A stretch of DNA of 64,000 bases. Origin: a virus. The stretch spans positions 3,025 through 67,024 of IMG/VR virus record IMGVR_UViG_3300036832_000367. The stretch is one strand, 5' to 3'. This document shows positions 1 to 64,000 of this stretch, piece by piece. The notes beneath the pieces were generated by a model. It saw only the letters and a program-made list of their open reading frames with translations, was not told the origin of the DNA and searched no databases. The position numbers and the translations under genes were made by a program. Position 1 is the first letter of the stretch, and the number at the start of each line of letters is the position of its first letter.

Positions 1-2580
1 GCCGGTGGTGTCAACGGCACGCCGTACAGCGTCCGCTCCGAGTCGGCGGACGGCTCGCAATGGGAGGACGCGCAGGGCAACTATAATTCTGCCACCGGCA
101 CGTTCGCGCGCACCACGGTGCTGTACAATTCCAGCGGCACCGGAACCGGCGCGGGGCAAACCGGCGCGGGCACCAAGATCAATTTCACCACGGTGCCGCA
201 GGTTCAGGTCGTCGCGCTGGCGGAGGATTTGGCGTTTGCGCCGCTGGCATCGCCAACCTTTACCGGAACGCCAACCGCACCAACGGCGGCGGCGAACGAT
301 AATTCAACCAAGATCGCGACGACGGCCTATGTGGTTGGACAGGCCGGGACCGCCAACCCAATCATGAACGGCGCGGTCGCGGTCGGCACCTCGCTGCTCT
401 ATGCGCGGCAAGACCATGTGCATCCAAGCGATACCTCGCGCGCGCCGACCGCCAGCCCGGTCTTCACCGGCACGCTGTCGTCGGCCAACCAGACCATCAC
501 GTCGGCGTCCGCCAACGCCACGACCATCGGCCCGAACGGCCTGACCAACCCGACGCTGAACGTCGATAGCTCGACGGTGTCATCGGCTACTGGTCTCAAC
601 ATCAAGTCGGCGGCGGCAGCGGCGGGCCTCGCGTTGGCAGTGCTGTCGTCAGGTGCCAATGAAAACCTGACGATCAGCGCCAAGGGCACCGGTACCATCA
701 CGCTCGGCAGCGCATCAACGGGCGCTATCGTGCATACGCCGCCGACCACACTCAGCGCGGCGTTGACTTATGGCGGCGTGACGTTGGCAAACGCGGTGAC
801 CGGCACCGGCAACATGGTGCTGTCCGCCAACCCGGTCTTCACCGGCACGCTGTCGTCAGCCAACCAGACTATTACCTCGACTTCAGCCAACGCTAATGCG
901 GTTGGTCCGGCTGGCACGACCAACCCGACCTTCAACGTCGATAGCTCGACGGCATCGGCGGCGACTGGTCTCAACATCAAGTCAGCAGCCGCAGCGGCGG
1001 GCCTCGCGCTATCGGTATTGTCGTCGGGCACTAACGAAAACCTGACAATCAATGCCAAAGGCACCGGCACCATCACGTTCGGCAGCGCGTCAACTGGCGC
1101 GATCATTCACACGCCGCCGACCACCTTGAGCGCCGCGCTGACCTATGGCGGCGTCGCACTCGCCAACTCGGTGACCGGCACCGGCAGCATGGCGTTGTCG
1201 ATCTCGCCGACCTTCACCGGCACCGTGACCGCACCGTTGCTCGCGGGCGGCAGCGCGGTCAGCTCGACGCTGACGTTGCAGAGCACGACCGCCGCTGGCA
1301 CCAGCGACTTGATTTTGCTGAAGACCGGCTCGCAGGTCGAGCGGCTGCGGGTTGATAACCTTGGCCAGTTCACGATCAACAACGCTGGCTCGACCAGCCT
1401 GACCACTGGCATATTCTTAAATATCTACACCACTGACGGCACAAATCATCCGGGCTTCATTGCGGGCTATCAGCAAAGCAATGACGCCGTGCCGGGCTAC
1501 ATCGTGCTGCGCAAATCGCGGGGCACGACGGTCGGCAGTTTCGCCCTTGTGGCGAACAACGACAAGATCGGCGAGTTGGCGTGGGATGCCGACATCGGTA
1601 CGGCCTACCTCAATTGCGCGATTGTGTCTGCCGAGGTGGACGCTGCCCCGGTATCTGGGCAACGCGTCGCTGGCAGGCTGATGTTTAAGACTTCGATCGT
1701 CAACACCGCCGTCACCGAGCGAATGCGGATCGACTCGACGGGCCAGATCATCGCCAATCAGGCGGGTGCTTCTAGCGTTCTTGGCTCTTTCTTCACCGCC
1801 TATAGCGTCGATGGCGTTAACAACCCCGGATTTCTCACCGGCTACCAGCAGAGCGCTGACGCTGCCGGGGGCTACATTCAACTGAACAAGTCGCGCGGCA
1901 CGACTGTTGGCAGCCACGCAGTCTTGCAGAGCAACGACGTCTTGGGAGCCTATGGTTTCGGTGGCGACGACGGCACCAACATTCGGTCGCCCGCATTTAT
2001 TCAAGCCGTCGTTGACGGCTCGCCGACATCTGGTCAGCGCCTGCCAGCGAGGATGAGCTTCTATACCGGAGTAGTAAACACTGCGCCCGCTGAGCGGGTT
2101 CGTATCGACAATGGAGGCGGTGTGTTCGTGATCTCAGTTGGCACAACTGCCAGCGCGGCCAATGCCTTCATCAACAACGCATCCAGCCCCGTCAACCAAT
2201 TGCTGCGTTCAACTTCTTCGTTGAGATACAAGAAGGATGTCGAACCCGTGGCTGACACTTACCGGGATGCCGTGTTGGCGATCAAGCCGATTTGGTATCG
2301 CTCCAAGTGCGCAGCCGACGATCCAACCCTTTCCTTCTATGGCATGGCCGCCGAAGAGGTTGCCGCGATCGATCCTCGCCTCTGCCATTGGGCCTATTGT
2401 GATGAAGACTATGACACGGTCGTCGTCCGCGCGGGCGACAGAGATGAAGGCATAGAACGCATTCTAAAGCCCGGCTCCAAGCTTGTGCCGGACGCGGTCA
2501 TGTACGAGCGTGTTGCGATCTTGCAGATCGCCGCACTCGCCGCGAAGATCAGCGCGCTCGAACAGAGGATGAAATCTTGA
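1..2580 (+). CDS. Tail/head fibre protein with C-terminal intramolecular chaperone (peptidase S74-like); 5'-truncated
   Basis: Frame 1 is open from base 1; SPTFTGTPTAPT fibre motif, ERMRIDSTG repeats, TSSLRYKKDV...G..AEEV chaperone signature and terminal coiled coil. Confidence 0.85.
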   Translation, partial: AGGVNGTPYSVRSESADGSQWEDAQGNYNSATGTFARTTVLYNSSGTGTGAGQTGAGTKINFTTVPQVQVVALAEDLAFAPLASPTFTGTPTAPTAAANDNSTKIATTAYVVGQAGTANPIMNGAVAVGTSLLYARQDHVHPSDTSRAPTASPVFTGTLSSANQTITSASANATTIGPNGLTNPTLNVDSSTVSSATGLNIKSAAAAAGLALAVLSSGANENLTISAKGTGTITLGSASTGAIVHTPPTTLSAALTYGGVTLANAVTGTGNMVLSANPVFTGTLSSANQTITSTSANANAVGPAGTTNPTFNVDSSTASAATGLNIKSAAAAAGLALSVLSSGTNENLTINAKGTGTITFGSASTGAIIHTPPTTLSAALTYGGVALANSVTGTGSMALSISPTFTGTVTAPLLAGGSAVSSTLTLQSTTAAGTSDLILLKTGSQVERLRVDNLGQFTINNAGSTSLTTGIFLNIYTTDGTNHPGFIAGYQQSNDAVPGYIVLRKSRGTTVGSFALVANNDKIGELAWDADIGTAYLNCAIVSAEVDAAPVSGQRVAGRLMFKTSIVNTAVTERMRIDSTGQIIANQAGASSVLGSFFTAYSVDGVNNPGFLTGYQQSADAAGGYIQLNKSRGTTVGSHAVLQSNDVLGAYGFGGDDGTNIRSPAFIQAVVDGSPTSGQRLPARMSFYTGVVNTAPAERVRIDNGGGVFVISVGTTASAANAFINNASSPVNQLLRSTSSLRYKKDVEPVADTYRDAVLAIKPIWYRSKCAADDPTLSFYGMAAEEVAAIDPRLCHWAYCDEDYDTVVVRAGDRDEGIERILKPGSKLVPDAVMYERVAILQIAALAAKISALEQRMKS
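457..1206 (+). repeat. Intragenic tandem duplication, 375-bp period (125 aa)
   Basis: PVFTGTLSSANQTITS...LTYGGV.LAN.VTGTG starts at 457 and again at 832. Confidence 0.85.
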
Positions 2581-2873
2581 AAAGGATTGAACAGAAAAAA
2601 GAGGGCGACTTCTCCACGGCCAAGCTGTTGCAGCAAGTGTGCGAGACATCCATCAACGGCATGAACCTCACTCAGATGCGCAGCCGCATCCGCGTTCTGG
2701 ACGCGGTCGAGGCGGCCGGTGACGGCGACATCATGCTAGAGGACGCCGATTTTAACACGCTGTCAGAGGCCATCAATTCACAGCAGTGGGCGTTGGCGAG
2801 GAAGCAGCTTCTTGTGATCATCGACGGCGTCCTCGAAGCCAAGAACGTGGAGCCCGCCCAGAAGGAAAAATAA
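2577..2873 (+). CDS. Small hypothetical protein coupled to the fibre gene
   Basis: Overlaps the fibre stop; protein-like helical composition. Confidence 0.7.
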   Translation: MKRIEQKKEGDFSTAKLLQQVCETSINGMNLTQMRSRIRVLDAVEAAGDGDIMLEDADFNTLSEAINSQQWALARKQLLVIIDGVLEAKNVEPAQKEK

Positions 2874-2881
2874 GCGTGAGG

Positions 2882-3103
2882 CATGGTCGACCGGCGGTCT
2901 CATTCGGAATTGTGATAGACCGCGCGACCGGCGCAGTTGCGCGCGTCATCAACCCGGATTTTGAACACGAACTAGACGGTCACCATGTCGGGCCGCACCA
3001 GTTCATGATCCGCGCTTCAAAAGCCGAGTGGGGCATCGATAGCGCGCCCAACTCAATGACGCTTGGTCAGCTTAATCATATCGTCAGCGTGCTCGGCACA
3101 TGA
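2882..3103 (+). CDS. Hypothetical protein (start uncertain)
   Basis: Fills the gap; stop overlaps the next ATG (ATGA). Confidence 0.5.
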   Translation, partial: HGRPAVSFGIVIDRATGAVARVINPDFEHELDGHHVGPHQFMIRASKAEWGIDSAPNSMTLGQLNHIVSVLGT

Positions 3104-6100
3104 CGCAAGTTTTTCTCACCAGCGCCGACACTTCTCCGTGGTCTAGGCCAAGTGATTGGACTGACGCGGGCCATACCGTTGAACTGATCAGTGCAGGCGG
3201 CAAGGGTTACGGCAGTGCCAGCACTAGCACTGGCGGCGGTGGTGGTGGTGGCGGGTCATACTACAAGCTAACGTATTCATCTGGTGCTTTGGGAAGCACG
3301 ACGCCGTTTCAAGTCAAGGCTGGCAACGCTCTTACTTCTTACAATGTTTCTGCCTCGACGATTTGGCAGGGCACGACTGCCAGCAATTCTCACGAGGCGA
3401 AGGCTGGCCTCGCCGGGACGGTCAACACTGGTGTTGGCACTGGTGGTGGCGCTGCTGGGACTAACGTCGTTAACGGCACGCCTTCTCCGGTCACCTACAC
3501 TGTCACGACAGACAATCATGGTGGTGCTGGCGGAAACACTAACGCGGCAAGTTCTTGCTCAGGTGGCGGTGGCGGCGGTGCGGGTGGCCCTAACGGCGTC
3601 GGCGGTCCGGGTGGTCTCAGTTCTTCTCTCACTGCAAGCGGTGCTGGCGGCGGTGGCGGTGGCTCTGATGGTGGCTCGGCTGGCGCTTCTGGCGGATCGG
3701 TAGCAGCGCCGGGCGGCGCTGGCGGCAACGGCCAAAGCGGCACAGGTGGCGGCGCTGGCGGCGCGGCAGGATTGCCGGGAACGGCTGGCACTGCCAGCAG
3801 CGGAGCGGGCGGTGGCGGTGGTGGCGGATCGTCCAATGCTGCCGCAAACCAGATCGGTGGCGCTGGTGCGACCGGCAACGTGTTTGACTCGACTCATGGC
3901 TGCGGCGGCGGCGGTGGTGGTGGTGCTTCCAATAACAGTAACACTGCGGGCGCGAACTGTAATGGAGGGGCAGGAGGAAACTACGGCGGCGGCGGCGGCG
4001 GCTCGGGTCGAACGCGCGGCACTCCCAGCACCGGCAGCGGGCCTAGCAATGCCGGTGAAGGCCTCACCGTCATCACCTATACGCCGGGCGGCGGCACGAC
4101 CTATAACGACTCCACGGCGGAGACCGCGAGCGCCGCCGATGCGCTCGACGCGGCTTGGATCGTATCTGACACGGTACCTGAAACCGCGACTGCGACGGAT
4201 ACCGCCTCCGCCGCTGCTGGCCCTATATCTGTCACGGTATCTGAAACCCTGTCGGCGCTGGATGCTGCCGAGCCTACTTGGTTAGATCAATTTCAGAATG
4301 GCGCGCTCGACCTGCTCGCGGTCGGTCAGCGCATCGTTTTTAGCTCGGCCGGTAATACCTACAACAAATCCACCGCCGAAACTGCGACGGCGACGGATGT
4401 GCCTGCGGCGCTCGCGGTGTTCGTTGCCGCTGTCGCCGAGAGCGCGACCGCGACGGACACTGAGGACGCGGCCACGGTTCGCGCGGGGGCTGTCGCGGAG
4501 ACGGCGACTGCAACCGATACCCCGAACGCTGCGACCGTCCGAGTGGGTGCGGTTGCCGATGCGACGACCGCAACCGATACCGAGAACGCGGCGTTCGTTG
4601 GTGTTGCCGCCGTTGCCGAAACGACGACCTCGACCGACACGTCGGCGGCGGCAACGGTTCGCGCTGGTGCGGTTGCCGATGCGACGACCGCAACCGATAC
4701 CGAGAATGCGGCGTTCGTTGGTGTTGCCACCGTTGCTGAAACCGCGACGTCGACGGATACCAACTCTGCCAGCGCAGTCTCTGTCAGTGCCGTCTCTGAA
4801 ACCACGACCGCGACCGACGTCACTAACGCGGCTGCGGTTAGCGTCGGCACCGTCGCTGAGACCGCAAGCGCGACGGACACGACGGACGCGACACTAGGCG
4901 CTGCCACGTATGCCGTTGCTGAGACCGCGACCGTAACCGACGCGACTGCCGCCAGCGGAATCTTCGTCGCAACTGCCGCTGAGACCGCGACGGCGACCGA
5001 CACTACTGACGCGGCGACCATTCGCGTCGGCGCAGTTGCGGAAGCAACGACCGCAACCGACACGCCAAACGCGGCGACCGTCCGGGTTGGTGCCGTCGCC
5101 GAGGCCACGACGGCGGTTGATTCTCAGGCGGCGCTCGCGGCTTTCGTTGCTGCTGTTGCGGAAGCGTCGACCGCAACGGATGTGCAGGGAGCACTTGCCG
5201 CATTCGTTGTCGCAGATAGTGAGACGACCGCTGCGACTGATGCAGCCAGCGCGGCGATCGTCCGGGTTGGCGTGGTTGCCGAGACAACGACGGCGACCGA
5301 CGTCAATAGCGCGCAGTTTGTCTTTGCGGTCAGCACAGCGGAAACCAGCACGGCGGTCGATACGCCTGCCGCGCTCGGAATCTTCGTCGCAGCCACCGCC
5401 GAGCCCGCGACGGCAACTGATGCGCAGGCGGCGCTCGCCGCGTTCGTTGCTGCTGTCGCGGAAGCAGCCAGCGCGACTGATGCGCAGGCAGCGCTCGCTG
5501 CATTCGTTGTCGCGGATAGTGAGATCGCCACCGCGACCGATACGGCGAACTCGATATCCGTTGGTGTTGCTGCCACCGCCGAGACCGCCACCGCGAGCGA
5601 TACCCCGAACGCGGCGACCGTCCGCGTCGGTGCAACAGCGGAAACGGCGAGCGCGACTGATGCGGCGAGCGCAGCGACCGTCCGCGTCGGCAGCGTGGCG
5701 GAGGCGACCACCGCGACGGACACGTTGTCGGCGGCGACCGTTCGCGTCGGTAGCGTTGCGGAAGCGACAACCGCCATCGATACGCCGACCGCGACCGGAA
5801 ACTTTGTGTTCTCCGCGACGGTGGCGGAAACCGCGACCGCCTCCGACAGCACCGACGGCGTGGTCGGCGGCATTTTGGTCTCGATCTCGGAGACGGTCAG
5901 CGTCGTCGATACGGCCGCCGCAACCGGCATCTTTGTTGCTGCCGTCGCAGAAGCGGCGAGCGCGACCGACACCAATAACGGAACGCTCGGCGCGGTTGTC
6001 GCCGAGACCACATCGGCGGTCGACACCAACTCGGCCGCCACGGCGTCGATCCAGACTGTTGCTGAGGCTGCGACGGCGGTTGATACCGCGAACGCAGCAA

Positions 6101-6618
6101 CCATCCGCGTCGGTGCCGTTGCGGAAACGGCAACCGCGACGGACGCAGCCAACTCTGGTGTCAGCGGGCCTATTAGTGCCACCGCCGAAACCGCGACAGC
6201 GACCGATGCCACCAACGCGATCCGGCTGGTTTTCGGTTCGGTCAGCGAGGTCGCGGCGGCCAACGACAATGTTTCGACGCTCGGCCAGTTCGGCTCCACG
6301 GTCACCGAGACGGCGACGGCGAGCGATACGGTTTCCAATGTTGTTTCGCTATTTGTCGCGACATCGGAAACCGCTGCCGCTATCGATGATGCCACAGCGT
6401 TCGTCATCGCCTTCGCGGCCAGCGCGACTGATCCGGATCGTGTTGTTCAGGCCGATGCTGAAAATCGTGGCGTGATCGTCGATGCGGAAAACAGGATAGT
6501 TATCGTCGATCCAGAGGACAGAATCATCATCGTCGACGAGGAAAACCGGTGGGTTGTCGTTGACGCAGAGGATCGTATGATTACCCAAGATGAAATTGAC
6601 TTGAACGTCGCTGCTTGA
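3100..6618 (+). CDS. 1172-aa Gly-rich plus Ala/Thr-repeat virion surface protein
   Basis: N-terminal GGGGGG glycine-rich domain, ~40 imperfect (V)AETATATD repeats, C-terminal VDAENR repeats. Confidence 0.8.
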   Translation: MTQVFLTSADTSPWSRPSDWTDAGHTVELISAGGKGYGSASTSTGGGGGGGGSYYKLTYSSGALGSTTPFQVKAGNALTSYNVSASTIWQGTTASNSHEAKAGLAGTVNTGVGTGGGAAGTNVVNGTPSPVTYTVTTDNHGGAGGNTNAASSCSGGGGGGAGGPNGVGGPGGLSSSLTASGAGGGGGGSDGGSAGASGGSVAAPGGAGGNGQSGTGGGAGGAAGLPGTAGTASSGAGGGGGGGSSNAAANQIGGAGATGNVFDSTHGCGGGGGGGASNNSNTAGANCNGGAGGNYGGGGGGSGRTRGTPSTGSGPSNAGEGLTVITYTPGGGTTYNDSTAETASAADALDAAWIVSDTVPETATATDTASAAAGPISVTVSETLSALDAAEPTWLDQFQNGALDLLAVGQRIVFSSAGNTYNKSTAETATATDVPAALAVFVAAVAESATATDTEDAATVRAGAVAETATATDTPNAATVRVGAVADATTATDTENAAFVGVAAVAETTTSTDTSAAATVRAGAVADATTATDTENAAFVGVATVAETATSTDTNSASAVSVSAVSETTTATDVTNAAAVSVGTVAETASATDTTDATLGAATYAVAETATVTDATAASGIFVATAAETATATDTTDAATIRVGAVAEATTATDTPNAATVRVGAVAEATTAVDSQAALAAFVAAVAEASTATDVQGALAAFVVADSETTAATDAASAAIVRVGVVAETTTATDVNSAQFVFAVSTAETSTAVDTPAALGIFVAATAEPATATDAQAALAAFVAAVAEAASATDAQAALAAFVVADSEIATATDTANSISVGVAATAETATASDTPNAATVRVGATAETASATDAASAATVRVGSVAEATTATDTLSAATVRVGSVAEATTAIDTPTATGNFVFSATVAETATASDSTDGVVGGILVSISETVSVVDTAAATGIFVAAVAEAASATDTNNGTLGAVVAETTSAVDTNSAATASIQTVAEAATAVDTANAATIRVGAVAETATATDAANSGVSGPISATAETATATDATNAIRLVFGSVSEVAAANDNVSTLGQFGSTVTETATASDTVSNVVSLFVATSETAAAIDDATAFVIAFAASATDPDRVVQADAENRGVIVDAENRIVIVDPEDRIIIVDEENRWVVVDAEDRMITQDEIDLNVAA

Positions 6619-6631
6619 GGGAAGAAGGCAA

Positions 6632-6904
6632 ATGTCAAAGAGATGGCCGCCGAAAGACCCTGATGAAGTCTTGGATTATGGGGTTGACTGGAGTCTTCGG
6701 CTGGCCGGGGACGTCATCTCGACATCGGCGTGGACAATTCCCGCCGGTCTCACCAAGCAGACTGACACCAAGACCAACACCAGCACAACGGTGTGGCTCT
6801 CGGGCGGCGTTGATGGACAGAGTTACGACAACCTGAATCACATCGTGACGGCTGGCGGCCGGACGATGGAGCAGACCGTCGAACTGAGGATCAAACAGAA
6901 ATGA
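6632..6904 (+). CDS. Small virion protein (fibre adaptor-like, KDPDEVLDYGVDW motif)
   Basis: KDPxExLDYxxDW motif common in phage structural small proteins; SD upstream. Confidence 0.7.
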   Translation: MSKRWPPKDPDEVLDYGVDWSLRLAGDVISTSAWTIPAGLTKQTDTKTNTSTTVWLSGGVDGQSYDNLNHIVTAGGRTMEQTVELRIKQK

Positions 6905-9039
6905 ACCGGCACGTCGCGGTCAAGGCGCGCGCGCGCGAGGCGCTGCAACGGTTCAATCCTAATCACGACCCGAAGGACGGTCAGTTCAGCAGCGGCGATG
7001 GCGGCGATGGTGGTAAACCCTCAAGCGGCGGCACGTTTTCCAAGGTCAGTGCTAGCGAGTTTGTGACGGCGCGCGATACCAGCAACCGGCCGATGTTTCT
7101 GTCGGCGAACAGCGCGCAGGATTTGAATGATCACGAGACGTTTGTTTCAAAGGACGGCAAGGTCGGCTACGCGCTCGATCAACATGGCGATCTGCAAAAC
7201 CTGTTCAACAATGGCGGTCCAAAGGGCGCGGGCCGGGCCGCATTGATCGATGCCGTGCTGCACGGCGCGCGAACCTTGGATGCGTTCGATCCGTACTTGC
7301 CGAAGATTTATGCCGAGCATGGTTTTGTGGCTACCGGGCGAATGCCGTTCAACGATAAATATGCCCCTGATGGTTGGGACTATGCTAAGTATGGCCGTCC
7401 CGACGTGGTGTTCATGGCGTATCGGGGCGGCGATCCGGCGACACTGAAAGACCGTGTAGGGACATTTGGCAAATATGCAGCGGGCCAAGGCGGACAATCT
7501 TTCGACGATTACGATGCAGCAAAAGCTGCCTCCCGAAGCCATATCGTGGATAAACGGCTTGACGCCGGACGATCGCGACAGCATCGAATACATCTTGGGT
7601 CTGGTGGGGCCGGACGACTTCGCGAAACACTGGACCGAGTACCGCAAGGACTTGGAACACGCAGCCAACCTTTAGCGCGCGCACGCGCGGTCAAGGCAGC
7701 ACATCCCGGTGCGGGCTACTCCGCTTCAGCCAGCGTTGACGATAACGGCGTCATTCACACGTCGAGCGTTTACGACGCGCAACGCGCGCTGTTCGAACAT
7801 CGGCCGGTCGAACTAAATCAAGCCAGCCAAGGCAGCGTGTTGCTGGATAAATTGGGCGAGACCGCGCAAAAAATGATTGATCGGGGCAAGCAAGCCCCGG
7901 CGTTCAATCTATGCAGCGTGACTGTCAAGGGCAGCAACTTGTTCTGTGCCGATACCGAAGGCATTCCTCGCGTCGAGATGCCCGGACTAAGTGATCCACA
8001 GATCAAGGGCCAAGGCTTCGCGGTTACTGAGGGCGACGAATACGCCTCGCATTTGCGTGCCACGCAGAACGAATTGAATGGGGCCAAGGTCGCGGCCATT
8101 GCCGAGAAGATTGCGAACAAGCCAGATTATTATTCGAAGCCTATCGCGGTTTCGAAGGACAACTACATTCTCGACGGGCACCATCACTGGGCCGCTAAGA
8201 TCGGTCTCGATGCCAAGCAAGGCAAACTCACTAACGACACCAAGATTAAAACCGCGCGAGTTGATGTCGGGATAACCAAACTGCTGGCAGTCGTCGGCAA
8301 AAGCAGGCACGCCGCTGTCAAGGCTGAAGCGCTTGCGACGCTACAGAAGTTCAATCCGAACCACGACCCGAAGGACGGGCAATTCACCAGCGGAGACGGT
8401 GGCAGTGGTGATGGTGCCGGGCACCTCACAATTCATGACGATCTGTCGCGTGCCAGCAACGAAACGCAGCCGGTCAAGTCGCTGGACGATCTTTACACCA
8501 AGGCCAAGCAAGGCGAGCAGGACTTTCTCGATCAGGTCCACGCGGCAGCGGACGCGAGCGGCGGCAAGGTGATGCTGACCCCGATGCAATTTTCCGAGCC
8601 GGGCACCACGCTAAAATCCAGAACGTCGGCGGAACGCAAACTGCGCGATGAATTGAACAACGATCCGACGCAGTTGCGCGACGTCATGCGCGCCACCATC
8701 GCCAACGATACAGTCAAGGACAGTCGGAGCGCCGCGCTGGCGTTCATCAAGGCGCACGGCGACGATGTGCTGCGAGTCAAGGATCGTTTCGTCAGCGCCA
8801 AGGACGGCTATCGCGACATCTTGGTCAATTATCGCACCAAGAGCGGCGTCATCGCAGAATTGCAATTCAATACCCACAAACTGATCGCCGCCAAAGAGGG
8901 TGAGGGTCATCGAATCTATGAGCAGAGTCGCAAGCCGGGCGTGCCGACCAGAATGCGAGTCAGTCTAGAGCAACAGGCAAATGCGCTTTATGGCGCGGCC
9001 TATCATGGCAGCGGGAACGGGAACTGGGGAAAGAAGTGA
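6901..9039 (+). CDS. Polyvalent protein: GNAT-like, ParB/Srx-like and RelA/SpoT-type synthetase domains
   Basis: Two FNPNHDPKDGQF motifs; LDAFDPYLPKIYAEHGF; ATQ...ILDGHHHWAA (ParB-like); LKSRTSAERK...DVMRATI...GYRDILVN...ELQFNT (SAS motifs). Confidence 0.75.
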   Translation: MNRHVAVKARAREALQRFNPNHDPKDGQFSSGDGGDGGKPSSGGTFSKVSASEFVTARDTSNRPMFLSANSAQDLNDHETFVSKDGKVGYALDQHGDLQNLFNNGGPKGAGRAALIDAVLHGARTLDAFDPYLPKIYAEHGFVATGRMPFNDKYAPDGWDYAKYGRPDVVFMAYRGGDPATLKDRVGTFGKYAAGQGGQSFDDYDAAKAASRSHIVDKRLDAGRSRQHRIHLGSGGAGRLRETLDRVPQGLGTRSQPLARARAVKAAHPGAGYSASASVDDNGVIHTSSVYDAQRALFEHRPVELNQASQGSVLLDKLGETAQKMIDRGKQAPAFNLCSVTVKGSNLFCADTEGIPRVEMPGLSDPQIKGQGFAVTEGDEYASHLRATQNELNGAKVAAIAEKIANKPDYYSKPIAVSKDNYILDGHHHWAAKIGLDAKQGKLTNDTKIKTARVDVGITKLLAVVGKSRHAAVKAEALATLQKFNPNHDPKDGQFTSGDGGSGDGAGHLTIHDDLSRASNETQPVKSLDDLYTKAKQGEQDFLDQVHAAADASGGKVMLTPMQFSEPGTTLKSRTSAERKLRDELNNDPTQLRDVMRATIANDTVKDSRSAALAFIKAHGDDVLRVKDRFVSAKDGYRDILVNYRTKSGVIAELQFNTHKLIAAKEGEGHRIYEQSRKPGVPTRMRVSLEQQANALYGAAYHGSGNGNWGKK
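7514..7675 (+). CDS. Nested out-of-frame small protein (candidate immunity; alternative start 7475)
   Basis: MQQKLPPEAISWINGLTPDDRDSIEYILGLVGPDDFAKHWTEYRKDLEHAANL looks globular, while the host frame here is an R/G-rich linker. Confidence 0.55.
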   Translation: MQQKLPPEAISWINGLTPDDRDSIEYILGLVGPDDFAKHWTEYRKDLEHAANL

Positions 9040-9254
9040 CACCATTGTTTGCCTATCGTGTGACCACGCCGAACGGTGTGACGTTCTTTGCCGTCATCGA
9101 CGGCAAGGACGGCATCGCTGATGAAGTGCTGTCGACTCGCGACGGGTCTTGGAAACCGGAGCCGTTGCTGACAGCGGCGGACCTGATCCAGCCGGAGCAG
9201 AAATTCAACGAGTGGGATATCGTGAAAATCGATCCATCCAAGTTGCCCAAGTGA
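9036..9254 (+). CDS. Small protein, candidate antitoxin of the SAS domain
   Basis: GTGA overlap with the stop of the SAS-ending gene; 72 aa. Confidence 0.6.
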   Translation: MTPLFAYRVTTPNGVTFFAVIDGKDGIADEVLSTRDGSWKPEPLLTAADLIQPEQKFNEWDIVKIDPSKLPK

Positions 9255-9271
9255 TGAAGGGATAAGCGCCC

Positions 9272-11539
9272 ATGCCGATCAAGCCGCACAAGAACGAAGA
9301 TCAGTCCGCGTGGATGGCCAGATGCGTGCCCGAGATGATTGGCACCGGGAAGGACAAGCGGCCACAGGCTCAGGCGGTCGCCGCCTGCATGACGATCTGG
9401 CGGGAGTCCGGATCGAGCAAGACCGCGAGGCAGATCGAGGCGGAGGTCGAAGCGCCATATCCGGACGAAACCGAGCAAGAGTTCATGGACCGCTGCACGC
9501 TAGAGGCGGACGAGGCCGATTGTCAGATGATGTGGGATGAACGGTCTTTCGGGCTTGGCGTGGTTCACAAGCTGCATTCCGAAATTCCAGTGGGCCACGA
9601 CTTCGTGTTGTCGGATGCGACCGTTGATCGATATGGCGACACCATCGATGCGGATGGCTGGGACTTGAGAAACTTCAGCAAGAATCCGATCGCGTTGTTT
9701 AATCACAATCCAGATTTCCCGGTTGGGAAATGGAGCAAGCTAGGCGTCAAGGATGGCAGACTAACCGGACGGCTCGAATTGGCTCCGGAAGGCACGTCGG
9801 CCAGACATGATGAAATCCGCAGGCTCGTCGATGCGGGAATTTTGCGGGCAGTGTCGGTTGGCTTTAAGCCCGTGGAAGTCAAGCCCATCGAATCGAAAGG
9901 CGGCAAGAACGGACTGCATTACCTCAAGTCGGAATTGATCGAGACCAGCCTTGTGTCGGTCCCGGCAAATCCGAACGCCTTGCAGGTCGCGCGGTCTCTG
10001 AGAATATCCGATGACACCATCAAGATGGTATTCGCCGAGCATGGCGACAGCCGCTTTGTGCGTCGTGGGGCCAATGGCGAGCACGCCGGGACTAAACCAG
10101 TCGTGAAAGCAAAGGTAAGGGCTATGACCCCGATTGCAAAACGTATCGAGGCATCCGAGGCCACGCTTGTCCAGTATCGTGATGAACTGGAAAAGCATCT
10201 GGGCACTATGGATGATACAAACCCCGACGAGACGGTGACCGCTCAAGTCGAGGAATGGACGGAAAAGGTCAAGGCGCAGGAGCGAAGCCTGAATGCTCTG
10301 CGCGCCGTCGAGGCGCAGAACGCCGAGACGATCACGCTTCAGCGGACCGGAACCAGCAACGGCGTGACACATTTCGCCGATGGCAGTTCGAGCGCGCAGG
10401 CGGCTTCTGCGCGGCCGTTCGCGATGGCCAGAAAGCAGATCAGGCCGGTCGAGTATCTGTACAAGGCGCTGACGGTGCAGTTGAAGCACTTTGATCAGCG
10501 CGGTCGGCGTTCGATCTATGACGTGATGCAGGAAACCTATGGCGAAGACCCGATGGTCAAGACCATGGTCGACTGGACCACGCGCACGACGTCGGTCCCC
10601 GCGACCACGACGGTCACGGGCTGGGCGGCGGAGCTTGTCACCACCAGTTACGGCGAGTTCTTCGATGCCCTGTTCCCGGCCTCGATCTACGCGCCGCTGC
10701 GTGCCAAGGGCGGCTCGTTCACGTTTGGGCGCAGTGGTGTTGTCGTGCTGCCGACCCGCAGCCGGACCGCGCCGATCTCCGGAGCGTTTGTTTTGCAGGG
10801 ATCAGCGATCCCGGTGAAGCAGGGCCAGTTCGCCACCATCAGCCTGACGCCGAAGAAGATGGCGGTGATCTCGACGTTCACTCGTGAGATTTCCGAGCAT
10901 TCGACCCCGGCAATCGAGCAGTTGATCCGCGATGCCATCGTCAATGACACGGCGGTCGCAATCGACGCGGTGTTGATGGATGCCAACCCGGCGACAGCTA
11001 CTCGCCCGGCGGGCATTCTCAACGGCGTTGCGGCGATCCCCGCGACGACCGGCGGCGGCATCGTGTCACTGATCGGCGACCTCAAGGCTCTGTCCAGCGC
11101 CTTGCTGGCCTCGACCTTTGGCGGCATTCGTCAGCCGGTGTGGATTATGACGCCGCAAGACGCCGTGGCGATCAGTCTGACGCAGGCGGCGGCCGGTGGT
11201 GATTTCCCGTTCGCGAATATTCTCAACACGGGAATGCTGCTTGGCTATCCGGTCATTCAGTCTACCAACGTCACGGCCGACACCATCATACTGGTGGACG
11301 CTGCGGACTTTGCGACGGCGACCGGAGACACGCCGAACTTCTCGGTGTCCGATCAGGCGACGTTGCACATGGAGGCGACGACACCCGCCGAAATCGTCGG
11401 CACGCCGAGCGTCGTTGCGGCACCGGTCCGCTCGCTATGGCAGACGGATAGCATCGGAATTCGCATGATCATGGATATCAACTGGGTCTTGCGTCGTGTC
11501 GGCATGGTGCAGTGGATCAGCGGCCAACTCTGGAACTGA
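9272..11539 (+). CDS. HK97-type prohead protease - major capsid protein fusion
   Basis: DRYGD, LFNHN, VSVGF, ETSLVSVPANPNA protease motifs, then capsid (LTPKKMAVIS, LLGYPVIQS, WQTDSIGIR); possible internal in-frame start at 10124. Confidence 0.93.
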   Translation: MPIKPHKNEDQSAWMARCVPEMIGTGKDKRPQAQAVAACMTIWRESGSSKTARQIEAEVEAPYPDETEQEFMDRCTLEADEADCQMMWDERSFGLGVVHKLHSEIPVGHDFVLSDATVDRYGDTIDADGWDLRNFSKNPIALFNHNPDFPVGKWSKLGVKDGRLTGRLELAPEGTSARHDEIRRLVDAGILRAVSVGFKPVEVKPIESKGGKNGLHYLKSELIETSLVSVPANPNALQVARSLRISDDTIKMVFAEHGDSRFVRRGANGEHAGTKPVVKAKVRAMTPIAKRIEASEATLVQYRDELEKHLGTMDDTNPDETVTAQVEEWTEKVKAQERSLNALRAVEAQNAETITLQRTGTSNGVTHFADGSSSAQAASARPFAMARKQIRPVEYLYKALTVQLKHFDQRGRRSIYDVMQETYGEDPMVKTMVDWTTRTTSVPATTTVTGWAAELVTTSYGEFFDALFPASIYAPLRAKGGSFTFGRSGVVVLPTRSRTAPISGAFVLQGSAIPVKQGQFATISLTPKKMAVISTFTREISEHSTPAIEQLIRDAIVNDTAVAIDAVLMDANPATATRPAGILNGVAAIPATTGGGIVSLIGDLKALSSALLASTFGGIRQPVWIMTPQDAVAISLTQAAAGGDFPFANILNTGMLLGYPVIQSTNVTADTIILVDAADFATATGDTPNFSVSDQATLHMEATTPAEIVGTPSVVAAPVRSLWQTDSIGIRMIMDINWVLRRVGMVQWISGQLWN

Positions 11540-11541
11540 TT

Positions 11542-11838
11542 GTGAAAATTGCCGATCGCGTGGTGCTGCTTTGCCTCGCGATCGGTTTGATCTTGGGTAT
11601 TGCGCTTGCGGAACCAGTTCATCTCATTGAATTGCACAACCCGAAGGGTCGAAAGATTTTCGTCAACCCTGCCGAGATTACTGCGTTGCGTGAGTCAGGG
11701 GCGGGAGATTTCAAGCATTTTAGCGATTCAGTTCATTGCTGGCTTGGCTTCACGGGCGGGAAATATGCCACAGTGGTCGAGGACTGCGCGACTGTGCGAA
11801 GGCTGATAGAAGCAACTTCGAAACCGAAGGAGAACTAA
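11542..11838 (+). CDS. Membrane-anchored or exported FlbD/SwrD-like small protein
   Basis: N-terminal hydrophobic segment, then IELHNPKGRKIFVNPAEITAL...VVEDCATVRRLI resembling the FlbD family. Confidence 0.5.
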   Translation: MKIADRVVLLCLAIGLILGIALAEPVHLIELHNPKGRKIFVNPAEITALRESGAGDFKHFSDSVHCWLGFTGGKYATVVEDCATVRRLIEATSKPKEN

Positions 11839-11840
11839 AT

Positions 11841-12251
11841 ATGACTGATCTTGTCATCGTGCCCGCGAACGTGGTCGCTGGTACAAACGCAACATTCGAG
11901 CAGGGTCTTGCCGGGGCGACAGTCCTTGCCGGACAGACGGTCTATCAGGACAGCACCACCAAAAAATATGTGCTGTCGGATAACAATCTCGCCGCCATTG
12001 AGGGCAGGACGCCGCGCGGCATTGCGCTGCACGGGGCATCGCTGAACCAGCCACTCAGAATTCTAAAGTCCGGCGACATCACCATCGGCGCGACGATAAC
12101 GGCTGGCGTGGCATATTACCAATCGGCCAATCCGGGCGGCATTTGCCCAGCGGCGGATGTTGTTTCCGGTTCACAGGCCACGATCGTCGGCATGGGCAAG
12201 ACGACCACCGTGCTCACCGTCGATATCCAGACCACCGGAGTGCAGTTGTAA
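11841..12251 (+). CDS. Capsid decoration/cement-like protein
   Basis: Strong SD AAGGAG; AGATVLAGQTVY..GIAL beta-rich pattern; follows the capsid gene. Confidence 0.65.
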   Translation: MTDLVIVPANVVAGTNATFEQGLAGATVLAGQTVYQDSTTKKYVLSDNNLAAIEGRTPRGIALHGASLNQPLRILKSGDITIGATITAGVAYYQSANPGGICPAADVVSGSQATIVGMGKTTTVLTVDIQTTGVQL

Positions 12252-12255
12252 AAAC

Positions 12256-13254
12256 ATGCTGCTCATTGGTGCCGAAACGCTCAACGAGATGGAAGCTTGG
12301 GATCATCTCGACCGTGGCGTCAAACTGGCAAACGAAAGACGTCTTGCCGAGGCGATAGCAAGCTTCGACCGCGTCTTGGCACTGACGCCGGACGATATGG
12401 TCGCCCATTGGAATCGGGCGTTGTCCTTGCTGTCGCTTGGTCGCTATTCGGAAGCGCTGGAAGAACTGGAATGGCGATGGAAGCTGTTCAATTGGCGGTG
12501 GGGATATCTGGGCCACGACGTCGAGAGGGTAGCAGCAATCGAGCAATGGCTGGGGCAGGACATCAACGGCAAGCACCTGCTCTATTATCATGAGCAGGGA
12601 TACGGCGATAACATCATGATGGCGCGATACCTGCCGATGATGCGGGCCAAGGGCTGCAAGATAACCCTGCTCACCGTGCCGCCGCTGATCAGGCTGCTCA
12701 GCCGGTTCAAGCCCGACAACGTCATCACGGCGCTGCCGGACGATCTCAGTGAGTTCGACTATCGCTGCTCGGCATTCCTGCCGATGCGAGTGTTTCAGAC
12801 GACCGTCGACAGCATTCCGCCAGCGCCCTATCTCGCAACGAAGTTCGCGCGCGAGCCGGGCACCATCGGGCTGGTCTGGTCCGGCGTCACGCAAAAGAAA
12901 CTTTCCGCCGCGAAGTTCTTGCACCTGCTCAATCCCGGCGCGGCATACCGGCTCAAAAGCTTGCAGCCGGGTCCGGTGATGCAGGGCGTTGAGCCGCTGG
13001 TTTCGGAAGATTTTCTGGACACCATGAATCAGATGGCGCGCATGGAGCACATCGTCACCGTCGACACCGCGATTGCCAACCTCGCGGGCGCGATGGGGCA
13101 TCCTTCGGCTCATGTCATTTTGCCGCTGCTTCAGGATTGGCGCTGGTACTACGCTGATAAATGGTATCCGACGCTGAAGATATACCGGCAGCAAGGCGAC
13201 GACTGGAATGCGCCGTTTGCACAAGTCAGGGAGGCGCTGCGGTGTCAACATTAG
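12256..13254 (+). CDS. TPR-containing glycosyltransferase (GT9-like, GT-B fold)
   Basis: TPR (AIASFDRVLALTPDD..AHWNRA), EQGYGDNI, VTVDTAIANLAGAMG, DWRW motifs. Confidence 0.8.
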   Translation: MLLIGAETLNEMEAWDHLDRGVKLANERRLAEAIASFDRVLALTPDDMVAHWNRALSLLSLGRYSEALEELEWRWKLFNWRWGYLGHDVERVAAIEQWLGQDINGKHLLYYHEQGYGDNIMMARYLPMMRAKGCKITLLTVPPLIRLLSRFKPDNVITALPDDLSEFDYRCSAFLPMRVFQTTVDSIPPAPYLATKFAREPGTIGLVWSGVTQKKLSAAKFLHLLNPGAAYRLKSLQPGPVMQGVEPLVSEDFLDTMNQMARMEHIVTVDTAIANLAGAMGHPSAHVILPLLQDWRWYYADKWYPTLKIYRQQGDDWNAPFAQVREALRCQH

Positions 13255-13826
13255 ATCGCTTGCGGGAAGATGTTTACGGCCACAAACATCTGACTCCGGA
13301 CTGGCAGTTTCGATATGCCGACGCGATCATCAACGCTCCACCCGGTCTGATGCTGGAATTTGGCGTTGCTTCCGGGCACTCCATCACCGGGATCGCAGGG
13401 ATGATCTGGCCGCGAGTGATCTACGGTTTCGATTGGTTTAAGGGATTGCCGGAAGACTGGAAGCCGGGCACGGGCAAGGGCGCATTTGCCTGCATTGTTC
13501 CAGAATCGCTGCCCGTGAACGTCAGGATTATCGAGGGTCTATTTCAAGACACGCTGGACGGATTTTTGGCAAGGCGTCCCGAGCGGATTGGGTTCGTGAA
13601 CATGGACGCTGATATTTATTCTTCAACGGCATTCGTGCTATCGCGGATCGAGGGTAGGTTCGTCGACGGCACGGTGCTGCATTTCGACGAGATACACGGC
13701 GATCAAGAAAACTTTGATAATGAGGGGCGGGCATTCGCAGAGTGTCTAGATCGCACCGGCCTTGGTTATGAAGTGATAGCCAAGGATTGTCACGAAGGTG
13801 CGTTTTTTCGAATCAAGAAGTCGTAA
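13242..13826 (+). CDS. Class I SAM-dependent O-methyltransferase (TylF/MycF-like)
   Basis: LEFGVASG, YGFDWFKGLPEDW, GLFQDTL, MDADIYSS, FDE motifs. Confidence 0.85.
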   Translation: MSTLDRLREDVYGHKHLTPDWQFRYADAIINAPPGLMLEFGVASGHSITGIAGMIWPRVIYGFDWFKGLPEDWKPGTGKGAFACIVPESLPVNVRIIEGLFQDTLDGFLARRPERIGFVNMDADIYSSTAFVLSRIEGRFVDGTVLHFDEIHGDQENFDNEGRAFAECLDRTGLGYEVIAKDCHEGAFFRIKKS

Positions 13827-13856
13827 GTTCAACATCAGCAAAAGGAGAATCTAAAA

Positions 13857-14390
13857 ATGCCATTAGCAATGATTACGTGGGTTGGCGAAGGCGGCGGTGG
13901 TGGTGGTGGCGGTCAGCCGTCGCATCCGATCTATAATCCGCCGGGCATCTGGCCGTCGCCGGGGCACCCGTCGCACCCGATCGCGCCGGGTGGACAGCCT
14001 CCGGGGATTTGGCCGCCCGGTTCTGGAATTGACATGCCGTCGCATCCAATCGCGCCGGGCGGCCAGCCTCCCGGCATTTGGCCGTCGCCGGGTCATCCCT
14101 CGCATCCGATTGCACCGGGTGGCCAGCCTCCGGGCATCTGGGGCGGTGGTAACGAGCCGTTCCCGACACCGCCGATTGTGATTCCGATCCGACCGGGTGA
14201 ACAGCCTCCGGAAGCCGGTAACGGGCTTTCGCCGTCGCATCCGATCTACATCCCGCCGCCGCCCGGTGTCACGGACGGAACCAAGGCGCTGGTTCATGTG
14301 TATGTGCCGGGAGTCGGTGGAGTCTGGTTCCTGATCGAAGTGCCAGCGCCGACTCCGCCGCCAACCGAGCCGACGCCGAAGCCCGCGTAG
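13857..14390 (+). CDS. Pro/Gly-rich repeat protein
   Basis: Strong SD AAAGGAG; repeats of PSHPIAPGGQPPGIWP. Confidence 0.75.
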   Translation: MPLAMITWVGEGGGGGGGGQPSHPIYNPPGIWPSPGHPSHPIAPGGQPPGIWPPGSGIDMPSHPIAPGGQPPGIWPSPGHPSHPIAPGGQPPGIWGGGNEPFPTPPIVIPIRPGEQPPEAGNGLSPSHPIYIPPPPGVTDGTKALVHVYVPGVGGVWFLIEVPAPTPPPTEPTPKPA

Positions 14391-14447
14391 CGGGTGAGGT
14401 TGGGGCGAAGACTCCCGAAACCATCAAACCCTGAAAGGATCACTGTG

Positions 14448-14807
14448 ATGGTAGATGTTATCCCTGCTGCTCCGAGTGAGCAGAAACCAAGGTCCAACAC
14501 CAACATCCCGATGCGCGACCGCGAACGTGATGTTGGCGAGCGCAGAGCGGCGCGGCAAGAGGCTGCCAAAAAGCTGGTTGATGAAGCGGCGAAGGAGCAT
14601 GAAGAAATTCTCGCCCAGTACGCCGAAGATCATCCGGCTGGCAGCAAGCCGACGCCAACGCCGGATGAAATCGCCTTGGCCGCTGTCGGCGCGAACAAAA
14701 TGGAGAAGGAGGATGACGGCAGCGGTCCTGACCGTGGTCCTCGTTATCTGACGCGCGAAATGAGTGCGAGAGAGCGCGAGATGAGGGCGACCGAGCGGAA
14801 AAAGTAA
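14448..14807 (+). CDS. Hypothetical protein
   Basis: SD AAAGGA upstream; KPTPTPDE motif; abuts the portal gene. Confidence 0.65.
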   Translation: MVDVIPAAPSEQKPRSNTNIPMRDRERDVGERRAARQEAAKKLVDEAAKEHEEILAQYAEDHPAGSKPTPTPDEIALAAVGANKMEKEDDGSGPDRGPRYLTREMSAREREMRATERKK

Positions 14808-14810
14808 ATC

Positions 14811-16217
14811 ATGAGCCTGCTGTCTCGTATCTTCAAACCCTCCGTTGCGAAAGCAGCGGAGGGTGAAGTTCAACCGGGGCCATGGTGGCTGCCTGTTTCG
14901 CAGGGCTGGCTGAGTTCTGAGGCCGGTCAGTTCATGAATTGGTGGCAGATGGGCCACGACGTGCAAGGCGGCGGTAGCAGCGCCTTGGTGGAAGCGTGCG
15001 TGTCGGCCTACAGCCAGACTATCGCGATGTGCCCCGGAGACCATTGGCGACTAAGAGGCAAGAATGGGCGCGAGCGCGTCACGACCAGCGCGCTAACGCG
15101 CATCCTGCGTTCGCCAAACGATTACGAGACGATCTCCGATCACTTGCTGAACTCGGTTCGAGATTTATACAGCAACGGCAATTCCTATGCCTTGGCTCTG
15201 CGCAACACCAGATTTGAAATCGATGAATTGCATTTGATGGACCCTTGGTACAGCCGTCCTCATGTCGCTTACGATGGGTCGGTCTGGTACTTTCTTGACG
15301 GCAACCCGGTCAAGCGAAGAACGATTGATTATCCTGAGTTGGTGCCAGCGCGCGATGTGCTTCATATCAAGCTGCATCGTTCAAGGCATTATAAGCTGAT
15401 GGGAGTCAGCCCGATTCAAGCGGCTGCGGCTGACATTGCCACGTCGGGAGCGATGACCGCGCAGCAATTCCAATTTTACACCAATCAGGCGCGCCCCAGT
15501 GCGATCCTTTCCACGGATGCGGTATTGACCGCCGCGCAGTTGGAGGAATTGCGTACCTCTTGGAACGCGCAGACGCGCGGGATGCAATCCGGCGGCACGC
15601 CGATTCTTGGTGGCGGATTGAAGCCGCAGAACTTGGCCACGTCGGCAAAGGACGCCGAGTTGGCCGATATGCTGAAACTGAATCAGCAGAATATCGCGCT
15701 GGCTTTTCGCATTCCCTTGGAGATGCTGGGCATCGGAGGGGGAAACCTGAAGTCGACCCAAGACCTGATGCGCAACTGGCTTGCTGGCAGTCTTGGCTTT
15801 GCGCTTAATCATGTCGAGGAAGCGTGGGGAAAGACCTTCGGATTGTTCGGCGTCCCCAATGAATATGTCGAATTTGACACGCGCGCGCTGCTGCGCTCGG
15901 CGTTCACCGAACGCGTTGATGGCTATGTCAAAGGCGTGCAGGGCGGCATTTTCTCGCCGAATGAAGCGCGCGATGAATTCGAGTTGGATGAAGTGCCGTT
16001 CGGCGATGAGCCGAGAGTGCAGCAGCAATTGGTGCCGTTAAGCGCCGCGTCTCAAATCCAGAATCCCATTCACGCAACGCCAATTGCCCCGTCACCGGGT
16101 CCGCCGTCTCCGCCGCCCGCGTTGCCCGCGCCCGCGCCTAAAAAGATGTTGGAGTCAGCCGATGAACTCACAAACTTCCGTCGAAGATTCCGCGCTTCCC
16201 ACCGAAACAGCCTTTGA
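14811..16217 (+). CDS. Phage portal protein (HK97 family)
   Basis: GNSYAL, DVLHIK, GVSPIQ, IALAFRIP, SPNEAR motifs. Confidence 0.95.
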   Translation: MSLLSRIFKPSVAKAAEGEVQPGPWWLPVSQGWLSSEAGQFMNWWQMGHDVQGGGSSALVEACVSAYSQTIAMCPGDHWRLRGKNGRERVTTSALTRILRSPNDYETISDHLLNSVRDLYSNGNSYALALRNTRFEIDELHLMDPWYSRPHVAYDGSVWYFLDGNPVKRRTIDYPELVPARDVLHIKLHRSRHYKLMGVSPIQAAAADIATSGAMTAQQFQFYTNQARPSAILSTDAVLTAAQLEELRTSWNAQTRGMQSGGTPILGGGLKPQNLATSAKDAELADMLKLNQQNIALAFRIPLEMLGIGGGNLKSTQDLMRNWLAGSLGFALNHVEEAWGKTFGLFGVPNEYVEFDTRALLRSAFTERVDGYVKGVQGGIFSPNEARDEFELDEVPFGDEPRVQQQLVPLSAASQIQNPIHATPIAPSPGPPSPPPALPAPAPKKMLESADELTNFRRRFRASHRNSL

Positions 16218-17421
16218 TATTCTGGCGGACGAGTTTGGAGCAGTAGCCGGACGTATCGAGCGGGAATGCAATCTCAAACTTGCCAGCGTTATTTCCGAGA
16301 TGCAGAGGCGGGACGCCGAGCGCGAGTTGCGCGTGGTGCTGCTGGAAAAAGAGTTGCGGGAAAAACTGGCGTCGCTGAAAGATGGTCGCGACGGCGTCGA
16401 CGGCAAGGACGGTGCTGTGGGGCGCGATGGGCTGGACGGCAAGGACGGCGCGAACGGCAATGATGGCGCGGCCGGGCGTGACGGCAAGGACGGCATCAAT
16501 GGCAAGGACGGCATCAACGGGATCGATGGCAAGGATGGCGTCGAGGGTGCTGCTGGGCGCGACGGTGTTGACGGCGCGGCCGGGCGCGATGGCAAGGACG
16601 GCATCAACGGGATCGATGGCAAGGATGGCGTCGAGGGTGCTGCTGGGCGCGACGGTGTTGACGGACTCGTTGGGCGCGATGGCAAGGACGGCATCAACGG
16701 CAAGGATGGCGTCAACGGTCAGGACGGTGACGCGGGCCGTGATGGGTTCGACGGCAAGGATGGCGCCGATGGAGCCAGAGGGCTTGATGGCAAAAATGGA
16801 AGTGACGGCATTGCAGGGTTCAACGGTAAGGATGGTCGCGACGGTGTCGACGGCGCATCCGGTCCGCAGGGCGAGCGCGGCCAAGAGGGACCGCAGGGTA
16901 AATTGCCGATAGTGAAGGACTGGATCGATGGCTCGATCTCATACCAATCCGACGTCGTCACCTATCGAGGTGGCACCTATCAGGCTGTTCGCGATACAGC
17001 CAAGGTGCCGGGGCAGCATGTCGATTGGATATGTCTTGCCGTTCCGGGCAACGATGGTCGAGATGGCCGTGATTTCACGGTGCGGGACACTTACGATCAA
17101 GCCGAAAATTACAAGGCTCTGGACATCGTCACGCTGAACTCCTGCTGGTTCATCGCCAAGCAGGACAATCCGGGTCCGTGTCCGGGTCCGGGCTGGAAGG
17201 CGGGACCGGTCGGCAAGCGCGGCGCGCCCGGCGAGCGCGGTGCGAAGGGCGACAAGGGCGAGCGAGGCGAAACCGGCCCGGTGCCGAAGGTTCGCGAGAT
17301 TGTCGGCTGGCAGTTGGATCGCAAGCGCTATGCGCTGGTGCCGATCATGAGCGACGACTCGACTGGCGCTCCGGTTTTGATCCGGCCATTGTTCGAACAA
17401 TTCAAGGACGAGTCTAGCTGA
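16162..17421 (+). CDS. Collagen-like protein
   Basis: Long G-X-Y run dominated by GKDG/GRDG/GVDG; N-terminal coiled coil; C-terminal DVVTYRGGTY carbohydrate-binding-like repeats. Confidence 0.85.
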   Translation: MNSQTSVEDSALPTETAFDILADEFGAVAGRIERECNLKLASVISEMQRRDAERELRVVLLEKELREKLASLKDGRDGVDGKDGAVGRDGLDGKDGANGNDGAAGRDGKDGINGKDGINGIDGKDGVEGAAGRDGVDGAAGRDGKDGINGIDGKDGVEGAAGRDGVDGLVGRDGKDGINGKDGVNGQDGDAGRDGFDGKDGADGARGLDGKNGSDGIAGFNGKDGRDGVDGASGPQGERGQEGPQGKLPIVKDWIDGSISYQSDVVTYRGGTYQAVRDTAKVPGQHVDWICLAVPGNDGRDGRDFTVRDTYDQAENYKALDIVTLNSCWFIAKQDNPGPCPGPGWKAGPVGKRGAPGERGAKGDKGERGETGPVPKVREIVGWQLDRKRYALVPIMSDDSTGAPVLIRPLFEQFKDESS

Positions 17422-17975
17422 TGGGCAATCTTTCGGTCGTCGACCGCGACAACGATTATCTGCCGGGCGCGCTGCTGGCGCTGGCCAAGATGCACATGCG
17501 GATCGTCTCGACGACCGACGATGTCTACATCAAGAACGTGATATTGCGCGCCATCAATGAATTCGAGATCAAGACCGACACCCTGCTCAATCCGGTCGAG
17601 CTGCAATGGTCGCCGGTCAGTGGTGATTTCAACACCGATCTTGGCTGGGCCGTGATTCCGGAAACGCCGCTGAATGTCGACGCGGGCTGGACGGTTAAGG
17701 ACGGGACGGCGACGGACGTGAGCGCCAATTATCAACTGCTCACGGTGGCGACCAAGGGCGTCGGACGCTACGCGCTCGGCGGCAGTTTCGTGTCCGGCAT
17801 GATGCTGGATTTTAATTGCGGTTATGACGACATCAGCCAGATGCCCGGCGGAATCCAAAACGCGATTCTTTTGTACACTGGCTATCTGTACGAAAACCGC
17901 GAGGGCCAGATAACGACATCGTGGAATGACCGCTGGCTCAATTTCATCGCGCAATGGTGGAAGCCGAGCGTATGA
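17421..17975 (+). CDS. Head-tail connector (gp6/gp15-like)
   Basis: LALAKMHMRI..DD.YI and AILLYTGYLYENRE motifs. Confidence 0.85.
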   Translation: MGNLSVVDRDNDYLPGALLALAKMHMRIVSTTDDVYIKNVILRAINEFEIKTDTLLNPVELQWSPVSGDFNTDLGWAVIPETPLNVDAGWTVKDGTATDVSANYQLLTVATKGVGRYALGGSFVSGMMLDFNCGYDDISQMPGGIQNAILLYTGYLYENREGQITTSWNDRWLNFIAQWWKPSV

Positions 17976-18178
17976 AGACGGTCGAAGTGACGGACCAATT
18001 CGATTACTATCTTTTCCGTCGAAGGTTCGTCCGATTTACGCCGGGGATTTATCTCAGCGTGATCGAGGCCGCAGCCAACGCAATCGTCGCCGCCGGGTGT
18101 GGCCGGATAGTCCAGCAGGAAGAACCAACCGAGCAAGCCATGGACGCCAGAGATGCCTTCAAACTCCGCCGCCTCTAA
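17972..18178 (+). CDS. Small hypothetical protein
   Basis: ATGA-coupled between the head-tail genes. Confidence 0.55.
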   Translation: MKTVEVTDQFDYYLFRRRFVRFTPGIYLSVIEAAANAIVAAGCGRIVQQEEPTEQAMDARDAFKLRRL

Positions 18179-18533
18179 ACTTTCCTCCGCGTTCTACGGC
18201 GGCGGCAGCTTGAGGCACATGGCATCGTTTTCGAGGCGAGCCATGGTCGAGGACGATTACGGAAACGAGATGGCGGAATGGCAGTTTCAGTTCACGATAC
18301 CTGCTGGCGTGCGCGCGAGGCTCGGCGGCGAACAGGTGTTGGCGGCGCGCCTCACTGGCGTGCAGCCCTACACTGTGACGGTCAGGCAATGCGACGTCTC
18401 TACCCCGGTCAGCACCGACTGGAAAATCCATATCGAGGATTTGAACCTTGACTTGGCGATAGTCTCAATCGTCGACCCCAACGACAAGCGCGCCTATTTC
18501 GACATGCTCTGCCAGTCCGGAGTCGCGGTATGA
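18153..18533 (+). CDS. Head closure / head-tail adaptor (SPP1 gp16-like)
   Basis: DDYGN, GGEQVLAARLTGVQP motifs; position. Confidence 0.85.
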   Translation: MPSNSAASKLSSAFYGGGSLRHMASFSRRAMVEDDYGNEMAEWQFQFTIPAGVRARLGGEQVLAARLTGVQPYTVTVRQCDVSTPVSTDWKIHIEDLNLDLAIVSIVDPNDKRAYFDMLCQSGVAV

Positions 18534-18928
18534 GTGATCCAAGCCTAGAGTTGCAGGAAGCCCTGAAGGCGGCGCTGCGGAATCGGATCGGGCCGGAGGT
18601 TGGGCCGCGCGTTTACGATCAGGTGCCGGTCGACGCTGTCTTTCCCTACGTCACGCTCGGCGACGATCAGGTGTTGCCCGACAAGGCGCAGTGCATCGAC
18701 GGCGCGGAAGTGATCTCGACGCTGCATATCTGGTCGAGAACGCCGGGCTATCCCGAACTAAAGCGGATCGTCAAAAACATCCTCGCCGTCGTCGACGACA
18801 ACCCGCCGCCGCTCGCGGGCTTCGTTGCCGTAATTTTTGAATTACAGGATATCAATTATTTGCGTGATCCTGACGGGCTGACTCGTCATGCCGTCTTGAC
18901 GTTCCACAGTCTCATTCAACCGTCGTAA
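18530..18928 (+). CDS. Tail terminator (DUF3168)
   Basis: LQEAL..RVYDQVP..FPYVTLG..RDPDGLTRHAV. Confidence 0.88.
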   Translation: MSDPSLELQEALKAALRNRIGPEVGPRVYDQVPVDAVFPYVTLGDDQVLPDKAQCIDGAEVISTLHIWSRTPGYPELKRIVKNILAVVDDNPPPLAGFVAVIFELQDINYLRDPDGLTRHAVLTFHSLIQPS

Positions 18929-18945
18929 CCTGAAAGGAAACCGCG

Positions 18946-19380
18946 ATGACTCAACCAACTGTCCTGCCCGGCACGAAACTGTTCATCCTTGTCGGGAATG
19001 GCGCAACGCCAGAAGTGTTCGACAACCCGTGCGGCCTTACGACCAACGGCATCGATTTCACCGCATCGACCGGCAACACGCTGATTCCGGATTGCGCCGA
19101 TCCTGAAGCGGCGGCATGGGAAGCCAAGGACATCAACGCCTTGAGCGCGCAAGTCACCGGCACGGGCGTCATGGCGATTGAAAGCTTCTCTGTCTGGAAC
19201 GGCTGGTTCCAGTCAGGACAGCTTAAAAACTGCCAAGTGAAGCTGGACGATCCGGCGCTCGGCTACTGGGCTGGTGCGTTTGTCCTGACATCACTGAAAT
19301 ACGGCGGCACGCGCGGCCAGAAGGTCACGCTCGACATAACACTGGCCAACTCGGGCGCAGTGCCGTGGGTCGGCCCATGA
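18946..19380 (+). CDS. Tail tube protein
   Basis: GNGATPEVF..CGLT..PDCADP motifs; SD AAAGGA. Confidence 0.88.
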   Translation: MTQPTVLPGTKLFILVGNGATPEVFDNPCGLTTNGIDFTASTGNTLIPDCADPEAAAWEAKDINALSAQVTGTGVMAIESFSVWNGWFQSGQLKNCQVKLDDPALGYWAGAFVLTSLKYGGTRGQKVTLDITLANSGAVPWVGP

Positions 19381-19805
19381 GTGCTGATGGCTCGGTCGAA
19401 CTATTCTTTGGCGACGGCACCCATCGCTTCCGCTTGGCGATTGGCCAATTCCGTGAGCTACAGGAAAAGGTCAACGGTCGGCGCATCTTGGTTGGCGCGC
19501 CACCGATAGGCCCGGCGACGCTGCTGGAAGCGCTGCAAACCAATAACGCGTGGCCAGACGACATGCGCGACGTGTTGCGGCTTGGACTGGTCGGCGGCGG
19601 CATGAAACCGCAGGAAGCCCATCGGCTGCTGTTGAACAACTTCGATGACAAGCCACCGCAATCCATCGGCCCGACCGTGTTTCTAATCCTGCTGGCGGCG
19701 CTGGTCGGCGTCCCCGAGGATGAAATTGTCTCAAAAAAAAACGAGAGCGAGGCGACGACGACGTCATCCGATTCAGTGACGTCTATGGGATCGGGGCTGC
19801 AATAG
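19377..19805 (+). CDS. Tail assembly chaperone gpG (GTA-gp10-like)
   Basis: FRLAIGQFRELQE, LRLGLVGGGM; position after the tail tube. Confidence 0.85.
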   Translation: MSADGSVELFFGDGTHRFRLAIGQFRELQEKVNGRRILVGAPPIGPATLLEALQTNNAWPDDMRDVLRLGLVGGGMKPQEAHRLLLNNFDDKPPQSIGPTVFLILLAALVGVPEDEIVSKKNESEATTTSSDSVTSMGSGLQ

Positions 19806-19960
19806 GTTTCACTCCGCGCGAGGTTGACGAATGTTCGTTCTGGCAATTTCGTGCAGCGGTCGCCGGTTGGGCCAAGGCGAATTCCGCCGAAGACACCAAG
19901 CTCGAAGCGCCGAGCGACATTGAATTCGATAGGATGCTGGAACGCCATGGCTATCAATAA
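19733..19960 (+). CDS. Tail assembly chaperone gpT extension via -1 frameshift
   Basis: A9 slippery run 19733-19741; the -1 frame reads ...YGIGAAIGFTPREVDECSFWQFRAAVAGW... to TAA at 19960. Confidence 0.8.
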   Translation, partial: KKKRERGDDDVIRFSDVYGIGAAIGFTPREVDECSFWQFRAAVAGWAKANSAEDTKLEAPSDIEFDRMLERHGYQ

Positions 19961-20351
19961 AAGTATGATCGCGTTCCAGAAGTTGACGAAGGACTTGATT
20001 GACGAGGTGCGCGCCATTTCAATTCAAGAGTTGAACACGCAGGCGGATGAATTGGTCGAGGCGATGCAGAGCGTCGCGCCGCGCGGCGAGACCGGCGAAT
20101 TGGAGCATTCGATTCGCAAGGTGCCGGGGAACAGTCCTTATGTCGTGCGCGTGGTCGCTGGCGGCCAACAAACAATTCGCAAGGAGATTTCCAGCCAGCC
20201 ATATGATTACGTTCGTGCCGATGAGTTCGGTACCGTCAAGATGGCGGCTCGGCCGTTTTTCTTTCCGACCTATCGCTTGAGGAAAAAGAAAATGATTGCC
20301 GACATGAAGCGGCGACTCATTGCGTCGATCAAGAAAAGGTCCGCTGAATAA
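19947..20351 (+). CDS. HK97 gp10-like tail component
   Basis: APRGETGELEHSI, EFGTVKMAARPFFFP. Confidence 0.85.
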   Translation: MAINKSMIAFQKLTKDLIDEVRAISIQELNTQADELVEAMQSVAPRGETGELEHSIRKVPGNSPYVVRVVAGGQQTIRKEISSQPYDYVRADEFGTVKMAARPFFFPTYRLRKKKMIADMKRRLIASIKKRSAE

Positions 20352-22441
20352 TGCCTGCCCAAGATCAAACCGCAGCACTGGTCCTCGCGCTGTCGGCGCA
20401 GGTGGATAACTTTGAAAAAAACATGAATAAGGCGCTCGATATCGCCAACAAGCGCACGAAGGATATCGAGACAGTCTTTCAAAAGATGAATGATAAAATA
20501 AACGAGAGTTTCAAGGATTTGGCGAAAGAGTTTCCCGGTGGTCAATTTCTAGCCTCGCTTGGTCCAGACGCGCTCATAGCGGCGGCGGGCATTGGTGCGT
20601 TGGTGTTGGCATTCAAGTATCTGTCCGACGAGACGGAAAAATACGTCCAGAAAAACATCCGCTTCAAAGAGGTCGGCGACACTATCGGAGTCACTGCCGC
20701 GCAGGTGAAGCAGTTGACAGATGCCGGGCAAAAGGTCGGACTTTCCATTGAAGCCACCGAGCAGTTTCTAGAGCGCTTTGGCACGGCGGTGCAGGGCGTC
20801 AAGGTTGGCAGCGGGGCGCTATATCAGCAATTGATAAAAATCGACCCGGCATTGGTCGAGCAGATGGCGACCGCCAACGATACTTCAGCAGCGCTTTTGG
20901 TTCTCGTCGAAGCCTATAAGAAAGCGAGCACTGCATCGGCGCAATTGGCTCTTACCAGAGCGGCGGGTGGCGGCAGGTCGCCAGAAGCGGCGCGGCTGCT
21001 GAAAGAGATCGCCGACAATGGCCTGAAGCCGATTCAGAAAGGGTTGAACGATGTCAGCGCGGCGATGGAAGAACAGGAAATCCGCATCAAGGACTTACGG
21101 GAAAGGCTGCACGATCTGACTGGCGCAATCGCGGCTCCGGAACTCAAGAACGCCGAAGAATGGCGGCTACAAACGTGGATAAAGATCGCGCAGGCGATCA
21201 ACAGCGTGGTAGAGGCCGCGAGGGGATATCAGGCTTGGGCGGAAGCGCATCCCGTTCTCAGTGGCATCGCAGGTGTTGCCGCGACTGCCGCGACTGGGGG
21301 GGCTATTGGCATAGCGTATAGCCTTGCTAAGGCTGCTACGGGGATTGGGCAGACTGCCGGACCGTCCACGGCTCCCGCAACCTTTGCCGACAGATATCCC
21401 GCAAAAGACAAACAAATGGTGCAAACAACCCAAGCCGCTTTGGATGCGAAGAAGGCGACGGACGATTTGGCGAAGTCGGAGCAAGACCGCAAGGATGCCT
21501 TGCAGCGCGACCTTGTGAAAGAACAGAAAGACAATGCCGTGTTGGGCGACGCGGCGACACAAAGCGAAGCGCTAGCACTGAAAAAGAAGCAATTGGCAGT
21601 CGCGGTTGAACTTGAAGGGGCTTCCGCAGAGAAGGCAAGAAGGGGTGAAGAAGACCTTATCAAGGTGCAAGAGATCGCGAAGCTGGCAACATTGGAGAGG
21701 CTGGGAATTGCGAGCCAGAGTGAAATCACCCAAGAGCGAATGATTCAATTAACGCGCGACGCGGCCAAATACGAACTTGATCGGAATCAAGTCTTGGCGG
21801 CCACCAACGTTCTCTTGAAGGAAAGCAAGACGGCGGCGGAAGCGCTGGCGGTGCGGCGCAGCTATTTCCCCGGCTTGACGCAGTTGGCGCTCGACGCCAA
21901 GAATTTACAGAAGGGGCTCGACGAGGTCGCAACGCGGGGCATCAATTCGTTCGTCGACGAACTGTCCAACGTCGCCTTGGGCACCAAGACCGCCGCGCAG
22001 GCTTTCAAGGACATGACAACGTCGATCTTGAGCGACATCGCCAAGCTGGCGATTCGCCAAGCAATTGTCGGGCCGCTGCTCGGTTCACTAGGGCTCGGTC
22101 TTACGGCGTCGTCGGCCACGCCGTTGGGTATGGGCGGCATTGGTCACGCGCAAAGCGGCACCACGTTCGCCCATGGCGGTATGACTCTCGTCGGCGAGCG
22201 CGGGCCGGAACTACTGAACATCCCGCGCGGATCGCAGATCATCCCGAACGATGTCTTGAAGGCGGGCGGATTCGGTGGCGGCGGCCAGATCGTCTATTCG
22301 CCGTCAATCGACGCGCGCGGGGCGTCGGTCGAGGCGGTGCAGCGGCTTGCGCAAATACTGGAACAGGATCGCCAGACCTTCGCGACCCGCACCGTTTCCA
22401 CCATTCGGGCGGCGCGCAAGAGCCGCATTCCGGGGGTCTGA
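20351..22441 (+). CDS. Tape measure protein
   Basis: Helical Ala-rich; DIAKLAIRQAI and VGERGPEL motifs; position. Confidence 0.9.
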   Translation: MPAQDQTAALVLALSAQVDNFEKNMNKALDIANKRTKDIETVFQKMNDKINESFKDLAKEFPGGQFLASLGPDALIAAAGIGALVLAFKYLSDETEKYVQKNIRFKEVGDTIGVTAAQVKQLTDAGQKVGLSIEATEQFLERFGTAVQGVKVGSGALYQQLIKIDPALVEQMATANDTSAALLVLVEAYKKASTASAQLALTRAAGGGRSPEAARLLKEIADNGLKPIQKGLNDVSAAMEEQEIRIKDLRERLHDLTGAIAAPELKNAEEWRLQTWIKIAQAINSVVEAARGYQAWAEAHPVLSGIAGVAATAATGGAIGIAYSLAKAATGIGQTAGPSTAPATFADRYPAKDKQMVQTTQAALDAKKATDDLAKSEQDRKDALQRDLVKEQKDNAVLGDAATQSEALALKKKQLAVAVELEGASAEKARRGEEDLIKVQEIAKLATLERLGIASQSEITQERMIQLTRDAAKYELDRNQVLAATNVLLKESKTAAEALAVRRSYFPGLTQLALDAKNLQKGLDEVATRGINSFVDELSNVALGTKTAAQAFKDMTTSILSDIAKLAIRQAIVGPLLGSLGLGLTASSATPLGMGGIGHAQSGTTFAHGGMTLVGERGPELLNIPRGSQIIPNDVLKAGGFGGGGQIVYSPSIDARGASVEAVQRLAQILEQDRQTFATRTVSTIRAARKSRIPGV

Positions 22442-22444
22442 AAC

Positions 22445-23086
22445 GTGGCCATCACGCAGCCGGTCAATTTCCTGCCGATCTTCCCCGGATGGACCACCGG
22501 GTTCGATCTTGCTTGGCGGCAAGAGCAGTCGGTTCAGGCGTCCGGCAGGGTGATCGTCAAGGACATGGGCTCGCCGCTGTGGTCCTGTCGCGGCATTTCC
22601 AAGGTTCTGTCGCCCAACAATCTAGACCAGTGGCGGGCGCGCCTGACGTCGCTGGAAAACGGCCTAGCGACGTTTCTGGGCTATCCGTTGTCACGGACCT
22701 ATCCCATCCTATACCCCAAGGGGAATTGGCCTACAGGCGGGGCTTTCAGCGGCACCACGGCCAATCTGGCGAGCATCAATGCCAACCGGAAGGCGATCAC
22801 GGTATCGGCCCTGCCAGCCGGGTTCTCGCTGTCGATTGGCGACTTCCTATCGCTGGGCGGCAATGTCGATCTGCATCAGGTCATGGAACCCGCCACGGCG
22901 GCAGCCGGAACCACCACCGAGTTCGAGATACGGCCGGGCCTGTGGCCAACCCGAACCACTGGCGCGGCGGTGTCGGTCTACCGCCCGGCCTGCCTGATGG
23001 CGATCATGCCGGGCTCGATCCAGACCGACTCGCAGATCAGCGGGTGGGGTAGCGTGTCCTTTGCGGCGGTCGAGGCGCGGCTATGA
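22445..23086 (+). CDS. Distal tail protein
   Basis: Directly follows the TMP; beta-rich. Confidence 0.7.
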   Translation: MAITQPVNFLPIFPGWTTGFDLAWRQEQSVQASGRVIVKDMGSPLWSCRGISKVLSPNNLDQWRARLTSLENGLATFLGYPLSRTYPILYPKGNWPTGGAFSGTTANLASINANRKAITVSALPAGFSLSIGDFLSLGGNVDLHQVMEPATAAAGTTTEFEIRPGLWPTRTTGAAVSVYRPACLMAIMPGSIQTDSQISGWGSVSFAAVEARL

Positions 23087-23778
23087 GGGCGCTATCGAGT
23101 CCAAACTTCACCGCGCTTCAGGCGCGCGCGCTGGTGGCGCGGGATTTCATCTGGTTCGTGGTGCGCGACCGCACGACCGGAGCGCCCGTGACGGATGGTT
23201 ATTGGTCCGATGTCGGCACCATCACCGCCGACGTGGTCGATCCCGACACCGGGGCGACCAGCAACCGGACATGGAACGGGGCGGGCGGCCTGATCCAGCT
23301 ATCCGACATCCCGCTGGTTTCGAACATCACCGTGCAAAACATGACGGTAACGCTGTCGCAGGTGGTCGACCGCGTCAACGATCTGGTCCGGACCTACAAC
23401 TGCAAGCAGGGGCGCGTCGAGGTTTATCGAGGGCTGTTCGATCCATCGACGCGCCTGATGGTCGCGCCCGCGACCCCGCGCTTCGTCGGCACCATCGACG
23501 AGGTGCCGATCCGCACGCCGAAGGAGGGCGATAGCGGCGACATCGTCATAACCTGCACCAGCAACACTCAGGAATTGACGAGGTTCAATCCAGACACCCG
23601 CTCTGACGCCAGCCAGAAGATTCGCAGTTCGACCGACAATTTCTTTCAGGATGTTGCCGTGGTCGGTGGTTGGCAGCACTTCTGGGGAAGGGCGACCGGA
23701 GTGATAACGGCAGCCACGTCGGCCGATACCGCAAGATTCTCCAACGGCAACCCAAGCAATCCAACAAGAACAAGATGA
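23083..23778 (+). CDS. Tail tip hub protein (DUF2163-like)
   Basis: VEVYRGLFDP..RFVG.ID..RSDASQ pattern; position. Confidence 0.7.
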   Translation: MRALSSPNFTALQARALVARDFIWFVVRDRTTGAPVTDGYWSDVGTITADVVDPDTGATSNRTWNGAGGLIQLSDIPLVSNITVQNMTVTLSQVVDRVNDLVRTYNCKQGRVEVYRGLFDPSTRLMVAPATPRFVGTIDEVPIRTPKEGDSGDIVITCTSNTQELTRFNPDTRSDASQKIRSSTDNFFQDVAVVGGWQHFWGRATGVITAATSADTARFSNGNPSNPTRTR

Positions 23779-24185
23779 GGCCAGCAAGGCTGTCGGACAT
23801 TCCGGGTCTGGTGGCGCTGTTCGAAAAGCAGCACTCGGAGATGGGCTGCCCGTGGCCGATTGACAATAAAACAAAACTCACCAGCACATTCCATCTGGCG
23901 ATTGCCTCGCCCGAGGACTGGCTATGCTTGACGGGCGACGAATCCTTATTGCTGGCAACATGCTTCGAAAGCCCGCTAGGCGCTGGCAAGGTGGCGGTGG
24001 AATTGTGCATGTGTGCAGCGCCGGGGAAATTAGACGACATGATCGAGCGCTATGAAGACTGGGCTAAGCTGAAGGGATGCAAAATCGCGTCGCTTGGGTG
24101 CGACCGGAGATTCACAACGTTCCAGCGTCTCTATCGCCGATATGGCTATACTCCCGCCGAGATGACAACCAGCAAGGCGCTGTAA
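23775..24185 (+). CDS. GNAT-fold protein
   Basis: MRPARLSDIPGL start; YEDWAKLKGC..RLYRRYGY end. Confidence 0.6.
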   Translation: MRPARLSDIPGLVALFEKQHSEMGCPWPIDNKTKLTSTFHLAIASPEDWLCLTGDESLLLATCFESPLGAGKVAVELCMCAAPGKLDDMIERYEDWAKLKGCKIASLGCDRRFTTFQRLYRRYGYTPAEMTTSKAL

Positions 24186-27116
24186 ATGCCTATCTTCAGC
24201 CTCATCGCGTCGGCCCTTGCTGCCACGGAGTTCTTTACGACGCTCGGCATCGGCGCTTCCACGATCAGCGGCGTGCTACTCGGCGCGACTGCCATCGGGC
24301 TGAATTATGTGCTTCAGTCGTTATCGCAGAACAGCACGGCGCAACCAGACAATGTCGGCGTCCAGTTAAGCCTTCAGGCTGGCGGTGATCTGCCGCGCAC
24401 GTTCGGTCTGGGGTATCACGTCACATCCGGTTCGCTGGTTTACGCCAATACATGGGGCACCTTAGGGGAAACGCCGAACGCCTTTTTGACCCAAGTCATC
24501 GCGTTGTCGGACTTGCCGGGCGAGCAACTGGTCGGCCTCTGGGTCAACGGCGAACTGGTTACGATCGACACCTCGATCACCTATCCCGGCGGCCATCCGG
24601 TTATTCAATACCGGGTCGCCGGAGCAGATTACCTGTTCATCAAGTATTACGACGGGACGCAGAGCACCGCCGACTCAATGCTGACCGGCTCGGTGTCGTC
24701 GGCGGCGAGGCCCTATCAATCGACGCGGGTTGGCACCGGGGTCTGCTACGTGATCTGCACATCGCTGGTTAACGACAAGCTGTTTACCGGCATCCCGACT
24801 TTTAAGTTCGAGCTATCCGGCCTGAAGCTTTACGACCCGACGCGAGACACCAGCGCGGGAGGATCGGGCACTCACGACTATTCCAACCCGGCGACATGGG
24901 GCGGCGACGGCGATCAATTTCCCGCCGTGCAAATCTACAATCTGCTGCGCGGCATCAGATACAACGGCGCTTGGGTCTGCGGCCTGCAAAACATGAGCGC
25001 AGCGCGGCTGCCGTCCGCCAACTGGCGGGCGCAGATCGACAAGTGCCGGGCGACGATCACAGGGGAAAGCGGCTTAGAGCCCACCTATCGCAGCGGCGCG
25101 CAGGTCGGTTTCGACGCGCAGCCAGCCAACGCGGTGGAGGCCTTTTTGACTGCCTGCCAAGGCAGGCTTTGTGAGATCGGCGGCTTTTACAAGCTATATG
25201 TCGGCGCGCCAGATTCGTCGGCGTTTGTCTGGACCGATGCAGACTTGCTGTCGACCGAGGAACAGGAGTTCCGCCCGTTCTTCAGTTTGTCTAACAGCGT
25301 CAACGGAATTCAAGGCAGCTATCCAGATCCCGCGCAAGGCTGGGAAATGGTGACTGCCCCGGCGCTGTACCGAACCGATCTTGAAGTCATCGATGGCAAT
25401 CGCCGTTTGATGGCCAATCCGACGTTCGATTGCGTTCCGTACCGCGCTCAAGTGCAGCGCTTGCAAAAATCCGGCATTGATGAAGCGGTGCGCGCACGCA
25501 CGCACACCATTGTATTTCCGCCGTCCTATTGGGTTATCGAGCCCGGTGACATCGGGTCATGGACGTCGGTCAGGAATGGGTATTCCAACAAATTATTTCG
25601 GGTCGACGCCGTCACAGACAAGGCCAATCTGGACGTCATCGCCAACGTCACCGAAGTCGATCCGTCTGATTATAGTTGGAATCACCCGATTGATTTCCAA
25701 AGCGTCACCATCGGCCCGAACGTTTTCCCGCGTCCTCCGGCGCAGGGCGTCAAGGACTGGGCGGCGACCGGCACCTACCTGATCGACGGCAATGGCATCA
25801 CGCGCCGTCCGGCCATTCGCATTACGTGGGATGGTACGCTGCCGGGCATCATCGGCATTCAATACGAAATTAGACTTAACCTCGATCTATCAGACGTGGC
25901 GAAAGGGCGCTCTGATCAATACGAGGCTGGCGCGCTGATCATCACTCAAGGCCTTGTCGGTCTCACTACTTACCAAATTCGCGGGCAATACATTCCGTCT
26001 TCGCCGCGCGACATGCTGTGGTCGGCATGGATCACGGTCGTCACGCCGGACGTGACGCTGTCGATTGCGGATTTTGACGCGGCGCTAAAGGCGCAGGTGA
26101 CTACCATCACCGACGCGATGAACGACAAAATCGATTTCCTTACCCAGCAAATTGCGTCGCTGGCGTCCAACGACATGGCGACGAATTGGTTAGACAAGAA
26201 AATAGTTAGGGATGAGGTTGCCGCTGTCGCTGGCAAGGCTAGTGCTTCAATTTTGGAAGTGAAGACTGCGCAGGTTAGTTCAAATGCCGCTTTTGCTTCA
26301 TATCAATTAACCGTCTCTGCAAGCATAGATTCTGTACATTCCAGCGTCACCACCAACGCGACAGCGATCGCGGAGTTGAACGGGTTCGCTGCCGCCGAGT
26401 ACGCCGTTACGCTCGACGTCAACGGCTATGCGTCCGGCTTTAATTTGTTGAATGGCGGACCCGGATTTTCAACTTTCACGATCGTTGCCGACAAGTTTCA
26501 AATTCAATTGCCGGGATATAACGGCAGTGCACCTTATGCGTTTTTCACCACGGGCACTGTCAACGGCACACCGTCTGTCGGCATCAACGGCAATATGTAC
26601 TTGGACGGTACATTGTTTGCGCGCAGCATCGTCGCTGGCGACATCACGTCTGTTCAGATTGCGGCGCAAACAATCACATCGGCATCAGGTGTGATTGGCA
26701 ATCTAGGCGTGAAGACGCTGAGCATCGCCGATAACGCTGTCACGGTTCCGGTTGTTCAAACTCTTTCTAGTTCTATACTTGCTACCAGTGTCATCACCGT
26801 TAACACCGTCACGTTGGCGGTTGATACTACCGGTCTGCCGGTTAACACGCCGATCTCGGTCATCGCGTCTTGGGTTGGGTCTGTAGGCCATAGCTCAGGT
26901 GCCGATACTACGTCTGCGGCGATGGACATCAATGGCACGACTGCGGCCAGTATAACGAGCATCAATTCGTCGGACTATTTTCTCGGCCTTTGCGGGTCTG
27001 TTTCTTTCCTGTCTAACAACAGCGTTCAGAACATTACAGTCAACGTGAATTATTCGTCGAACAACACCGCAGTTCTGGTGAATCGAACTCTGTGGGCCAT
27101 GGCTGCAAAACGATGA
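24186..27116 (+). CDS. Tail tip / central fibre (gpJ-like)
   Basis: GSLVYANTWG, KLYDP, FTIVADKF (DUF1983-like) motifs. Confidence 0.88.
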   Translation: MPIFSLIASALAATEFFTTLGIGASTISGVLLGATAIGLNYVLQSLSQNSTAQPDNVGVQLSLQAGGDLPRTFGLGYHVTSGSLVYANTWGTLGETPNAFLTQVIALSDLPGEQLVGLWVNGELVTIDTSITYPGGHPVIQYRVAGADYLFIKYYDGTQSTADSMLTGSVSSAARPYQSTRVGTGVCYVICTSLVNDKLFTGIPTFKFELSGLKLYDPTRDTSAGGSGTHDYSNPATWGGDGDQFPAVQIYNLLRGIRYNGAWVCGLQNMSAARLPSANWRAQIDKCRATITGESGLEPTYRSGAQVGFDAQPANAVEAFLTACQGRLCEIGGFYKLYVGAPDSSAFVWTDADLLSTEEQEFRPFFSLSNSVNGIQGSYPDPAQGWEMVTAPALYRTDLEVIDGNRRLMANPTFDCVPYRAQVQRLQKSGIDEAVRARTHTIVFPPSYWVIEPGDIGSWTSVRNGYSNKLFRVDAVTDKANLDVIANVTEVDPSDYSWNHPIDFQSVTIGPNVFPRPPAQGVKDWAATGTYLIDGNGITRRPAIRITWDGTLPGIIGIQYEIRLNLDLSDVAKGRSDQYEAGALIITQGLVGLTTYQIRGQYIPSSPRDMLWSAWITVVTPDVTLSIADFDAALKAQVTTITDAMNDKIDFLTQQIASLASNDMATNWLDKKIVRDEVAAVAGKASASILEVKTAQVSSNAAFASYQLTVSASIDSVHSSVTTNATAIAELNGFAAAEYAVTLDVNGYASGFNLLNGGPGFSTFTIVADKFQIQLPGYNGSAPYAFFTTGTVNGTPSVGINGNMYLDGTLFARSIVAGDITSVQIAAQTITSASGVIGNLGVKTLSIADNAVTVPVVQTLSSSILATSVITVNTVTLAVDTTGLPVNTPISVIASWVGSVGHSSGADTTSAAMDINGTTAASITSINSSDYFLGLCGSVSFLSNNSVQNITVNVNYSSNNTAVLVNRTLWAMAAKR

Positions 27117-27565
27117 TCAATATTTACTATAGACCGGACGATGGCGAGATTTTTGGATGGTCAACCGGCAGCGTCGATGCCGCCGCGCCTGACGGATTGA
27201 GCCTGATTGCTTTCGATGTAGATGAGCTAGACGGGCCACCTAATTCCAAGACGCAGAAGATTGACGGCGGAAAGCTGGTCGAGAAAAACGCTGCGGAGAA
27301 AGCCAGAGCGTTAATTCCTACCGAGACCGAAATCAGGCAAGCGGTCTATGCCGCGCTATCGGCAAGCGATCACCTGATGCTGCCAGACCGCGACGACATT
27401 TCGGAAGAAACTCGGGCGGCGTGGGTCAAGTATCGCAAGGCGCTGCGCGGCTTGTCGAAGGGTAGTCCAAGTCCAACGGTGTCGGACATGATCGCAAACT
27501 TTCCCGTGCAGCCGGACGGCACCGATCCGATCGCAGATTGGCGGAAGCGCAGCAACGAAGGATAA
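27113..27565 (+). CDS. Tail fibre assembly chaperone-like protein
   Basis: LSASDHLMLPD..WVKYRKALR motif. Confidence 0.7.
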   Translation: MINIYYRPDDGEIFGWSTGSVDAAAPDGLSLIAFDVDELDGPPNSKTQKIDGGKLVEKNAAEKARALIPTETEIRQAVYAALSASDHLMLPDRDDISEETRAAWVKYRKALRGLSKGSPSPTVSDMIANFPVQPDGTDPIADWRKRSNEG

Positions 27566-27568
27566 AAC

Positions 27569-29497
27569 ATGACCGCCCTTGCATCTTATTCCATCGGCAC
27601 CGTCAGCATAGCTGCCGGAGGTACGACGGCAACAGGCAGCGGAACGCTATGGAGTGGCGTTAACGCCCGGCCCGGTGACATCCTGCAAGTCGGTAATTTT
27701 CAAACCGTCATCAGCGACGTTACTGACGCGACGCATTTAGTGATTCCGCCATGGGGCGGCGGCGCTGTTTCCGGTGCCGCCTATACGATTTGGCAAACGT
27801 CACCGATGCGCTTCGCGGGCGCGCAGGCGATGGCGGACGTGTCGGCGCTGATAACGCAATTGAATAACAGCGGCGTTTTGATTGGAGCCAACAATGCTTT
27901 CACCGGCAACAATTTCTTTGCCGGGAATGTGACAATTGGCAGCACTGTCAATCAAACGGGCAACAAGCTTGAAGTGGACGGCACTACTGCGGCCGGAGGC
28001 TCAATCTTCGCCGCAAGATGGGACGCGGGTTCAACTGGTAGCGTCGCCAACATCCAAGCAAAAAGTCGCAGCGGTGTAATCGGTACGCAAACCATCGTGC
28101 AGAACGGCGACGCACTTGCGTTGTGGGATGGACAAGGCAGCGACGGAGTTGCGTTCAAATCAGCAGCGCAGATTTTAGTGCATGTCGATGGCGTCCCCGG
28201 CACCAGCGATATGCCCGGACGTCTATCGATATGGACGACTCCGGATGGCACAGTCACACCCGTCGAGCGCCTTAGAGTAAGCAACTCAGGCGCGGTTGCC
28301 ATAAATCTAGTGGGCTCGCTCAACAACGCGGGCGGCACCTTACTGAACATCCACAACACGGACGGCGTTAGCGGGACCGGCTGGATTTCCTGTTACCAGC
28401 AAAGCAACGACGCCAGCCACAGCTACATCGTGATGCGCAAATCGCGCGGCATCACGGTCGGCAGCAACGCCATTGTGGTGAACGGGGACGGTCTGGGCGA
28501 GCTTGCTTGGGATGGCGACATGGGTTCTGGCTTCCTTAACGCCGTTCTTCTGACCGCCGAAGTGGATACCGTTCCGACCCTTGGCCAGCGCGTCGCCGGT
28601 CGGATGCTTTTTAAAACCTCAGTCGTCAATGGCTCTGTCACTGAGCGGATGCGGATCGATTCGACCGGGCAAATAATTGCCAACAGGATAGGCTCTACCG
28701 CAATTGGCTCCGGCTCCTTCTTCACCGCCTATAGTGTTGACGGCTCCAACAATCCTGCGTTCTTTCTCGGGGTTCAACAGAGCAATGATAACACCGGCGG
28801 CTTCATTCAATTAAACAAGTCGAGAAATACCACGGTCGGTGCTCATACCATCGTACAGCTCAACGACGTTTTAGGTATCGTTGGCTTTGGTGGTTCTGAT
28901 GGCGCTAACATGAGAACCCCTGCGTTCATCCAAGTCAATGTGGACGGCACTCCGACATCAGGGCAAAAGCTTCCGGGACGTGTCGGTATCTTCACTGGGG
29001 CAGTCAATGCTAATGCTATTGAGCAGATGCGTATCGACCATACTGGCGCAGTATTCTTTCCATCTGTCTTAACTACAGGCAGCGCCGCCAACGCCTTCAT
29101 CAACAATGGTTCCACCCCAGCGAATCAATTGCTGCGGTCGACATCATCGCTGCGCTACAAGAAGGACGTTGCGCCGATTCCGCAGGAACGATTGGGCGCG
29201 CTCAGGTCGATACGCGGCATCGAGTTTACTTCGACATCGGAAGCCGACGATCCCAACATCAGGATGCTCGGCTATGCCGCCGAGGACGTGGCAAGGATAG
29301 ACCCGGCGCTGGTGCATTGGGGCTACAGCGACGATGACTACATCGAAGAAGAATTAGACGGGCCGGGCGTCGCGCAGATCATCCGCACCCTGAAAGATGG
29401 CGCGGTCAAGGTTCCTGACGGCGTTCAATATGAACGGGTGCTGCTGGCAAAGATCGAAGACCTCGAACAGCGCGTGGAAGAATTGGAGAACAGGTAA
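27569..29497 (+). CDS. Tail fibre with S74-like chaperone domain
   Basis: YSIGTVSI..GSGTLW N-terminus; TSSLRYKKDV; paralogous to 1..2580. Confidence 0.88.
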   Translation: MTALASYSIGTVSIAAGGTTATGSGTLWSGVNARPGDILQVGNFQTVISDVTDATHLVIPPWGGGAVSGAAYTIWQTSPMRFAGAQAMADVSALITQLNNSGVLIGANNAFTGNNFFAGNVTIGSTVNQTGNKLEVDGTTAAGGSIFAARWDAGSTGSVANIQAKSRSGVIGTQTIVQNGDALALWDGQGSDGVAFKSAAQILVHVDGVPGTSDMPGRLSIWTTPDGTVTPVERLRVSNSGAVAINLVGSLNNAGGTLLNIHNTDGVSGTGWISCYQQSNDASHSYIVMRKSRGITVGSNAIVVNGDGLGELAWDGDMGSGFLNAVLLTAEVDTVPTLGQRVAGRMLFKTSVVNGSVTERMRIDSTGQIIANRIGSTAIGSGSFFTAYSVDGSNNPAFFLGVQQSNDNTGGFIQLNKSRNTTVGAHTIVQLNDVLGIVGFGGSDGANMRTPAFIQVNVDGTPTSGQKLPGRVGIFTGAVNANAIEQMRIDHTGAVFFPSVLTTGSAANAFINNGSTPANQLLRSTSSLRYKKDVAPIPQERLGALRSIRGIEFTSTSEADDPNIRMLGYAAEDVARIDPALVHWGYSDDDYIEEELDGPGVAQIIRTLKDGAVKVPDGVQYERVLLAKIEDLEQRVEELENR

Positions 29498-29694
29498 TGG
29501 AACAGAAGCTTAAGCTAGAATTCTCTCCACAGATGATGAATGTGATATCCGAGGCATTGATGGAGATGCCATTCAGGATAGCGGCTCCGGTGATCGCTGA
29601 AATTCAGCGCCAGCTTGGCGAGAACAATGCGGCGCGGGTTGCGGAGTTCAACAAGACGAATGGCAGCAAGCCAGCAGAGGACACAGTTCAATGA
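29497..29694 (+). CDS. Small fibre-associated protein
   Basis: ALMEMPFRIAAPVIAEIQRQ motif often found after phage fibres. Confidence 0.65.
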   Translation: MEQKLKLEFSPQMMNVISEALMEMPFRIAAPVIAEIQRQLGENNAARVAEFNKTNGSKPAEDTVQ

Positions 29695-31031
29695 ACGTCG
29701 TGATCTCATCCGGCCACGGCCTTTATGTGCGCGGCGCGAGCGGACCAGAACCGTGGGGGCTCGACGAGGTCGACGAGGCGCGGAGCGTGGTCGAGCGGGT
29801 AGCCGAACATCTACGGCAGGCAGGCGTCCAAGTGACTACGTTTCACGACGACGTCAGCCGTGACCAGAATGCAAATTTGCATACCATCGTCGATTTCCAT
29901 AACAGCAAAAAGCGCGACCTTGATTGCAGCGTGCACTTCAATGCCTATGAAGTTTGCGACAAGCCGATGGGGACCGAGTGTCTTTATGTCAGTCAAAGCG
30001 ATCTCGCGAGCGATGTCAGTGAGTCGATTGCCCTTGCGGGCGACCTGTTGGATCGCGGAGCCAAACAGCGCACCGATCTGTTCTTTCTAAACAATACGAC
30101 AGAACCGGCGATTTTGATCGAGGTGTGTTTCGTCGACAGCGCGGTTGATTGCGGATGCTATCTGGAAAATTTTGACGACATTTGCCTCGCTATTGCGGAG
30201 ACGATCGGCGGAGTGGAGATCGGCAAACCGGGACAACCGGAAGCGCCGGTCTCTCCGGTCTTGCCGCCGCCGTTCGATGCGCAAACCTATGACGTGATTT
30301 GCCAGATCGCGATGGAAGCCCCGGTGGCCGATTACGACTGGAACGATCGCGGGCAAGCGCCGCCCGGCTACGTCATGGGCATGGCGCTGGCGTGGGCTCA
30401 ACTGGTCGAGCGCTATTATCTGCGGGACTCGGCGGTGCTCGAAATGTCCAAGCCGGACACCGAAGACCCGGATCACGACGCGCTGTCATGGTACGCCGAC
30501 GAGTTCAAGGCGCTCGGAATGTCGAACGATGACTCTGGCATCGATACGCTGCGGCACCTGATGGTGCTGATGCTCGGACTCGGGATGCGCGAAAGCAGCG
30601 GCCAGCACTGTGTCGGTCGCGACACGACCGCCCAGAACACCAGCAGCGACACCGCAGAGGCCGGGCTGTTTCAGACAAGCTGGAACATCAGTTCGTGCTC
30701 GGACGAGGTCGAAAAATTGTTTGAGATGTGGGCACCGTCCCTCGACGCCAAGAATGGGTTTCCGCAATGCTACCTGAACGCATTCGCCGAGGGCGTGTCG
30801 TGCGACAGTTCGGACTGGGATAGTTACGGCAGCGGCCAAGGTCTCAATTATCAGGATTTGAGCAAGCGGTGTCCGCCGTTCCACATCGACGTCACCGCGA
30901 TTGGTCTGCGAAATCTGCGCCAGCATTGGGGTCCGATCAACCGCAAGGAAGTCGAGTTGCTGCCCGAGGCGGACATCATGTTTTTCACGATACAGGAGCA
31001 GATGGCTCCGCAGAGGGGGAAGGGAGTCTAG
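29691..31031 (+). CDS. Endolysin: Amidase_3 plus C-terminal lysozyme-like domain
   Basis: ISSGHG, E, SVHFNA, PAILIEVCFVD; C-terminal LGMRESSG..AEAGLFQTS. Confidence 0.85.
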   Translation: MNVVISSGHGLYVRGASGPEPWGLDEVDEARSVVERVAEHLRQAGVQVTTFHDDVSRDQNANLHTIVDFHNSKKRDLDCSVHFNAYEVCDKPMGTECLYVSQSDLASDVSESIALAGDLLDRGAKQRTDLFFLNNTTEPAILIEVCFVDSAVDCGCYLENFDDICLAIAETIGGVEIGKPGQPEAPVSPVLPPPFDAQTYDVICQIAMEAPVADYDWNDRGQAPPGYVMGMALAWAQLVERYYLRDSAVLEMSKPDTEDPDHDALSWYADEFKALGMSNDDSGIDTLRHLMVLMLGLGMRESSGQHCVGRDTTAQNTSSDTAEAGLFQTSWNISSCSDEVEKLFEMWAPSLDAKNGFPQCYLNAFAEGVSCDSSDWDSYGSGQGLNYQDLSKRCPPFHIDVTAIGLRNLRQHWGPINRKEVELLPEADIMFFTIQEQMAPQRGKGV

Positions 31032-31033
31032 CC

Positions 31034-31264
31034 ATGAGCCTACTGATCAGTTTCCTCGATCTTCTGCTCTACATTGCGATCATCATCCTGATTGCCTTCG
31101 GCCTTCGATGGCTGATCACCAGCTTTCTAGGTTGGCAAATCGATGCGGACGTTTACAAGTGGGCGCAGATCGTCGTCGGCCTACTGATCATCATCGCAAT
31201 CGTGGTGTGGCTCGCTAGCGTAATGGGGGCAGGCGTCGGCCTGCCGCACTTTTTGGTTCGATAA
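31034..31264 (+). CDS. Two-TM membrane protein (holin candidate)
   Basis: Two hydrophobic helices; directly after the endolysin. Confidence 0.6.
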   Translation: MSLLISFLDLLLYIAIIILIAFGLRWLITSFLGWQIDADVYKWAQIVVGLLIIIAIVVWLASVMGAGVGLPHFLVR

Positions 31265-31330
31265 CGAATCGCGGGTCGAGAGTCTGCCCCCCGTCCCGCC
31301 GGGACCGCCGTCAATCTGTAAGGGCTGCTG

Positions 31331-31420
31331 ATGCTCTCGAACCGCGACATGATTTTGGTGGCCATCGCGGTCGCGATGGTGATTCTGGTGGCGCTGGCCG
31401 CAAACGCGATCTGGGGCTGA
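31331..31420 (+). CDS. 29-aa single-TM peptide
   Basis: MLSNRDMILVAIAVAMVILVALAANAIWG; last gene of the lysis cassette. Confidence 0.4.
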   Translation: MLSNRDMILVAIAVAMVILVALAANAIWG

Positions 31421-31429
31421 TCCCATCGC

Positions 31430-31466
31430 AAAAAAAATGGCCGCCCCGGTTGCCCGGAGCGGCCAT
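31430..31466 (-). terminator. Intrinsic terminator for leftward transcripts
   Basis: ATGGCCGC...GCGGCCAT hairpin with an A8 run on its + strand 5' side. Confidence 0.75.
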
Positions 31467-31511
31467 TCTCGTGTAAAGAGGTCAGACCCCTAACACTATT
31501 GGCTTACTTTT

Positions 31512-31541
31512 GGCCCCGGTCTCAAGCCGGGGTCTTTTTTT
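31512..31541 (+). terminator. Intrinsic terminator of the late operon
   Basis: GGCCCCGG-TCTCAAG-CCGGGGTC followed by T7. Confidence 0.75.
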
Positions 31542-32076
31542 GTGCCTCGCGGATCGCGTCGAGCGCGGCCTTGCCGGTCAGCGGCATCTTTTTCAGATCG
31601 CCTTTCGCCTTCGCCTTCATCTTGGCGATGCGACCGGCCGACTTCCGGCGCTTGATGTCCTGCTGCTCTTGCAGGATTTGCTCCGCGACCGGATCGAGCT
31701 TCTTGCGTTGCAGGAAGGTCGGGATACCGAGGTCGTCGGTAGTCACTTGCCGCTGCGCTTTCTTGTTCAAAGGCAGCATGGCGGACAGCGTCGGCACCTG
31801 ACTTTCAGTCAGATTGTTGGCTGGCGGCTGGAGTCGTTTCGACTCCACGGTGTTCGCCTGTTCGCGCGGACGCCGACTTGCGACCATCGCGATGTTAGAC
31901 GCATTCTTGACGACGCGTTGCCGTTGCCTGTCCAGCTTGCCGATGGCGTTGACGGCTCGGGTGAGTCGTGACTGCCAGCGTTTCCGCTTGGTGTCGATGA
32001 CGTCAAGCTGTTGCTCGACGGTCATAGCTTTGGCTTTGTGTGCCATGGTGTTTTCGTCCTTTACTATTTCAAACAA
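31522..32076 (-). CDS. Basic hypothetical protein
   Basis: K/R-rich; DDLGIPTFLQR motif; start may be MAHKA. Confidence 0.65.
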   Translation of the reverse strand: MFEIVKDENTMAHKAKAMTVEQQLDVIDTKRKRWQSRLTRAVNAIGKLDRQRQRVVKNASNIAMVASRRPREQANTVESKRLQPPANNLTESQVPTLSAMLPLNKKAQRQVTTDDLGIPTFLQRKKLDPVAEQILQEQQDIKRRKSAGRIAKMKAKAKGDLKKMPLTGKAALDAIREAQKKTPA

Positions 32077-32276
32077 CGCGACTCCTTGCAGGGGTCGCGA
32101 AGATCAGGACCATCCCGACCTTCACAAGCATTATAGCAAATTGCTCGCTCGCCTGCTGGTTGAATGTAGCAAAGGACGGTTGAGCGCGGACTCGTGCGCT
32201 GAAATCATTGACGAACAAAGTGCGAAAAATTGTTGAAAGATGCTTTTTCGGTTTTTGATACAACCGGCGGCGTCAA

Positions 32277-32636
32277 TCATAATATCGGCGAAAGACTCAA
32301 CCCCAAAGCCCCAAGACGCTCCTTCACCTCATTCACACTTTTGCGCCCAACATTCGGCTCCCGCAACAATTCCGATTCAGTCAGCGCGCATAGGTCTGCG
32401 AAGGTCTTCAGCGGGGCTGGTTCCTTGCGGTAGCCGTCGCCGTCGTTGATATGGCGGTAGTAATTGGCAAATAAGTTTTGGACACGCATCGACCACCCAA
32501 CACTACTGAGTGGCTTGGCCAGATTCGCGGTATTCTGTTTCCTCTGTTTGGTGTCTTGATATTTTTGTTCAGTAATTATCACTACTGAACCGGCGATCTT
32601 TCCACAATGCGGGCAACGAACCGTCTTCGTTATCAT
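32277..32636 (-). CDS. RNA polymerase alpha C-terminal-domain-like protein
   Basis: LSSVGWSMRVQNLF...TFADLCALTESELLREPNVGRKSVNEVKERLGALGLSL matches the alpha-CTD pattern; N-terminal CPHC. Confidence 0.8.
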   Translation of the reverse strand: MITKTVRCPHCGKIAGSVVIITEQKYQDTKQRKQNTANLAKPLSSVGWSMRVQNLFANYYRHINDGDGYRKEPAPLKTFADLCALTESELLREPNVGRKSVNEVKERLGALGLSLSPIL

Positions 32637-32646
32637 GCCGCGACAC

Positions 32647-32889
32647 TCATAGCCACGTCTCCACGATTTTCTGGTCGTCTTCCGGCGAGCGCGCGAGACA
32701 TGTCAGGTGCATCTCGAATTCGAGAATGTCGCGCAGCATTTGCAGATCGGGTGCGACGATGATGCTGGACGTTGGTTTCGGACCGTCATCATCGACGTCA
32801 AAAAGTCTTGCGACATACTTGTCTGGGTAATCGGATGGATGATCGTAAATCGTCCACATCCGTAATTTAAATTTATGTTCGTCAATCAT
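32647..32889 (-). CDS. Hypothetical protein
   Basis: WTIYDHPSDYPDKYVAR..RSPEDD..IVETW phage family motif. Confidence 0.7.
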   Translation of the reverse strand: MIDEHKFKLRMWTIYDHPSDYPDKYVARLFDVDDDGPKPTSSIIVAPDLQMLRDILEFEMHLTCLARSPEDDQKIVETWL

Positions 32890-33106
32890 GCTGATCTTGC
32901 ATTCTTTCGCGCGCGCGTAAGGCTTCAAGCGTTGCCAGCACGGCGTTCATCCGGAGCACTCGTTCCTCCGCTTCGTCTGGCCCGATTTTGCCTTTCCGCA
33001 GCAGCCGGTCGTAGACCGTCTTGCGCTGCTCCAACTCGCGCTTCACTTCCGCGATCTGATCCTGCAATGACACGCGATCGATGACGTTCATTTTGATGAC
33101 GTTCAT
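32882..33106 (-). CDS. Hypothetical coiled-coil protein
   Basis: QIAEVKRELEQRKTVY; coupled to neighbouring genes. Confidence 0.7.
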   Translation of the reverse strand: MNVIKMNVIDRVSLQDQIAEVKRELEQRKTVYDRLLRKGKIGPDEAEERVLRMNAVLATLEALRARERMQDQHD

Positions 33107-33107
33107 T

Positions 33108-33554
33108 TCAGGCGCTCCCTTGTGGCGTCGGTTGATAGAGCGATACTAGATTGATCGCGAACTCGCCCGGCTCGAATTCCTCGATCCACATTTTCTCGGC
33201 CGGGAACGGCACGCCGAATTCCTCGCAGATCATCTTGATGGCATCCGGGTGCGGCATAGCGCCTTTCTTGGAACGGCCCTCGACGCCGACCGAGAGATGG
33301 TAGCAGAAACCGGGTGGTTGCTGTTCGACCGAGAAGTGCGCGCGGAAGCCGCCGGGAAAAACGATGAACTGCGACTGCGGACAGAATCCCGGCTTGCGAT
33401 CTTCCAGCTTGACCAGAGGTTTGTTGCCGTCGATTGCCAATTCACGCACCGTTGATAATAACAGCGGGTGAGCCTTGGCGTGGCTGACTATCTCGGCAAT
33501 CTTTTCGCGCTCCGTCGCGCCGATTATCAGGGCTGCCATCGAACCTCCACTCAC
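33108..33554 (-). CDS. Hypothetical protein
   Basis: Operonic, protein-like composition. Confidence 0.65.
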   Translation of the reverse strand: MSGGSMAALIIGATEREKIAEIVSHAKAHPLLLSTVRELAIDGNKPLVKLEDRKPGFCPQSQFIVFPGGFRAHFSVEQQPPGFCYHLSVGVEGRSKKGAMPHPDAIKMICEEFGVPFPAEKMWIEEFEPGEFAINLVSLYQPTPQGSA

Positions 33555-33940
33555 CCAGCGATCATCTCTGCCAACGTCACCATGGCGCGCGCTATGTCGC
33601 GGTTCTTGATGTCGGCATAAGCGCGCAACAGCCGCATCGTGGCTGCGTCATGGCCCGACAGCAGCGTGTCAACCCGATCTTTGCGCACCGGATTGCCGTC
33701 GCCATAGAAATAGGTGATCGGCACCCCCAGCACTTCGGCGATCTGTTGCAGCCGTGACATGGTGATGCGGTTACTGCCCTTCTCGTATTTCTGCACCTGC
33801 TGAAACGAGATGCCGAGGGCCTTGGCCAGCGCATCTTGCGATAGTTCGCGCTCCCGGCGGCGCGTTCGCACGCGCTCGCCTATCGTGACATCGGCTGCGG
33901 TTTTCGTGCGCGGGTCGATTTTTCGCTTCGCTTTCATCAT
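33551..33940 (-). CDS. XRE-family HTH regulator
   Basis: IGERVRTRR..SQDALAKALGISFQQVQKYEKGSNRI. Confidence 0.9.
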   Translation of the reverse strand: MMKAKRKIDPRTKTAADVTIGERVRTRRRERELSQDALAKALGISFQQVQKYEKGSNRITMSRLQQIAEVLGVPITYFYGDGNPVRKDRVDTLLSGHDAATMRLLRAYADIKNRDIARAMVTLAEMIAG

Positions 33941-34506
33941 TTACCTCCCGTTGTTAAAGCCGCGCCATGTGCGAGTCTACCCAGCAGCGCTTCGGCCACT
34001 TCGGCGGGCGTGTGCGTTGGCCCCGGCTGCATGTTGCTCGTGATCTCATGCCACTGGCCATTGACATCGAACGGCGGCGCAAAGATCACGAATGCCTCTC
34101 GTTCATTGAACCGAATCAAGCAAGCGATGTCTTCTTCGGCGCGGCGAATCATCCAGCGCCGCAACGCCGGATCGCGGTGGGCATCGGGGTGTTTCGGATC
34201 GACCCAAATCTGCGCCACCTGAATGTGCTGTGTCGAGCCGTCCTCGTTCGAGACGGTGATGAAATCCGGCATGATGTCGATCACATAGTGCGAGCGGTCC
34301 GGGCGCATCAGGTCGGCGGTATCTTCGTCGAGCAGCCAGCGGCAGGACCAAATCTTGCAGTCAAACGGCATGTTGGCGCGGTTGTAGATCGCGCATCCGG
34401 TGCGGAAGCGTTGATGCTTACACTTGTGACCAGCCAGCTTGCCGATGCTCTTGACCGGCAGCAGGCGGCAGCACAGCGTGCATTCGCCGCAGGATCGGGC
34501 TGTCAC
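33937..34506 (-). CDS. YkgJ-like Cys-cluster protein
   Basis: CGECTLCC..C..GCAIY..CKIWSCRW. Confidence 0.75.
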   Translation of the reverse strand: MTARSCGECTLCCRLLPVKSIGKLAGHKCKHQRFRTGCAIYNRANMPFDCKIWSCRWLLDEDTADLMRPDRSHYVIDIMPDFITVSNEDGSTQHIQVAQIWVDPKHPDAHRDPALRRWMIRRAEEDIACLIRFNEREAFVIFAPPFDVNGQWHEITSNMQPGPTHTPAEVAEALLGRLAHGAALTTGGK

Positions 34507-34952
34507 TTGATCAATCCCTCCTTCTTGGCGCGCCGATATGCGGCGTTGGCCTCGTCTGCGTTCGCATAGGTGCCGTCTTTCTGAATGCCGACAAGGATCG
34601 ATGGCGGCATCGGCAACGGCTGATCCAGCGGTTTCCATAAATGCAAAACGTTTGGATGATTGTTGACGTATTCAGATTTCGGCGGGTGATACTGCACGAC
34701 GCATTCGTGCGGCTCCCAGAATTCATCCTTAACCCAGCACATTTCATCCCAGTTCGGCACCCGGTTGGTGGTCGAGACCGAAACATGCTCCCACGGATAT
34801 TCACGATCCCCTGCACTGGCGATGATGGTCAGCGCCGTTCCTTTCGGTCCCCACACCCGGAATGCGCCATTCGGACCGTCGCGGCTATCGCTGCGATATT
34901 GGCCGTGTCTCATCCGGCCCTGCTCCATTTTTTCCGACAAGGTCTTTTTCAT
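34503..34952 (-). CDS. Conserved phage hypothetical protein
   Basis: WEHVSVS..PNWDEMC..YVNNHPNVLHLW motif. Confidence 0.75.
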   Translation of the reverse strand: MKKTLSEKMEQGRMRHGQYRSDSRDGPNGAFRVWGPKGTALTIIASAGDREYPWEHVSVSTTNRVPNWDEMCWVKDEFWEPHECVVQYHPPKSEYVNNHPNVLHLWKPLDQPLPMPPSILVGIQKDGTYANADEANAAYRRAKKEGLIK

Positions 34953-35149
34953 TTCAAGTCACCCACAAACGAGATTAACTGTTGCTCGTCATAATGATTG
35001 GTCCACGAGGGATCGTTCATGATGTGAAAAAAGAACGCGGCTTTAGCTTGATCCATGGACCCAGCCTGTTCTCGGCAAATTGGCCAGAGTATCCGCAGAT
35101 CGGATCGGCGGTTGGCTCGATCCAAATAATATGTCAGCCATTTGATCAT
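34949..35149 (-). CDS. Hypothetical protein
   Basis: Overlap-coupled ORF. Confidence 0.55.
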   Translation of the reverse strand: MIKWLTYYLDRANRRSDLRILWPICREQAGSMDQAKAAFFFHIMNDPSWTNHYDEQQLISFVGDLK

Positions 35150-35430
35150 GACGGGTTTCGTTTCTTGGCCTTCATGGCTTCGCCCCGCGCCCGCTGCACC
35201 GCGAGCACGCGACGATCCCCGGCAATCTGGTGCATCTCGTCATCGGTGAGATCGCGCAACATGCGCTGATCGTCGAACGCCATCAGGTGCCCGCAGTCGA
35301 GGCAGATCGAGAAGTCACCGGGGTCGGGGGAAGCGGCGTCGGCATCGACGGCCCGCGCGGCGTCTAGCTTCGCGCCGCAACCGGGGCATCGGCTTAACGG
35401 CATCCTGCTGCTGTCACGACCTACTTTCAT
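35146..35430 (-). CDS. Zn-finger hypothetical protein
   Basis: CPGC...CLDC. Confidence 0.65.
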   Translation of the reverse strand: MKVGRDSSRMPLSRCPGCGAKLDAARAVDADAASPDPGDFSICLDCGHLMAFDDQRMLRDLTDDEMHQIAGDRRVLAVQRARGEAMKAKKRNPS

Positions 35431-35434
35431 TTTC

Positions 35435-35950
35435 TCACCCCTTGATCCAGCAATGATCGCCGTGCCACCGCAAATAGGAGTCGGGCCATCGTTGCCGCGC
35501 CTCTTGCCGGGTTAGGCAAGTGTGATTGCGTCCGCGCTCACGATCTACATCAGGCTTCTCGACCGGCTCCGACTTCGCTTCCGCCGCTACCGGCTTAATG
35601 ATTTCCGTCTTGACCGGCTTGGGATCGGCCACGGCCTCACCTACTGCGGAGCGGATCGCGTTGCCGGTTGCCCAGTCGTAAGTCTCGCCCGGCTTGGGCG
35701 TGTCCTGCGGAAACGTCTCAATGTCGTGCCGCTCTTTCCATATGCCGTAGTAAAGCAGGCGGTCGGCAAGCTTGGCGGCCTCGTCGATGGTCATGGTCGA
35801 GATACCTGTGGTGGGCGGCGGCTGATCATCCGCGCGCGCCGCCATCACGATCGACAGCAGCAGCAGAACCAAGATCAGCGTGATCGCGAGGTTAGTCACG
35901 ATCACGCCTTTCGCCGGTTCGTTATTCTGGTGCTTCATCGCCCTTCTCAA
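35435..35950 (-). CDS. Membrane-anchored hypothetical protein
   Basis: N-terminal hydrophobic helix. Confidence 0.6.
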   Translation of the reverse strand: MRRAMKHQNNEPAKGVIVTNLAITLILVLLLLSIVMAARADDQPPPTTGISTMTIDEAAKLADRLLYYGIWKERHDIETFPQDTPKPGETYDWATGNAIRSAVGEAVADPKPVKTEIIKPVAAEAKSEPVEKPDVDRERGRNHTCLTRQEARQRWPDSYLRWHGDHCWIKG

Positions 35951-36392
35951 CTTCGGCTTCTACAGTCCTGCTCGGCTCGCCCTTAGCCAAGCGCTGGCGC
36001 ATCAATTCGGATTGTCGGCGCACGTCTTCGGCCAGACCGGCGTAGGCCTCGATCTCGCCGTAAATCCGCTTGGCTTCGACTCGGTAATAGTCGGCGGTAT
36101 CGTTGAGATGCTGGATGGTTTTTTGCAGATAGGCCATCGCGCCTTCGCACTTCTTGGCGAGGTCAATCAATTCGACGCCCAAGTTTTCGATGTCCTTTGC
36201 CGTCCTTTGGAATTCATTTTCCATGGCTTGAGCACTCAGTTGGCCAGCGGTTCGTGGCTCGACTGCTGGTGCATAATTGACCGGTTCGGGTAGTTTCTCC
36301 GGCCTGTGCCTTGGCACCAGCCGGGCGATCTCGGTTTCGATCTCCGCTCCACTGTCGCTGCCTTGCTTCAAGAATTTTGGGATTGTCATCAT
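35922..36392 (-). CDS. Coiled-coil hypothetical protein
   Basis: Heptad-rich; coupled to neighbouring genes. Confidence 0.6.
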   Translation of the reverse strand: MMTIPKFLKQGSDSGAEIETEIARLVPRHRPEKLPEPVNYAPAVEPRTAGQLSAQAMENEFQRTAKDIENLGVELIDLAKKCEGAMAYLQKTIQHLNDTADYYRVEAKRIYGEIEAYAGLAEDVRRQSELMRQRLAKGEPSRTVEAEVEKGDEAPE

Positions 36393-36598
36393 GATGCTGG
36401 TTCCTTCGTTGTGGTGGTGGTGAAGTTTCGTTTAATAGCAGCGACCGCTGCATCAGGATGGTGTGCAATGGCCTCGCGTTGCACCTTAAACAGCGTTGGC
36501 TTTTCCGCCGTCCATCCGCAGATGCAAACGGCGACAAACTCGGCGGGCACTTGCGCGTCCGGAAAGAAGTAAATGGCGTGACGCAGTTTCTTGGTCAT
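36389..36598 (-). CDS. Hypothetical protein
   Basis: CICGW..H motif. Confidence 0.55.
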   Translation of the reverse strand: MTKKLRHAIYFFPDAQVPAEFVAVCICGWTAEKPTLFKVQREAIAHHPDAAVAAIKRNFTTTTTKEPAS

Positions 36599-37048
36599 CT
36601 AGTGCCTCGTTGCGGTGCTGGGCGGCAGCAGTCCGGTCATCGCGCCGCCCAGCGTGATGTCATTGTGAAATTGCAGAGGCCCGAGGGACGCGCGATCGCC
36701 GGTCCTGACGATATCGCGCGAAGCGCTCATGGTGCGGCCGTTGGAATCCTCGCCGAAATAGCTCACGACTTCACGGCGCGATGTTGCGGTCGGAGTGATC
36801 GTGGTCACCCAAGCTTCAGCGATGAAAACGTAAAGCTGCGGCTTCGATTCGGCGAACCACTCGCGCATCATTTCGGCGGCGACGTGCTTGTCGGGATGCG
36901 GCGGCTCGATCATCACTAAGTCATTCTCCCGCGTCACAACGTGATAGATCGGCGGCAACGTTTCATCGCCACGGCGAAATTCCTGCGCGGCGTCAAACAC
37001 CCGCTCGGATGTTTTTGAGAGTGACTCGATGATGTTCCGCAGTTCCAT
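36599..37048 (-). CDS. Hypothetical protein (paralogue of 55699..56169)
   Basis: YVFIAEAW..RREVV..GE motif shared with 55699..56169. Confidence 0.7.
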   Translation of the reverse strand: MELRNIIESLSKTSERVFDAAQEFRRGDETLPPIYHVVTRENDLVMIEPPHPDKHVAAEMMREWFAESKPQLYVFIAEAWVTTITPTATSRREVVSYFGEDSNGRTMSASRDIVRTGDRASLGPLQFHNDITLGGAMTGLLPPSTATRH

Positions 37049-37163
37049 GGCCGCGACCGTCTGGCTTATTCCGGCATTTGTCAAGTGTAGATTGTCAGAG
37101 GTTAATTTTCTGTGTATAAATGTCGGCAAGGCGACCGACTCGGGAAAGAAGGGGATGTAACCC

Positions 37164-37610
37164 ATGGACTGGACCCCGGATGCGATTCGCACGCTGATCG
37201 ATTTATGGAACGGCGATTCGGTATCGGCCACCGAGATTGCAAGGACTATCGGTACATCACGCAATGCGGTCATCGGCAAAGCGCATCGACTCCAACTAGC
37301 CCGCAAGTGGGGCAAGCCAGCCGAAACCCCACGCAAGCAGAAGCCGCCGCCAAAGAGGATTGCCAGAATGTTTACACCGAAGCCGCCGACCCCGCAGCCC
37401 GAGCCGGAAGTGGCTACCGAGCCGGTTGAATATCTTACCCTGCAATATTGGCACTGCCGCGCCATCGTTGACGGCGTCGGCAGCGATGGGCTTGTGCTGT
37501 CGTGCGGCAGGCGAAAGGTCGAGGGATCATCCTATTGCGCGTCGCACAGCCGCCAATATCTGGGCAACCGGCGCGACGAGCCCGCCGCCCGCGCTCTAAT
37601 CGCGCGGTGA
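37164..37610 (+). CDS. gcrA: GcrA-family cell-cycle regulator
   Basis: MDWT....L..LW..SATEIA..IGTSRNAVIGKAHRL and C-terminal CR..CG..YC..H. Confidence 0.88.
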   Translation: MDWTPDAIRTLIDLWNGDSVSATEIARTIGTSRNAVIGKAHRLQLARKWGKPAETPRKQKPPPKRIARMFTPKPPTPQPEPEVATEPVEYLTLQYWHCRAIVDGVGSDGLVLSCGRRKVEGSSYCASHSRQYLGNRRDEPAARALIAR

Positions 37611-37814
37611 ACCATCCGGCAAACGGGTGACCGCAACGTTACTCCACATGGCGGTGGAACGGTGCGTCCGGATGACAAAGGTTTTGTCCGGCCCGTCTGG
37701 TAAAAGTTCTTCAAGTGCGTCGTTGTAAAGCTTGGCAGCCTCGCGAAGCTTGGCCATGGTTTCAAGTTGCTTGTCGGTCGGCTTGATATATTCGTAAGTC
37801 GATGGGTGTATCAT
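37596..37814 (-). CDS. Hypothetical protein
   Basis: YIKPTDKQ..MAKLRE..LPDGPDK..AMWSN; Acb2/Tad1-like small helical pattern. Confidence 0.6.
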   Translation of the reverse strand: MIHPSTYEYIKPTDKQLETMAKLREAAKLYNDALEELLPDGPDKTFVIRTHRSTAMWSNVAVTRLPDGSPRD

Positions 37815-37981
37815 CTCGTTTCCCTTCTTCGTTCTAGTGCTTGCCAAATTATCCGTTCGATCTCGCCTTCCTCACAAAACCATCGCGAGGCGATGTCGCA
37901 GGTGTTCTCGCCGCGCCTGAACAGCATCAGGCACGACTGTTCCAGCAGTCGTGCCTGTTCGTCTTCGACGACTGTCGTCAT
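37811..37981 (-). CDS. Small hypothetical protein (56 aa)
   Basis: ATGA overlaps at both ends; below the ORF-track cutoff. Confidence 0.55.
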   Translation of the reverse strand: MTTVVEDEQARLLEQSCLMLFRRGENTCDIASRWFCEEGEIERIIWQALERRRETR

Positions 37982-38958
37982 GTGCGCGGCAGGAACTTAC
38001 CCTTGAACTCGTTGGTGTCGGCAACCGAGATGCCGATCCTTATCCTGATCGCGCGCTGTTCTTCGCTGTTGAACCATGCTGCTGCTTTGGTCGCGTCCGA
38101 CTCATCGCGGAGAATTGCCGCCGCATAATCGAAATAGTCCTGCGGCGATTTTAGTATTTCGCCGGATGAATCTTCCTGCTTGGGTGGCGGCGGTGCGTCC
38201 GTCTCCGCCGGTCTAGCGAAGGCGTCCTGAATCTGCCGCGCGGTGCGGCGCTGGCGCAGCTTGGGCGGCTCCGGCTCGTCCTGCTCGACATCCGGCCCAC
38301 CATCAGCCTCGTCCATCACCACGCTGTCAGGCACCGGCAACAGCTTGGTCAGGCGGCGGATCGCGGTCTTCAGCATCATCTGCTCCGGCCACTTCTGCCA
38401 TGGGCTGTCCTCGCGCCCGGCTCGCGATTCGCTGCGGATGCGTGCCATATCTTCCGGCGATACCACCGCGACGAAAAACCCGCCCTCGACCGTGGTCGCC
38501 GCCGCGTAGGTCTCGACGATAGCGCCAGTGCCCGGCCCCTTGTCGTGCAGGAAATGCGGACCGGTTTCGTCGGTCCAGACTCGCCAGTCCCGATCATCCT
38601 TGCGATGGAAATCCGCGCCGATCCACCGGAAATGACCGCTGCGCTGAAACCTTGAGACCAGTCCGCGATACATCGGAATCCAAGTCGCGGTGCCCTTGAA
38701 CGGCACGATTGCGCCATTAACGCCGTCCGGCAGCAGACCGTCTCGGCAGGCTTTCATCAGCGCTAGCCATAGCGAGTCGAACGAGACTCTTTCCAGTAAT
38801 TCCGGCGACTGCTGCGCGGCGGTGACGATGGCGCGGCGCATCTGCATGAATGAAACTCCGGTGCCTTCAAGCGCGGCCTCGATCTCGCTTTGTCGCGCGG
38901 TGAGTTTTGCCCGGAGGATTACGATGGGTGGCTGGCGGGTTGTCAGGCTGTCGGTCAT
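37978..38958 (-). CDS. recT: RecT-family ssDNA annealing protein
   Basis: GLLPDG..GAIVPF..MYRGL..SPWQKWPEQMMLKTAIRRLTKLLP. Confidence 0.9.
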   Translation of the reverse strand: MTDSLTTRQPPIVILRAKLTARQSEIEAALEGTGVSFMQMRRAIVTAAQQSPELLERVSFDSLWLALMKACRDGLLPDGVNGAIVPFKGTATWIPMYRGLVSRFQRSGHFRWIGADFHRKDDRDWRVWTDETGPHFLHDKGPGTGAIVETYAAATTVEGGFFVAVVSPEDMARIRSESRAGREDSPWQKWPEQMMLKTAIRRLTKLLPVPDSVVMDEADGGPDVEQDEPEPPKLRQRRTARQIQDAFARPAETDAPPPPKQEDSSGEILKSPQDYFDYAAAILRDESDATKAAAWFNSEEQRAIRIRIGISVADTNEFKGKFLPRT

Positions 38959-39068
38959 GGTGCTGTCTTCCTTTCTTGTTGATGGTGAGGAACGGGTTGA
39001 GTTCTCGCAGAAACTCGGCGGTCGCCCGTTTTAGTTCGGTGGTCCCCTGCCGTATTTCGTGGGCGAGA

Positions 39069-40013
39069 TCAGCGACGGTCTGTTTCTTCTTCTTCGTCAT
39101 CGTCATTGCCTTCCTGCTTGATTCTCAGTCGACGAAACGATGCCTCTTTCACGGTGTGCGCCTTACGATGCTGAAGCTTGAACGTCACTTTCCAGCCCGG
39201 CACGAGAACGCGTTCGGCGTCGCCGATCTTGTCCTTGATTTCATTTTCAAGCTTCCCGCAAAGCCGCTCGGCGTCCTTTAGCTCCTCACACACTTTCTGG
39301 CGCTGCACCAGCAATTCACGCATCCGATTGTCATGGCTGAGATCGAGAACCCTACCGGGCGTTTCGCGAGGATAGAGCAGTGAGATAAGTTCATTGTCGC
39401 GCTCGTAATCGATGGTCGGCGTCGCGTCGTGATCGAAGGCGTGCCAGAACGCGCCGGTTGCTTCAATGATGCGATCGATCACGCCCTGATGGCGCTCGAT
39501 AAGATGGGTCTCGACCGAAAAATCGCTCCACTCGCCAACCGGCATCACGGCGATCATGCCCCATTGCGCGCCGGTCAAGTGCATCTCGACGGCGAGTTGC
39601 AGCAACACCCAGAGCGGCGGGCCTTCCGACCAGTGGCGTTTGAAAGCCGACACGCCAGCGGTCTTGACTTGCAGCACGCCGCGCTTGTCCTCGCTGTCGG
39701 GACTGATGAAAAAATCCGGCGTTGCGCCGAGTCTCAGATCGGGATCATGGAAATAGGACCGCGCCTTGATGATCGCCCAATTCGGATGCAGTTCGCTAAC
39801 TTCTTCCGCGACCAGATTTTCCAGTCGGTTGCCCCTGCGCATCGCGGCGTTGGTGACGACCGGTGGCGTCAGTTGCTTTTTCTGCGCGTAAAGTTGCCCG
39901 ATGGTCATGTAGGGATGCGAAGCAAACAGCGCGGCGACAACGGACGCGGTCACGTCTTGCGCGCGCAATGCCTGCCATTGCTCTGGCGATGTGATTGGAA
40001 TTTCTTCGATCAT
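39069..40013 (-). CDS. YqaJ / lambda-exonuclease-family protein
   Basis: WQALRAQDVTAS, GNRLE, ATPD, QVKT motifs; adjacent to RecT. Confidence 0.9.
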   Translation of the reverse strand: MIEEIPITSPEQWQALRAQDVTASVVAALFASHPYMTIGQLYAQKKQLTPPVVTNAAMRRGNRLENLVAEEVSELHPNWAIIKARSYFHDPDLRLGATPDFFISPDSEDKRGVLQVKTAGVSAFKRHWSEGPPLWVLLQLAVEMHLTGAQWGMIAVMPVGEWSDFSVETHLIERHQGVIDRIIEATGAFWHAFDHDATPTIDYERDNELISLLYPRETPGRVLDLSHDNRMRELLVQRQKVCEELKDAERLCGKLENEIKDKIGDAERVLVPGWKVTFKLQHRKAHTVKEASFRRLRIKQEGNDDDEEEETDRR

Positions 40014-41570
40014 TTAATAACCTCCGCCAGCAGAGCCGTGAATGATCTTGGCCCACCTCTTACCGATCTCAGGCATCGTGCTGTACTTCCTATCCTTGTC
40101 GACGCAATCTTCGGAAGTCGCCCCAACGTTGAACTCATTAAGCGGGATATGATGGAGTCCCGGAATGGTGACGAGAACCCGATAGCCAGCCCAATCGAAC
40201 TCGCGAATTCCACGAAAGTGTGCCTTAACGGTGGTGCCATTCTTGCGGACATGAGGCGCGACGAAATGGAAGATGCGCTGCTTGACGCCATTGCTTGTCA
40301 GTGTGATGTCGCGATCCTGAAAGAAGTAGCCCATTCGTCTCGGATCAATGCCAAATACTGCCGTTAGATCGCCGTTGCTGACACTGACCCGCGCCATGGC
40401 GTAGTAAGAGCCTTCGACATCGCGCACCAAATTAGCGAACATTCGTCCCAAAAAGGACTGCACATCAACGCCGTTGTCTTTCGCCCATTGCTGATAGTCA
40501 GATGGTATTCGCCACGCGCGCCGGGGGATGCGCTGAAGTTCATCACTAACCTTGTGCGCATGACCACTCCCCTTCCTTCGCCTACCCGTGACGACATCAT
40601 CTCTCAGATGACGCGCCACTTTGATCGGCACCATCTCGGTGTCTAGAATGCGAAGGATTTTAATCGTTTGGCCATCGGCGCTGACGAATATACCAATCTC
40701 TTGAGGGCTACCCCATTTGCGCTTCAGGGTCTTGTCTTGTGGTTTATCCCACCAAACCGTCATGACGTAGATATCGCCACCTGTCATCGGCTGTAACGTA
40801 GACGGAGCCTTGCGCTTTTGATACTTCGTGAAATACATAAACTTCGGATGCCAGAGACTATCGCGCCCCGTGCGCCTATCATCATCCCCATCCAGTTCCT
40901 TTTTCTCGGTGAGAGGATCAGCGCCGATGGCAATGCAACCAAATGACGGTCGCTCTTTGTTGAACCACGCAGGCAGTTTAATGTCAGTATATTGCTGACG
41001 CTCCTGCTTCGTAATTTTCCTCCGTTTACTTCTGGCGTCACTTGTCGAATATGGAATCAGCGTTGCACCGAATTGTTTATAGAATCCATAGGAGTCTGGA
41101 TCGTATTTCTTCATCCGCGCCAGATAGACCCAATAGCGATCAAGTTGATCGAGAATTGAGTCACGGAAGTTAAACTCGCCCCACAACTCGGATTCCTCGA
41201 AAAGCACATCGCCCTGACCGTCACCCTCAATCAACTCGTCAGCAATAATCGTGTCATTGGGGTCATCGACTAGTTCAACAACCTCCGGCCTTGCTCTTGG
41301 CTCCGGTCTTGGGGCTGGCGGCTTTCTGGTCACGGGCTGCGGCTGCGGTCCCTTGGGTACGACGAACTTGTCGCGCCGCCGCCGGGCACGTTCAAGGGCG
41401 CGCCTAGTGGCGCGATTGGGTTGAGCTTCAGTTGGCGGTGGCTCTGGCGTCGGAGGTTCTGGCGTCAATGGCTCTGACTTCGTCGGCGGCGGCGCGATGA
41501 CGGGAGTCGGCCGCTTCCATCGAAGCCAATGGATGACGTGTTGCCAGATATCTTTCAGTAAGAACCGCAT
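40014..41570 (-). CDS. Large hypothetical protein (~518 aa)
   Basis: Probable start MRFLLK at 41570; the upstream extension is antisense to real + strand genes; C-terminal HVR..HFRG motif. Confidence 0.7.
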   Translation of the reverse strand: MRFLLKDIWQHVIHWLRWKRPTPVIAPPPTKSEPLTPEPPTPEPPPTEAQPNRATRRALERARRRRDKFVVPKGPQPQPVTRKPPAPRPEPRARPEVVELVDDPNDTIIADELIEGDGQGDVLFEESELWGEFNFRDSILDQLDRYWVYLARMKKYDPDSYGFYKQFGATLIPYSTSDARSKRRKITKQERQQYTDIKLPAWFNKERPSFGCIAIGADPLTEKKELDGDDDRRTGRDSLWHPKFMYFTKYQKRKAPSTLQPMTGGDIYVMTVWWDKPQDKTLKRKWGSPQEIGIFVSADGQTIKILRILDTEMVPIKVARHLRDDVVTGRRRKGSGHAHKVSDELQRIPRRAWRIPSDYQQWAKDNGVDVQSFLGRMFANLVRDVEGSYYAMARVSVSNGDLTAVFGIDPRRMGYFFQDRDITLTSNGVKQRIFHFVAPHVRKNGTTVKAHFRGIREFDWAGYRVLVTIPGLHHIPLNEFNVGATSEDCVDKDRKYSTMPEIGKRWAKIIHGSAGGGY

Positions 41571-41660
41571 ACACTTGATCGTCCCGCTTTTGGGAAGCGA
41601 GGCTAGACATGGTAACGACGGCTTGTCAATACCGGAGCAATCGGTTAAAGGGATGGCCTT

Positions 41661-41882
41661 ATGGACATGCATATGGATGCTGGGCTGAAGCAGGCTATCC
41701 AAGCCATCGGCAACGCCAACAAGCTGGCGAAGGCATTGGGCGTGACCCGCCAAGCCATTTACTTTTGGGAACGGATTCCGCTTGAGCGCGTCCACCAAAT
41801 TGAAAAACTCACCGGCATTCCCAAGGAAGAACTGCGGCCAGATTTTTTCGGAGAGCCAAAGCGTGCCCGGAAAAAACGTTGA
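41661..41882 (+). CDS. Cro/YdaS-like HTH regulator
   Basis: LAKALGVTRQAIYFW..IP..IEKLTGIPKEELRPD. Confidence 0.88.
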   Translation: MDMHMDAGLKQAIQAIGNANKLAKALGVTRQAIYFWERIPLERVHQIEKLTGIPKEELRPDFFGEPKRARKKR

Positions 41883-42342
41883 GCCGCAGCAAAAAGACCT
41901 GCTGACCGGCAGATGGCGAACCACCATCCGCCCGCGACGCGAAGATCGCGCGCTGCATATTCCGTTGGTCAGCATTCTTCGCTGGGCTCTGCGGCCCGGC
42001 GTGGTCATGCGGCACGTTCCCAACGGGGAAGGCCGCGATCCAAAAGTCGGAGCAAAACTCAAAGCGATGGGAGTCCTGCCGGGCAGCGCTGATCTGGAAT
42101 TTTTCTGGGATAGCGCGCGCACGCCAGTGCAGCCATGTCTCACGGTGTTGTTTATGGAATTGAAAATCGGCGATACGCAGCCATCGGACGCTCAGCAAAT
42201 CTTCCGCCAGCGCATGGTAGAGATCGGCGCTGGCTACAGTTTGGTGCGGTCGGTCGACGAGGCGTTGACGATCCTGCAATCGCTGGGGCTGTTGCGCGAC
42301 AACGTCAAGATCGAGCAGATCGGAAAGCGGCGAGAGATTTAA
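41863..42342 (+). CDS. VRR-NUC-like nuclease / resolvase
   Basis: HVPNG..LKAMGVLPGSADL..FMELK..SDAQ. Confidence 0.8.
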   Translation: MPGKNVEPQQKDLLTGRWRTTIRPRREDRALHIPLVSILRWALRPGVVMRHVPNGEGRDPKVGAKLKAMGVLPGSADLEFFWDSARTPVQPCLTVLFMELKIGDTQPSDAQQIFRQRMVEIGAGYSLVRSVDEALTILQSLGLLRDNVKIEQIGKRREI

Positions 42343-42623
42343 TGATCGAAGAAATAACCAAGGAGCAATGCGAACCAGTCTGGCGTGGTCCGTTGCCGTG
42401 GCTGATTGAGAAGCGATGGTTTCGCTCGGGAGTCGTGAGGGGTATTTTGATATTTGATAACGCCGATCACGATTGGAGCTTCATCACGCTCTGGCCCGAT
42501 GAAAATAGGGTTTATCGCGGCGTAGACCTTGGTTGTAATTTTAAGACTCCGGATGAAGCAATTGTCGCACTGCATAAGTCAATGAACGCCCAGCCCATGG
42601 ACTCACCGAAACTCGTTCTATGA
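42342..42623 (+). CDS. Hypothetical protein
   Basis: TAATG coupling; protein-like. Confidence 0.6.
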   Translation: MIEEITKEQCEPVWRGPLPWLIEKRWFRSGVVRGILIFDNADHDWSFITLWPDENRVYRGVDLGCNFKTPDEAIVALHKSMNAQPMDSPKLVL

Positions 42624-43231
42624 TGGGCAAGCGTTCATCCTTCGCACGCCGACCGCAGGATTACTACAGAACGCCGCCTGATGCGGTAACGGCGCTGCTG
42701 CCACATCTCCCCGCAGCAGCCGCTTTCATCGAGCCTTGCGCGGGCGACGGAACGTTGGTCGGCCATTTGATGGAATGCGGCCACGCCTGCGTCTATGCCT
42801 GCGACGTCCGTCCCCGTAACCGGCTCATGATCCACAAGCGCGACGCTCTGGCACTCGACCGCAAGCTGGTCGAGCGGCGCGAAGCAAAATTCATCATCAC
42901 CAACCCGCCATGGTCGCGGCCGATCCTGCACCAGATGATCGAGCACTTTTCTGACTTGCTGCCGACGTGGCTCCTGATCGACGCCAACTGGATTTTCACC
43001 CGGCAGGCCGCGCCATATCTCAAGCGCTGCGTCAAGATCGTCACCATCGGCCGGGTCAAATGGATCGCGAATAGTCCATCGGTCGGCAAGGATGACGCGG
43101 CATGGATGCTTTTCACTCGCGCGCATCGCGGGCAGCCGCGCTTCTATGGGCAGCGCGACCTTGCTGTAGCATCAGGTTCAGCAACAGCCGTACGCGGTGC
43201 GGCACCGACTCGCCGTTCTCATAGCGGATGA
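42620..43231 (+). CDS. Phage DNA (N6-adenine) methyltransferase-like protein
   Basis: DYYRTP, EPCAGDG, ITNPPW motifs. Confidence 0.8.
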   Translation: MMGKRSSFARRPQDYYRTPPDAVTALLPHLPAAAAFIEPCAGDGTLVGHLMECGHACVYACDVRPRNRLMIHKRDALALDRKLVERREAKFIITNPPWSRPILHQMIEHFSDLLPTWLLIDANWIFTRQAAPYLKRCVKIVTIGRVKWIANSPSVGKDDAAWMLFTRAHRGQPRFYGQRDLAVASGSATAVRGAAPTRRSHSG

Positions 43232-43325
43232 CGGTGCGCGGGCTGCACGACAGATATTCGGCCATCTGGCGCTGTGTCAGGCCAAGCTTGGTCCGGGCGC
43301 TTTTGACGAATGTGGCGTCGGTCAT
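43113..43325 (-). CDS. XRE HTH protein
   Basis: ARTKLGLTQRQMAEYLSCSPRTVIRYENG. Confidence 0.8.
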   Translation of the reverse strand: MTDATFVKSARTKLGLTQRQMAEYLSCSPRTVIRYENGESVPHRVRLLLNLMLQQGRAAHRSAAARDARE

Positions 43326-43445
43326 GATTTGGCTCCAATCTCTCGCCGGGTTGACCGGGGACGCTCTGGGGTTTATTTAACCAGCGTTGTGGTGTTCCAA
43401 GGTTCTCTCCTGTTGTTCGGCCGATTCTTGCAGGAATCGTGATAC

Positions 43446-43481
43446 AAAAAAAGGCCCGCCGGGTTTCCCCGGCGGGCCTTT
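43446..43481 (-). terminator. Intrinsic terminator ending the leftward early operon
   Basis: AAGGCCCGCCGGG-TTTC-CCCGGCGGGCCTT with a U run on the - strand. Confidence 0.85.
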
Positions 43482-43490
43482 CAGTTTGGG

Positions 43491-43646
43491 TTACTTGTGG
43501 CAGTGGAACGTGGTTGCGTGCCGATGGCACAGAGAATGCGAGGGACTGGCAGTCGACATGACGATGCCAGCGACCAGTGTCAGCGCGATTATCACGCGCG
43601 CGACTGCCGCGACGAGATGCGGCAGCGCGATGGCTTTGGTCTTCAT
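43491..43646 (-). CDS. Small membrane or secreted peptide
   Basis: SD AACAGGAG; hydrophobic helix. Confidence 0.55.
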   Translation of the reverse strand: MKTKAIALPHLVAAVARVIIALTLVAGIVMSTASPSHSLCHRHATTFHCHK

Positions 43647-43672
43647 GGGTGGTCTCCTGTTTTGGTTTACCT

Positions 43673-43945
43673 CTAGCGAACCTTGTAAAGCTTGCGAACG
43701 CTGAGATACTTTGAAGAAGCAGACATGCCGCCGTGCGATGTTCTTGTTCGCAATTTGATGTGGCACGGTATCCAGCCAGACGACCGTCCGACGATGAAGC
43801 GTTCTTTTTCGCCGGTCATGTCTGAGACCGTTTCAACACGCCAGCCTTCAAGGCCGATTAGTTGTGGTGACAGGCCAGCGTCGCTTCGTAAGGCATCGCG
43901 TTCAGCCGGTGTGAGCACATTCCATTTCTCTTGGGTCATGGTCAT
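43673..43945 (-). CDS. Hypothetical protein
   Basis: LSPQLIGLEGWRVE..RFIVGRSSGW.PCH; SD GAGG. Confidence 0.7.
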   Translation of the reverse strand: MTMTQEKWNVLTPAERDALRSDAGLSPQLIGLEGWRVETVSDMTGEKERFIVGRSSGWIPCHIKLRTRTSHGGMSASSKYLSVRKLYKVR

Positions 43946-44040
43946 GGGTGCGGTGTTTCCTCTCTTGTTGAACGCCGCTTGCAGGCGGGGAAGCGAATGC
44001 TTCGTGCTGCGGCACAGGTCGCGCCGCAGTGTCGAAACAA

Positions 44041-44382
44041 TCAGTGGCCATGGTGCCACGTCTTGCCACCGTCGTGGCTGTGGTGCCCGTGTGCGAGCGC
44101 CTGACGATTGACGGTGCGGCCGGAAAGCGCTTCGGCTTGCGCAATGGCGGCGCGCGCCAGCGCCGATCCGGATGACATGATCTGGCGATAGGCGCACGCG
44201 TCGGTGATGCGCGAGCGGTCTTCAGCGGTCCAGCCCTCGAAAGCAATCGCGCCTTGCGGCCCGATCACCGGCTTGACGGTCTTCGCCGCCAGCAACGTGG
44301 ACAGCCGCGTCACGGCGGTTCGCACTTCCGTCTTGCGTTGCGAGAGTGTCTGGCCCTTTAGCAGTTGGGTGTCACAGGGCAT
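44041..44382 (-). CDS. Hypothetical protein (AAA module partner)
   Basis: MPCDT start; DACAYR motif. Confidence 0.7.
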   Translation of the reverse strand: MPCDTQLLKGQTLSQRKTEVRTAVTRLSTLLAAKTVKPVIGPQGAIAFEGWTAEDRSRITDACAYRQIMSSGSALARAAIAQAEALSGRTVNRQALAHGHHSHDGGKTWHHGH

Positions 44383-44442
44383 TTGGAATCTCCGGTTGGT
44401 AGTGCCGCGAGCCAAGCGTGATTGCTGGCTCGCGGATCGTAA

Positions 44443-45189
44443 TCAGGCGACCTTGCCGGGCGCGAAGTCGAGCACGCGGCCCTCGACCGCAGGCGCGGCG
44501 ATCGGCCGTGCCTCGTCCAGATCGAGAAACGCCGTTCTCGATTCGGTAACCGCGCGGATGGCCCGCAGGTCGATCTCAGTCGCAGCCTGCTCGCCTGCCT
44601 TGACGATCTTACGGGCGCTCGACCGCGCCGCTTCAATCGCCACCTGCACGCGCGCCGCCGCGTCTGGCGACAACATCTGGCCGATCCCCTTGACCCGGTT
44701 GGCGGCCTCGCGGATCACCTTAACGTCGAGATTGCGCAGACCAGCCTCCACCGTGGAAAGCAAGTCAGCCACCTCACTGTTGATCGCCTTGACGGCTTTG
44801 ACGTCATCCGATGCGATGTGTCCGACCAGCGCATAGACCGACAGCCGGGTCAGCGTCGCTTCGGCGTTGAAGTCCGCTACCAGCCTGTCCGCCGCCTTGA
44901 TCGCGGCATCCAGTTCGTCGGCGTTGCGCTCCGGGCAAAGCAGCCCGAACGCTGACTGGGCGCACACGGCGCGGATCAGCGATCCGGCCTTGCCGCGCAC
45001 CTTTTTGCCGCGCTCGAACTCGGCAGCGTCGGCAATGACACGCTCGGTTTCCCAGCGCGCCTCGCTCGATCCATCCGCCGTCAAGTGTTCGGTTTCCAGA
45101 TCGATCTTGCGGTATTGCACGTTGCCGCGTAGCGACGTTTTTAGCGACACGAGCAAGCCCGGTCGCAGTGTTGACGTGCGAAGTGTCAT
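44443..45189 (-). CDS. Hypothetical protein (AAA module partner)
   Basis: SD AACAGGAG; helical; C-terminal RVLDF. Confidence 0.75.
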   Translation of the reverse strand: MTLRTSTLRPGLLVSLKTSLRGNVQYRKIDLETEHLTADGSSEARWETERVIADAAEFERGKKVRGKAGSLIRAVCAQSAFGLLCPERNADELDAAIKAADRLVADFNAEATLTRLSVYALVGHIASDDVKAVKAINSEVADLLSTVEAGLRNLDVKVIREAANRVKGIGQMLSPDAAARVQVAIEAARSSARKIVKAGEQAATEIDLRAIRAVTESRTAFLDLDEARPIAAPAVEGRVLDFAPGKVA

Positions 45190-45215
45190 TAGCGTTCTCC
45201 TGTTTTTGGGGTTTG

Positions 45216-45279
45216 CGCTGTTGCAGACAGCGAGTGCAGGACAGCACTATGAGGCGGTCCCGTAGGACCGCCCTTAGTG
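45216..45279 (-). repeat. Structured intergenic element, copy 1 (divergent, compensatory changes)
   Basis: + strand CGCTG-TTGCAGA-CAGCG AGTGC..GCACTA TGA GGCGGTCC-CGTA-GGACCGCC CT TAGTG. Confidence 0.85.
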
Positions 45280-45287
45280 GTGTCAGA

Positions 45288-46862
45288 TCACAGATCGAGT
45301 GCCCGGACTCTGGGCTTCGCCTGATCGGCGATTTCGGGCGCGCTGGCGGGACGTGCCCGGCCATTGGCCCAAGCGCGCAGCTTCAGCAGGCGCTCCGCAG
45401 CGGTCTTGCTTAACGGCACGACCGTCTTCGCCGCAGCCAGCAGGTCGGTCGCATTGATCTCACGACCGCCGTCCGCGAATGCGGCATACATCGCATCCGG
45501 AACCAGCGCCGCGATTTCACTGCCCGTGAAACCATCGCTGGCATCGACGACCTTGTTCAAGCCCTCGATCTCGCCGCGCTTGAACTGGCGCAACGTGGCC
45601 TTGAGGATTTCCAGCCGCTCGATCCGCGTTGGCAGATCGATCCACCAGATTTCATCGAACCGGCCCTTACGCAACAACTCCGCCGGAAGAACCTCGACAT
45701 CGTTTGCCGTGGCGATCACGAACGCATCGTTTTTGCGTTCCTGCATCCACGACAGCACCGCGCCGAGAGCATCCGACGAAACACCGCCGTCCGCCGATCC
45801 TGAAGTCGCGCCTTGCAGCGCTTTTTCAATCTCGTCGAACCAGACGATGCAGCGCCCCACTGTTTCGATGACCTTGAAAGCCCGTCGCAAATTGCCTTCG
45901 GACTCGCCAACAAACTTAGACTTGATGGCACCAAGATCGACTCGTAACAGCGGCACGCCCCATGCCGTCGATATCGCCTTCGCGGTAAGAGACTTACCGC
46001 AACCGGGAATACCAGCCAGCAGCGCGCCCTTCGGCGCAGGCAGGCCATAAGCGCGGGCCTGCGGGGTGTAGGCACTGGACCGGGAAACCAGCCACGTCTT
46101 GAGGTTTTCCAGCCCGCCGACCGCGTTCAGACCATCGGGCAGCGGATCGAACCACTCAAGAACGCGCTCGCGGGAGATCACGGTCTTCTTTTCCTTAGCG
46201 ACCGCGACCGGGTCGATGGTCCGCGACGTGACCAGCGATTTGCTGTAGCAGGCTTGGGCCTCGACTTGGCTTAGGCCGACCGCAGCATCGATGGCCGCCT
46301 CACGGCGACCGTTCACCATCGTATCTCCCAGATCGTATTGCTCGACCAGTGAGTCCAGCACCGCCGCGATTTCCTCACGGTCGGGCATCGGCATTTCGAT
46401 CACCGTGGCATGTCCCGCCAGTTCAGGCGGAATGTCAGCGGAAGGCGAAAGCACGATGATGGCTTGCGCGCGATCACGCGGGGTGCCGGGCAGCAACCGC
46501 GCGAGGTTTCGTAACTGGCGCATGGTCGTCGCGCCAGCCGGTCCGCTTAACCATGCGGGCAGGTCGCGCATGATCCAGACGCCACGCTCTGGCGTGCCGA
46601 CGACGCGGGATGCGCGCACTCGGATTTCGCCCAGCGCTTCGCCCGGATCGGCGAATTGCGGCTGCGCCTTGCCGCTCATATCGGCGATGCCTTGGCCGAC
46701 GTCCCAAGTATAGGGAACGTAACCGGCCGATGCCGCCGCCTCAAACAGCAGACGCTCGGCGCGTGCTTCCTCGCGTGATGCCACCCAGATGAGCGGGTTT
46801 CGCGCGCGGAGCAGTGCCGAAACGTCGGCGGCCATTTCCTGACCGCGTGTGAGTTTTGACAT
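45288..46862 (-). CDS. AAA+ ATPase (Ycf46/SpoVK-like)
   Basis: Walker A GIPGCGKS, Walker B WFDEIEK, ATAN, LLRKGRFDE; degenerate N-terminal AAA domain. Confidence 0.92.
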   Translation of the reverse strand: MSKLTRGQEMAADVSALLRARNPLIWVASREEARAERLLFEAAASAGYVPYTWDVGQGIADMSGKAQPQFADPGEALGEIRVRASRVVGTPERGVWIMRDLPAWLSGPAGATTMRQLRNLARLLPGTPRDRAQAIIVLSPSADIPPELAGHATVIEMPMPDREEIAAVLDSLVEQYDLGDTMVNGRREAAIDAAVGLSQVEAQACYSKSLVTSRTIDPVAVAKEKKTVISRERVLEWFDPLPDGLNAVGGLENLKTWLVSRSSAYTPQARAYGLPAPKGALLAGIPGCGKSLTAKAISTAWGVPLLRVDLGAIKSKFVGESEGNLRRAFKVIETVGRCIVWFDEIEKALQGATSGSADGGVSSDALGAVLSWMQERKNDAFVIATANDVEVLPAELLRKGRFDEIWWIDLPTRIERLEILKATLRQFKRGEIEGLNKVVDASDGFTGSEIAALVPDAMYAAFADGGREINATDLLAAAKTVVPLSKTAAERLLKLRAWANGRARPASAPEIADQAKPRVRALDL

Positions 46863-46958
46863 GGTGTTACTCCTGTTAGTGCCAGCCGCGCGGGACTAGG
46901 ACGTATCTGTTCCAACCGCTGGCGCTACGCCTCGCTTCGGCGCAGGTGGTCTACAATG

Positions 46959-47026
46959 CGCCGCTTGCAGGCGGCGAATGTTGCGAAGGCAACACTATGA
47001 GACGGCGCAACGCGCCGTCCTTAGTG
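46959..47026 (-). repeat. Structured intergenic element, copy 2
   Basis: 46957-47031 is identical over 75 bp to 48726-48800. Confidence 0.9.
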
Positions 47027-47032
47027 TGGCTG

Positions 47033-47425
47033 TTAGTCTCCGAGATAAAAATACCAGCTACCGTCATCGCCCTTGTAGAGCCGTCCGGAATAGGTGCCGC
47101 GCTCGGCACCTTCCTGATATTCTTCGTAAGAGTCGGCGCTTTCCATTTCGCGGATATCGCCAGCAACAAACTGACAGACGAGACCTTGCAGATCGGCGTT
47201 TGACCAACCGGCTATTTCGTCGTCGGTCCATGCGCCGAAACCTTTGAAAAAGTCGCGCGCGGCATCAAGTGCGGTTTCGTCCGATAGCAGTGGATTGTGT
47301 CGGCCGTACTCGACCGAATTATTCCAAGTGAACGAACCCGCGTTCTGGCCAAGTTCAGCGATGCTGCCGGACAACATCGGCATTTCATCGGAAGCTTTGA
47401 CCATATGCGTGACATCTAATTCCAT
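47033..47425 (-). CDS. Hypothetical acidic protein
   Basis: SD GGGAGGG; flanked by element copies. Confidence 0.75.
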   Translation of the reverse strand: MELDVTHMVKASDEMPMLSGSIAELGQNAGSFTWNNSVEYGRHNPLLSDETALDAARDFFKGFGAWTDDEIAGWSNADLQGLVCQFVAGDIREMESADSYEEYQEGAERGTYSGRLYKGDDGSWYFYLGD

Positions 47426-47444
47426 GGTGGTGTGTCCCTCCCTT

Positions 47445-47493
47445 CTAGTGTTTTGAAACAACACTATGAGACGGCGTGACCGCCGTCCTTAGT
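47445..47493 (-). repeat. Structured intergenic element, copy 3 (lacks the CTGCAA hairpin)
   Basis: CACTATGAGACGGCG-TGAC-CGCCGTCCTTAGT. Confidence 0.9.
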
Positions 47494-47495
47494 AT

Positions 47496-47771
47496 TCATC
47501 GCTTCGATTTTGCTATTTTGCAGTCTTCGCAAGTGCAGCGCTGGGCCAACTTGAATTGGCGCTTAACTTCCCTGACGGAAGACTCGTGGATGATGTGCAT
47601 TCCACCTGCACGATCTACTTCCGTGTTTGCCCAACCCTTCTTGAGATATACCCAATAGGACCAAGGCTTATCGTCGCCCTCTGAATAATCCTTTTCCAGC
47701 CAGCCTTCATCAAACTTGTCGCTGTAGCTGGATAGAAAGGCTTTCAGTTTTTCTGGAAGCGGTTTTTCCAT
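47496..47771 (-). CDS. Hypothetical protein
   Basis: SD AACAGGAG; C-terminal CTCEDC. Confidence 0.75.
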   Translation of the reverse strand: MEKPLPEKLKAFLSSYSDKFDEGWLEKDYSEGDDKPWSYWVYLKKGWANTEVDRAGGMHIIHESSVREVKRQFKLAQRCTCEDCKIAKSKR

Positions 47772-47791
47772 TTTGGTGTTTACTCCTGTTG

Positions 47792-47858
47792 CGCCGCTTG
47801 CAGGCGGCGAGTGTGCATTGGCAACACTATGAGACGGCGCAACGCGCCGTCCTTAGTG
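47792..47858 (-). repeat. Structured intergenic element, copy 4
   Basis: Full three-hairpin consensus. Confidence 0.9.
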
Positions 47859-47862
47859 TGGC

Positions 47863-48045
47863 TCAGTCTTCGTCTATCGGCTCATCGTGCCAATAATTGC
47901 CATCGGTCAGAACGTCTGGTCGATAGCCAGCGAGTTTCTTCCGCTCGCACTTCTCGCAGGTGTAGCAAAGGAAAATCCCGCGCGCGTCGTACTGCGGCCC
48001 CGGAAAGTATCCAGAACCGCAAGGACAATGTTGCAGGCGTGCCAT
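47863..48045 (-). CDS. Small Zn-binding protein
   Basis: CPCGSG..DARGIFLCYTCEKC. Confidence 0.75.
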   Translation of the reverse strand: MARLQHCPCGSGYFPGPQYDARGIFLCYTCEKCERKKLAGYRPDVLTDGNYWHDEPIDED

Positions 48046-48064
48046 GGTGGTGTGTCCCTCCCTT

Positions 48065-48250
48065 CTAGTGTTGGCGCTCTACCTTGGTTTCGAGCAGTTC
48101 CATTTCCAGCTTTTCGCCGTTGTGTTGCTTCTGTAGTTTCTTGAGAAGCGGCAAAACCTTGGAAGCTGGCGCTGTTGCGAAAACCGTTTTGCTGACCGAG
48201 CCCACGATCCGATAGTAGGTGGGCTTGTCGCGTTTATGAATCATGGTCAT
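48065..48250 (-). CDS. Hypothetical protein
   Basis: Operonic small ORF. Confidence 0.55.
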   Translation of the reverse strand: MTMIHKRDKPTYYRIVGSVSKTVFATAPASKVLPLLKKLQKQHNGEKLEMELLETKVERQH

Positions 48251-48464
48251 TCTGTTTGGTCTCCGGTACGGCGCGCAACGTGCGGCCCTCGTATGAATAG
48301 TTGACCGGATCATCGGACGGCGCGGCGCGATATTCCTTCACCGCCATCCAGCGCATCATGAGATCGTGCGCGTTTTCGTGCGCTTCCTTCTCGGTCGCAA
48401 AGCGCAAGCCGTTGCCGCACCACTTGCCGGTGTTGTCGGCGATGACTTCAGGTTTCCAAGACAT
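48234..48464 (-). CDS. Hypothetical protein (paralogue of 53724..53927)
   Basis: MSWKPEVIAD.TGKW..LRF..EA..DL..RW.AV. Confidence 0.75.
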   Translation of the reverse strand: MSWKPEVIADNTGKWCGNGLRFATEKEAHENAHDLMMRWMAVKEYRAAPSDDPVNYSYEGRTLRAVPETKQNDHDS

Positions 48465-48481
48465 TACTAATTCCCCTTTTG

Positions 48482-48703
48482 TTAGAGTAGGCCGAGCACG
48501 ATTGCGCCCAGAAATGCCAGCGCGATATAAGCCGTCACATGGTAGGCAGTTGCGCTGCTGGTTTTGCTGCCCCGCGCCCATGCCCGCTCATAGGCAAGGC
48601 AAAGCGTGGTCTTGGTGACGACGTCGATCCCGGCGACGCTTAACGCCATGGTGTCGATAGCGCCAAGCACTCGCCAAGTCAGCGACTTCAGATGGCCGTA
48701 CAT
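48482..48703 (-). CDS. DUF2061-like membrane protein, internally deleted copy
   Basis: WRVLGAIDTM..TK..YERAW; paralogue of 49069..49269. Confidence 0.6.
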   Translation of the reverse strand: MYGHLKSLTWRVLGAIDTMALSVAGIDVVTKTTLCLAYERAWARGSKTSSATAYHVTAYIALAFLGAIVLGLL

Positions 48704-48727
48704 TTTTACTTCCAAGTTGTGGTGTTG

Positions 48728-48795
48728 CGCCGCTTGCAGGCGGCGAATGTTGCGAAGGCAACACTATGAGACGGCGCAACGCGCCGTCCTTAGTG
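48728..48795 (-). repeat. Structured intergenic element, copy 5
   Basis: Identical to copy 2. Confidence 0.9.
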
Positions 48796-48800
48796 TGGCT

Positions 48801-49055
48801 TTAGGAAATTGCCAGCGCGATTGCTTCCAATTCGCCGATGACTTCCTTGAGTTTAGCAAGGCGCGCTTCGTGCTGTTTCATTGCGGCTCCGATAGCGTCG
48901 CCGTCTTGCACGTAATAGTCGCGGCCGTTTGGATAGGCCGCAGCAAGCTTGCTTCCGGCCGCATGTAACGCATCGATTGCATCACAGTAGCCATCAAGCA
49001 GCGATTGCTTGGACGTGCCATTCGAATGAATGGTCGGGATCATAAGTTTAGTCAT
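48801..49055 (-). CDS. Hypothetical protein
   Basis: PTIHSNGTS..PNGRDYY motif; SD GGAG. Confidence 0.75.
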   Translation of the reverse strand: MTKLMIPTIHSNGTSKQSLLDGYCDAIDALHAAGSKLAAAYPNGRDYYVQDGDAIGAAMKQHEARLAKLKEVIGELEAIALAIS

Positions 49056-49068
49056 GGTGGCTCCGTAT

Positions 49069-49269
49069 TTAGCTGGTGCTCTTGCTGCCCCACGCCCACG
49101 CCCGCTCATGGGCATAGTAAAGCGCGGTCTTGGTGAAGAACTCGATACCCACGACGCCCAACGCCATGGTCACGCTGTTGGTGACAATCAGCGACAGCAG
49201 CATGGTGTCGATAGCGCCGAGGACTCGCCAAGAAAGAGCCTTGACGATCGACTTCAGATGGCCGTGCAT
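49069..49269 (-). CDS. DUF2061-family membrane protein
   Basis: SIVKALSWRVLGAIDT..IEFFTKTALYYAHERAW. Confidence 0.8.
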   Translation of the reverse strand: MHGHLKSIVKALSWRVLGAIDTMLLSLIVTNSVTMALGVVGIEFFTKTALYYAHERAWAWGSKSTS

Positions 49270-49455
49270 TAGTTTAGCTCCGTTGTGATGCAGCGCCGCT
49301 TGCAGGCGGCGTGATGCGAGAAGCGCATCGTTGGGCGGCAATTTATCTTGCCGCCCCGTCGATAGGCTTACACTTGGCCCGGCTTTGGAGTTGCCGGGTT
49401 GCGCTGCAAGTGGCCCTTGCAGAGGCAGAGGCGTTTTGAAGCACGCCTCCATGGA

Positions 49456-49505
49456 TGTTGTTGCATTGGCAACACTATGAGACGGCGTGACCGCCGTCCT
49501 TAGTG
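49456..49505 (-). repeat. Structured intergenic element, copy 6 (its CTGCAA hairpin displaced to 49294-49311)
   Basis: CACTATGAGACGGCG-TGAC-CGCCGTCCTTAGTG. Confidence 0.88.
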
Positions 49506-49508
49506 GTG

Positions 49509-49868
49509 TCAGTCCATACGGGAGTCGGCATAGGCGTTGATGCCCAGTTCATCCTTCAGGATGGACGCCATTTTCCCGGCGTGCCGTTCCTTCCGTTCGA
49601 GGCTCTGGCCGTGCGCGCTGATCCAGATATCAACGCCGCCCGTGTAAGCCTTATGGGCCAGCTTGTTCTTGACCAGCCACTTGGCAAACGAGGAATTGCC
49701 CGGCCGCACCCTTACCCAAGCGAAACCGCACACGCCCTCCGGCACGAACCATCGCTCGGTCGACGATGAAACGACCATCGCGCTCGGCTTATGCGCTTCG
49801 GCTGCCGCGTAACCTTCGCGGTTGGCCCGATCAAATACGGCGGCGAACTTCGCGTAGTCTTTCGACAT
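49509..49868 (-). CDS. Conserved phage hypothetical protein
   Basis: EGVCGFAWV..FAKWL..QSLERKE..SRMD motif. Confidence 0.8.
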   Translation of the reverse strand: MSKDYAKFAAVFDRANREGYAAAEAHKPSAMVVSSSTERWFVPEGVCGFAWVRVRPGNSSFAKWLVKNKLAHKAYTGGVDIWISAHGQSLERKERHAGKMASILKDELGINAYADSRMD

Positions 49869-49888
49869 TTTCAAACTCCGTGGTGCCA

Positions 49889-49953
49889 CGCCGCTTGCAG
49901 GCGGCGAGTGTTCGATAGAACACTATGAGACGGCGGAGACCGCCGTCCTTAGT
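49889..49953 (-). repeat. Structured intergenic element, copy 7
   Basis: Full consensus; first copy in the transcript. Confidence 0.9.
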
Positions 49954-50197
49954 ATTCACCATTTTCGATTTTGAATTTTGCTCGTGATCTCTCGTCGAGC
50001 GACCCACGGCTCCAATGTCTCAGGGCTTCGTCGTGCTGGTCTTCCGGCCGTTACCGATTCGCGGGAGGGATCATTTTTGATTTCGACCTCTGGAGTCTCG
50101 GGCTCTACCCTTGCCGCGTTGTTTTGTTTCGGAGTGTCGCGAGCACTCCCGCAGGTCTTTCTTCCGTTCCGATCTCCTTTCCTTTCCGTTCATCCTC

Positions 50198-50225
50198 ACT
50201 ATAGGCCTTTTGTCACCTATGTCAA
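50198..50225 (-). promoter_or_regulatory. Leftward sigma70-type promoter
   Basis: TTGACA-N16-TATAGT on the - strand; spacer contains GTGACAAAAGGC. Confidence 0.7.
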
Positions 50226-50300
50226 GCGGCTTTATATCATTGATTATATTGCAATATTTGCCCATTTCCGGCTTGGCTTGTGGAATCGCGCGAATAGGCG

Positions 50301-50329
50301 TTGTGCCTATGTGACAAAAGGCTTATCTT
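50301..50329 (+). promoter_or_regulatory. Rightward sigma70-type promoter
   Basis: TTGTGC-N17-TATCTT; spacer contains the same GTGACAAAAGGC. Confidence 0.6.
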
Positions 50330-50350
50330 GATGGTGAAGGGAAAACCAAA

Positions 50351-50866
50351 ATGGAAACCAGCATGAGCCTGCACGAAATCCTGACCAGCAACGTCGAGAA
50401 CTGGGCGCGGCTCGGTCACCCGTCGCTGCTCGAACGATTCGTGCTGCGCAACGGCAAGCCCTACGCGCCCGGACCGCGCAAGGGTCGCAAGGGTCCGGAG
50501 AGGCAGTGCTACATGAATGCCGCGAAGGTCGTGATGTGCGATGCTGACGCGGTGGCTTATGTCGAGGGCTTCGTCATAAATCCCGACCTGCCGATTCCGA
50601 TTCATCACGCTTGGGTCAGTTACGACGGCGAGACGGCGATGGACCCGACGCTGGACAGCGCGAACCGCGAATATTTCGGCGTCAGCTTTACCCGCAAGGA
50701 ATTGGTCCGCGAGCTACGCAAGACAAAAATTTATGGATTGCTCGATACCGGTTGCGGGTTGAACGCCGACCTGATGTTCCGGCGCGATCCAGAACTCAAG
50801 GCGATCTGCGAGGGCGTCAAGATTGATCCGAGATTCGCCAAAGCATTAAACAGGGGGGCAATGTGA
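50351..50866 (+). CDS. Hypothetical protein, transglutaminase/papain-like
   Basis: QCYMNA..YVEG..HHAW..DPT (Cys-His-Asp pattern). Confidence 0.7.
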   Translation: METSMSLHEILTSNVENWARLGHPSLLERFVLRNGKPYAPGPRKGRKGPERQCYMNAAKVVMCDADAVAYVEGFVINPDLPIPIHHAWVSYDGETAMDPTLDSANREYFGVSFTRKELVRELRKTKIYGLLDTGCGLNADLMFRRDPELKAICEGVKIDPRFAKALNRGAM

Positions 50867-51081
50867 TGAGCCATCGCACAAAAGCCGAGATCAAGATGAG
50901 GTTCGGCAAAGGCGGCGTCCTCGCCGACATTACCATCCCTGCACACACTCGATGCGTCCACGCGAGCCACGGTCAGTTTTTCGTCGATGATCTAAGTTGG
51001 CTCGACCGCAACAGCATGACCCTGCACGACGCAACCTACTATGGCATCCGCATCGATGCCGATCAGGTGGAGGAAGTGTGA
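50866..51081 (+). CDS. Hypothetical protein
   Basis: HDATYYGI motif; coupled. Confidence 0.65.
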   Translation: MSHRTKAEIKMRFGKGGVLADITIPAHTRCVHASHGQFFVDDLSWLDRNSMTLHDATYYGIRIDADQVEEV

Positions 51082-51275
51082 TGCACACCTACCTGAAAGA
51101 CGAGGATGGCTATTCGGTCGGCTCGTGGCTGATCAACCGGGACGGCTACCACCAGTTCTACACGCTGTTCACGGTGCCGTCGCTTGAGCAGGCAATCCAT
51201 GCGGTTAGCTGGCTGAACGGCGGCGAACCGGCCGTGTTCGATCGGCTTGAGATTAAGGAACGGGAATCAAAATGA
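51081..51275 (+). CDS. Hypothetical protein
   Basis: TGATG coupling; VSWLNGG. Confidence 0.6.
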   Translation: MHTYLKDEDGYSVGSWLINRDGYHQFYTLFTVPSLEQAIHAVSWLNGGEPAVFDRLEIKERESK

Positions 51276-52369
51276 AGTCCGACGCCACCCTGATCGATCT
51301 GGCGATCCGCGAAAGTTTCAAGCGGCATGATGGCTTGGTGCCGGGCGGGATGCGCGAGACGCTGGTCCGCGCGCACAAGTTTCTGCTGTCCTATGAAATG
51401 TCGGGCTACCTCGCCGATCTCACCAACGCGGCATTTTTCGAATCGCCGGATCGAAGTCTCGCGCTGGTCGATGCCGCGCGGCGGCAGGCGCGGCTGCCGT
51501 TTCCGGTAACGTGGATCGAATACGACTGCCGGGCGCGCAAGGTGCGCAGCCACCAAGCCTATGCCAAGTCGCAGTATCCGACGACCGGCTCGCTGGTGAC
51601 GCCAGATCGGATCATTCCGCGCATCGGCTGGCTGCTCGAACAGCATCCGCAGATCGGGACCGCTTTCAAGATGACGGAGTTCGTCGAGCTAGACGGCACG
51701 GCGGCGCGGTTGCCGTTTTCCTCGACATGGGTGTGCGACGACCAGACCGTTATTCCGTGGCCAGCGATGCCATGGGCTGGCATCAGCAGCCGCGAGCGAT
51801 CAGAGATCGCAACCGGAGTGATGGGCTACGTCTCTGACCGCATCAGCCTCACCGGTATAGCGGACGGCGGTATTCTGAAGGAAACCATCGGCGAACTGCG
51901 CTGCGCCCTGATGTTGCTGGCGACGATCAACGACCTGCCGGTGACGTTCGACGCGGTGCGCCCGAGCAAGGGCTATGTGGCGCGCGGCCAGTATCGGCGC
52001 TTCATCGAGCACTCGATCATTCACCTGACGGTGCCGGAGCATCGCAGCCTTAAAACACTGGCGGCCAGAGCATTGACGAATCTGCGGCGGCGGGCGCATG
52101 AAGTGCGCGGCCACTTCCGGATCGACTGGCGGCATCCACCGCAGGCGTTGTGTCAGCATGACTGGCAGGACGCCGAGCACGGCGCGTTGCGCTGCGCGAT
52201 CTGCCATGGCCGCAAGCTGCACATCCGCAACCACCAGCGCGGCGACGCGTCGGTTGGATTCGTGATGCACGATTATGAGGTTGAGAGGGGGACGCCTGAA
52301 AAAACTAAGTTGATCGAGGCGCAAAAAACGCTCGCCGAACTGGCTGGGAAAATGGGAGGAGTCAAGTGA
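51272..52369 (+). CDS. Hypothetical protein with RAHEVRGH..HQRG motif
   Basis: RLPFPVTWIE; C-terminal His/Cys-rich region. Confidence 0.75.
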   Translation: MKSDATLIDLAIRESFKRHDGLVPGGMRETLVRAHKFLLSYEMSGYLADLTNAAFFESPDRSLALVDAARRQARLPFPVTWIEYDCRARKVRSHQAYAKSQYPTTGSLVTPDRIIPRIGWLLEQHPQIGTAFKMTEFVELDGTAARLPFSSTWVCDDQTVIPWPAMPWAGISSRERSEIATGVMGYVSDRISLTGIADGGILKETIGELRCALMLLATINDLPVTFDAVRPSKGYVARGQYRRFIEHSIIHLTVPEHRSLKTLAARALTNLRRRAHEVRGHFRIDWRHPPQALCQHDWQDAEHGALRCAICHGRKLHIRNHQRGDASVGFVMHDYEVERGTPEKTKLIEAQKTLAELAGKMGGVK

Positions 52370-52605
52370 CTGCCAAACTGCTTTACCGGGTCGAATGCAA
52401 ATCGACCCATCCGTTTTACGAAGTCATCGCGGCGTTCAATTGCGCTGCCGCTGCGCGATTCTATGCCGCCGATTGCGAGGCCGCCAATCCCGGCTTCGCC
52501 TATCGCGTGACGCGTGCCAATAAACCGCTGTTTGAAGGCAGACCCGAGTTCAAAATGGTCAATGGCGATGTCCTTGAATGCAACCCCGCCATCACCTTGG
52601 AATGA
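52366..52605 (+). CDS. Hypothetical protein
   Basis: GTGA coupling, SD GGAG. Confidence 0.6.
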   Translation: MTAKLLYRVECKSTHPFYEVIAAFNCAAAARFYAADCEAANPGFAYRVTRANKPLFEGRPEFKMVNGDVLECNPAITLE

Positions 52606-52811
52606 TCGCCGATGATCGAGCGCGGGCACTGTGGAATTTCACCGGTCAATTCCAAGGCGTGGGCGATCGGAACGCTGAGACCGAGCAAGCGCTTTGATGT
52701 TCGTCGCGTCGTCTGGGGAAGGCTGATGGCACGAGCCGAGAAGCGGCCCGGTGAACAGATACGCCGCGCCCGCATCTTTGTGGCAGCGGAGCAGAGCAGA
52801 TAAAGACAGGA

Positions 52812-53513
52812 GTGAACAAAGTGGAAAAGATCGAATACCGAACCAAAGACAAGTCGAAGTGGCCGCGCGGTCCTTGGGATGATGAGCCGGACAAGGTGCA
52901 GTGGCAGGACGAGGCGACCGGCCTGCCCTGCCTTATCGTGCGCAGTCCGGTGGGCGCGCTGTGCGGCTATGTCGGCGTGCCGCCGGATCATCCGTGGCAC
53001 GGCAAGGAGTACGACGACGAGGCTCTGATCGGCGTCGAGGTGCATGGCGGACTGAGTTTCGCCGCTTTCTGCCAGCCCGGACCGGAAAATCAGAGCATCT
53101 GCCATAAAGAGGAGATATGCACCTGTGATACCGACAATGGCGCAACGAGCCTACACGGCCGGAATCATCGACGGCGAGGGCTCGATCAGCCTCGCGATCC
53201 ACACGACCAGAATGACGAAATCTGGCCGCCCCGCGACGGGGCCGAAGCTGCTTGTTCAAGTGTCCAACACGGACAGCCTCGAACTCCGCAATCGAATGCT
53301 GCGACTGAACGGGATGAACAAGCGGCCACGTGCGTGGTCTGTGGATTACCTCTAGTCGAGCGGCCGATTTATTGGTTTGGCTTCGACTGCGCGCACTACC
53401 ACGATCTGACGCCGCGTGATCCCAGTCTCGGCGACGGGGATTATCGCGACCGCGCCTATGTCGAGGATCAGTGTCGCGCGCTCGCCGTGCAACTGACCGG
53501 AGTTGTCCATTGA
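52812..53513 (+). CDS. Conserved phage protein (CGYV/HGG/WFGFDCAH) carrying an ~80-codon insertion
   Basis: Family motifs flank an atypical linker. Confidence 0.75.
   Translation: MNKVEKIEYRTKDKSKWPRGPWDDEPDKVQWQDEATGLPCLIVRSPVGALCGYVGVPPDHPWHGKEYDDEALIGVEVHGGLSFAAFCQPGPENQSICHKEEICTCDTDNGATSLHGRNHRRRGLDQPRDPHDQNDEIWPPRDGAEAACSSVQHGQPRTPQSNAATERDEQAATCVVCGLPLVERPIYWFGFDCAHYHDLTPRDPSLGDGDYRDRAYVEDQCRALAVQLTGVVH
53125..53355 (+). pseudogene. Degenerate LAGLIDADG endonuclease remnant, nested out of frame
   Basis: AYTAGIIDGEGSI..VQVSNTD then directly LELRNRMLRLN; SD GAGGAG at 53109. Confidence 0.65.
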
Positions 53514-53723
53514 AGCCGCTGTATCACCATCACATGGAAGACCTTGGTCCTCGTGCGCCGAACGGCTTGTTGCTGATCGCGTTCATCAGGGACATGGTCG
53601 CCTTGGTGCGAACCTCGCATCGCATCAAGAAGTACAAGCGTCAACGCGGGCTGACCGAGAAACGTCCGATCCCAGAGTGGGAACGGATCATGGAAAACGA
53701 GCCGTGACGGAGATTTTTCCAAA

Positions 53724-53927
53724 ATGAGCTACGCGCCTGAAGTGATCATCGACCCTACCGGCGCTTGGACGATGCCCGGCACGTTCCGCTTCCGCAGCAA
53801 GGCCGAAGCTGAAGCCTACGTGCGCGATCTGGCCTACCGCTGGACCGCCGTGCGCGAGGGTCGCGTGGTCTACAGCAACGATCCGCCGACGCATACGATG
53901 ATCGGCGGCAACCTGCGTTCGCTATAG
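53724..53927 (+). CDS. Hypothetical protein (paralogue of 48234..48464)
   Basis: MSYAPEVIID.TGAW..FRF..EA..DL..RWTAV. Confidence 0.7.
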   Translation: MSYAPEVIIDPTGAWTMPGTFRFRSKAEAEAYVRDLAYRWTAVREGRVVYSNDPPTHTMIGGNLRSL

Positions 53928-53936
53928 GAGGACACA

Positions 53937-54215
53937 ATGACAGAACACACCGGAGGACTCGGCGACGCGCCGATTGAGCCTGAGTTGCACGCCACGATGA
54001 ATGCGCTCGCGCACGGCCTCGACGAGATCATCAACGGCAAAGACACCGAGCCTGAGGACAAGAAGTTTGGGTTTTGTCTGATGGTGTTTCCGTTCGCCGG
54101 GTTCGATGGCCGCGCCAACTACATATCCAACGCCAACCGCGAGCACGTCGTCACCCTCCTGAAAGAGCAGTTGGCACGGTTCGAGGGGCAGGCGGAAATG
54201 CAAGGCAAGGCATAG
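53937..54215 (+). CDS. Hypothetical protein
   Basis: GFCLMVFPF..NYISNANRE motif; SD AGGAG. Confidence 0.75.
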   Translation: MTEHTGGLGDAPIEPELHATMNALAHGLDEIINGKDTEPEDKKFGFCLMVFPFAGFDGRANYISNANREHVVTLLKEQLARFEGQAEMQGKA

Positions 54216-54224
54216 GAGGACAAC

Positions 54225-54812
54225 ATGGAAACCAACCACGTCGTGATGTCGCGCAGCGAGGCTCGCGATCTATATCGTGAATACAAAAAGCACGTGCACT
54301 ACTCGACGCCGATCGACCGCGAGGTGATGCGGGCCTATCAACTGCTGGCGCAGGGCCGCCTCGTCATCAAGGCACTGGAATCAATCGTCACTGCCGGGCT
54401 CAATGCGCAAAGCCTGCCCAAACTCGCGATTGCGCAGGCGACCGCGACCAGTTGCGAGTGTCGCGTGCAAGGCGGTGGCGAGGTGACGATGGACAGCCGC
54501 GCTTTACGCTCCTATCGGGGAATGTCGAACAAGTTGATTGCGCAGCGCGCCTATTTTCAGTGGCCGCGCGGCACGTTCAAACCGGCGCAGAGCACGTGGA
54601 GCGCGCAGGCCCTTGTGCCCGGCGTGCCGATCAACCAGCGCCCCAAGCGTGGGCTCGCGAACTATCACATTCTCTGGGAGGCGGAGTGGCGCAAGGTGGT
54701 GCCGCGCGATCCCTTCCTGCTGCGCCGGATCGGCAAGTCAGACCTTTGGCTGGTGGTGGCGATGTGGGATTTGACCGAAGTGGAGCGCGGCGCGCTGGCG
54801 ACGCGAATGTGA
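54225..54812 (+). CDS. Hypothetical protein
   Basis: YHILWEAEW..DPFLL..WDLTEVER; SD AGGAGG. Confidence 0.75.
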   Translation: METNHVVMSRSEARDLYREYKKHVHYSTPIDREVMRAYQLLAQGRLVIKALESIVTAGLNAQSLPKLAIAQATATSCECRVQGGGEVTMDSRALRSYRGMSNKLIAQRAYFQWPRGTFKPAQSTWSAQALVPGVPINQRPKRGLANYHILWEAEWRKVVPRDPFLLRRIGKSDLWLVVAMWDLTEVERGALATRM

Positions 54813-54870
54813 AAATGGCGATGGCAATGCGGTTCGATGGACAAGCGGAAATGCAGGGCAGGGCGTAACC

Positions 54871-55242
54871 ATGAAAGCCAAGGCACTGGAATTGCGGGAC
54901 AGGGCTACCTTCATCCCGATTTTGTGCGTCGATATGAATCCGGGCATCTATCGTGATGACGGTCCCGGCATGTCAACGGAATACGAGGCGCAGCGCTATC
55001 TGCTGCGCCGTGTCGGCTATCCCTGCGACGGCAGGCCGAACATCATCGTGACCCGGCTCGCTGGCAGCGGACACGCGACCAATGATCCCGACCAATGGGG
55101 CGGCAGAACCTTCCCGGTGGCTCATCACTGGATCATCGAGCACTGGAATGAATTGAAAGATGGCGACGTCGTCGATGTCGAATGGATTTTGGGAGAGACG
55201 CAAGCGCCGAAGTCAAGCGAGCGCATCGAGGCGTCATCATGA
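54871..55242 (+). CDS. Hypothetical protein
   Basis: ELRDRATFIP..GDVVDVEWILGE. Confidence 0.7.
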   Translation: MKAKALELRDRATFIPILCVDMNPGIYRDDGPGMSTEYEAQRYLLRRVGYPCDGRPNIIVTRLAGSGHATNDPDQWGGRTFPVAHHWIIEHWNELKDGDVVDVEWILGETQAPKSSERIEASS

Positions 55243-55454
55243 GAAGAAAATTCAAACAAGATGGCCTGCGCTTCAAGGACAGGCTTGCCGAACTGGAAAT
55301 GAGCCAAACCGGCCTTGCGCAAATGCTGGAAGTCAATCTGACAACCGTCAACCGCTGGGCCAGTGGGCGGCGGCCGGTGCGCCCTTCGGTCTGGCTGATC
55401 TTGGACCACCTGAAGAAATCGAAACCCAACGGCGAGAAAATGAGGAAATCTTAA
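55239..55454 (+). CDS. XRE HTH protein
   Basis: MSQTGLAQMLEVNLTTVNRWASG. Confidence 0.8.
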   Translation: MRRKFKQDGLRFKDRLAELEMSQTGLAQMLEVNLTTVNRWASGRRPVRPSVWLILDHLKKSKPNGEKMRKS

Positions 55455-55455
55455 A

Positions 55456-55692
55456 ATGACGATCAAACCCGACGACGAAAAATACGCCTTCAAGTTTTTT
55501 ACGGAAGTTAGCAACGGTCCAAAGGAGATCGTTCGATTTTCGATAACCGGAGATGACCGGCTGCATATTGAATGGAACGAAAAGCTTGAAGTCACCGACG
55601 CGGCCAGACGGTTCATCGCGGTTGTCAGGGATCAGCTAGAGAACATCGGGGGTGCCGAAACCAAGATGCTTTCGCCAAGTGGCGATAATTGA
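55456..55692 (+). CDS. Hypothetical protein
   Basis: Operonic ORF. Confidence 0.55.
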   Translation: MTIKPDDEKYAFKFFTEVSNGPKEIVRFSITGDDRLHIEWNEKLEVTDAARRFIAVVRDQLENIGGAETKMLSPSGDN

Positions 55693-55698
55693 AGGGAG

Positions 55699-56169
55699 AT
55701 GGCGGTCATGACCGACCTGAAATCGATGGTGAGATTCGCATCCGCGCGAGCGGAGGATATTTTTCGCGAGAGCGGCGTGATCCTCCCGATGTATCACGCC
55801 GTCAGGTCGACCGGCGAGCACATGATCCTGCCGCCGCCGAACGCCGACAAGGACATCAGCGTTGCTCTGATGAAGGTAGCGTTCGCCGTCGCCGACGTTG
55901 ATCGTTACGTGTTCATGGACGAGGCTTGGCGGGTTGAGTTGACAGGCAATGCGGACGGCCACCGCCTGTTTCGCGAAGGCATCAGCGATCACCCGGACCG
56001 CCGCGAGATCGTGATGTTCTCCGCCGAGAACCGGCGCGGCGAAATGCTGACCGCCCACCGATTCATTCTGCGGCCGGAGCACGGCAAGCCGGTGCTTGCG
56101 CCGCTCGCGTTCACCGACATGGATCAAGTCAATAGCAGCGGGCGGATGGTCGGGCTGCTCAATCATTAG
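55699..56169 (+). CDS. Hypothetical protein (paralogue of 36599..37048)
   Basis: YVFMDEAW..RREIVMFSAE. Confidence 0.7.
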   Translation: MAVMTDLKSMVRFASARAEDIFRESGVILPMYHAVRSTGEHMILPPPNADKDISVALMKVAFAVADVDRYVFMDEAWRVELTGNADGHRLFREGISDHPDRREIVMFSAENRRGEMLTAHRFILRPEHGKPVLAPLAFTDMDQVNSSGRMVGLLNH

Positions 56170-56181
56170 CGCGGGAGGGAA

Positions 56182-57273
56182 GTGATGACCGATACCGAGC
56201 GGGACAAGTTGGCGGATGAGATAGCGCAGCGACTTGAGCGAGCCGCCATTTGCAAACCGCGCCGCGACGAGGAAGGGGAGTTCGACCCATTCGTCACCAT
56301 TGATCTGGATTTGAAAGATCGCGATTTCATCGTCGCCGCTCTCCGCTCTCGCGCCCCGCAGGATGCGGAAGTGGCGGTAGTCCTCAAAGGGCTACTGTTT
56401 TATGCGGACGGAAGCAAACTATCGCCAAAGGGCAACTTTGCGCAAGACCTTCGCGTGCTAAGGGATCGAACTTTCGCCATCATCGAACGACTTGAAGCAT
56501 CACGTACACCCGCCCCCTCACAGGAGCCGGTGGCTGAACGTATCAGTTTTCCGCGATGGTGGATTCAACAGGCATGCGACCAACTTTTTGCAATGAAAAA
56601 ACTTCCGTCCGGCGCGTTGGGGGATTGGGCTTTTGAATTTCGCGAGCAACTAAAAGACGCCCTCGAAAAACCGGCTGCCACCCACCCTCTAGTGAGGAGG
56701 GAGAAGATTGCGGAAATCGTCTATAACGCGCGCCGCGACTGGATCGTCCAACCAAAGCAGCCGTTCAAGGAGAACGCAAGTAAGACAGAACAAGAATACT
56801 GCTTCCGCATCGCTGACGCCATCCTCGCCCTACAGCCCACGCCCGCCGCACCGCCGGTAGTGGGGAGGGAGGCCCTTGAACGTGCGCTGAGCGTCTCTGG
56901 CGTCTGCGACGACGCAGGATGGAAACCGTCGCATCTCGCAGATCGGATAATGGCCGCCCTACTAGCCCACGGAGGGGAAGTGATGGCCACCGAACCAGCC
57001 GCAGCCGCCGAGATCGCAGACCTTGTGGAGAAATTGAAATGGTTGAGCAAACTTGACCAGACCGACGAAAACTTTGGCTGCATTCCGCCGAGATATTTGT
57101 CGCGCGCCGCCGACATCATCGAACGGCTCAAGACCGAACTTGCAGCCGCAGAAAAACGAAACGCTGCAATGCGTGAGTTGCTGTCTCTGGATGAGTTGAA
57201 AATGATGGATCACCTCCAAGCCGAGATCGAACGCCTCGCAGGGCAGGAGGGAAGTCATGATGGAAAAATTTGA
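56182..57273 (+). CDS. Mosaic hypothetical protein (Ead/Ea22-like modules)
   Basis: Short helical modules joined by P/A linkers; ADAILAL, RAADIIERL. Confidence 0.6.
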   Translation: MMTDTERDKLADEIAQRLERAAICKPRRDEEGEFDPFVTIDLDLKDRDFIVAALRSRAPQDAEVAVVLKGLLFYADGSKLSPKGNFAQDLRVLRDRTFAIIERLEASRTPAPSQEPVAERISFPRWWIQQACDQLFAMKKLPSGALGDWAFEFREQLKDALEKPAATHPLVRREKIAEIVYNARRDWIVQPKQPFKENASKTEQEYCFRIADAILALQPTPAAPPVVGREALERALSVSGVCDDAGWKPSHLADRIMAALLAHGGEVMATEPAAAAEIADLVEKLKWLSKLDQTDENFGCIPPRYLSRAADIIERLKTELAAAEKRNAAMRELLSLDELKMMDHLQAEIERLAGQEGSHDGKI

Positions 57274-57487
57274 GGGAAAGTGTGTCGGCGGCCCGCATGA
57301 TGGAATGATGCTGGCGCATTGGTCAAAGTCGAAAGAATTTTTTAGCCCGATGACTCCATACCTTTCGCAAGCAATCATTCCCGTCAAAATTGGAGAGTAT
57401 CGGCTGAACGATTTTGAACAGTGGCACTGGTTCGAAACCGAAGAAGGGAAAGCGATGGAACGCCTCGCAGGGCGCAGGTGGAAGTGA
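57257..57487 (+). CDS. Hypothetical protein
   Basis: CVGGPHDG motif; SD GGAGG. Confidence 0.6.
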   Translation: MMEKFEGKCVGGPHDGMMLAHWSKSKEFFSPMTPYLSQAIIPVKIGEYRLNDFEQWHWFETEEGKAMERLAGRRWK

Positions 57488-57490
57488 GGC

Positions 57491-57676
57491 ATGAGTGGCG
57501 TCAGAAAGAGCGATCATCCCGAGCGACGCAAGCTGGCGATCATGCGCCGGTACGACACTGAATCGGGTGCCACGCACAACATTGGCGGTGTCAAAAAACG
57601 AAAACAGCGCAACAAGCCGTCCCTGCCAAAGATGCCGTGGGAAGACGCAGCCGCCAAGCCCACGAAGGAGAAGTGA
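57491..57676 (+). CDS. Basic hypothetical protein
   Basis: PSLPKMPWE; SD GAGG. Confidence 0.55.
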   Translation: MSGVRKSDHPERRKLAIMRRYDTESGATHNIGGVKKRKQRNKPSLPKMPWEDAAAKPTKEK

Positions 57677-57886
57677 TGCTAAAAGTTATGACGACCTATG
57701 GATGCTCGGTTTGCGGTCGCGCTGACTGGGATTGCGGCAAGGCAGATTGTCCCAACATGCCGAGAACCAAGCCCATGGAAAATTAAATTGGGATGCGTGG
57801 TTGTGATCGTCCTACTGGCGTGTGCCGTCATCGTGCTGGCCAATGCGAAACCGCAACATCTCTGACTTTGAAAACGGGGCGTCGCC

Positions 57887-58108
57887 ATGAACTACCGCAT
57901 CACCTATCGCGCGCCGCCGAACTGCCAGCATCTCGACAACCATCGCAACTGCAAGATTTTTCACGACCAGTGGCCCATCCTGAAATATTTCGGGATCAGG
58001 CCGGGCTGCGTGCTGGACCAGTTGCCGCCACGCGACGGCGCATGGACCTGTAGCGAGCAGAAGCGATGGCCACGCCCGAAACCGCCGCCACCCTTCAGAC
58101 CGAAATAA
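57887..58108 (+). CDS. Hypothetical protein
   Basis: Cys-containing small ORF. Confidence 0.45.
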   Translation: MNYRITYRAPPNCQHLDNHRNCKIFHDQWPILKYFGIRPGCVLDQLPPRDGAWTCSEQKRWPRPKPPPPFRPK

Positions 58109-58118
58109 CGGAGCGGCC

Positions 58119-59135
58119 TTGATCGTTCGGCTAACCCAGATCGACGGCAAGCTGCCAAACCTTGCCCTGATGAAGCTGGCGCACTGGCACAAGGCGCGCG
58201 GCGATGAAGTGCATTTCACCAAGCACATTGAGCACGACTTTCTAGAACCCGATTACGATCAGGTCTATGGCTCGGCGATTTTTTCGTTCTCGCGCGACAG
58301 GGTCGAGCGGTTTCGTGATGAGTTTCCCGATGCCATCGTCGGCGGCACGCACGATGTTGCCGACAACCGGACCATTGAGCAACTGATCGGCGTCGACGAG
58401 TACGAGCATTACGATTATTCGATCTATCCAAACTTCGATGGCTCCATCGGCTTCACGCAGCGCGGTTGTCGGCTGAAATGCGGGTTCTGCGTGGTGCCGA
58501 AAAAGGAAGGCAAGCCGCGCTCGATCAACAGCATCGGCTCGATCTGGCGCGGCGAGCCATGGCCGAAGCATCTGCATTTGCTGGACAACGATTTTTTCGG
58601 ACAGCCGCGCGAGCAGTGGCAAGCAAGGCTGGATGAAATCCGTTGCGGCGGGTTCAAGGTCTGTCTCAACCAAGGCATCAACATTCGCATGGTCGACGAG
58701 GAATCGGCGGCCGGGCTAGCCTCGATTCCGTATTACGACGACGGCTTCAAAATCCGGCGACTGTACACCGCTTGGGATAACCTCAAGGACGAGGGCCGGT
58801 TCATGGCCGGGGTCGACACGCTGCAACGTCACGGCATTCCGCCGACGCATCTGCTGGTCTATATGCTGGTCGGCTATGACAACAGCGAAACATGGGAGCG
58901 GCTGTTCTATCGCTTCAACAAAATGGTCGCGCGCGGCATCAGACCGTATCCGATGGTTTTTGGAGATCGTGAACGAACGCTGCCGCTCGGCGGATTCAAT
59001 CAGCGGATAGCGCACCGGACCTTGAGCGAATTCCAGCGCTGGGTCATCCGCAAAAGCTACACGTTCATTCCGTTCGAATTTTACGACGTCAACGCCAAGG
59101 GCCGGGGCAATCCGGATCAGCATTGCCTGTTTTAG
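58119..59135 (+). CDS. Radical SAM-family protein
   Basis: RGCRLKCGFC (CxxxCxxC), LLDND, PNLALMKL. Confidence 0.85.
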   Translation: MIVRLTQIDGKLPNLALMKLAHWHKARGDEVHFTKHIEHDFLEPDYDQVYGSAIFSFSRDRVERFRDEFPDAIVGGTHDVADNRTIEQLIGVDEYEHYDYSIYPNFDGSIGFTQRGCRLKCGFCVVPKKEGKPRSINSIGSIWRGEPWPKHLHLLDNDFFGQPREQWQARLDEIRCGGFKVCLNQGINIRMVDEESAAGLASIPYYDDGFKIRRLYTAWDNLKDEGRFMAGVDTLQRHGIPPTHLLVYMLVGYDNSETWERLFYRFNKMVARGIRPYPMVFGDRERTLPLGGFNQRIAHRTLSEFQRWVIRKSYTFIPFEFYDVNAKGRGNPDQHCLF

Positions 59136-59151
59136 AAAACGGAGGTCGAAA

Positions 59152-59409
59152 GTGTTGAGGATCATTGGCAAAATGACAAAAGACTGTCCGCGCGAGGATT
59201 GCTCGATCCAGTCGGGCATCAGCACAATGACGTGCATGGGGTGGACGCCGACTTACGACAAGAGCGGCAATCGTACCGATCGCGGCGATCCGAACATCGA
59301 AGCGACGGCTTACAGGTGCGCAAAGTGCGGCGACGAATGGACGGTCAGAACGCAGTACGGGGTGTCGGTTGTCAGCCGTCGAAAAATAGCTGTGGAGCGG
59401 CGTGAATAG
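59152..59409 (+). CDS. Zn-ribbon hypothetical protein
   Basis: CPREDC..CAKC; SD GGAGG. Confidence 0.6.
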   Translation: MLRIIGKMTKDCPREDCSIQSGISTMTCMGWTPTYDKSGNRTDRGDPNIEATAYRCAKCGDEWTVRTQYGVSVVSRRKIAVERRE

Positions 59410-59421
59410 CTTCAGCCGGTG

Positions 59422-59484
59422 GTCATGATTCGTTCGTCATGATTCGTTCGTCATGATTCGTTCGTCATGATTCGTTCGTCATGA
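59422..59484. repeat. Perfect 14-bp tandem repeat x4.5 (GTCATGATTCGTTC)
   Basis: Direct reading; intergenic, upstream of the helicase gene. Confidence 0.92.
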
Positions 59485-59621
59485 ACGAAGTGGGAAGATC
59501 GCAAGCGCAGGTGTGACGGCCCGCGCGACCCACCACATCTTGCGGCATTGACGCCGTCAAAATCCGTGTCGCAATTGCCGTTTAGCGATTCGAATCCCCC
59601 TCCTTATTCCCCCGGTGCCGA

Positions 59622-61172
59622 ATGTTCGACCCTGCCGAAGCCTTGGGAGAGTTTACCGATGGCTTCACCAGCTTGCGCCGAACCCTCGCACTGACCCCGG
59701 AACCGGAGCGCTGGAACGTGTTCTGCCTGCTGGCGCGCGAGGCGTCAGGCTACGTCGCCATTGGCTGCGACAAGGTCGCGGCGATGGACACCATGCTGGA
59801 CATCGCCTTGGCTCATGGCCTGATCGAGTTGCAGGGCAGCGAGGAAGTCGAGGCCACGCTAACCGAAATTTTCGAGCGGCGCGACGCCGAGCCAGAATAT
59901 CCGAACGGCAACGGCAAAACCGAGTGGGTCTGGCCGGACGTTTCGCCGGTCGGACCAGCCATCCCGATCATCAACCCGTTTCCCATCGTCTTGAGCGAGC
60001 TACCACGGCGGCCGTGGATGATCCCCGGCCTGTTGCTGCGCCGACAGGTGACGTTACTGGTGGCACCGCCGGGCTCGGGCAAAAGCCTGTTGACGTTGCA
60101 GCTTGCCATTGTGGTTTGCGCCGGAGTTCCCGAGTGGGGCGGCTGGCGACCGCGCGGCAAATACCGGGTGCTGGTGATCAACGTCGAGGAAGATCAGGAC
60201 GAGATGCGCCGCAGGTTAGGCGCGGCGGCCAAGGTCATGAGCATCGAGCAGGACGATCTCGGCTGGCTGTATCTGGCCAAGACCGATTCCATCGTGGTGG
60301 CGCGCGCCGACAGCCGGACCAAGACCGTGGTGGCAACCCCGATGCTCGGCGAGATCGAGCGGGTGATCGCCGAAAACCAGATCGATATCGTGATCGTCGA
60401 TCCGTTCGCCGAGACTTTTGCGGGCGACGAAAACTCCAACTCAGAACTGAAATGGGCGGCGATCCTGTGGCGCGACGTGGCGCGGCGCTGCGATTGCAGT
60501 GTGATGCTGATCCACCATGCCAAGAAATACTCGTCGGGCATGGCGGGCGATCCCGATGCCGGACGTGGTGCCGGAGCGCTGACCGGTGTTGCCCGGATCG
60601 TTGCGACGCTGTTCAACATGACCGAGGGCGAAGCGAGCGGCTTTGCCGATCAAAAAATGGCCGATGGCACGCCGTTCGATCCGGAGCAGCGCAACCGCTA
60701 CATCCGGTTCGACGACGCCAAGGCAAACCAGTCATTGGTCTCGATCAAGGCAAAATGGTTCTACAAGACATCGATCAGTCTGGACAACGCGGGCGACGGC
60801 GAGCCAGCCGACGAGGTCGGGGTTTTAATCCCGTGGCAGCCGCCGTCGATCTTCGGCCGGATGGATATCGCGCAAGCCAACTCGATTCTGGACATGATCG
60901 CGCGCGGCTTTATTAAAGATGACGGCTCGCCGAGCGGCGATCCCTTCACGATGGCCAAGCAGAGCGGCAACCGCTGGGTTGGGACGCCGATCGCAAGCGT
61001 CCTGCAATGCGACGACAAGGACGCCGCCGTGGTGCTGAAGAAATGGATCGGCGAAGGCGTGATCGATGTGCGCAAGGCGGTGACCAGTATCAGCAAGGGC
61101 AAGGAACGTGACTGCGCGTTTGTCAATAATTCCAAGCGGCCGGGTATGGTGACGGACGAGGTGATGCTGTGA
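59622..61172 (+). CDS. RecA-fold replicative helicase (AAA_25/RepA-like)
   Basis: APPGSGKS, VINVEE, VIVDPF, LIHH, GRGAGAL. Confidence 0.88.
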   Translation: MFDPAEALGEFTDGFTSLRRTLALTPEPERWNVFCLLAREASGYVAIGCDKVAAMDTMLDIALAHGLIELQGSEEVEATLTEIFERRDAEPEYPNGNGKTEWVWPDVSPVGPAIPIINPFPIVLSELPRRPWMIPGLLLRRQVTLLVAPPGSGKSLLTLQLAIVVCAGVPEWGGWRPRGKYRVLVINVEEDQDEMRRRLGAAAKVMSIEQDDLGWLYLAKTDSIVVARADSRTKTVVATPMLGEIERVIAENQIDIVIVDPFAETFAGDENSNSELKWAAILWRDVARRCDCSVMLIHHAKKYSSGMAGDPDAGRGAGALTGVARIVATLFNMTEGEASGFADQKMADGTPFDPEQRNRYIRFDDAKANQSLVSIKAKWFYKTSISLDNAGDGEPADEVGVLIPWQPPSIFGRMDIAQANSILDMIARGFIKDDGSPSGDPFTMAKQSGNRWVGTPIASVLQCDDKDAAVVLKKWIGEGVIDVRKAVTSISKGKERDCAFVNNSKRPGMVTDEVML

Positions 61173-61235
61173 TGGCTTGATTGAGGATAGGCAAAATGTC
61201 AGTCTGGCCTTTGAAAAGAAAGATGAGGGTGAAAG

Positions 61236-62141
61236 ATGGACGCTCCGGTAGTGATCGAGGTGGTAACCAACGAAAGCATTTTTCACGCCGAACAGGCTGA
61301 AGCTATCCGCGTCCTTGGCAAGCGAGCCGTCCGCGACATCATTGAGATTGGCGCGCGATTGACGATGGTAAAGGAAGGCGATTCGGATCGCGGCATCAAG
61401 CCCATTGGTCATGGCAACTGGCTGCCGTGGCTTGATCGCGAGTTCGGGTGGAACATCAAGACAGCGGAACGCTTCATCAGCGTCTATGGAATGTCAAAAA
61501 CCAAAATCGACAATTTGTCGAATTTGGAAATCGGCGTCTCAGCCCTCTACATGCTTGCCGCGCCGTCGACGCCTGCCGAGGTGCAGGCCGTTGTCATCGA
61601 GAAGGTCGAGCGAGGTGAACATCTCACCACGAAGCAGATCAAGGAGATGATTGCTGACGTCACCAAGAAACAGAAGGAGGAAATGACCGACAAGCTGAAG
61701 GCGCAGCGTGACGCCGATCTCGAAAAGGCGGAAGGCAGGATCGCGAGGCTGCAAGAACAGTTTGATGCGCGCGAAAAGAAAATTCGCAAGGAATACGATG
61801 GATTACTCTCGCTGGAAGAAGTCGAGGCCCAAATCGAAAAATCGATCGCGCCACTAAAAAAGAAACTAGAGCGGGCCGAAGAATTGGCCGAGCGGCTGAA
61901 AAAGCCGCCACCAAAAAAGGCCGACAAGCGTGGTATCGAGAGCGTCGGCGTGGCATATGCATTAGGACATTTTGTCGAAAGCTGCCTGAAGGTCACCCCG
62001 GAAAATGTCATAGAACATCAGCGCTTTGTCACCGAAGCGACTGGACAGACAATGAAGGCCGGATTGTCCGATAAGATTGCGAATGCCAAGCGCGCTGTCG
62101 CTTGGTTGGAAAAGTTCATCGAGGCAACATCGGGGATTTGA
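61236..62141 (+). CDS. DUF3102-domain protein
   Basis: IIEIGARL..K..GHGNWLPWL..FGWNIKTAERF. Confidence 0.8.
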   Translation: MDAPVVIEVVTNESIFHAEQAEAIRVLGKRAVRDIIEIGARLTMVKEGDSDRGIKPIGHGNWLPWLDREFGWNIKTAERFISVYGMSKTKIDNLSNLEIGVSALYMLAAPSTPAEVQAVVIEKVERGEHLTTKQIKEMIADVTKKQKEEMTDKLKAQRDADLEKAEGRIARLQEQFDAREKKIRKEYDGLLSLEEVEAQIEKSIAPLKKKLERAEELAERLKKPPPKKADKRGIESVGVAYALGHFVESCLKVTPENVIEHQRFVTEATGQTMKAGLSDKIANAKRAVAWLEKFIEATSGI

Positions 62142-62142
62142 G

Positions 62143-62658
62143 ATGACGAAACCTGCAAACCCGCTTTCGCTGGTCAAAAAAATAATCATGGATGCTTCAC
62201 GGCGCATCTACAATATTCGTGGCGTAACAGCCAAGCAGGATCATATCGAAGAACTCTATACAGATGTCGTTGTCGGTCGGGCTGGCGGCGATCTGGTGCT
62301 GTCACCCGCGATCCAGAAGGCGTTGTGGTGCTATTTCATAGACGACCTCGTCGCTAACCGTTTTGAGCAACGGCGCGAACTCGATATCGCCGAGCCTGAT
62401 CTTTTCGAAGACTTTGAATACAAATTCTCAATTCCAAGCGAAACCGGCAAGGGGCGCGTTTTGATTGCGCTTGGCGACATTGGTCTCCCGGAGATGCAGG
62501 TAATTACAAAATTAAAGGACGCCAACATCGAAGCGGCGACCGCCGAGCGGGAGCGCTGGGGTGAAGCCTGCGCCCTCGTCGAGCCACTATTGCGCAAATA
62601 CCCGGATTGGAAGTGGGCCGATGCCGTGCGCTTCTTGAAGGAAAGTGGCGCGGTCTGA
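62143..62658 (+). CDS. Hypothetical protein
   Basis: Operonic with the DUF3102 gene. Confidence 0.65.
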   Translation: MTKPANPLSLVKKIIMDASRRIYNIRGVTAKQDHIEELYTDVVVGRAGGDLVLSPAIQKALWCYFIDDLVANRFEQRRELDIAEPDLFEDFEYKFSIPSETGKGRVLIALGDIGLPEMQVITKLKDANIEAATAERERWGEACALVEPLLRKYPDWKWADAVRFLKESGAV

Positions 62659-62696
62659 AGCGAAAATTACACCGCGCTACCGCACCGCAATAAATC

Positions 62697-62871
62697 TCCG
62701 CCTTCTCAAACTATAGAAAGCGGAGAACGTGCAAGAAGGTATCATGGTGGTTCCGCCTTCTTTGACCCGGACCTATAGGTCTAGGGAGAAAGCGGAAGGC
62801 TCCGCCTTCTCTCCCTAGCCCTTCGCGGAGAACGTGCGAGCGTTCCCGCGAGCCATAGGTCCGGGGTCAAA
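62697..62871. repeat. Nested inverted/direct repeat cluster (candidate origin or structured RNA)
   Basis: TCCGCYTTCT x5 in alternating orientation; GCGGAGAACGTGC x2; outer inverted repeat 62761-62776/62855-62871. Confidence 0.7.
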
Positions 62872-62928
62872 TTCAGGCTCCCTTGTGGCGGCTCTTTTTG
62901 CAATGCAATAACGGCGAAATGGAACCCG

Positions 62929-63090
62929 ATGACAACCCCTCAAAAAATACCACCGCCTTCATTGGAAGACCTCGTCCAAAAATACGGCGGTTGGGATCGC
63001 GTCCCGCCAGAGGCTTGGAAAAAGTACGAGGCCGAGCGGAAAGCTTGGCAGGACCGGATCAGGTTCGGCGAGCACTGGGTGAAATCCTGA
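62929..63090 (+). CDS. Small hypothetical protein (53 aa)
   Basis: MTTPQKIPPPSLEDLVQKYGGWDRVPPEAWKKY...; below the ORF-track cutoff. Confidence 0.6.
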   Translation: MTTPQKIPPPSLEDLVQKYGGWDRVPPEAWKKYEAERKAWQDRIRFGEHWVKS

Positions 63091-63237
63091 TTTGCGGTCG
63101 CTGCACATACAAGATAAGCCTAACCGGACACACTGAGTCGGTCGGTCGGCGGCCTTTCTCCCGTTCGATGATCTGCCCGAGCTACAAGCGGGCTCAAGGT
63201 CCGATCTTCCCCGGCCTTGTCCGAAGGCAGCGCCGAG

Positions 63238-63723
63238 ATGTCATGGTACGCCGTGCAAGCTTTGACGGGTCAGGAACGATCCGCCATCGCGTGGATGCAA
63301 CAGCGCTTTGACATCGAAACACTTCTGCCACTCACCCGACAACGCAAACGCAGGCTTTGCCAAAACCGCTACGTGGTCCGCTGGATCGAGCGACCCTATT
63401 TTCCGGGTTATTTTTTTGTGCATCGCCCTAGTGATTTCCGCGCCGTCAACGATACGCCCGGCGTGATCCGGATACTCGGTGCCGATCAACCGTTGCCCGT
63501 GCAGGAAGATTTTATTTCAAGATTGCGTGCCGCAATGAACGGACATGGCGTTGTAGGAACGGCAATGCTGCGTGCGGGAATGCAGGCACACCTGATCGAC
63601 AGCCTGTTGGGCAATCACTCGGTAGAGATTGTGCAAGACGTCGGTCGACGCGTGCATGTCATGATGGAAATACTGGGTGCAATCCGCACAGTGAACGTGC
63701 GCGCTGAGAATGTAGAAGTGTAG
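63238..63723 (+). CDS. NusG-family transcription antitermination factor
   Basis: WYAVQ..GQE, PYFPGYFFV, TPGVIRIL (NGN) and KOW-like C-terminus. Confidence 0.85.
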   Translation: MSWYAVQALTGQERSAIAWMQQRFDIETLLPLTRQRKRRLCQNRYVVRWIERPYFPGYFFVHRPSDFRAVNDTPGVIRILGADQPLPVQEDFISRLRAAMNGHGVVGTAMLRAGMQAHLIDSLLGNHSVEIVQDVGRRVHVMMEILGAIRTVNVRAENVEV

Positions 63724-64000
63724 TGGGTAGTGTTTACGATAAGCGTTCGTGGCGGCGACGGGCTGCGCTACAACGCAAGCAAGAGCCACTGTGCAAGATG
63801 TGCTTGGATAACGGCGTGCTTACGCTTGCTGAAGTAGCAGACCACGTCGTGCCACATCGGTTTGATGCAGCGCTATTTGCAGGCAAGCTACAGTCACTAT
63901 GTCACTACCACCACAACGCATCCAAGCAGCAGATCGAGGTGCGTGGGTTCTCTAGTGAGATAGGTGCAGACGGTTGGCCTATAGACGACAGACATCCAGT
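63723..64000 (+). CDS. HNH endonuclease (HK97 gp74-like), 3'-truncated
   Basis: Translated by hand: ..EPLCKMC..ADHVVPH..LQSLCHYHHN..GADGWP. Confidence 0.85.
   Translation, partial: MGSVYDKRSWRRRAALQRKQEPLCKMCLDNGVLTLAEVADHVVPHRFDAALFAGKLQSLCHYHHNASKQQIEVRGFSSEIGADGWPIDDRHP

Follow-up and report, generated by a model that had tools for sequence, protein, structure and literature searches.

It is known that bacteriophages bring proteins into the cell along with their DNA, and the choice of otherwise unrelated enzymes for the head has been worked out in only a few model phages. The internal proteins of T4 bear an N-terminal capsid-targeting sequence that is removed by the prohead protease. In the phage-type polyvalent proteins, GNAT, ParB-superfamily, and RelA/SpoT domains are recurrent modules, and delivery with the DNA has been proposed for these proteins (PMC5512222). 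Among the MuF toxins, Apk2 is followed by IapK and Aph1 (PMC12226406). [quoted passage not shown]

The locus described here resembles each of these systems in part. Its central protein, P0001, is similar to the phage-type polyvalent proteins in that a single polypeptide, with its gene among late or virion genes, unites several unrelated effector domains, and differs from them in having no zincin-like MPTase hub, their proposed processing device (PMC5512222). Such a hub is frequent and not obligatory in polyvalent proteins, and searches of P0001 with Pfam, NCBIfam, and PHROG gave no peptidase match. The units of P0001 are marked by a short header tag and a glycine linker, and the tag is not mentioned for polyvalent proteins in the available part of PMC5512222. 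As with the MuF-Apk2 toxins (PMC5576092, PMC12226406), the head module of a phage of temperate type encodes an Apk-type synthetase, which is followed by a small gene for a possible neutraliser; unlike these toxins, P0001 has no MuF domain, holds the synthetase as the last of three modules, is followed by an unrelated 72-residue partner, P0079, and is accompanied by no Aph1-like hydrolase. The third module belongs by sequence to the same synthetase clade as Tas1/Apk1, which is paired with Tis1 in the Pseudomonas aeruginosa T6SS (6ox6, 8vx3; PMC12691689), and the two systems would have in common the logic of a delivery part, a toxic synthetase, and a neutraliser, although delivery of P0001 would be by phage capsid and not by a secretion system. 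Like the T4 internal proteins, P0001 bears a short N-terminal peptide that is found on otherwise unrelated proteins, and it would likewise be located in the head. The P0001 tag differs from the T4 capsid-targeting sequence in its residues, in recurring within the protein as well as at its N-terminus, in the Gly-rich linker that comes after it, and in its occurrence with several protease families.

Results

The analysis covered a window of 64,000 nucleotides (the whole stretch of DNA that was analysed), which is part of IMG/VR record IMGVR_UViG_3300036832_000367. The genes around P0001 that are needed here are the following.

6632..6904, + strand: Gp77-like fibre-tail adaptor ORF (PF23148, E 1.1e-24)
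6901..9039, + strand: P0001, putative polyvalent cargo protein, 712 aa (ORF and translation, uninterrupted)
9036..9254, + strand: P0079, 72-aa partner ORF, candidate neutraliser or regulator of the synthetase module (overlap, linkage, reverse search)
9272..11539, + strand: prohead protease (S78) fused to an HK97-type major capsid protein (PF04586, PF05065, phrog_617 at 2e-89, NCBIfam)
14811..16217, + strand: portal protein (PF04860, E 1.6e-65)

The preliminary description of this DNA had proposed a three-module, toxin-like polyvalent protein in a single reading frame, and the frame is indeed uninterrupted on the plus strand over its 712 codons. The P0001 start is overlapped by 4 nt by the 3' end of the Gp77-like ORF. 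The gene is flanked by this adaptor and the protease-capsid fusion; 5 kb downstream lies the portal gene, and tail genes are downstream as well. Its placement directly upstream of the prohead protease, as first described, is nearly correct, with the P0079 ORF intervening before the protease-capsid gene. This conserved small partner had been overlooked; its GTG start overlaps the P0001 stop codon (GTGA).

The source is a complete, temperate-looking, uncultured tailed phage of 67 kb. Completeness of the record is 100% by CheckV, and repressor, RecET, and antiterminator genes are encoded. Relatives of the protease-capsid protein were absent from 185,579 reference genomes, and PADLOC returned no match. 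The initial remark that no MuF domain is evident applies beyond P0001, as MuF (PF04233) had no match at E<=0.1 either in this protein or in the whole 67,024-base record, which also encodes no HD_4 or Aph1-like HD hydrolase. The parts of P0001 are as follows.

6901..7038, + strand: leader 1 (aa 1-46; direct repeat, codon comparison, tag profile match at 6946-7011, segment charges)
7039..7566, + strand: module 1, predicted GNAT-fold acetyltransferase-like domain (aa 47-222; AlphaFold2, Foldseek, VIA)
7567..7686, + strand: GNAT-ParB junction, basic, low-confidence, without tag (aa 223-262; pLDDT <50, collinear alignment)
7687..8301, + strand: module 2, predicted ParB/sulfiredoxin-like (aa 263-467; AlphaFold2 model, Foldseek, VIA, invariant columns)
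8302..8421, + strand: leader 2 (aa 468-507; direct repeat, codon comparison, tag profile match at 8344-8409)
8422..9036, + strand: module 3, Apk1/Tas1-type toxic small alarmone synthetase domain by sequence (aa 508-712; phmmer, family profile, Syn motifs)

The two leaders share one layout. Leader 1 consists of a basic helix-like stretch, RHVAVKARAREALQR, the tag core FNPNHDPKDGQF, and a Gly/Ser/Asp linker, and in leader 2 the order is SRHAAVKAEALATLQK, the same tag core FNPNHDPKDGQF, and a Gly-rich linker. The repeat is 77% identical at the DNA level (6908-7012 compared with 8306-8410), and 27 of 39 residues are identical at the protein level (aa 2-40 compared with 468-506), with the second copy located at aa 469-495 (nt 8305-8385). 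Codon comparison shows synonymous differences at 12 of the 27 identical residues, indicating that the leader peptide itself is under selection. The same 12 differences speak against an origin of the repeat in recent duplication of the DNA or in a recombination joint at the DNA level. When all six frames of the entire window were scanned with the tag profile, only the two tag copies given above were found.

Related leaders had been proposed for all three modules. Those before modules 1 and 3 are real (about aa 3-40 and 469-506), and the middle one is not: ARARAVKAAHPG has only AVKA in common with the other two, and its HPGxGYS forms the conserved N-terminal end of the ParB-like module. In 7 of 9 collinear relatives a true tag directly precedes the ParB-like module, and it is absent at that point in P0001, where aa 215-262 carry a net charge of +7.

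No P0001 module was matched by Pfam at E<=10 except for noise, and there was no Pfam GNAT match. As profiles of modules 1 and 2 searched against PDB sequences also gave nothing significant, fold comparison was needed for both. The module 1 model (AlphaFold2, aa 40-262) has a pLDDT of 82.9, and its top Foldseek matches are all GNAT proteins (E 5e-4, probability about 1). Comparison by VIA gave Z 11.9 with 1y9k, with an rmsd of 2.7 Å over 129 aligned residues, and Z 11.2 with RimI (2cnm). Module 1 is thus predicted from the model to be a RimI-like acetyltransferase-like domain of the GNAT fold, and a GNAT-like identity had been suggested from the letters. The acetyl-CoA-binding loop of GNAT proteins has the motif Q/R-x-x-G-x-G/A, and a conserved GGPKGAG block in the right region of the module 1 family consensus may correspond to it. 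The same GNAT type also ends a "minor capsid protein" of a cultured Microbacterium phage.

In module 2 a ParB/sulfiredoxin-fold core (aa about 366-470) comes after an N-terminal half, and a fold is assigned to the core only. The model has a pLDDT of 83.7, and Foldseek retrieved sulfiredoxin (Srx 3cyi, E 1.6e-3) and pNOB8 ParB-N with a probability of 1.0. In the wide VIA comparison the top 8 rows, comprising Srx, pNOB8 ParB-N, SerK, PadC, and KorB, are all ParB/Srx structures (Z 8.3-5.6), and the next row has Z 4.0. A DGHH.W motif is invariant in the core. These comparisons bear out the ParB-like assignment proposed earlier. The module 2 family profile showed no similarity to P1 DdrB by hhalign against a single-sequence template (probability 0.2).

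Module 3 was recognised from its sequence. Searched as a single sequence against the PDB with phmmer, it matched Tas1 (6ox6, E 7.4e-6) and 8vx3 (E 1.3e-4), and its family profile matched Tas1 (E 1.3e-16), SaEAS (8vx3, 2e-8), and YwaC (6.6e-3). The RelA/SpoT synthetase of the preliminary description is therefore narrowed to an Apk1/Tas1-type member of the RelA/SpoT superfamily, and the motifs listed there (K.R.S...K, D..R, GYRD, and ELQ) are present and coincide with columns that are invariant in the family alignment. In the 17-sequence alignment the invariant columns form K..R.S...K, D..R, GYRD, E.QF, and GH..Y...R, which we take to be Syn1-5. Five Syn motifs are mentioned in PMC12226406. Relatives of module 3 comprise 1416 cluster representatives at E<=1e-3; a scan of viral contigs found none with the single Apk-module sequence and 16 with the Apk-module alignment.

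In the relatives of P0001 the modules are shuffled. They are fused to portals (PF06381, PF06074), MuF, DUF2213, and protease-capsid proteins, a context that fits the earlier view of a polyvalent toxin-like protein in the head module, and their neighbours include Acb1, ART, Zeta-toxin, NUDIX, and HD_4 modules. In the two closest head-gene relatives (50-52% identity) the slot of P0001 holds other tagged cargo, namely ART, Acb1, and an oxidoreductase. The tag core of P0001 reads F-N-P-N-H-D-P-x-D-G-Q-F and the header tag widespread in relatives reads [FWY]-[DN]-[PE]-x-x-(H)-P-R-D-x-x-G-[KR]-[FW]-GGGG. This header tag belongs to capsid-associated modules, and the P0001 leader core (FNPNHDPKDGQF with its Gly-rich linker) represents a local variant of it. 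The local tag profile found 130 tags in 70 of 78 relatives, at 0 to 4 per protein, and 49 of 108 tagged proteins have their first tag no further than residue 40, counts that are circular in that the regular expression and the profile derive from the same sequence sets, with a few regular-expression matches being false. Proteins consisting solely of a tag and an Apk domain exist. In the Apk-domain tree, built with FastTree with local SH-like support only and several unreliable long branches, the P0001 domain falls within a group of 47 rows, 29 of them tagged, compared with 11 tagged among the other 103 rows.

The tag is kept even in proteins covalently fused to a portal or protease, where addressing would be redundant, and it is found alongside at least 3 portal families and 2 protease types; no single tag reader is therefore evident. 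Cultured phages with similar modules (UtzChips gp4, Bordetella PHB04) have no tag, and neither UtzChips gp4 nor the small ORF of PHB04 matched the tag or the P0079 family. Searches with the leader alone were uninformative owing to the shortness of the tag: when aa 2-34 were compared by tblastn with 50,697 phage records, 2 matches at chance level resulted, and a word-index search of aa 1-45 in 5.8 billion proteins returned the query alone. A literature search found no description of the header tag, the motif string retrieving only irrelevant papers. The available text of the polyvalent-protein and MuF-toxin papers held no relevant use of "linker", "glycine", or "conserved motif" (PMC5512222, PMC5576092, PMC12226406). 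The delivery domains given for exported alarmone synthetases in the available part of PMC12691689 are T6SS, T7SS, XopAD, MuF, DUF4157, and Rhs/PAAR, and the tag is not among them.

The small ORF behind P0001 belongs to a family of 41 members, all unnamed, whose tie to the synthetase module is new in this analysis. In all 7 close viral loci the family profile has a match right behind the Apk module. The number of independent confirmations is below seven, since L007 is nearly a copy of L008 and the profile was seeded with L004-L006. The partner is a separate gene in L004-L006, is convergent in L003, and is fused in L002, L007, and L008; in L002 and L007 the P0079-family part sits between Apk and DUF2213. 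It is also fused in frame directly after the Apk domain in four database proteins (P0088, P0090, P0112, and P0126). The reverse search, starting from the P0079 family, recovered 6 loci, of which 5 lie on the same contigs and 1 at a contig edge. The linkage of Apk module and P0079 is strict. The searches run detected no similarity of P0079 to the known neutralisers (Tis1, IapK-type, and pZFD) or to solved structures. In its occurrence as a separate small gene or as a C-terminal fusion the family is like ATfaRel2 and the pZFD of CapRel SJ46 (PMC11782079), and the candidate inhibitor differs from both in having no detectable similarity to either. P0079 may be a neutraliser of the synthetase module. 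The fused forms would enter the head together with the enzyme, which counts against the neutraliser view.

Discussion

We consider it slightly better than an even chance (about 55%) that P0001 is a tagged head cargo of the phage-type polyvalent kind that is delivered with the DNA and whose synthetase is neutralised by P0079. P0001 would be expressed late, alongside the head genes, and would probably be taken into the procapsid and pass with the DNA to the next host. Two tagged units would be present in it, the first with the RimI-like GNAT-like domain and a ParB/sulfiredoxin-fold nucleotide-dependent domain joined without a tag, and the second with the Apk1/Tas1-type toxic alarmone synthetase, which would most likely convert ATP/ADP to (p)ppApp and so drain ATP. 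Each unit would open with a leader of short basic helix, tag core, and Gly-rich linker, and the tag most likely labels the module as head cargo and serves as a flexible joint where the units separate. P0079 would be the cognate neutraliser that silences the synthetase in the producing cell, in trans here and in cis where fused.

P0001 itself has no MuF, portal, or protease domain. The protein might stay unpackaged and act late in the producing cell, for example in the shutdown of host metabolism or defence, its position among head genes reflecting a late operon only, and the overlaps of its gene with both neighbours are usual in late operons. We regard this as very unlikely, since in-frame fusions of homologous modules with portal, MuF, DUF2213, and protease-capsid proteins recur and put these modules physically inside proheads. 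The phage would moreover be harmed by a synthetase that drains ATP while virions are being assembled, and the linked candidate neutraliser suggests an off state at that stage. The preliminary description had taken the repeated peptide for a capsid-loading or cleavage signal, which is plausible given that the tag heads modules in most relatives and is often N-terminal; read as an address label, it would follow a logic comparable to that of encapsulin cargo-loading peptides. The tag could also be a conserved spacer, a flexible joint left by module shuffling that allows cassettes to recombine and to fold on their own and is not read by capsid, portal, or protease. Its constant association with a Gly-rich linker at module borders, its retention in proteins already joined to a portal or protease, the several unrelated head-protein families that accompany it with no common reader evident, and the clear shuffling of cargo slots among related phages are all consistent with such a joint. 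We nevertheless judge the spacer reading to be unlikely. The tag is conserved as a peptide and not as DNA, a near-invariant core of aromatic...H/P-R-D...G-x-aromatic would be needless for a mere spacer, and many tags lie 40 residues or less from the N-terminus or head single-domain proteins, where there is nothing to join.

The role of P0079 and the product of module 3 also admit other readings. P0079 could be an accessory of the synthetase, such as an adaptor to a substrate or target, an activator, or a head-docking piece, and its lack of detected similarity to known neutralisers together with its in-frame position right after Apk in 3 loci and 4 database proteins, including that before DUF2213 in L002 and L007, would fit such a part. 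This is possible, and we lean toward neutralisation, as P0079 has the signature of an immunity gene in being small, directly downstream of the toxin domain with a start/stop overlap, and linked to one toxin type; moreover, the occurrence of one neutraliser in cis and trans forms is documented for toxSAS (PMC11782079). With regard to the enzyme, the predicted product of module 3 is most likely (p)ppApp, formed by pyrophosphorylation of ATP/ADP with ATP being drained. Sequence alone cannot tell the product, and module 3 could instead pyrophosphorylate tRNA 3' ends, like FaRel2 and CapRel, or make (p)ppGpp; the toxSAS are split into metabolic and tRNA-targeting classes (PMC11782079), and relatives in the Apk1/Tas1 clade, such as SaEAS, are able to make (p)ppGpp too (PMC12691689). 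Such an activity seems somewhat unlikely, as Tas1 and SaEAS are the nearest solved relatives by sequence, with the (p)ppGpp synthetase YwaC far behind.

The locus is a compact test case in which a capsid-linked Apk1/Tas1-type synthetase is joined by a previously unnamed small partner. If P0079 is a neutraliser, it would extend the known ways of restraining toxic alarmone synthetases. A short, portable, and widely conserved cargo tag, if true, would provide a sequence rule for recognising injected effectors in metagenomes, with the effector modules of relatives including anti-CBASS Acb1, ADP-ribosyltransferase, Zeta-toxin, NUDIX, and alarmone synthetase domains, as well as a means of loading capsids with proteins of choice. 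We tentatively raise the further possibility that the tag is a MuF-independent, general cargo label of tailed-phage heads and that the P0079 family is a new class of toxSAS neutraliser. If both were so, any enzyme with a leader of roughly 25 residues would enter the procapsid, with the units released at the Gly-rich joint, and the P0079 family, split and fused, would silence the packaged (p)ppApp synthetase until delivery.

Organization of the P0001 locus

The 712-aa protein P0001 is encoded between a tail-adaptor gene and the capsid gene of the phage, and its gene shares a few nucleotides with the ORF on either side.

Gp77 fibre-tail-adaptor family ORF, 90 aa (PF23148, E 1e-24), its 3' end sharing 4 nt with the start of P0001
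6901-9039, +, P0001, uninterrupted ORF of 712 aa
9036-9254, P0079, ORF of 72 aa, its GTG start overlapping the P0001 stop
9272-11539, fusion of prohead protease (S78) and HK97-type major capsid protein, next after P0079
14811-16217, portal gene
18153-29497, connector and tail genes, siphovirus-type

The source IMG/VR virus record (67,024 bases, the window covering 3025-67024) has a completeness of 100% (CheckV), and the presence of repressor-like, RecE/RecT and antiterminator genes gives the phage a temperate look. Gene order over window positions 1-16217 is unusual, running from a tail-fibre-like gene through a 1172-aa ORF, the Gp77-like adaptor, the cargo gene, the protease-capsid fusion, a TPR protein and a methyltransferase to the portal, which comes last. 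The 1172-aa ORF (3100-6618, +) is without a Pfam, PHROG, NCBIfam or PADLOC match, and a protein-atlas feature search gave no more than a lead, towards Gly_rich_2 minor tail proteins (score 0.94). The TPR-repeat protein and the class-I methyltransferase (PF13578/TylF-like) lie between the capsid and portal genes at 12157-13826 (+). No terminase was recognised among the ORFs scanned within the window, which starts at base 3025 of the record, and the record contains no HD_4-type hydrolase.

The header tag

The P0001 gene contains one long repeat, which is direct and 105 nt in length (6908-7012 versus 8306-8410, 77% identical); in the protein, 27 of 39 residues are identical between aa 2-40 and aa 468-506. 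Because 12 of these 27 residues are specified by different synonymous codons, conservation acts on the peptide rather than on the DNA. Each copy consists of a short basic stretch (RHVAVKARAREALQR or RHAAVKAEALATLQK), a core that is the same in both (FNPNHDPKDGQF) and a linker of Gly, Ser and Asp. A profile of this tag, applied to the window in six-frame translation, matched only 6946-7011 and 8344-8409. The preliminary description had placed a third leader, ARARAVKAAHPG, ahead of the middle module; this is no copy of the leader, its HPGxGYS being the conserved start of module 2. A true tag is found just before module 2 in 7 of 9 collinear relatives and is absent there from P0001 and from two database relatives, P0011 and P0012. 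The original observation is partly confirmed, with two leader copies and the synthetase motifs upheld and the middle leader rejected.

Among 5.8 billion proteins searched, 78 relatives were recovered, in which the three modules of P0001 are shuffled. The modules occur there together with Acb1, ART-PolyVal, ADP-ribosyl exotoxin, Zeta toxin, NUDIX, HD_4 and an FAD oxidoreductase, and also with portals of two families, MuF, DUF2213 and protease-capsid fusions. Almost every module border of these relatives has the motif [FWY]-[DN]-[PE]-x-x-(H)P-R-D-x-x-G-[KR]-[FW] with a run of Gly behind it, and the core in the window is one variant of this motif. A loose regular expression found 120 tag sites, a few of them false, in 66 of the 78 proteins; a local profile gave 130 tags in 70 of the 78 (0 to 4 per protein) and, in the Apk set of 148 proteins, 65 tags spread over 38 members. 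Of the 108 proteins tagged in these counts, 49 have their first tag no more than 40 residues from the N-terminus. All these counts are circular in that the profile was seeded by 150 regex matches from the same protein sets. Single-domain proteins of 220-300 aa consisting of tag and Apk module are known. At the viral locus L004 the header tag heads separate genes (12715-13683 and 13923-15260), one of them for a type IB topoisomerase (PF01028), which suggests a candidate capsid-carried topoisomerase.

On a FastTree phylogeny of 150 Apk domains with local support values, the domain of P0001 falls in a group of 47 rows (local support 97), 29 of which are tagged; of the other 103 rows 11 are tagged, and these 103 include a 50-row clade with none. 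The tag label requires 23 changes on this tree, whereas 500 shuffles of the label averaged 35.3 and never reached so low a number. The tag was not found in the text of the papers cited here on polyvalent proteins, MuF-Apk2 toxins and the Apk1/Tas1 clade, the supplements of which might hold alignments showing it, and a search of a paper library with six tag motif strings returned only two irrelevant papers.

The three modules

The AlphaFold2 model of module 1 (aa 40-262, 21-sequence alignment, pLDDT 82.9) has GNAT acetyltransferases as all of its leading Foldseek matches (E 5e-4, probability about 1), and a second look with VIA gave 1y9k (Z 11.9, rmsd 2.7 Å over 129 residues) and RimI (Z 11.2 and 11.0). 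Relatives in Streptomyces phages are annotated as acetyltransferase, and in Microbacterium phage UtzChips a domain of this GNAT type ends the "minor capsid protein" at its C-terminus. For module 2, modelled over aa 261-478 (pLDDT 83.7), VIA and Foldseek match the C-terminal half (aa about 366-470) to sulfiredoxin, pNOB8 ParB-N, free serine kinase, SbnI, PadC and KorB; in an unbiased VIA search the top 8 rows span Z 8.3-5.6 and the following row falls to Z 4.0. Fold searches gave no clear fold for the N-terminal half (aa 261-355) and the module 2 profile has no similarity to phage P1 DdrB (probability 0.2), so the modelled module is assigned to the ParB/Srx superfamily only.

Residues 518-700, within module 3, directly match Tas1 (6ox6, E 7e-6) and an exported synthetase (8vx3, E 1e-4). 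With a 17-sequence family profile these E values improve to 1.3e-16 and 2e-8, against 6.6e-3 for the (p)ppGpp synthetase YwaC. All the synthetase motifs named in the preliminary description sit on invariant columns of the family alignment. Searched exhaustively, 1.84 billion cluster representatives yielded 1416 relatives at E<=1e-3, of which 205 pass a cutoff of 1e-10 and 39 one of 1e-30. By sequence, module 3 belongs to the Apk1/Tas1 clade. A recent survey of the clade names T6SS, T7SS, XopAD, MuF, DUF4157 and Rhs/PAAR as its delivery domains (PMC12691689), and a weak match to the XopAD C-terminus is consistent with the placement of module 3.

Genomic settings of relatives

An Apk-type module is encoded at 16 viral loci, and in the 7 close ones it sits in the head module. 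It is fused ahead of DUF2213, followed by cement and capsid genes, in L002, L007 and L008; it forms the C-terminal end of giant portal polyproteins in L003 and L006; and in L004 and L005 it is a separate ORF with a portal-InPase fusion on one side and a MuF gene on the other. The L003 portal polyprotein (118-7080, 2321 aa, PF06381) has an intein-splicing domain match and a NUDIX module, and is followed by another tagged ORF with an Apk module at its end. On the distant viral contig L012 (3346-8813), DAM-like plus phage GNAT-like, ParB_N and RelA_SpoT (PF04607, E 7e-7) are separate neighbours, and the ORF after this trio begins with an NPNHD-type tag. Cultured Bordetella phage PHB04 (L020, 1545-5555) encodes a portal, a 493-aa protein with a C-terminal Apk-like domain, a 69-aa ORF and an annotated (p)ppGpp synthetase/hydrolase, an order recalling Apk2-IapK-Aph1; the header tag and a P0079-family match are both absent from this locus.

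Relatives of the protease-capsid fusion occur at 11 viral loci. The closest with upstream sequence, L029 and L030 (52% and 50% identity), carry tagged polyvalent ORFs in the same slot with different cargo, ParB-like plus ART in the former and oxidoreductase, ParB-like and Acb1 in the latter, and the position 5' of the protease-capsid gene is therefore a variable cargo slot. More distant relatives have a terminase gene in the slot and no tag.

A small partner of the synthetase

P0079-like sequences are found as ORFs directly 3' of the Apk module in L004, L005 and L006 and as a C-terminal extension of P0090, a database relative of P0001. A profile built from these four and P0079 itself also matches a convergent 75-aa ORF starting 3 nt past the toxin gene in L003, and in-frame segments immediately behind the Apk domain in L002, L007 and L008 and in the database relatives P0088, P0112 and P0126. 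The element is present in 7 of 7 close loci, of which three had supplied seeds for the profile and two, L007 and L008, are close to being copies of each other. Scanning in reverse, from the P0079 alignment, returned six viral loci, five on the same contigs and one at a contig edge with its upstream gene cut off. The 41 family members are 70-140 aa long; none of them is named or has a Pfam domain, and P0079 has no sequence match in the PDB and no named structural neighbour. Both of the closest head-gene relatives without an Apk module also lack P0079; the partner therefore travels with the synthetase and not with the head genes. Toxic synthetases are known to be checked in trans by the small proteins Tis1, ATfaRel2 and IapK (PMC11782079, PMC12226406) and in cis by a fused C-terminal domain, pZFD of CapRel SJ46 (PMC11782079). 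Because the P0079 family shows this same distribution of separate and fused forms, P0079 is read here as the putative cognate neutraliser.

Proposed role of P0001

The analysis establishes the anatomy, family assignments and comparative linkage of the locus; from these we infer packaging, cutting, a tag reader, the enzyme products and inhibition by P0079. P0001 would be made late, together with the head genes, and two tagged units, GNAT plus ParB-like and Apk, would enter the procapsid, with the tag acting as both cargo label and joint between units. P0079 would block the synthetase inside the producer cell. At infection the units would enter the next host with the DNA, where the synthetase would turn ATP into (p)ppApp, draining ATP, and the GNAT and ParB-like parts would modify host proteins or nucleic acid. 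A simple address role for the tag is opposed by its retention in proteins already fused to portal or protease, by its pairing with portals of at least three families and proteases of two types, and by its absence both from cultured phages with similar cargo and from the GNAT-ParB junction of P0001 itself. The earlier reading of three effector modules in a head-gene setting, each with a leader, is supported in its module families and setting and not in its middle leader.

P0001 fits the phage-type polyvalent proteins described by Iyer et al. 2017, which include GNAT, ParB-superfamily and RelA/SpoT modules (PMC5512222). In contrast to the MPTase proposed there for processing, P0001 has no MPTase. 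It would work like the MuF-Apk2 toxins (PMC5576092, PMC12226406); MuF defines those toxins, whereas the phage genome encoding P0001 contains no MuF. P0001 appears to be a polyvalent cargo protein that is marked by tags and lacks MuF, and its Apk1/Tas1-type module has a previously unnamed partner.

What the first reader, a model, noticed from the sequence alone, without database searches (positions are those of the whole stretch)
45216..49953. Seven copies of a covarying multi-hairpin element punctuate the early operon into a gene-cassette-like array
Seen directly: a motif recurs at 45216, 46959, 47445, 47792, 48728, 49456 and 49889, with lone third hairpins at 43973 and 49294. Read on the transcribed (-) strand it is CACUA-AG-[GACGGCG loop CGCCGUC]-UCA-UAGUG(UU) loop (AA)CACU-[CGCCGC CUGCAA GCGGCG]. 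Six copies start within a few nt of the upstream stop codon, and most end just before the next SD. Stems vary while pairing is kept (copy 1 has GGCGGUCC/GGACCGCC and CGCUG/CAGCG), but the asymmetric AG/UCA internal loop and the CUGCA loop are invariant. In every copy the AGUG(UU) strand can pair upstream (CACU) or downstream (AACACU/GCACU/GCAACA), i.e. two mutually exclusive folds. Inference: a functional structured nucleic acid that I do not recognise. Options: an RNA-processing site that cuts the polycistron into single-gene mRNAs (analogous to RNase III sites in T7/SPO1 early regions), a self-cleaving or switching RNA, an antitermination site, or an ssDNA recombination site that shuffles one-gene cassettes.
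Basis: partly seen in the sequence, partly recalled or inferred. Interest (0 to 1): 0.9.

Follow-up and report, generated by a model that had tools for sequence, protein, structure and literature searches.

The report
Stop-codon hairpin repeats between phage genes
A conserved folded RNA signal sits at the stop codon of early genes in an uncultured soil phage and its relatives, most likely marking where the long early message is cut or protected, much like the RNase III sites of phage T7.

Summary
Seven co-oriented copies of a multi-hairpin element lie between genes of one leftward operon (45216-49962, minus strand). The pattern gave 7 matches against 0 expected.

The window is an IMG/VR soil siphophage record of 67 kb. 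A covariance model found 64 gene-strand copies, 60 of them unique, in 12 other viral records and 17 further metagenome contigs.

Three helices covary. Hairpin 1 is long: a 9-bp lower stem with a conserved mismatch, an A(G)/(U)CA internal loop, and an 8-10-bp upper stem. Hairpin 2 reuses the 3' arm of hairpin 1. Hairpin 3 is GC-rich with a CUUGCA-type loop.

The upstream gene's stop codon lies inside the lower stem in 39 of 58 copies. It lies within 4 nt of the element start in 55 of 58.

Rfam has no match. The element carries no promoter and no U-tract terminator. Four of five records lack an integrase.

The anatomy matches the intergenic hairpins of the T7 early region. My best reading is an intercistronic mRNA processing or stability module, probably an RNase III substrate. 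Recombination among copies would be a side effect. Cleavage is inferred, not shown.

I class it as a new RNA family of a known kind.

The parts
49889..49962 (-). Copy 1. Hairpin 1 at 49912-49962, hairpins 2+3 at 49887-49924. It lies in the 5' leader of the operon. A short stretch before it resembles the 3' end of gene 47496-47771.
   Evidence: R1 57.2 bits; R2 38.8 bits; repeat family D9
49456..49513 (-). Copy 2. Hairpins 1 and 2 directly after the UGA stop of gene 49868-49509. Its third hairpin is displaced to 49294-49311.
   Evidence: R1 55.1 bits; stop at offset +2; sequence
49294..49311 (-). Lone third hairpin CGCCGC-CUGCAA-GCGGCG, upstream of the SD of the DUF2061 gene that starts near 49268.
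   Evidence: Exact match; sequence
48728..48803 (-). Copy 3, complete (hairpins 1-3), after the UAA stop of gene 49055-48801. Identical over 75 nt to copy 6.
   Evidence: R1 59.9 bits; R2 32.9 bits; family D2, 100%
47792..47866 (-). Copy 4, complete, after the UGA stop of gene 48045-47863.
   Evidence: R1 58.9 bits; R2 25.2 bits
47445..47502 (-). Copy 5. Hairpins 1 and 2 only, after the UGA stop of gene 47771-47496. It is followed directly by the 31-nt leader that is duplicated at 48042-48072.
   Evidence: R1 49.9 bits; family D10; fold
46959..47034 (-). Copy 6, complete, after the UAA stop of gene 47425-47033. It lies 121 nt before the AAA-ATPase start.
   Evidence: R1 59.6 bits; R2 32.9 bits
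45216..45287 (-). Copy 7, complete, with compensated stems, after the UGA stop of the AAA ATPase gene 46862-45288.
   Evidence: R1 56.6 bits; R2 27.1 bits
43973..43990 (-). Lone third hairpin with 1 mismatch. It follows a non-family hairpin after the stop of gene 44382-44041.
   Evidence: sequence
50198..50225 (-). The only sigma-70-like promoter found in 43500-50400: TTGACA-16-TATAGT. It presumably drives the whole operon.
   Evidence: 11 of 12 consensus matches

Best explanation
The element is a cis-acting RNA module in the intercistronic spacers of a long early phage transcript.

Hairpin 1 is about 18 bp long. It has a 9-bp lower stem that contains the upstream gene's stop codon and one conserved mismatch, a small asymmetric internal loop, an 8-10-bp GC-rich upper stem and a 3-6-nt apical loop.

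I infer that hairpin 1 is a processing and stability signal of the T7 early RNase III type. A host double-strand-specific endonuclease would nick it at the internal loop. The upstream cistron would then end in the upper hairpin, which acts as a barrier to 3' exonucleases.

The freed 3' arm (UAGUGUUCA) would then re-pair with the downstream copy of the 5' arm (GAACACU). This forms hairpin 2 next to hairpin 3, at or near the new 5' end of the following cistron, ahead of its Shine-Dalgarno site.

Shown here: the structures, their covariation, their position at stop codons, and their spread across diverged phages.

Inferred: the cleavage, the enzyme, and the refolding after cleavage.

Because many similar copies lie in one genome, they also serve as sites of homologous recombination. 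That gives the array its cassette-like look.
For: Structure and covariation:
- On 26 copies, 93.3% of cells pair and 11 of 17 pairs show changes on both sides. None of 500 shuffles reached the observed values. Slid controls pair at 28-57%.
- RNAalifold independently predicts the same fold.
- On 60 unique copies, lower-stem positions 1-5 and 7-9 pair in 53-60 of 60. Position 6 pairs in only 25 of 60.
- Hairpins 2 and 3: 90.7% of cells pair, 10 of 13 pairs show double changes, and 0 of 500 shuffles reach this. That alignment was fitted to the model.

Folding strand:
- G-U cells outnumber A-C cells 28 to 10 in the lower stem, which points to folding of the gene strand.
- Reverse-strand model scores are 11-24 bits against 50-60 forward.

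Position:
- The stop codon is at model positions 5-7 in 39 of 58 copies and within -4..+4 in 55 of 58.
- The next start lies about 16-57 nt after hairpin 1 in most copies.
- There is one promoter for the region and none at the elements.

Geometry:
- The upper stem is 8-10 bp in 58 of 60 copies, and an internal loop is always kept.
- The T7 gene 0.4/0.5 intergenic hairpin starts with the UGA stop. It has a lower stem, an internal loop and an upper stem of about 10 bp.
- Passages in PMC1540722 and PMC3867540 state that RNase III substrates typically span two helical turns. They also state that internal loops limit cleavage to one strand and leave protective 3' hairpins.

Energetics:
- The long-hairpin state is predicted lower in energy in 58 of 60 copies, by a mean of 3.7 kcal/mol. 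Hairpin 2 forms when the 5' arm is blocked.

Conservation:
- The core is kept in phages whose capsid proteins are only 41-48% identical to the window's.
Against: - No RNA data exist for this phage, so no cleavage, RNA end or enzyme is shown.
- RNase III has no known positive sequence determinants (passage in PMC1540722). The near-invariant YACUA..UAGUG and the loop bases are therefore not explained by it alone, and may point to another protein.
- At the orthologous F2|F3 junction, two relatives carry plain 9-bp or 12-bp hairpins, which are too short for RNase III. The generic function may therefore be only a 3'-exonuclease barrier.
- The conserved CUUGCA-type loop of hairpin 3 has no role in this model.
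- Modules of hairpins 2+3 also occur without hairpin 1.
- The host is unknown.
Confidence: 0.5

Rival explanations
1. Hairpin 1 is the binding site of a sequence-specific RNA-binding protein, phage or host. That protein would control translation, decay or elongation at each cistron boundary. Cleavage by RNase III plays no part.
For: The YACUA/UAGUG stem, the A(G)/(U)CA internal loop and the hairpin 3 loop are conserved far beyond what base pairing needs. RNase III is reported to lack positive sequence determinants (passage in PMC1540722).
Against: No protein family is shared by all five element-bearing records compared. The best candidate is a 74-aa helical protein found in 4 of 5, with no Pfam match. 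T7's own intergenic hairpins also share sequence with each other, so sequence conservation does not demand a special protein.
Confidence: 0.2
2. The repeats persist mainly as DNA-level recombination boundaries, in the manner of PeSLs. Homologous exchange between copies moves, duplicates or deletes the genes between them. The RNA structure is secondary.
For: - Copies flank F1, F2 and F3 in six records, and the order is F1-F3-F2 in one record against F1-F2-F3 in five.
- Copies within a record are more alike than copies between records: 0.77 against 0.70, p = 6e-6. In 4 of 5 records the best paralogue beats the best orthologue.
- The window holds duplicated DUF2061 genes and an identical 31-nt leader.
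- RecE/RecT-like genes lie in the same operon.
Against: - Recombination needs sequence identity, not compensatory base changes. It also needs no fixed register with the stop codon and no kept internal loop.
- No close pair of genomes was available to show an indel that ends exactly at a copy.
- DNA contigs from three soil runs showed no joints at the elements. The contigs merely break there.
Confidence: 0.15
3. The element is a translation-sensing switch. A ribosome terminating at the stop codon inside the lower stem melts it, the 3' arm re-pairs downstream as hairpin 2, and this changes expression of the next gene (translational coupling).
For: The stop codon lies inside the lower stem in 39 of 58 copies. 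Both alternative pairings covary. Blocking the 5' arm shifts the fold to hairpin 2 at a mean cost of 3.7 kcal/mol.
Against: Predicted accessibility of the SD did not change when the 5' arm was blocked: mean 0.45 against 0.44, Wilcoxon p = 0.30, on 51 of 60 copies. Seven of 60 copies lack hairpin 2 by my reading of the folds.
Confidence: 0.1
4. The element is a single-stranded DNA recombination site of the integron attC kind, a small selfish palindromic insertion (MITE or REP-like) without function, or a self-cleaving ribozyme.
For: It is a hairpin with unpaired bases, a variable apical part and one or a few genes per unit. Its arms CACTA..TAGTG resemble terminal inverted repeats.
Against: - No tyrosine recombinase is found in 4 of 5 records, and none next to the array.
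- By reading, there are no RYYYAAC/GTTRRRY cores (consensus recalled from memory) and no target duplications.
- Copies at orthologous junctions have diverged by compensatory change, which argues for selection on structure.
- There is no Rfam ribozyme match even at E up to 5.
- The predicted ground state is a plain hairpin.
Confidence: 0.05

Closest known systems
RNase III processing signals of the phage T7 early region (R0.5, R1, R1.1, R1.3)
   Same: - Hairpins in the gaps between cistrons of one long early transcript.
- A lower stem, an internal loop and an upper stem of about 10 bp.
- The gene 0.4/0.5 hairpin begins with the UGA stop codon, as here.
- The sites within one phage share sequence.
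- R0.5 and R1.1 are named as T7 early RNase III sites in PMC3643576 (passage).
   Different: - No sequence homology. R1 was not run on T7; the judgement comes from comparing the folds by eye.
- The element here has a second hairpin that reuses the 3' arm and a third hairpin with a conserved loop.
- It is spread over many diverged siphophages.
- Cleavage is untested.
- The T7 site coordinates are recalled from memory. The RefSeq record does not annotate them.
PeSL cassettes of T4-type phages (PMC2839356, search listing only; PMC4122927, abstract and outline)
   Same: Short conserved stem-loop-bearing repeats between small early genes. They are implicated in the shuffling of those genes.
   Different: PeSLs are composite promoter plus terminator motifs. 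No promoter-like site and no U-tract terminator lies at these elements on the gene strand.
REP/BIME sequences and Neisseria Correia/NEMIS elements (recalled from memory, not read here)
   Same: Intergenic palindromic repeats that are co-transcribed with genes and act on mRNA stability. NEMIS hairpins are reported to be RNase III targets.
   Different: Those are chromosomal, high-copy elements, and some are mobile. Here the host is unknown, and the one genome-collection scan was swamped by chance hits.
17-bp dyad repeats of Cluster O mycobacteriophages (PMC4351075, passages)
   Same: - Hairpin 2 (TGTTC-N3-5-GAACA, often ..CCGAACA) resembles TGTTCGGNNNCCGAACA.
- Both lie in a leftward operon that holds a homologous AAA ATPase, 49.5% identical.
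- In Catdawg, a long hairpin after the ATPase stop shares its 3' arm with the repeat.
   Different: - The Cluster O repeats are invariant and a third lie inside genes. Their authors predict that dimeric DNA-binding proteins bind them.
- Hairpin 2 here varies with compensatory changes.
- R1 finds no hairpin 1 in the 13.6-kb Catdawg stretch.
Plastid intercistronic expression element (PMC2230500, abstract in search listing)
   Same: A short intercistronic element that yields stable monocistronic mRNAs from an operon.
   Different: An unrelated sequence and an organellar, protein-mediated system. The analogy is one of function only.

Membership tests
T7-type RNase III processing signal | Hairpin of roughly two helical turns of dsRNA | tested here: met
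   The lower stem is 9 bp with one mismatch. The upper stem is 8-10 bp in 58 of 60 copies. This is at least as long as the predicted T7 0.4/0.5 hairpin, but it sits at the short end of 'two turns'.
T7-type RNase III processing signal | Internal loop or bulge at the target site that limits cleavage to one strand | tested here: met
   An asymmetric internal loop is kept in 60 of 60 copies. It is A/CA in 42 and A/CG in 10; the others are 2x2 to 3x2.
T7-type RNase III processing signal | Intercistronic position in a long polycistronic early transcript | tested here: met
   Stop codons lie within 4 nt of the element start in 55 of 58 copies. There is a single promoter at 50225-50198.
T7-type RNase III processing signal | RNase III-dependent cleavage at the site | not testable with these tools
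   No RNA run holds the stretch.
T7-type RNase III processing signal | No antideterminant base pairs in the proximal and distal boxes | not tested
   The rules are defined for the E. coli enzyme, and the host is unknown.
PeSL (promoter-early stem-loop) | Early promoter inside the repeat | tested here: not met
   No sigma-70-like site lies at any of the 7 copies.
PeSL (promoter-early stem-loop) | Indels or replacements between close relatives that end at the repeat | tested here: inconclusive
   A gene-order swap is flanked by copies, but no closely related genome pair was available.
Integron attC site | Integron integrase (tyrosine recombinase) with the array | tested here: not met
   PF00589 is absent from G000, G001, G003 and G005, with one match in G004. 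The neighbouring ORFs have no such domain.
Integron attC site | Conserved R''/R' core sites | tested here: not met
   Neither strand of the aligned copies shows them. The consensus is recalled from memory.
Intrinsic terminator | GC-rich hairpin followed by a U tract on the transcribed strand | tested here: not met
   No minus-strand terminator-like site lies at any copy. Two plus-strand matches are reverse images of copies 1 and 5.
Any Rfam 15 family | Score at or near a family's gathering threshold | tested here: not met
   There were 0 matches in the window at gathering. At E up to 5 the region 43900-50050 gave 3 weak matches, none aligned to the element on its own strand. One plus-strand match of 20.1 bits touches the hairpin 3 of copy 6.
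Cluster O 17-bp repeat | Invariant TGTTCGGNNNCCGAACA | tested here: not met
   Hairpin 2 arms vary (UUC/GAA, UAC/GUA, GUC/GAU, UUGC/GCAA and others).
REP/MITE-type repeat | High copy number in a host chromosome, target duplications or a cognate transposase | not testable with these tools
   The host is unknown.

The most novel reading that the evidence does not exclude
The element is a self-contained 'cistron separator' switch that spreads among otherwise diverged soil phages. The stop codon is built into an endonuclease-sensitive hairpin. After cleavage, or after a terminating ribosome passes, the hairpin's 3' arm flips to a second pairing that caps the 5' end of the next message. One roughly 75-nt module would then supply the 3' end of one mRNA and the 5' end of the next, and would double as a recombination joint for swapping early genes.
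Probability: 0.2. Interest if true: 0.75.

Novelty: new variant of a known kind. Interest (0 to 1): 0.58.

Why it matters
If the reading holds, this is an undescribed structured RNA family with about 60 distinct copies in uncultured soil phages. It would show that the T7 strategy of cutting a long early transcript into stable single-gene messages recurs in unrelated siphophages, with an added refolding arm.

It would also supply a compact natural part for insulating genes in synthetic operons. It could explain how small early genes are exchanged at fixed joints.

It may shed light on the unexplained 17-bp repeats of Cluster O mycobacteriophages.

The element is easy to test in vitro, because it needs only a transcript of about 100 nt and RNase III.

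Tried and rejected
Known RNA families: there were no matches at gathering and none at the element at E up to 5.

Promoter readings (sigma-70, sigma-54, ECF, T7-like, MotA box): I considered these by eye. The scan found no promoter-like site at any copy. The spacing from the hairpin 3 loop to the SD varies from about 15 to 24 nt.

Intrinsic terminator: there is no U tract.

Integron reading: there is no integrase in 4 of 5 records.

Phage-encoded RNase III: none in 5 of 5 records.

Three-frame stop cassette: the motif's TAA and TAG complete all three frames in only 15 of 50 copies.

SD sequestration coupled to upstream translation: I found no effect. Nine of 60 copies were dropped because my pattern found no SD, start and ORF of at least 40 codons.

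K-turn, loop E, CsrA-site, kissing-loop, and hairpin 3 loop to internal loop pairing: I checked these by eye and sequences. None is consistent across copies.

Cultured relatives: blastn of the region hit only a 234-nt piece of AAA-ATPase genes. A relative's array gave no match. The capsid protein has at most 30% identity to cultured phages.

R1 on a 13.6-kb Catdawg stretch: no hit.

The genome-contig scan used too loose a pattern. I therefore cannot say whether bacterial genomes carry the element.

Sequencing runs: no RNA holder is listed. DNA contigs of three soil runs laid on 43500-50400 break at the repeats and show no joint at an element.

Earlier notes of this scan by sequence: none.

Literature word searches for the motif returned only unrelated miRNA and primer hits. 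A topic search on intercistronic phage stem-loops found nothing describing this element. I therefore found it in print nowhere within those two searches. Supplementary files were not consulted.

A trans-acting protein shared by all element-bearing records was not found.

Full report
**What is there.**
Reading 43800-50200 on the minus strand shows a row of short genes separated by spacers of 60-190 nt that hold a recurring sequence. The pattern ACTAAGGRCGG..CCGYCTCATAGTG occurs 7 times, always on the minus strand, against 0.00 expected. The GC hairpin CGCCGC-CUGCAA-GCGGCG occurs at six places. Repeat finding shows the same families, and two copies are identical over 75 nt.

The window is part of an IMG/VR virus record of 67,024 bp, rated 100% complete. 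The record holds no further copy. It is a siphophage:
- fused protease-capsid, portal, tape measure, tail fibres and an amidase lie on the plus strand;
- a long leftward operon holds an AAA ATPase, RecE-like and RecT-like proteins and many small ORFs.

The only sigma-70-like promoter in 43500-50400 is TTGACA-16-TATAGT at 50225-50198 on the minus strand, upstream of the first copy.

**Anatomy.**
On the RNA-sense strand, each full copy reads as follows:
- the stop codon;
- 5' arm A (for example UGAUCACUA);
- AG;
- a GC-rich upper stem and loop;
- UCA;
- 3' arm B (UAGUGUUCA);
- a short loop;
- A' (GAACACU);
- hairpin 3, with a CUUGCA or CUGCAA loop;
- 15-25 nt;
- the SD;
- the start codon.

B can pair with A, giving a long hairpin 1. 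B can instead pair with A', giving hairpin 2.

In the window, copy 5 lacks hairpin 3. Copy 2 has about 150 nt of other hairpins inserted before its hairpin 3.

**Relatives.**
- A strict pattern scan of IMG/VR gave 9 loci in 8 records.
- A looser scan gave 25 loci. By reading, 14 of them hold true copies (L008-L016, L018, L023, L024, L029, L032) and 11 are AT-rich chance hits without a stem.
- I built a covariance model, R1, from 26 copies. It found exactly the 7 window copies at 49.9-59.9 bits. Its other hits were their reverse-strand images and two unrelated hits of about 11 bits.
- All 5 whole records searched had matches. On the gene strand these were 6 copies in G001, 6 in its near-twin G002, 6 in G003, 3 in G004 and 1 in G005, always clustered within about 6 kb.
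- Over 11 stored loci R1 gave 48 matches. Of these, 32 were on the gene strand and 16 were weaker reverse images.
- A metagenome scan gave 22 loci, 3 of which are the same records as G001, G004 and G005. Of the 19 others, 17 hold true copies: 25 gene-strand matches and 6 reverse images.
- Of the 64 gene-strand copies, 60 are unique over the element plus 40 nt.

The window shares few proteins with these records. Capsid identity to G004 and G003 is 41-48% and portal identity is 60%. It shares almost nothing with G001 and G005. The element core is therefore far better conserved than the genes around it.

**Covariation.**
For hairpin 1 on 26 copies:
- 93.3% of cells pair, and 11 of 17 pairs show changes on both sides;
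- the covariation score is 0.336 against 0.110 in shuffles, and 0 of 500 shuffles reach it;
- slid partners pair at only 28-57%.

RNAalifold predicts the same fold by itself.

On all 60 copies, lower-stem positions 1-5 pair in 58-60 and positions 7-9 in 53-57. Position 6 pairs in only 25, so it is a conserved weak spot. G-U cells outnumber A-C cells 28 to 10, which fits folding of the gene strand.

The upper stem is 8-10 bp in 58 of 60 copies, and the apical loop is 3-6 nt. An asymmetric internal loop is present in all 60, although its bases vary in 8 divergent copies.

For hairpins 2 and 3 I built a second model, R2, from the 38 of 60 copies with a simple two-hairpin tail. On its 44 distinct matches:
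- 90.7% of cells pair, and 10 of 13 pairs have double changes;
- 0 of 500 shuffles reach the observed values.
This alignment is fitted to the model, so it leans toward the structure.

Both partners of arm B are thus supported.

**Position.**
Among 58 copies with an upstream frame of at least 40 codons, the stop codon starts at model position 5 in 39. There, UGA pairs with UCA. It starts within -4..+4 of the model start in 55. The stop is TGA in 47 and TAA in 11. Downstream, a start with an SD follows within about 16-57 nt in most copies. No copy lies inside a gene.

**Comparison with T7.**
I folded the T7 intergenic gaps that, from memory, hold the early RNase III sites. The record does not annotate them. 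The gene 0.4/0.5 gap folds into a hairpin that begins with the UGA stop of gene 0.4. It has a 6-bp lower stem, an internal loop and an upper stem of about 10 bp. The other gaps hold similar hairpins that share sequence with each other. This is the anatomy of the element here.

The papers I consulted say the following:
- E. coli RNase III substrates typically span two helical turns (passages in PMC1540722 and PMC3867540).
- Internal loops or bulges limit cleavage to one phosphodiester and leave 3' hairpins that protect against exonucleases (same passages).
- Five such signals process the roughly 7000-nt T7 early precursor (same passages).
- R0.5 and R1.1 are RNase III sites of the T7 early region (passage in PMC3643576).

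**Energetics and the second pairing.**
With the lower stem enforced, the predicted energy is lower than with the 5' arm blocked in 58 of 60 copies, by a mean of 3.7 kcal/mol. With the 5' arm blocked, arm B folds into hairpin 2, next to hairpin 3. This suggests that the long hairpin is the ground state of the intact transcript. Hairpin 2 would then be the fold adopted once arm A is removed by cleavage or covered by a ribosome.

A simple coupling model is not supported. In that model the switch would open the next SD, but mean SD accessibility was 0.45 against 0.44, p = 0.30, n = 51.

**Recombination signals.**
In six records the elements flank a MoxR-like AAA_5 gene (F1), a DUF3150 gene (F2) and a DUF2201 VWA gene (F3). 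The order is F1-F2-F3 in five records and F1-F3-F2 in L013, with copies at the joints.

At the F2|F3 joint the five F1-F2-F3 records differ:
- G003 and L010 have full copies;
- G004 has a diverged copy that R1 missed;
- G001 has an unrelated 12-bp hairpin followed by a hairpin 2-like and a hairpin 3 module;
- L011 has only a plain 9-bp hairpin.
So a GC hairpin right after the stop is the common denominator, and the family features are an elaboration of it.

Copies within a record are more alike than copies between records: 0.77 against 0.70, p = 6e-6. In 4 of 5 records the closest paralogue beats the closest orthologue.

These facts fit recombination among copies. Recombination alone does not explain the compensatory changes or the fixed register with the stop codon.

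**Exclusions.**
- Rfam has no match.
- No promoter and no gene-strand U-tract terminator lies at the copies.
- No tyrosine recombinase is found in 4 of 5 records.
- No RNase III gene is found in any of the five records.
- There is no three-frame-stop design.
- No RNA run holds the stretch. DNA contigs only break at the repeats.

**A side link.**
The AAA ATPase is 49.5% identical to that of Cluster O mycobacteriophages. Their unexplained 17-bp repeat TGTTCGGNNNCCGAACA (PMC4351075, passages) resembles hairpin 2. In Catdawg, a long hairpin after the ATPase stop shares its 3' arm with that repeat. R1 finds no hairpin 1 there.

**Verdict.**
This is a real, widespread, covariation-supported RNA element that is not in Rfam. 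It was not found in print by my two searches. It most likely works as an intercistronic processing or stability signal of the T7 RNase III kind, with an extra refolding arm. Recombination among the copies gives the array a cassette-like character. The cleavage step is inferred.

Noticed in passing
window 49311-49456 (minus strand): About 150 nt of hairpin-rich sequence sits between hairpin 2 and the displaced hairpin 3 of copy 2. It includes short stems with CUGCAAG and CUUGCAG loop-like motifs. It could be a small structured RNA or the debris of further copies.
   Followed up: no
window 44385-44442 and 43990-44040 (minus strand): Non-family GC hairpins follow the stop codons of genes 45189-44443 and 44382-44041. 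The second is followed by a lone hairpin 3. A hairpin after the stop seems to be the rule in this operon even without the family motif.
   Followed up: partly
window 47422-47452 and 48042-48072: An identical 31-nt leader, including SD and start, precedes two different genes. At 48072 it is fused to a gene end whose TAG stop lies in CACTAG. DUF2061 paralogues lie at 48482-48703 and 49069-49268.
   Followed up: partly
L187 (Mycobacterium phage Catdawg) 7645-7730 and 8240-8300: The 17-bp Cluster O repeat TGTTCGGAAACCGAACA sits just after stop codons. After the AAA ATPase, it overlaps the 3' arm of a long hairpin whose 5' arm carries CCGAACA. This is the same three-segment layout as arms A, B and A' here.
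   Followed up: partly
L183 7792-7828, L184 9996-10034, L185 10966-11004, L214 1359-1396, L220 1311-1346/2660-2696/3859-3894: Modules of hairpin 2 plus hairpin 3 occur without a hairpin 1 in front of genes of related records. The 3'-trailer and 5'-leader parts are therefore separable.
   Followed up: partly
window 49929-49947 and 47470-47487 (plus strand): The reverse complements of copies 1 and 5 score as terminator-like sites on the non-coding strand: a hairpin followed by CTTAGTATTC. They could stop antisense transcription.
   Followed up: no
window 32882-33106 (minus strand): A 74-aa helical protein with no Pfam match has relatives in 4 of the 5 element-bearing records compared. No function is assigned.
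   Followed up: partly
window 43500-50400: Public soil-run contigs of three studies end exactly at the element copies (for example at 46986/47002, 47451/47459 and 48755/48771). This shows that the repeats fragment short-read assemblies of this phage.
   Followed up: yes
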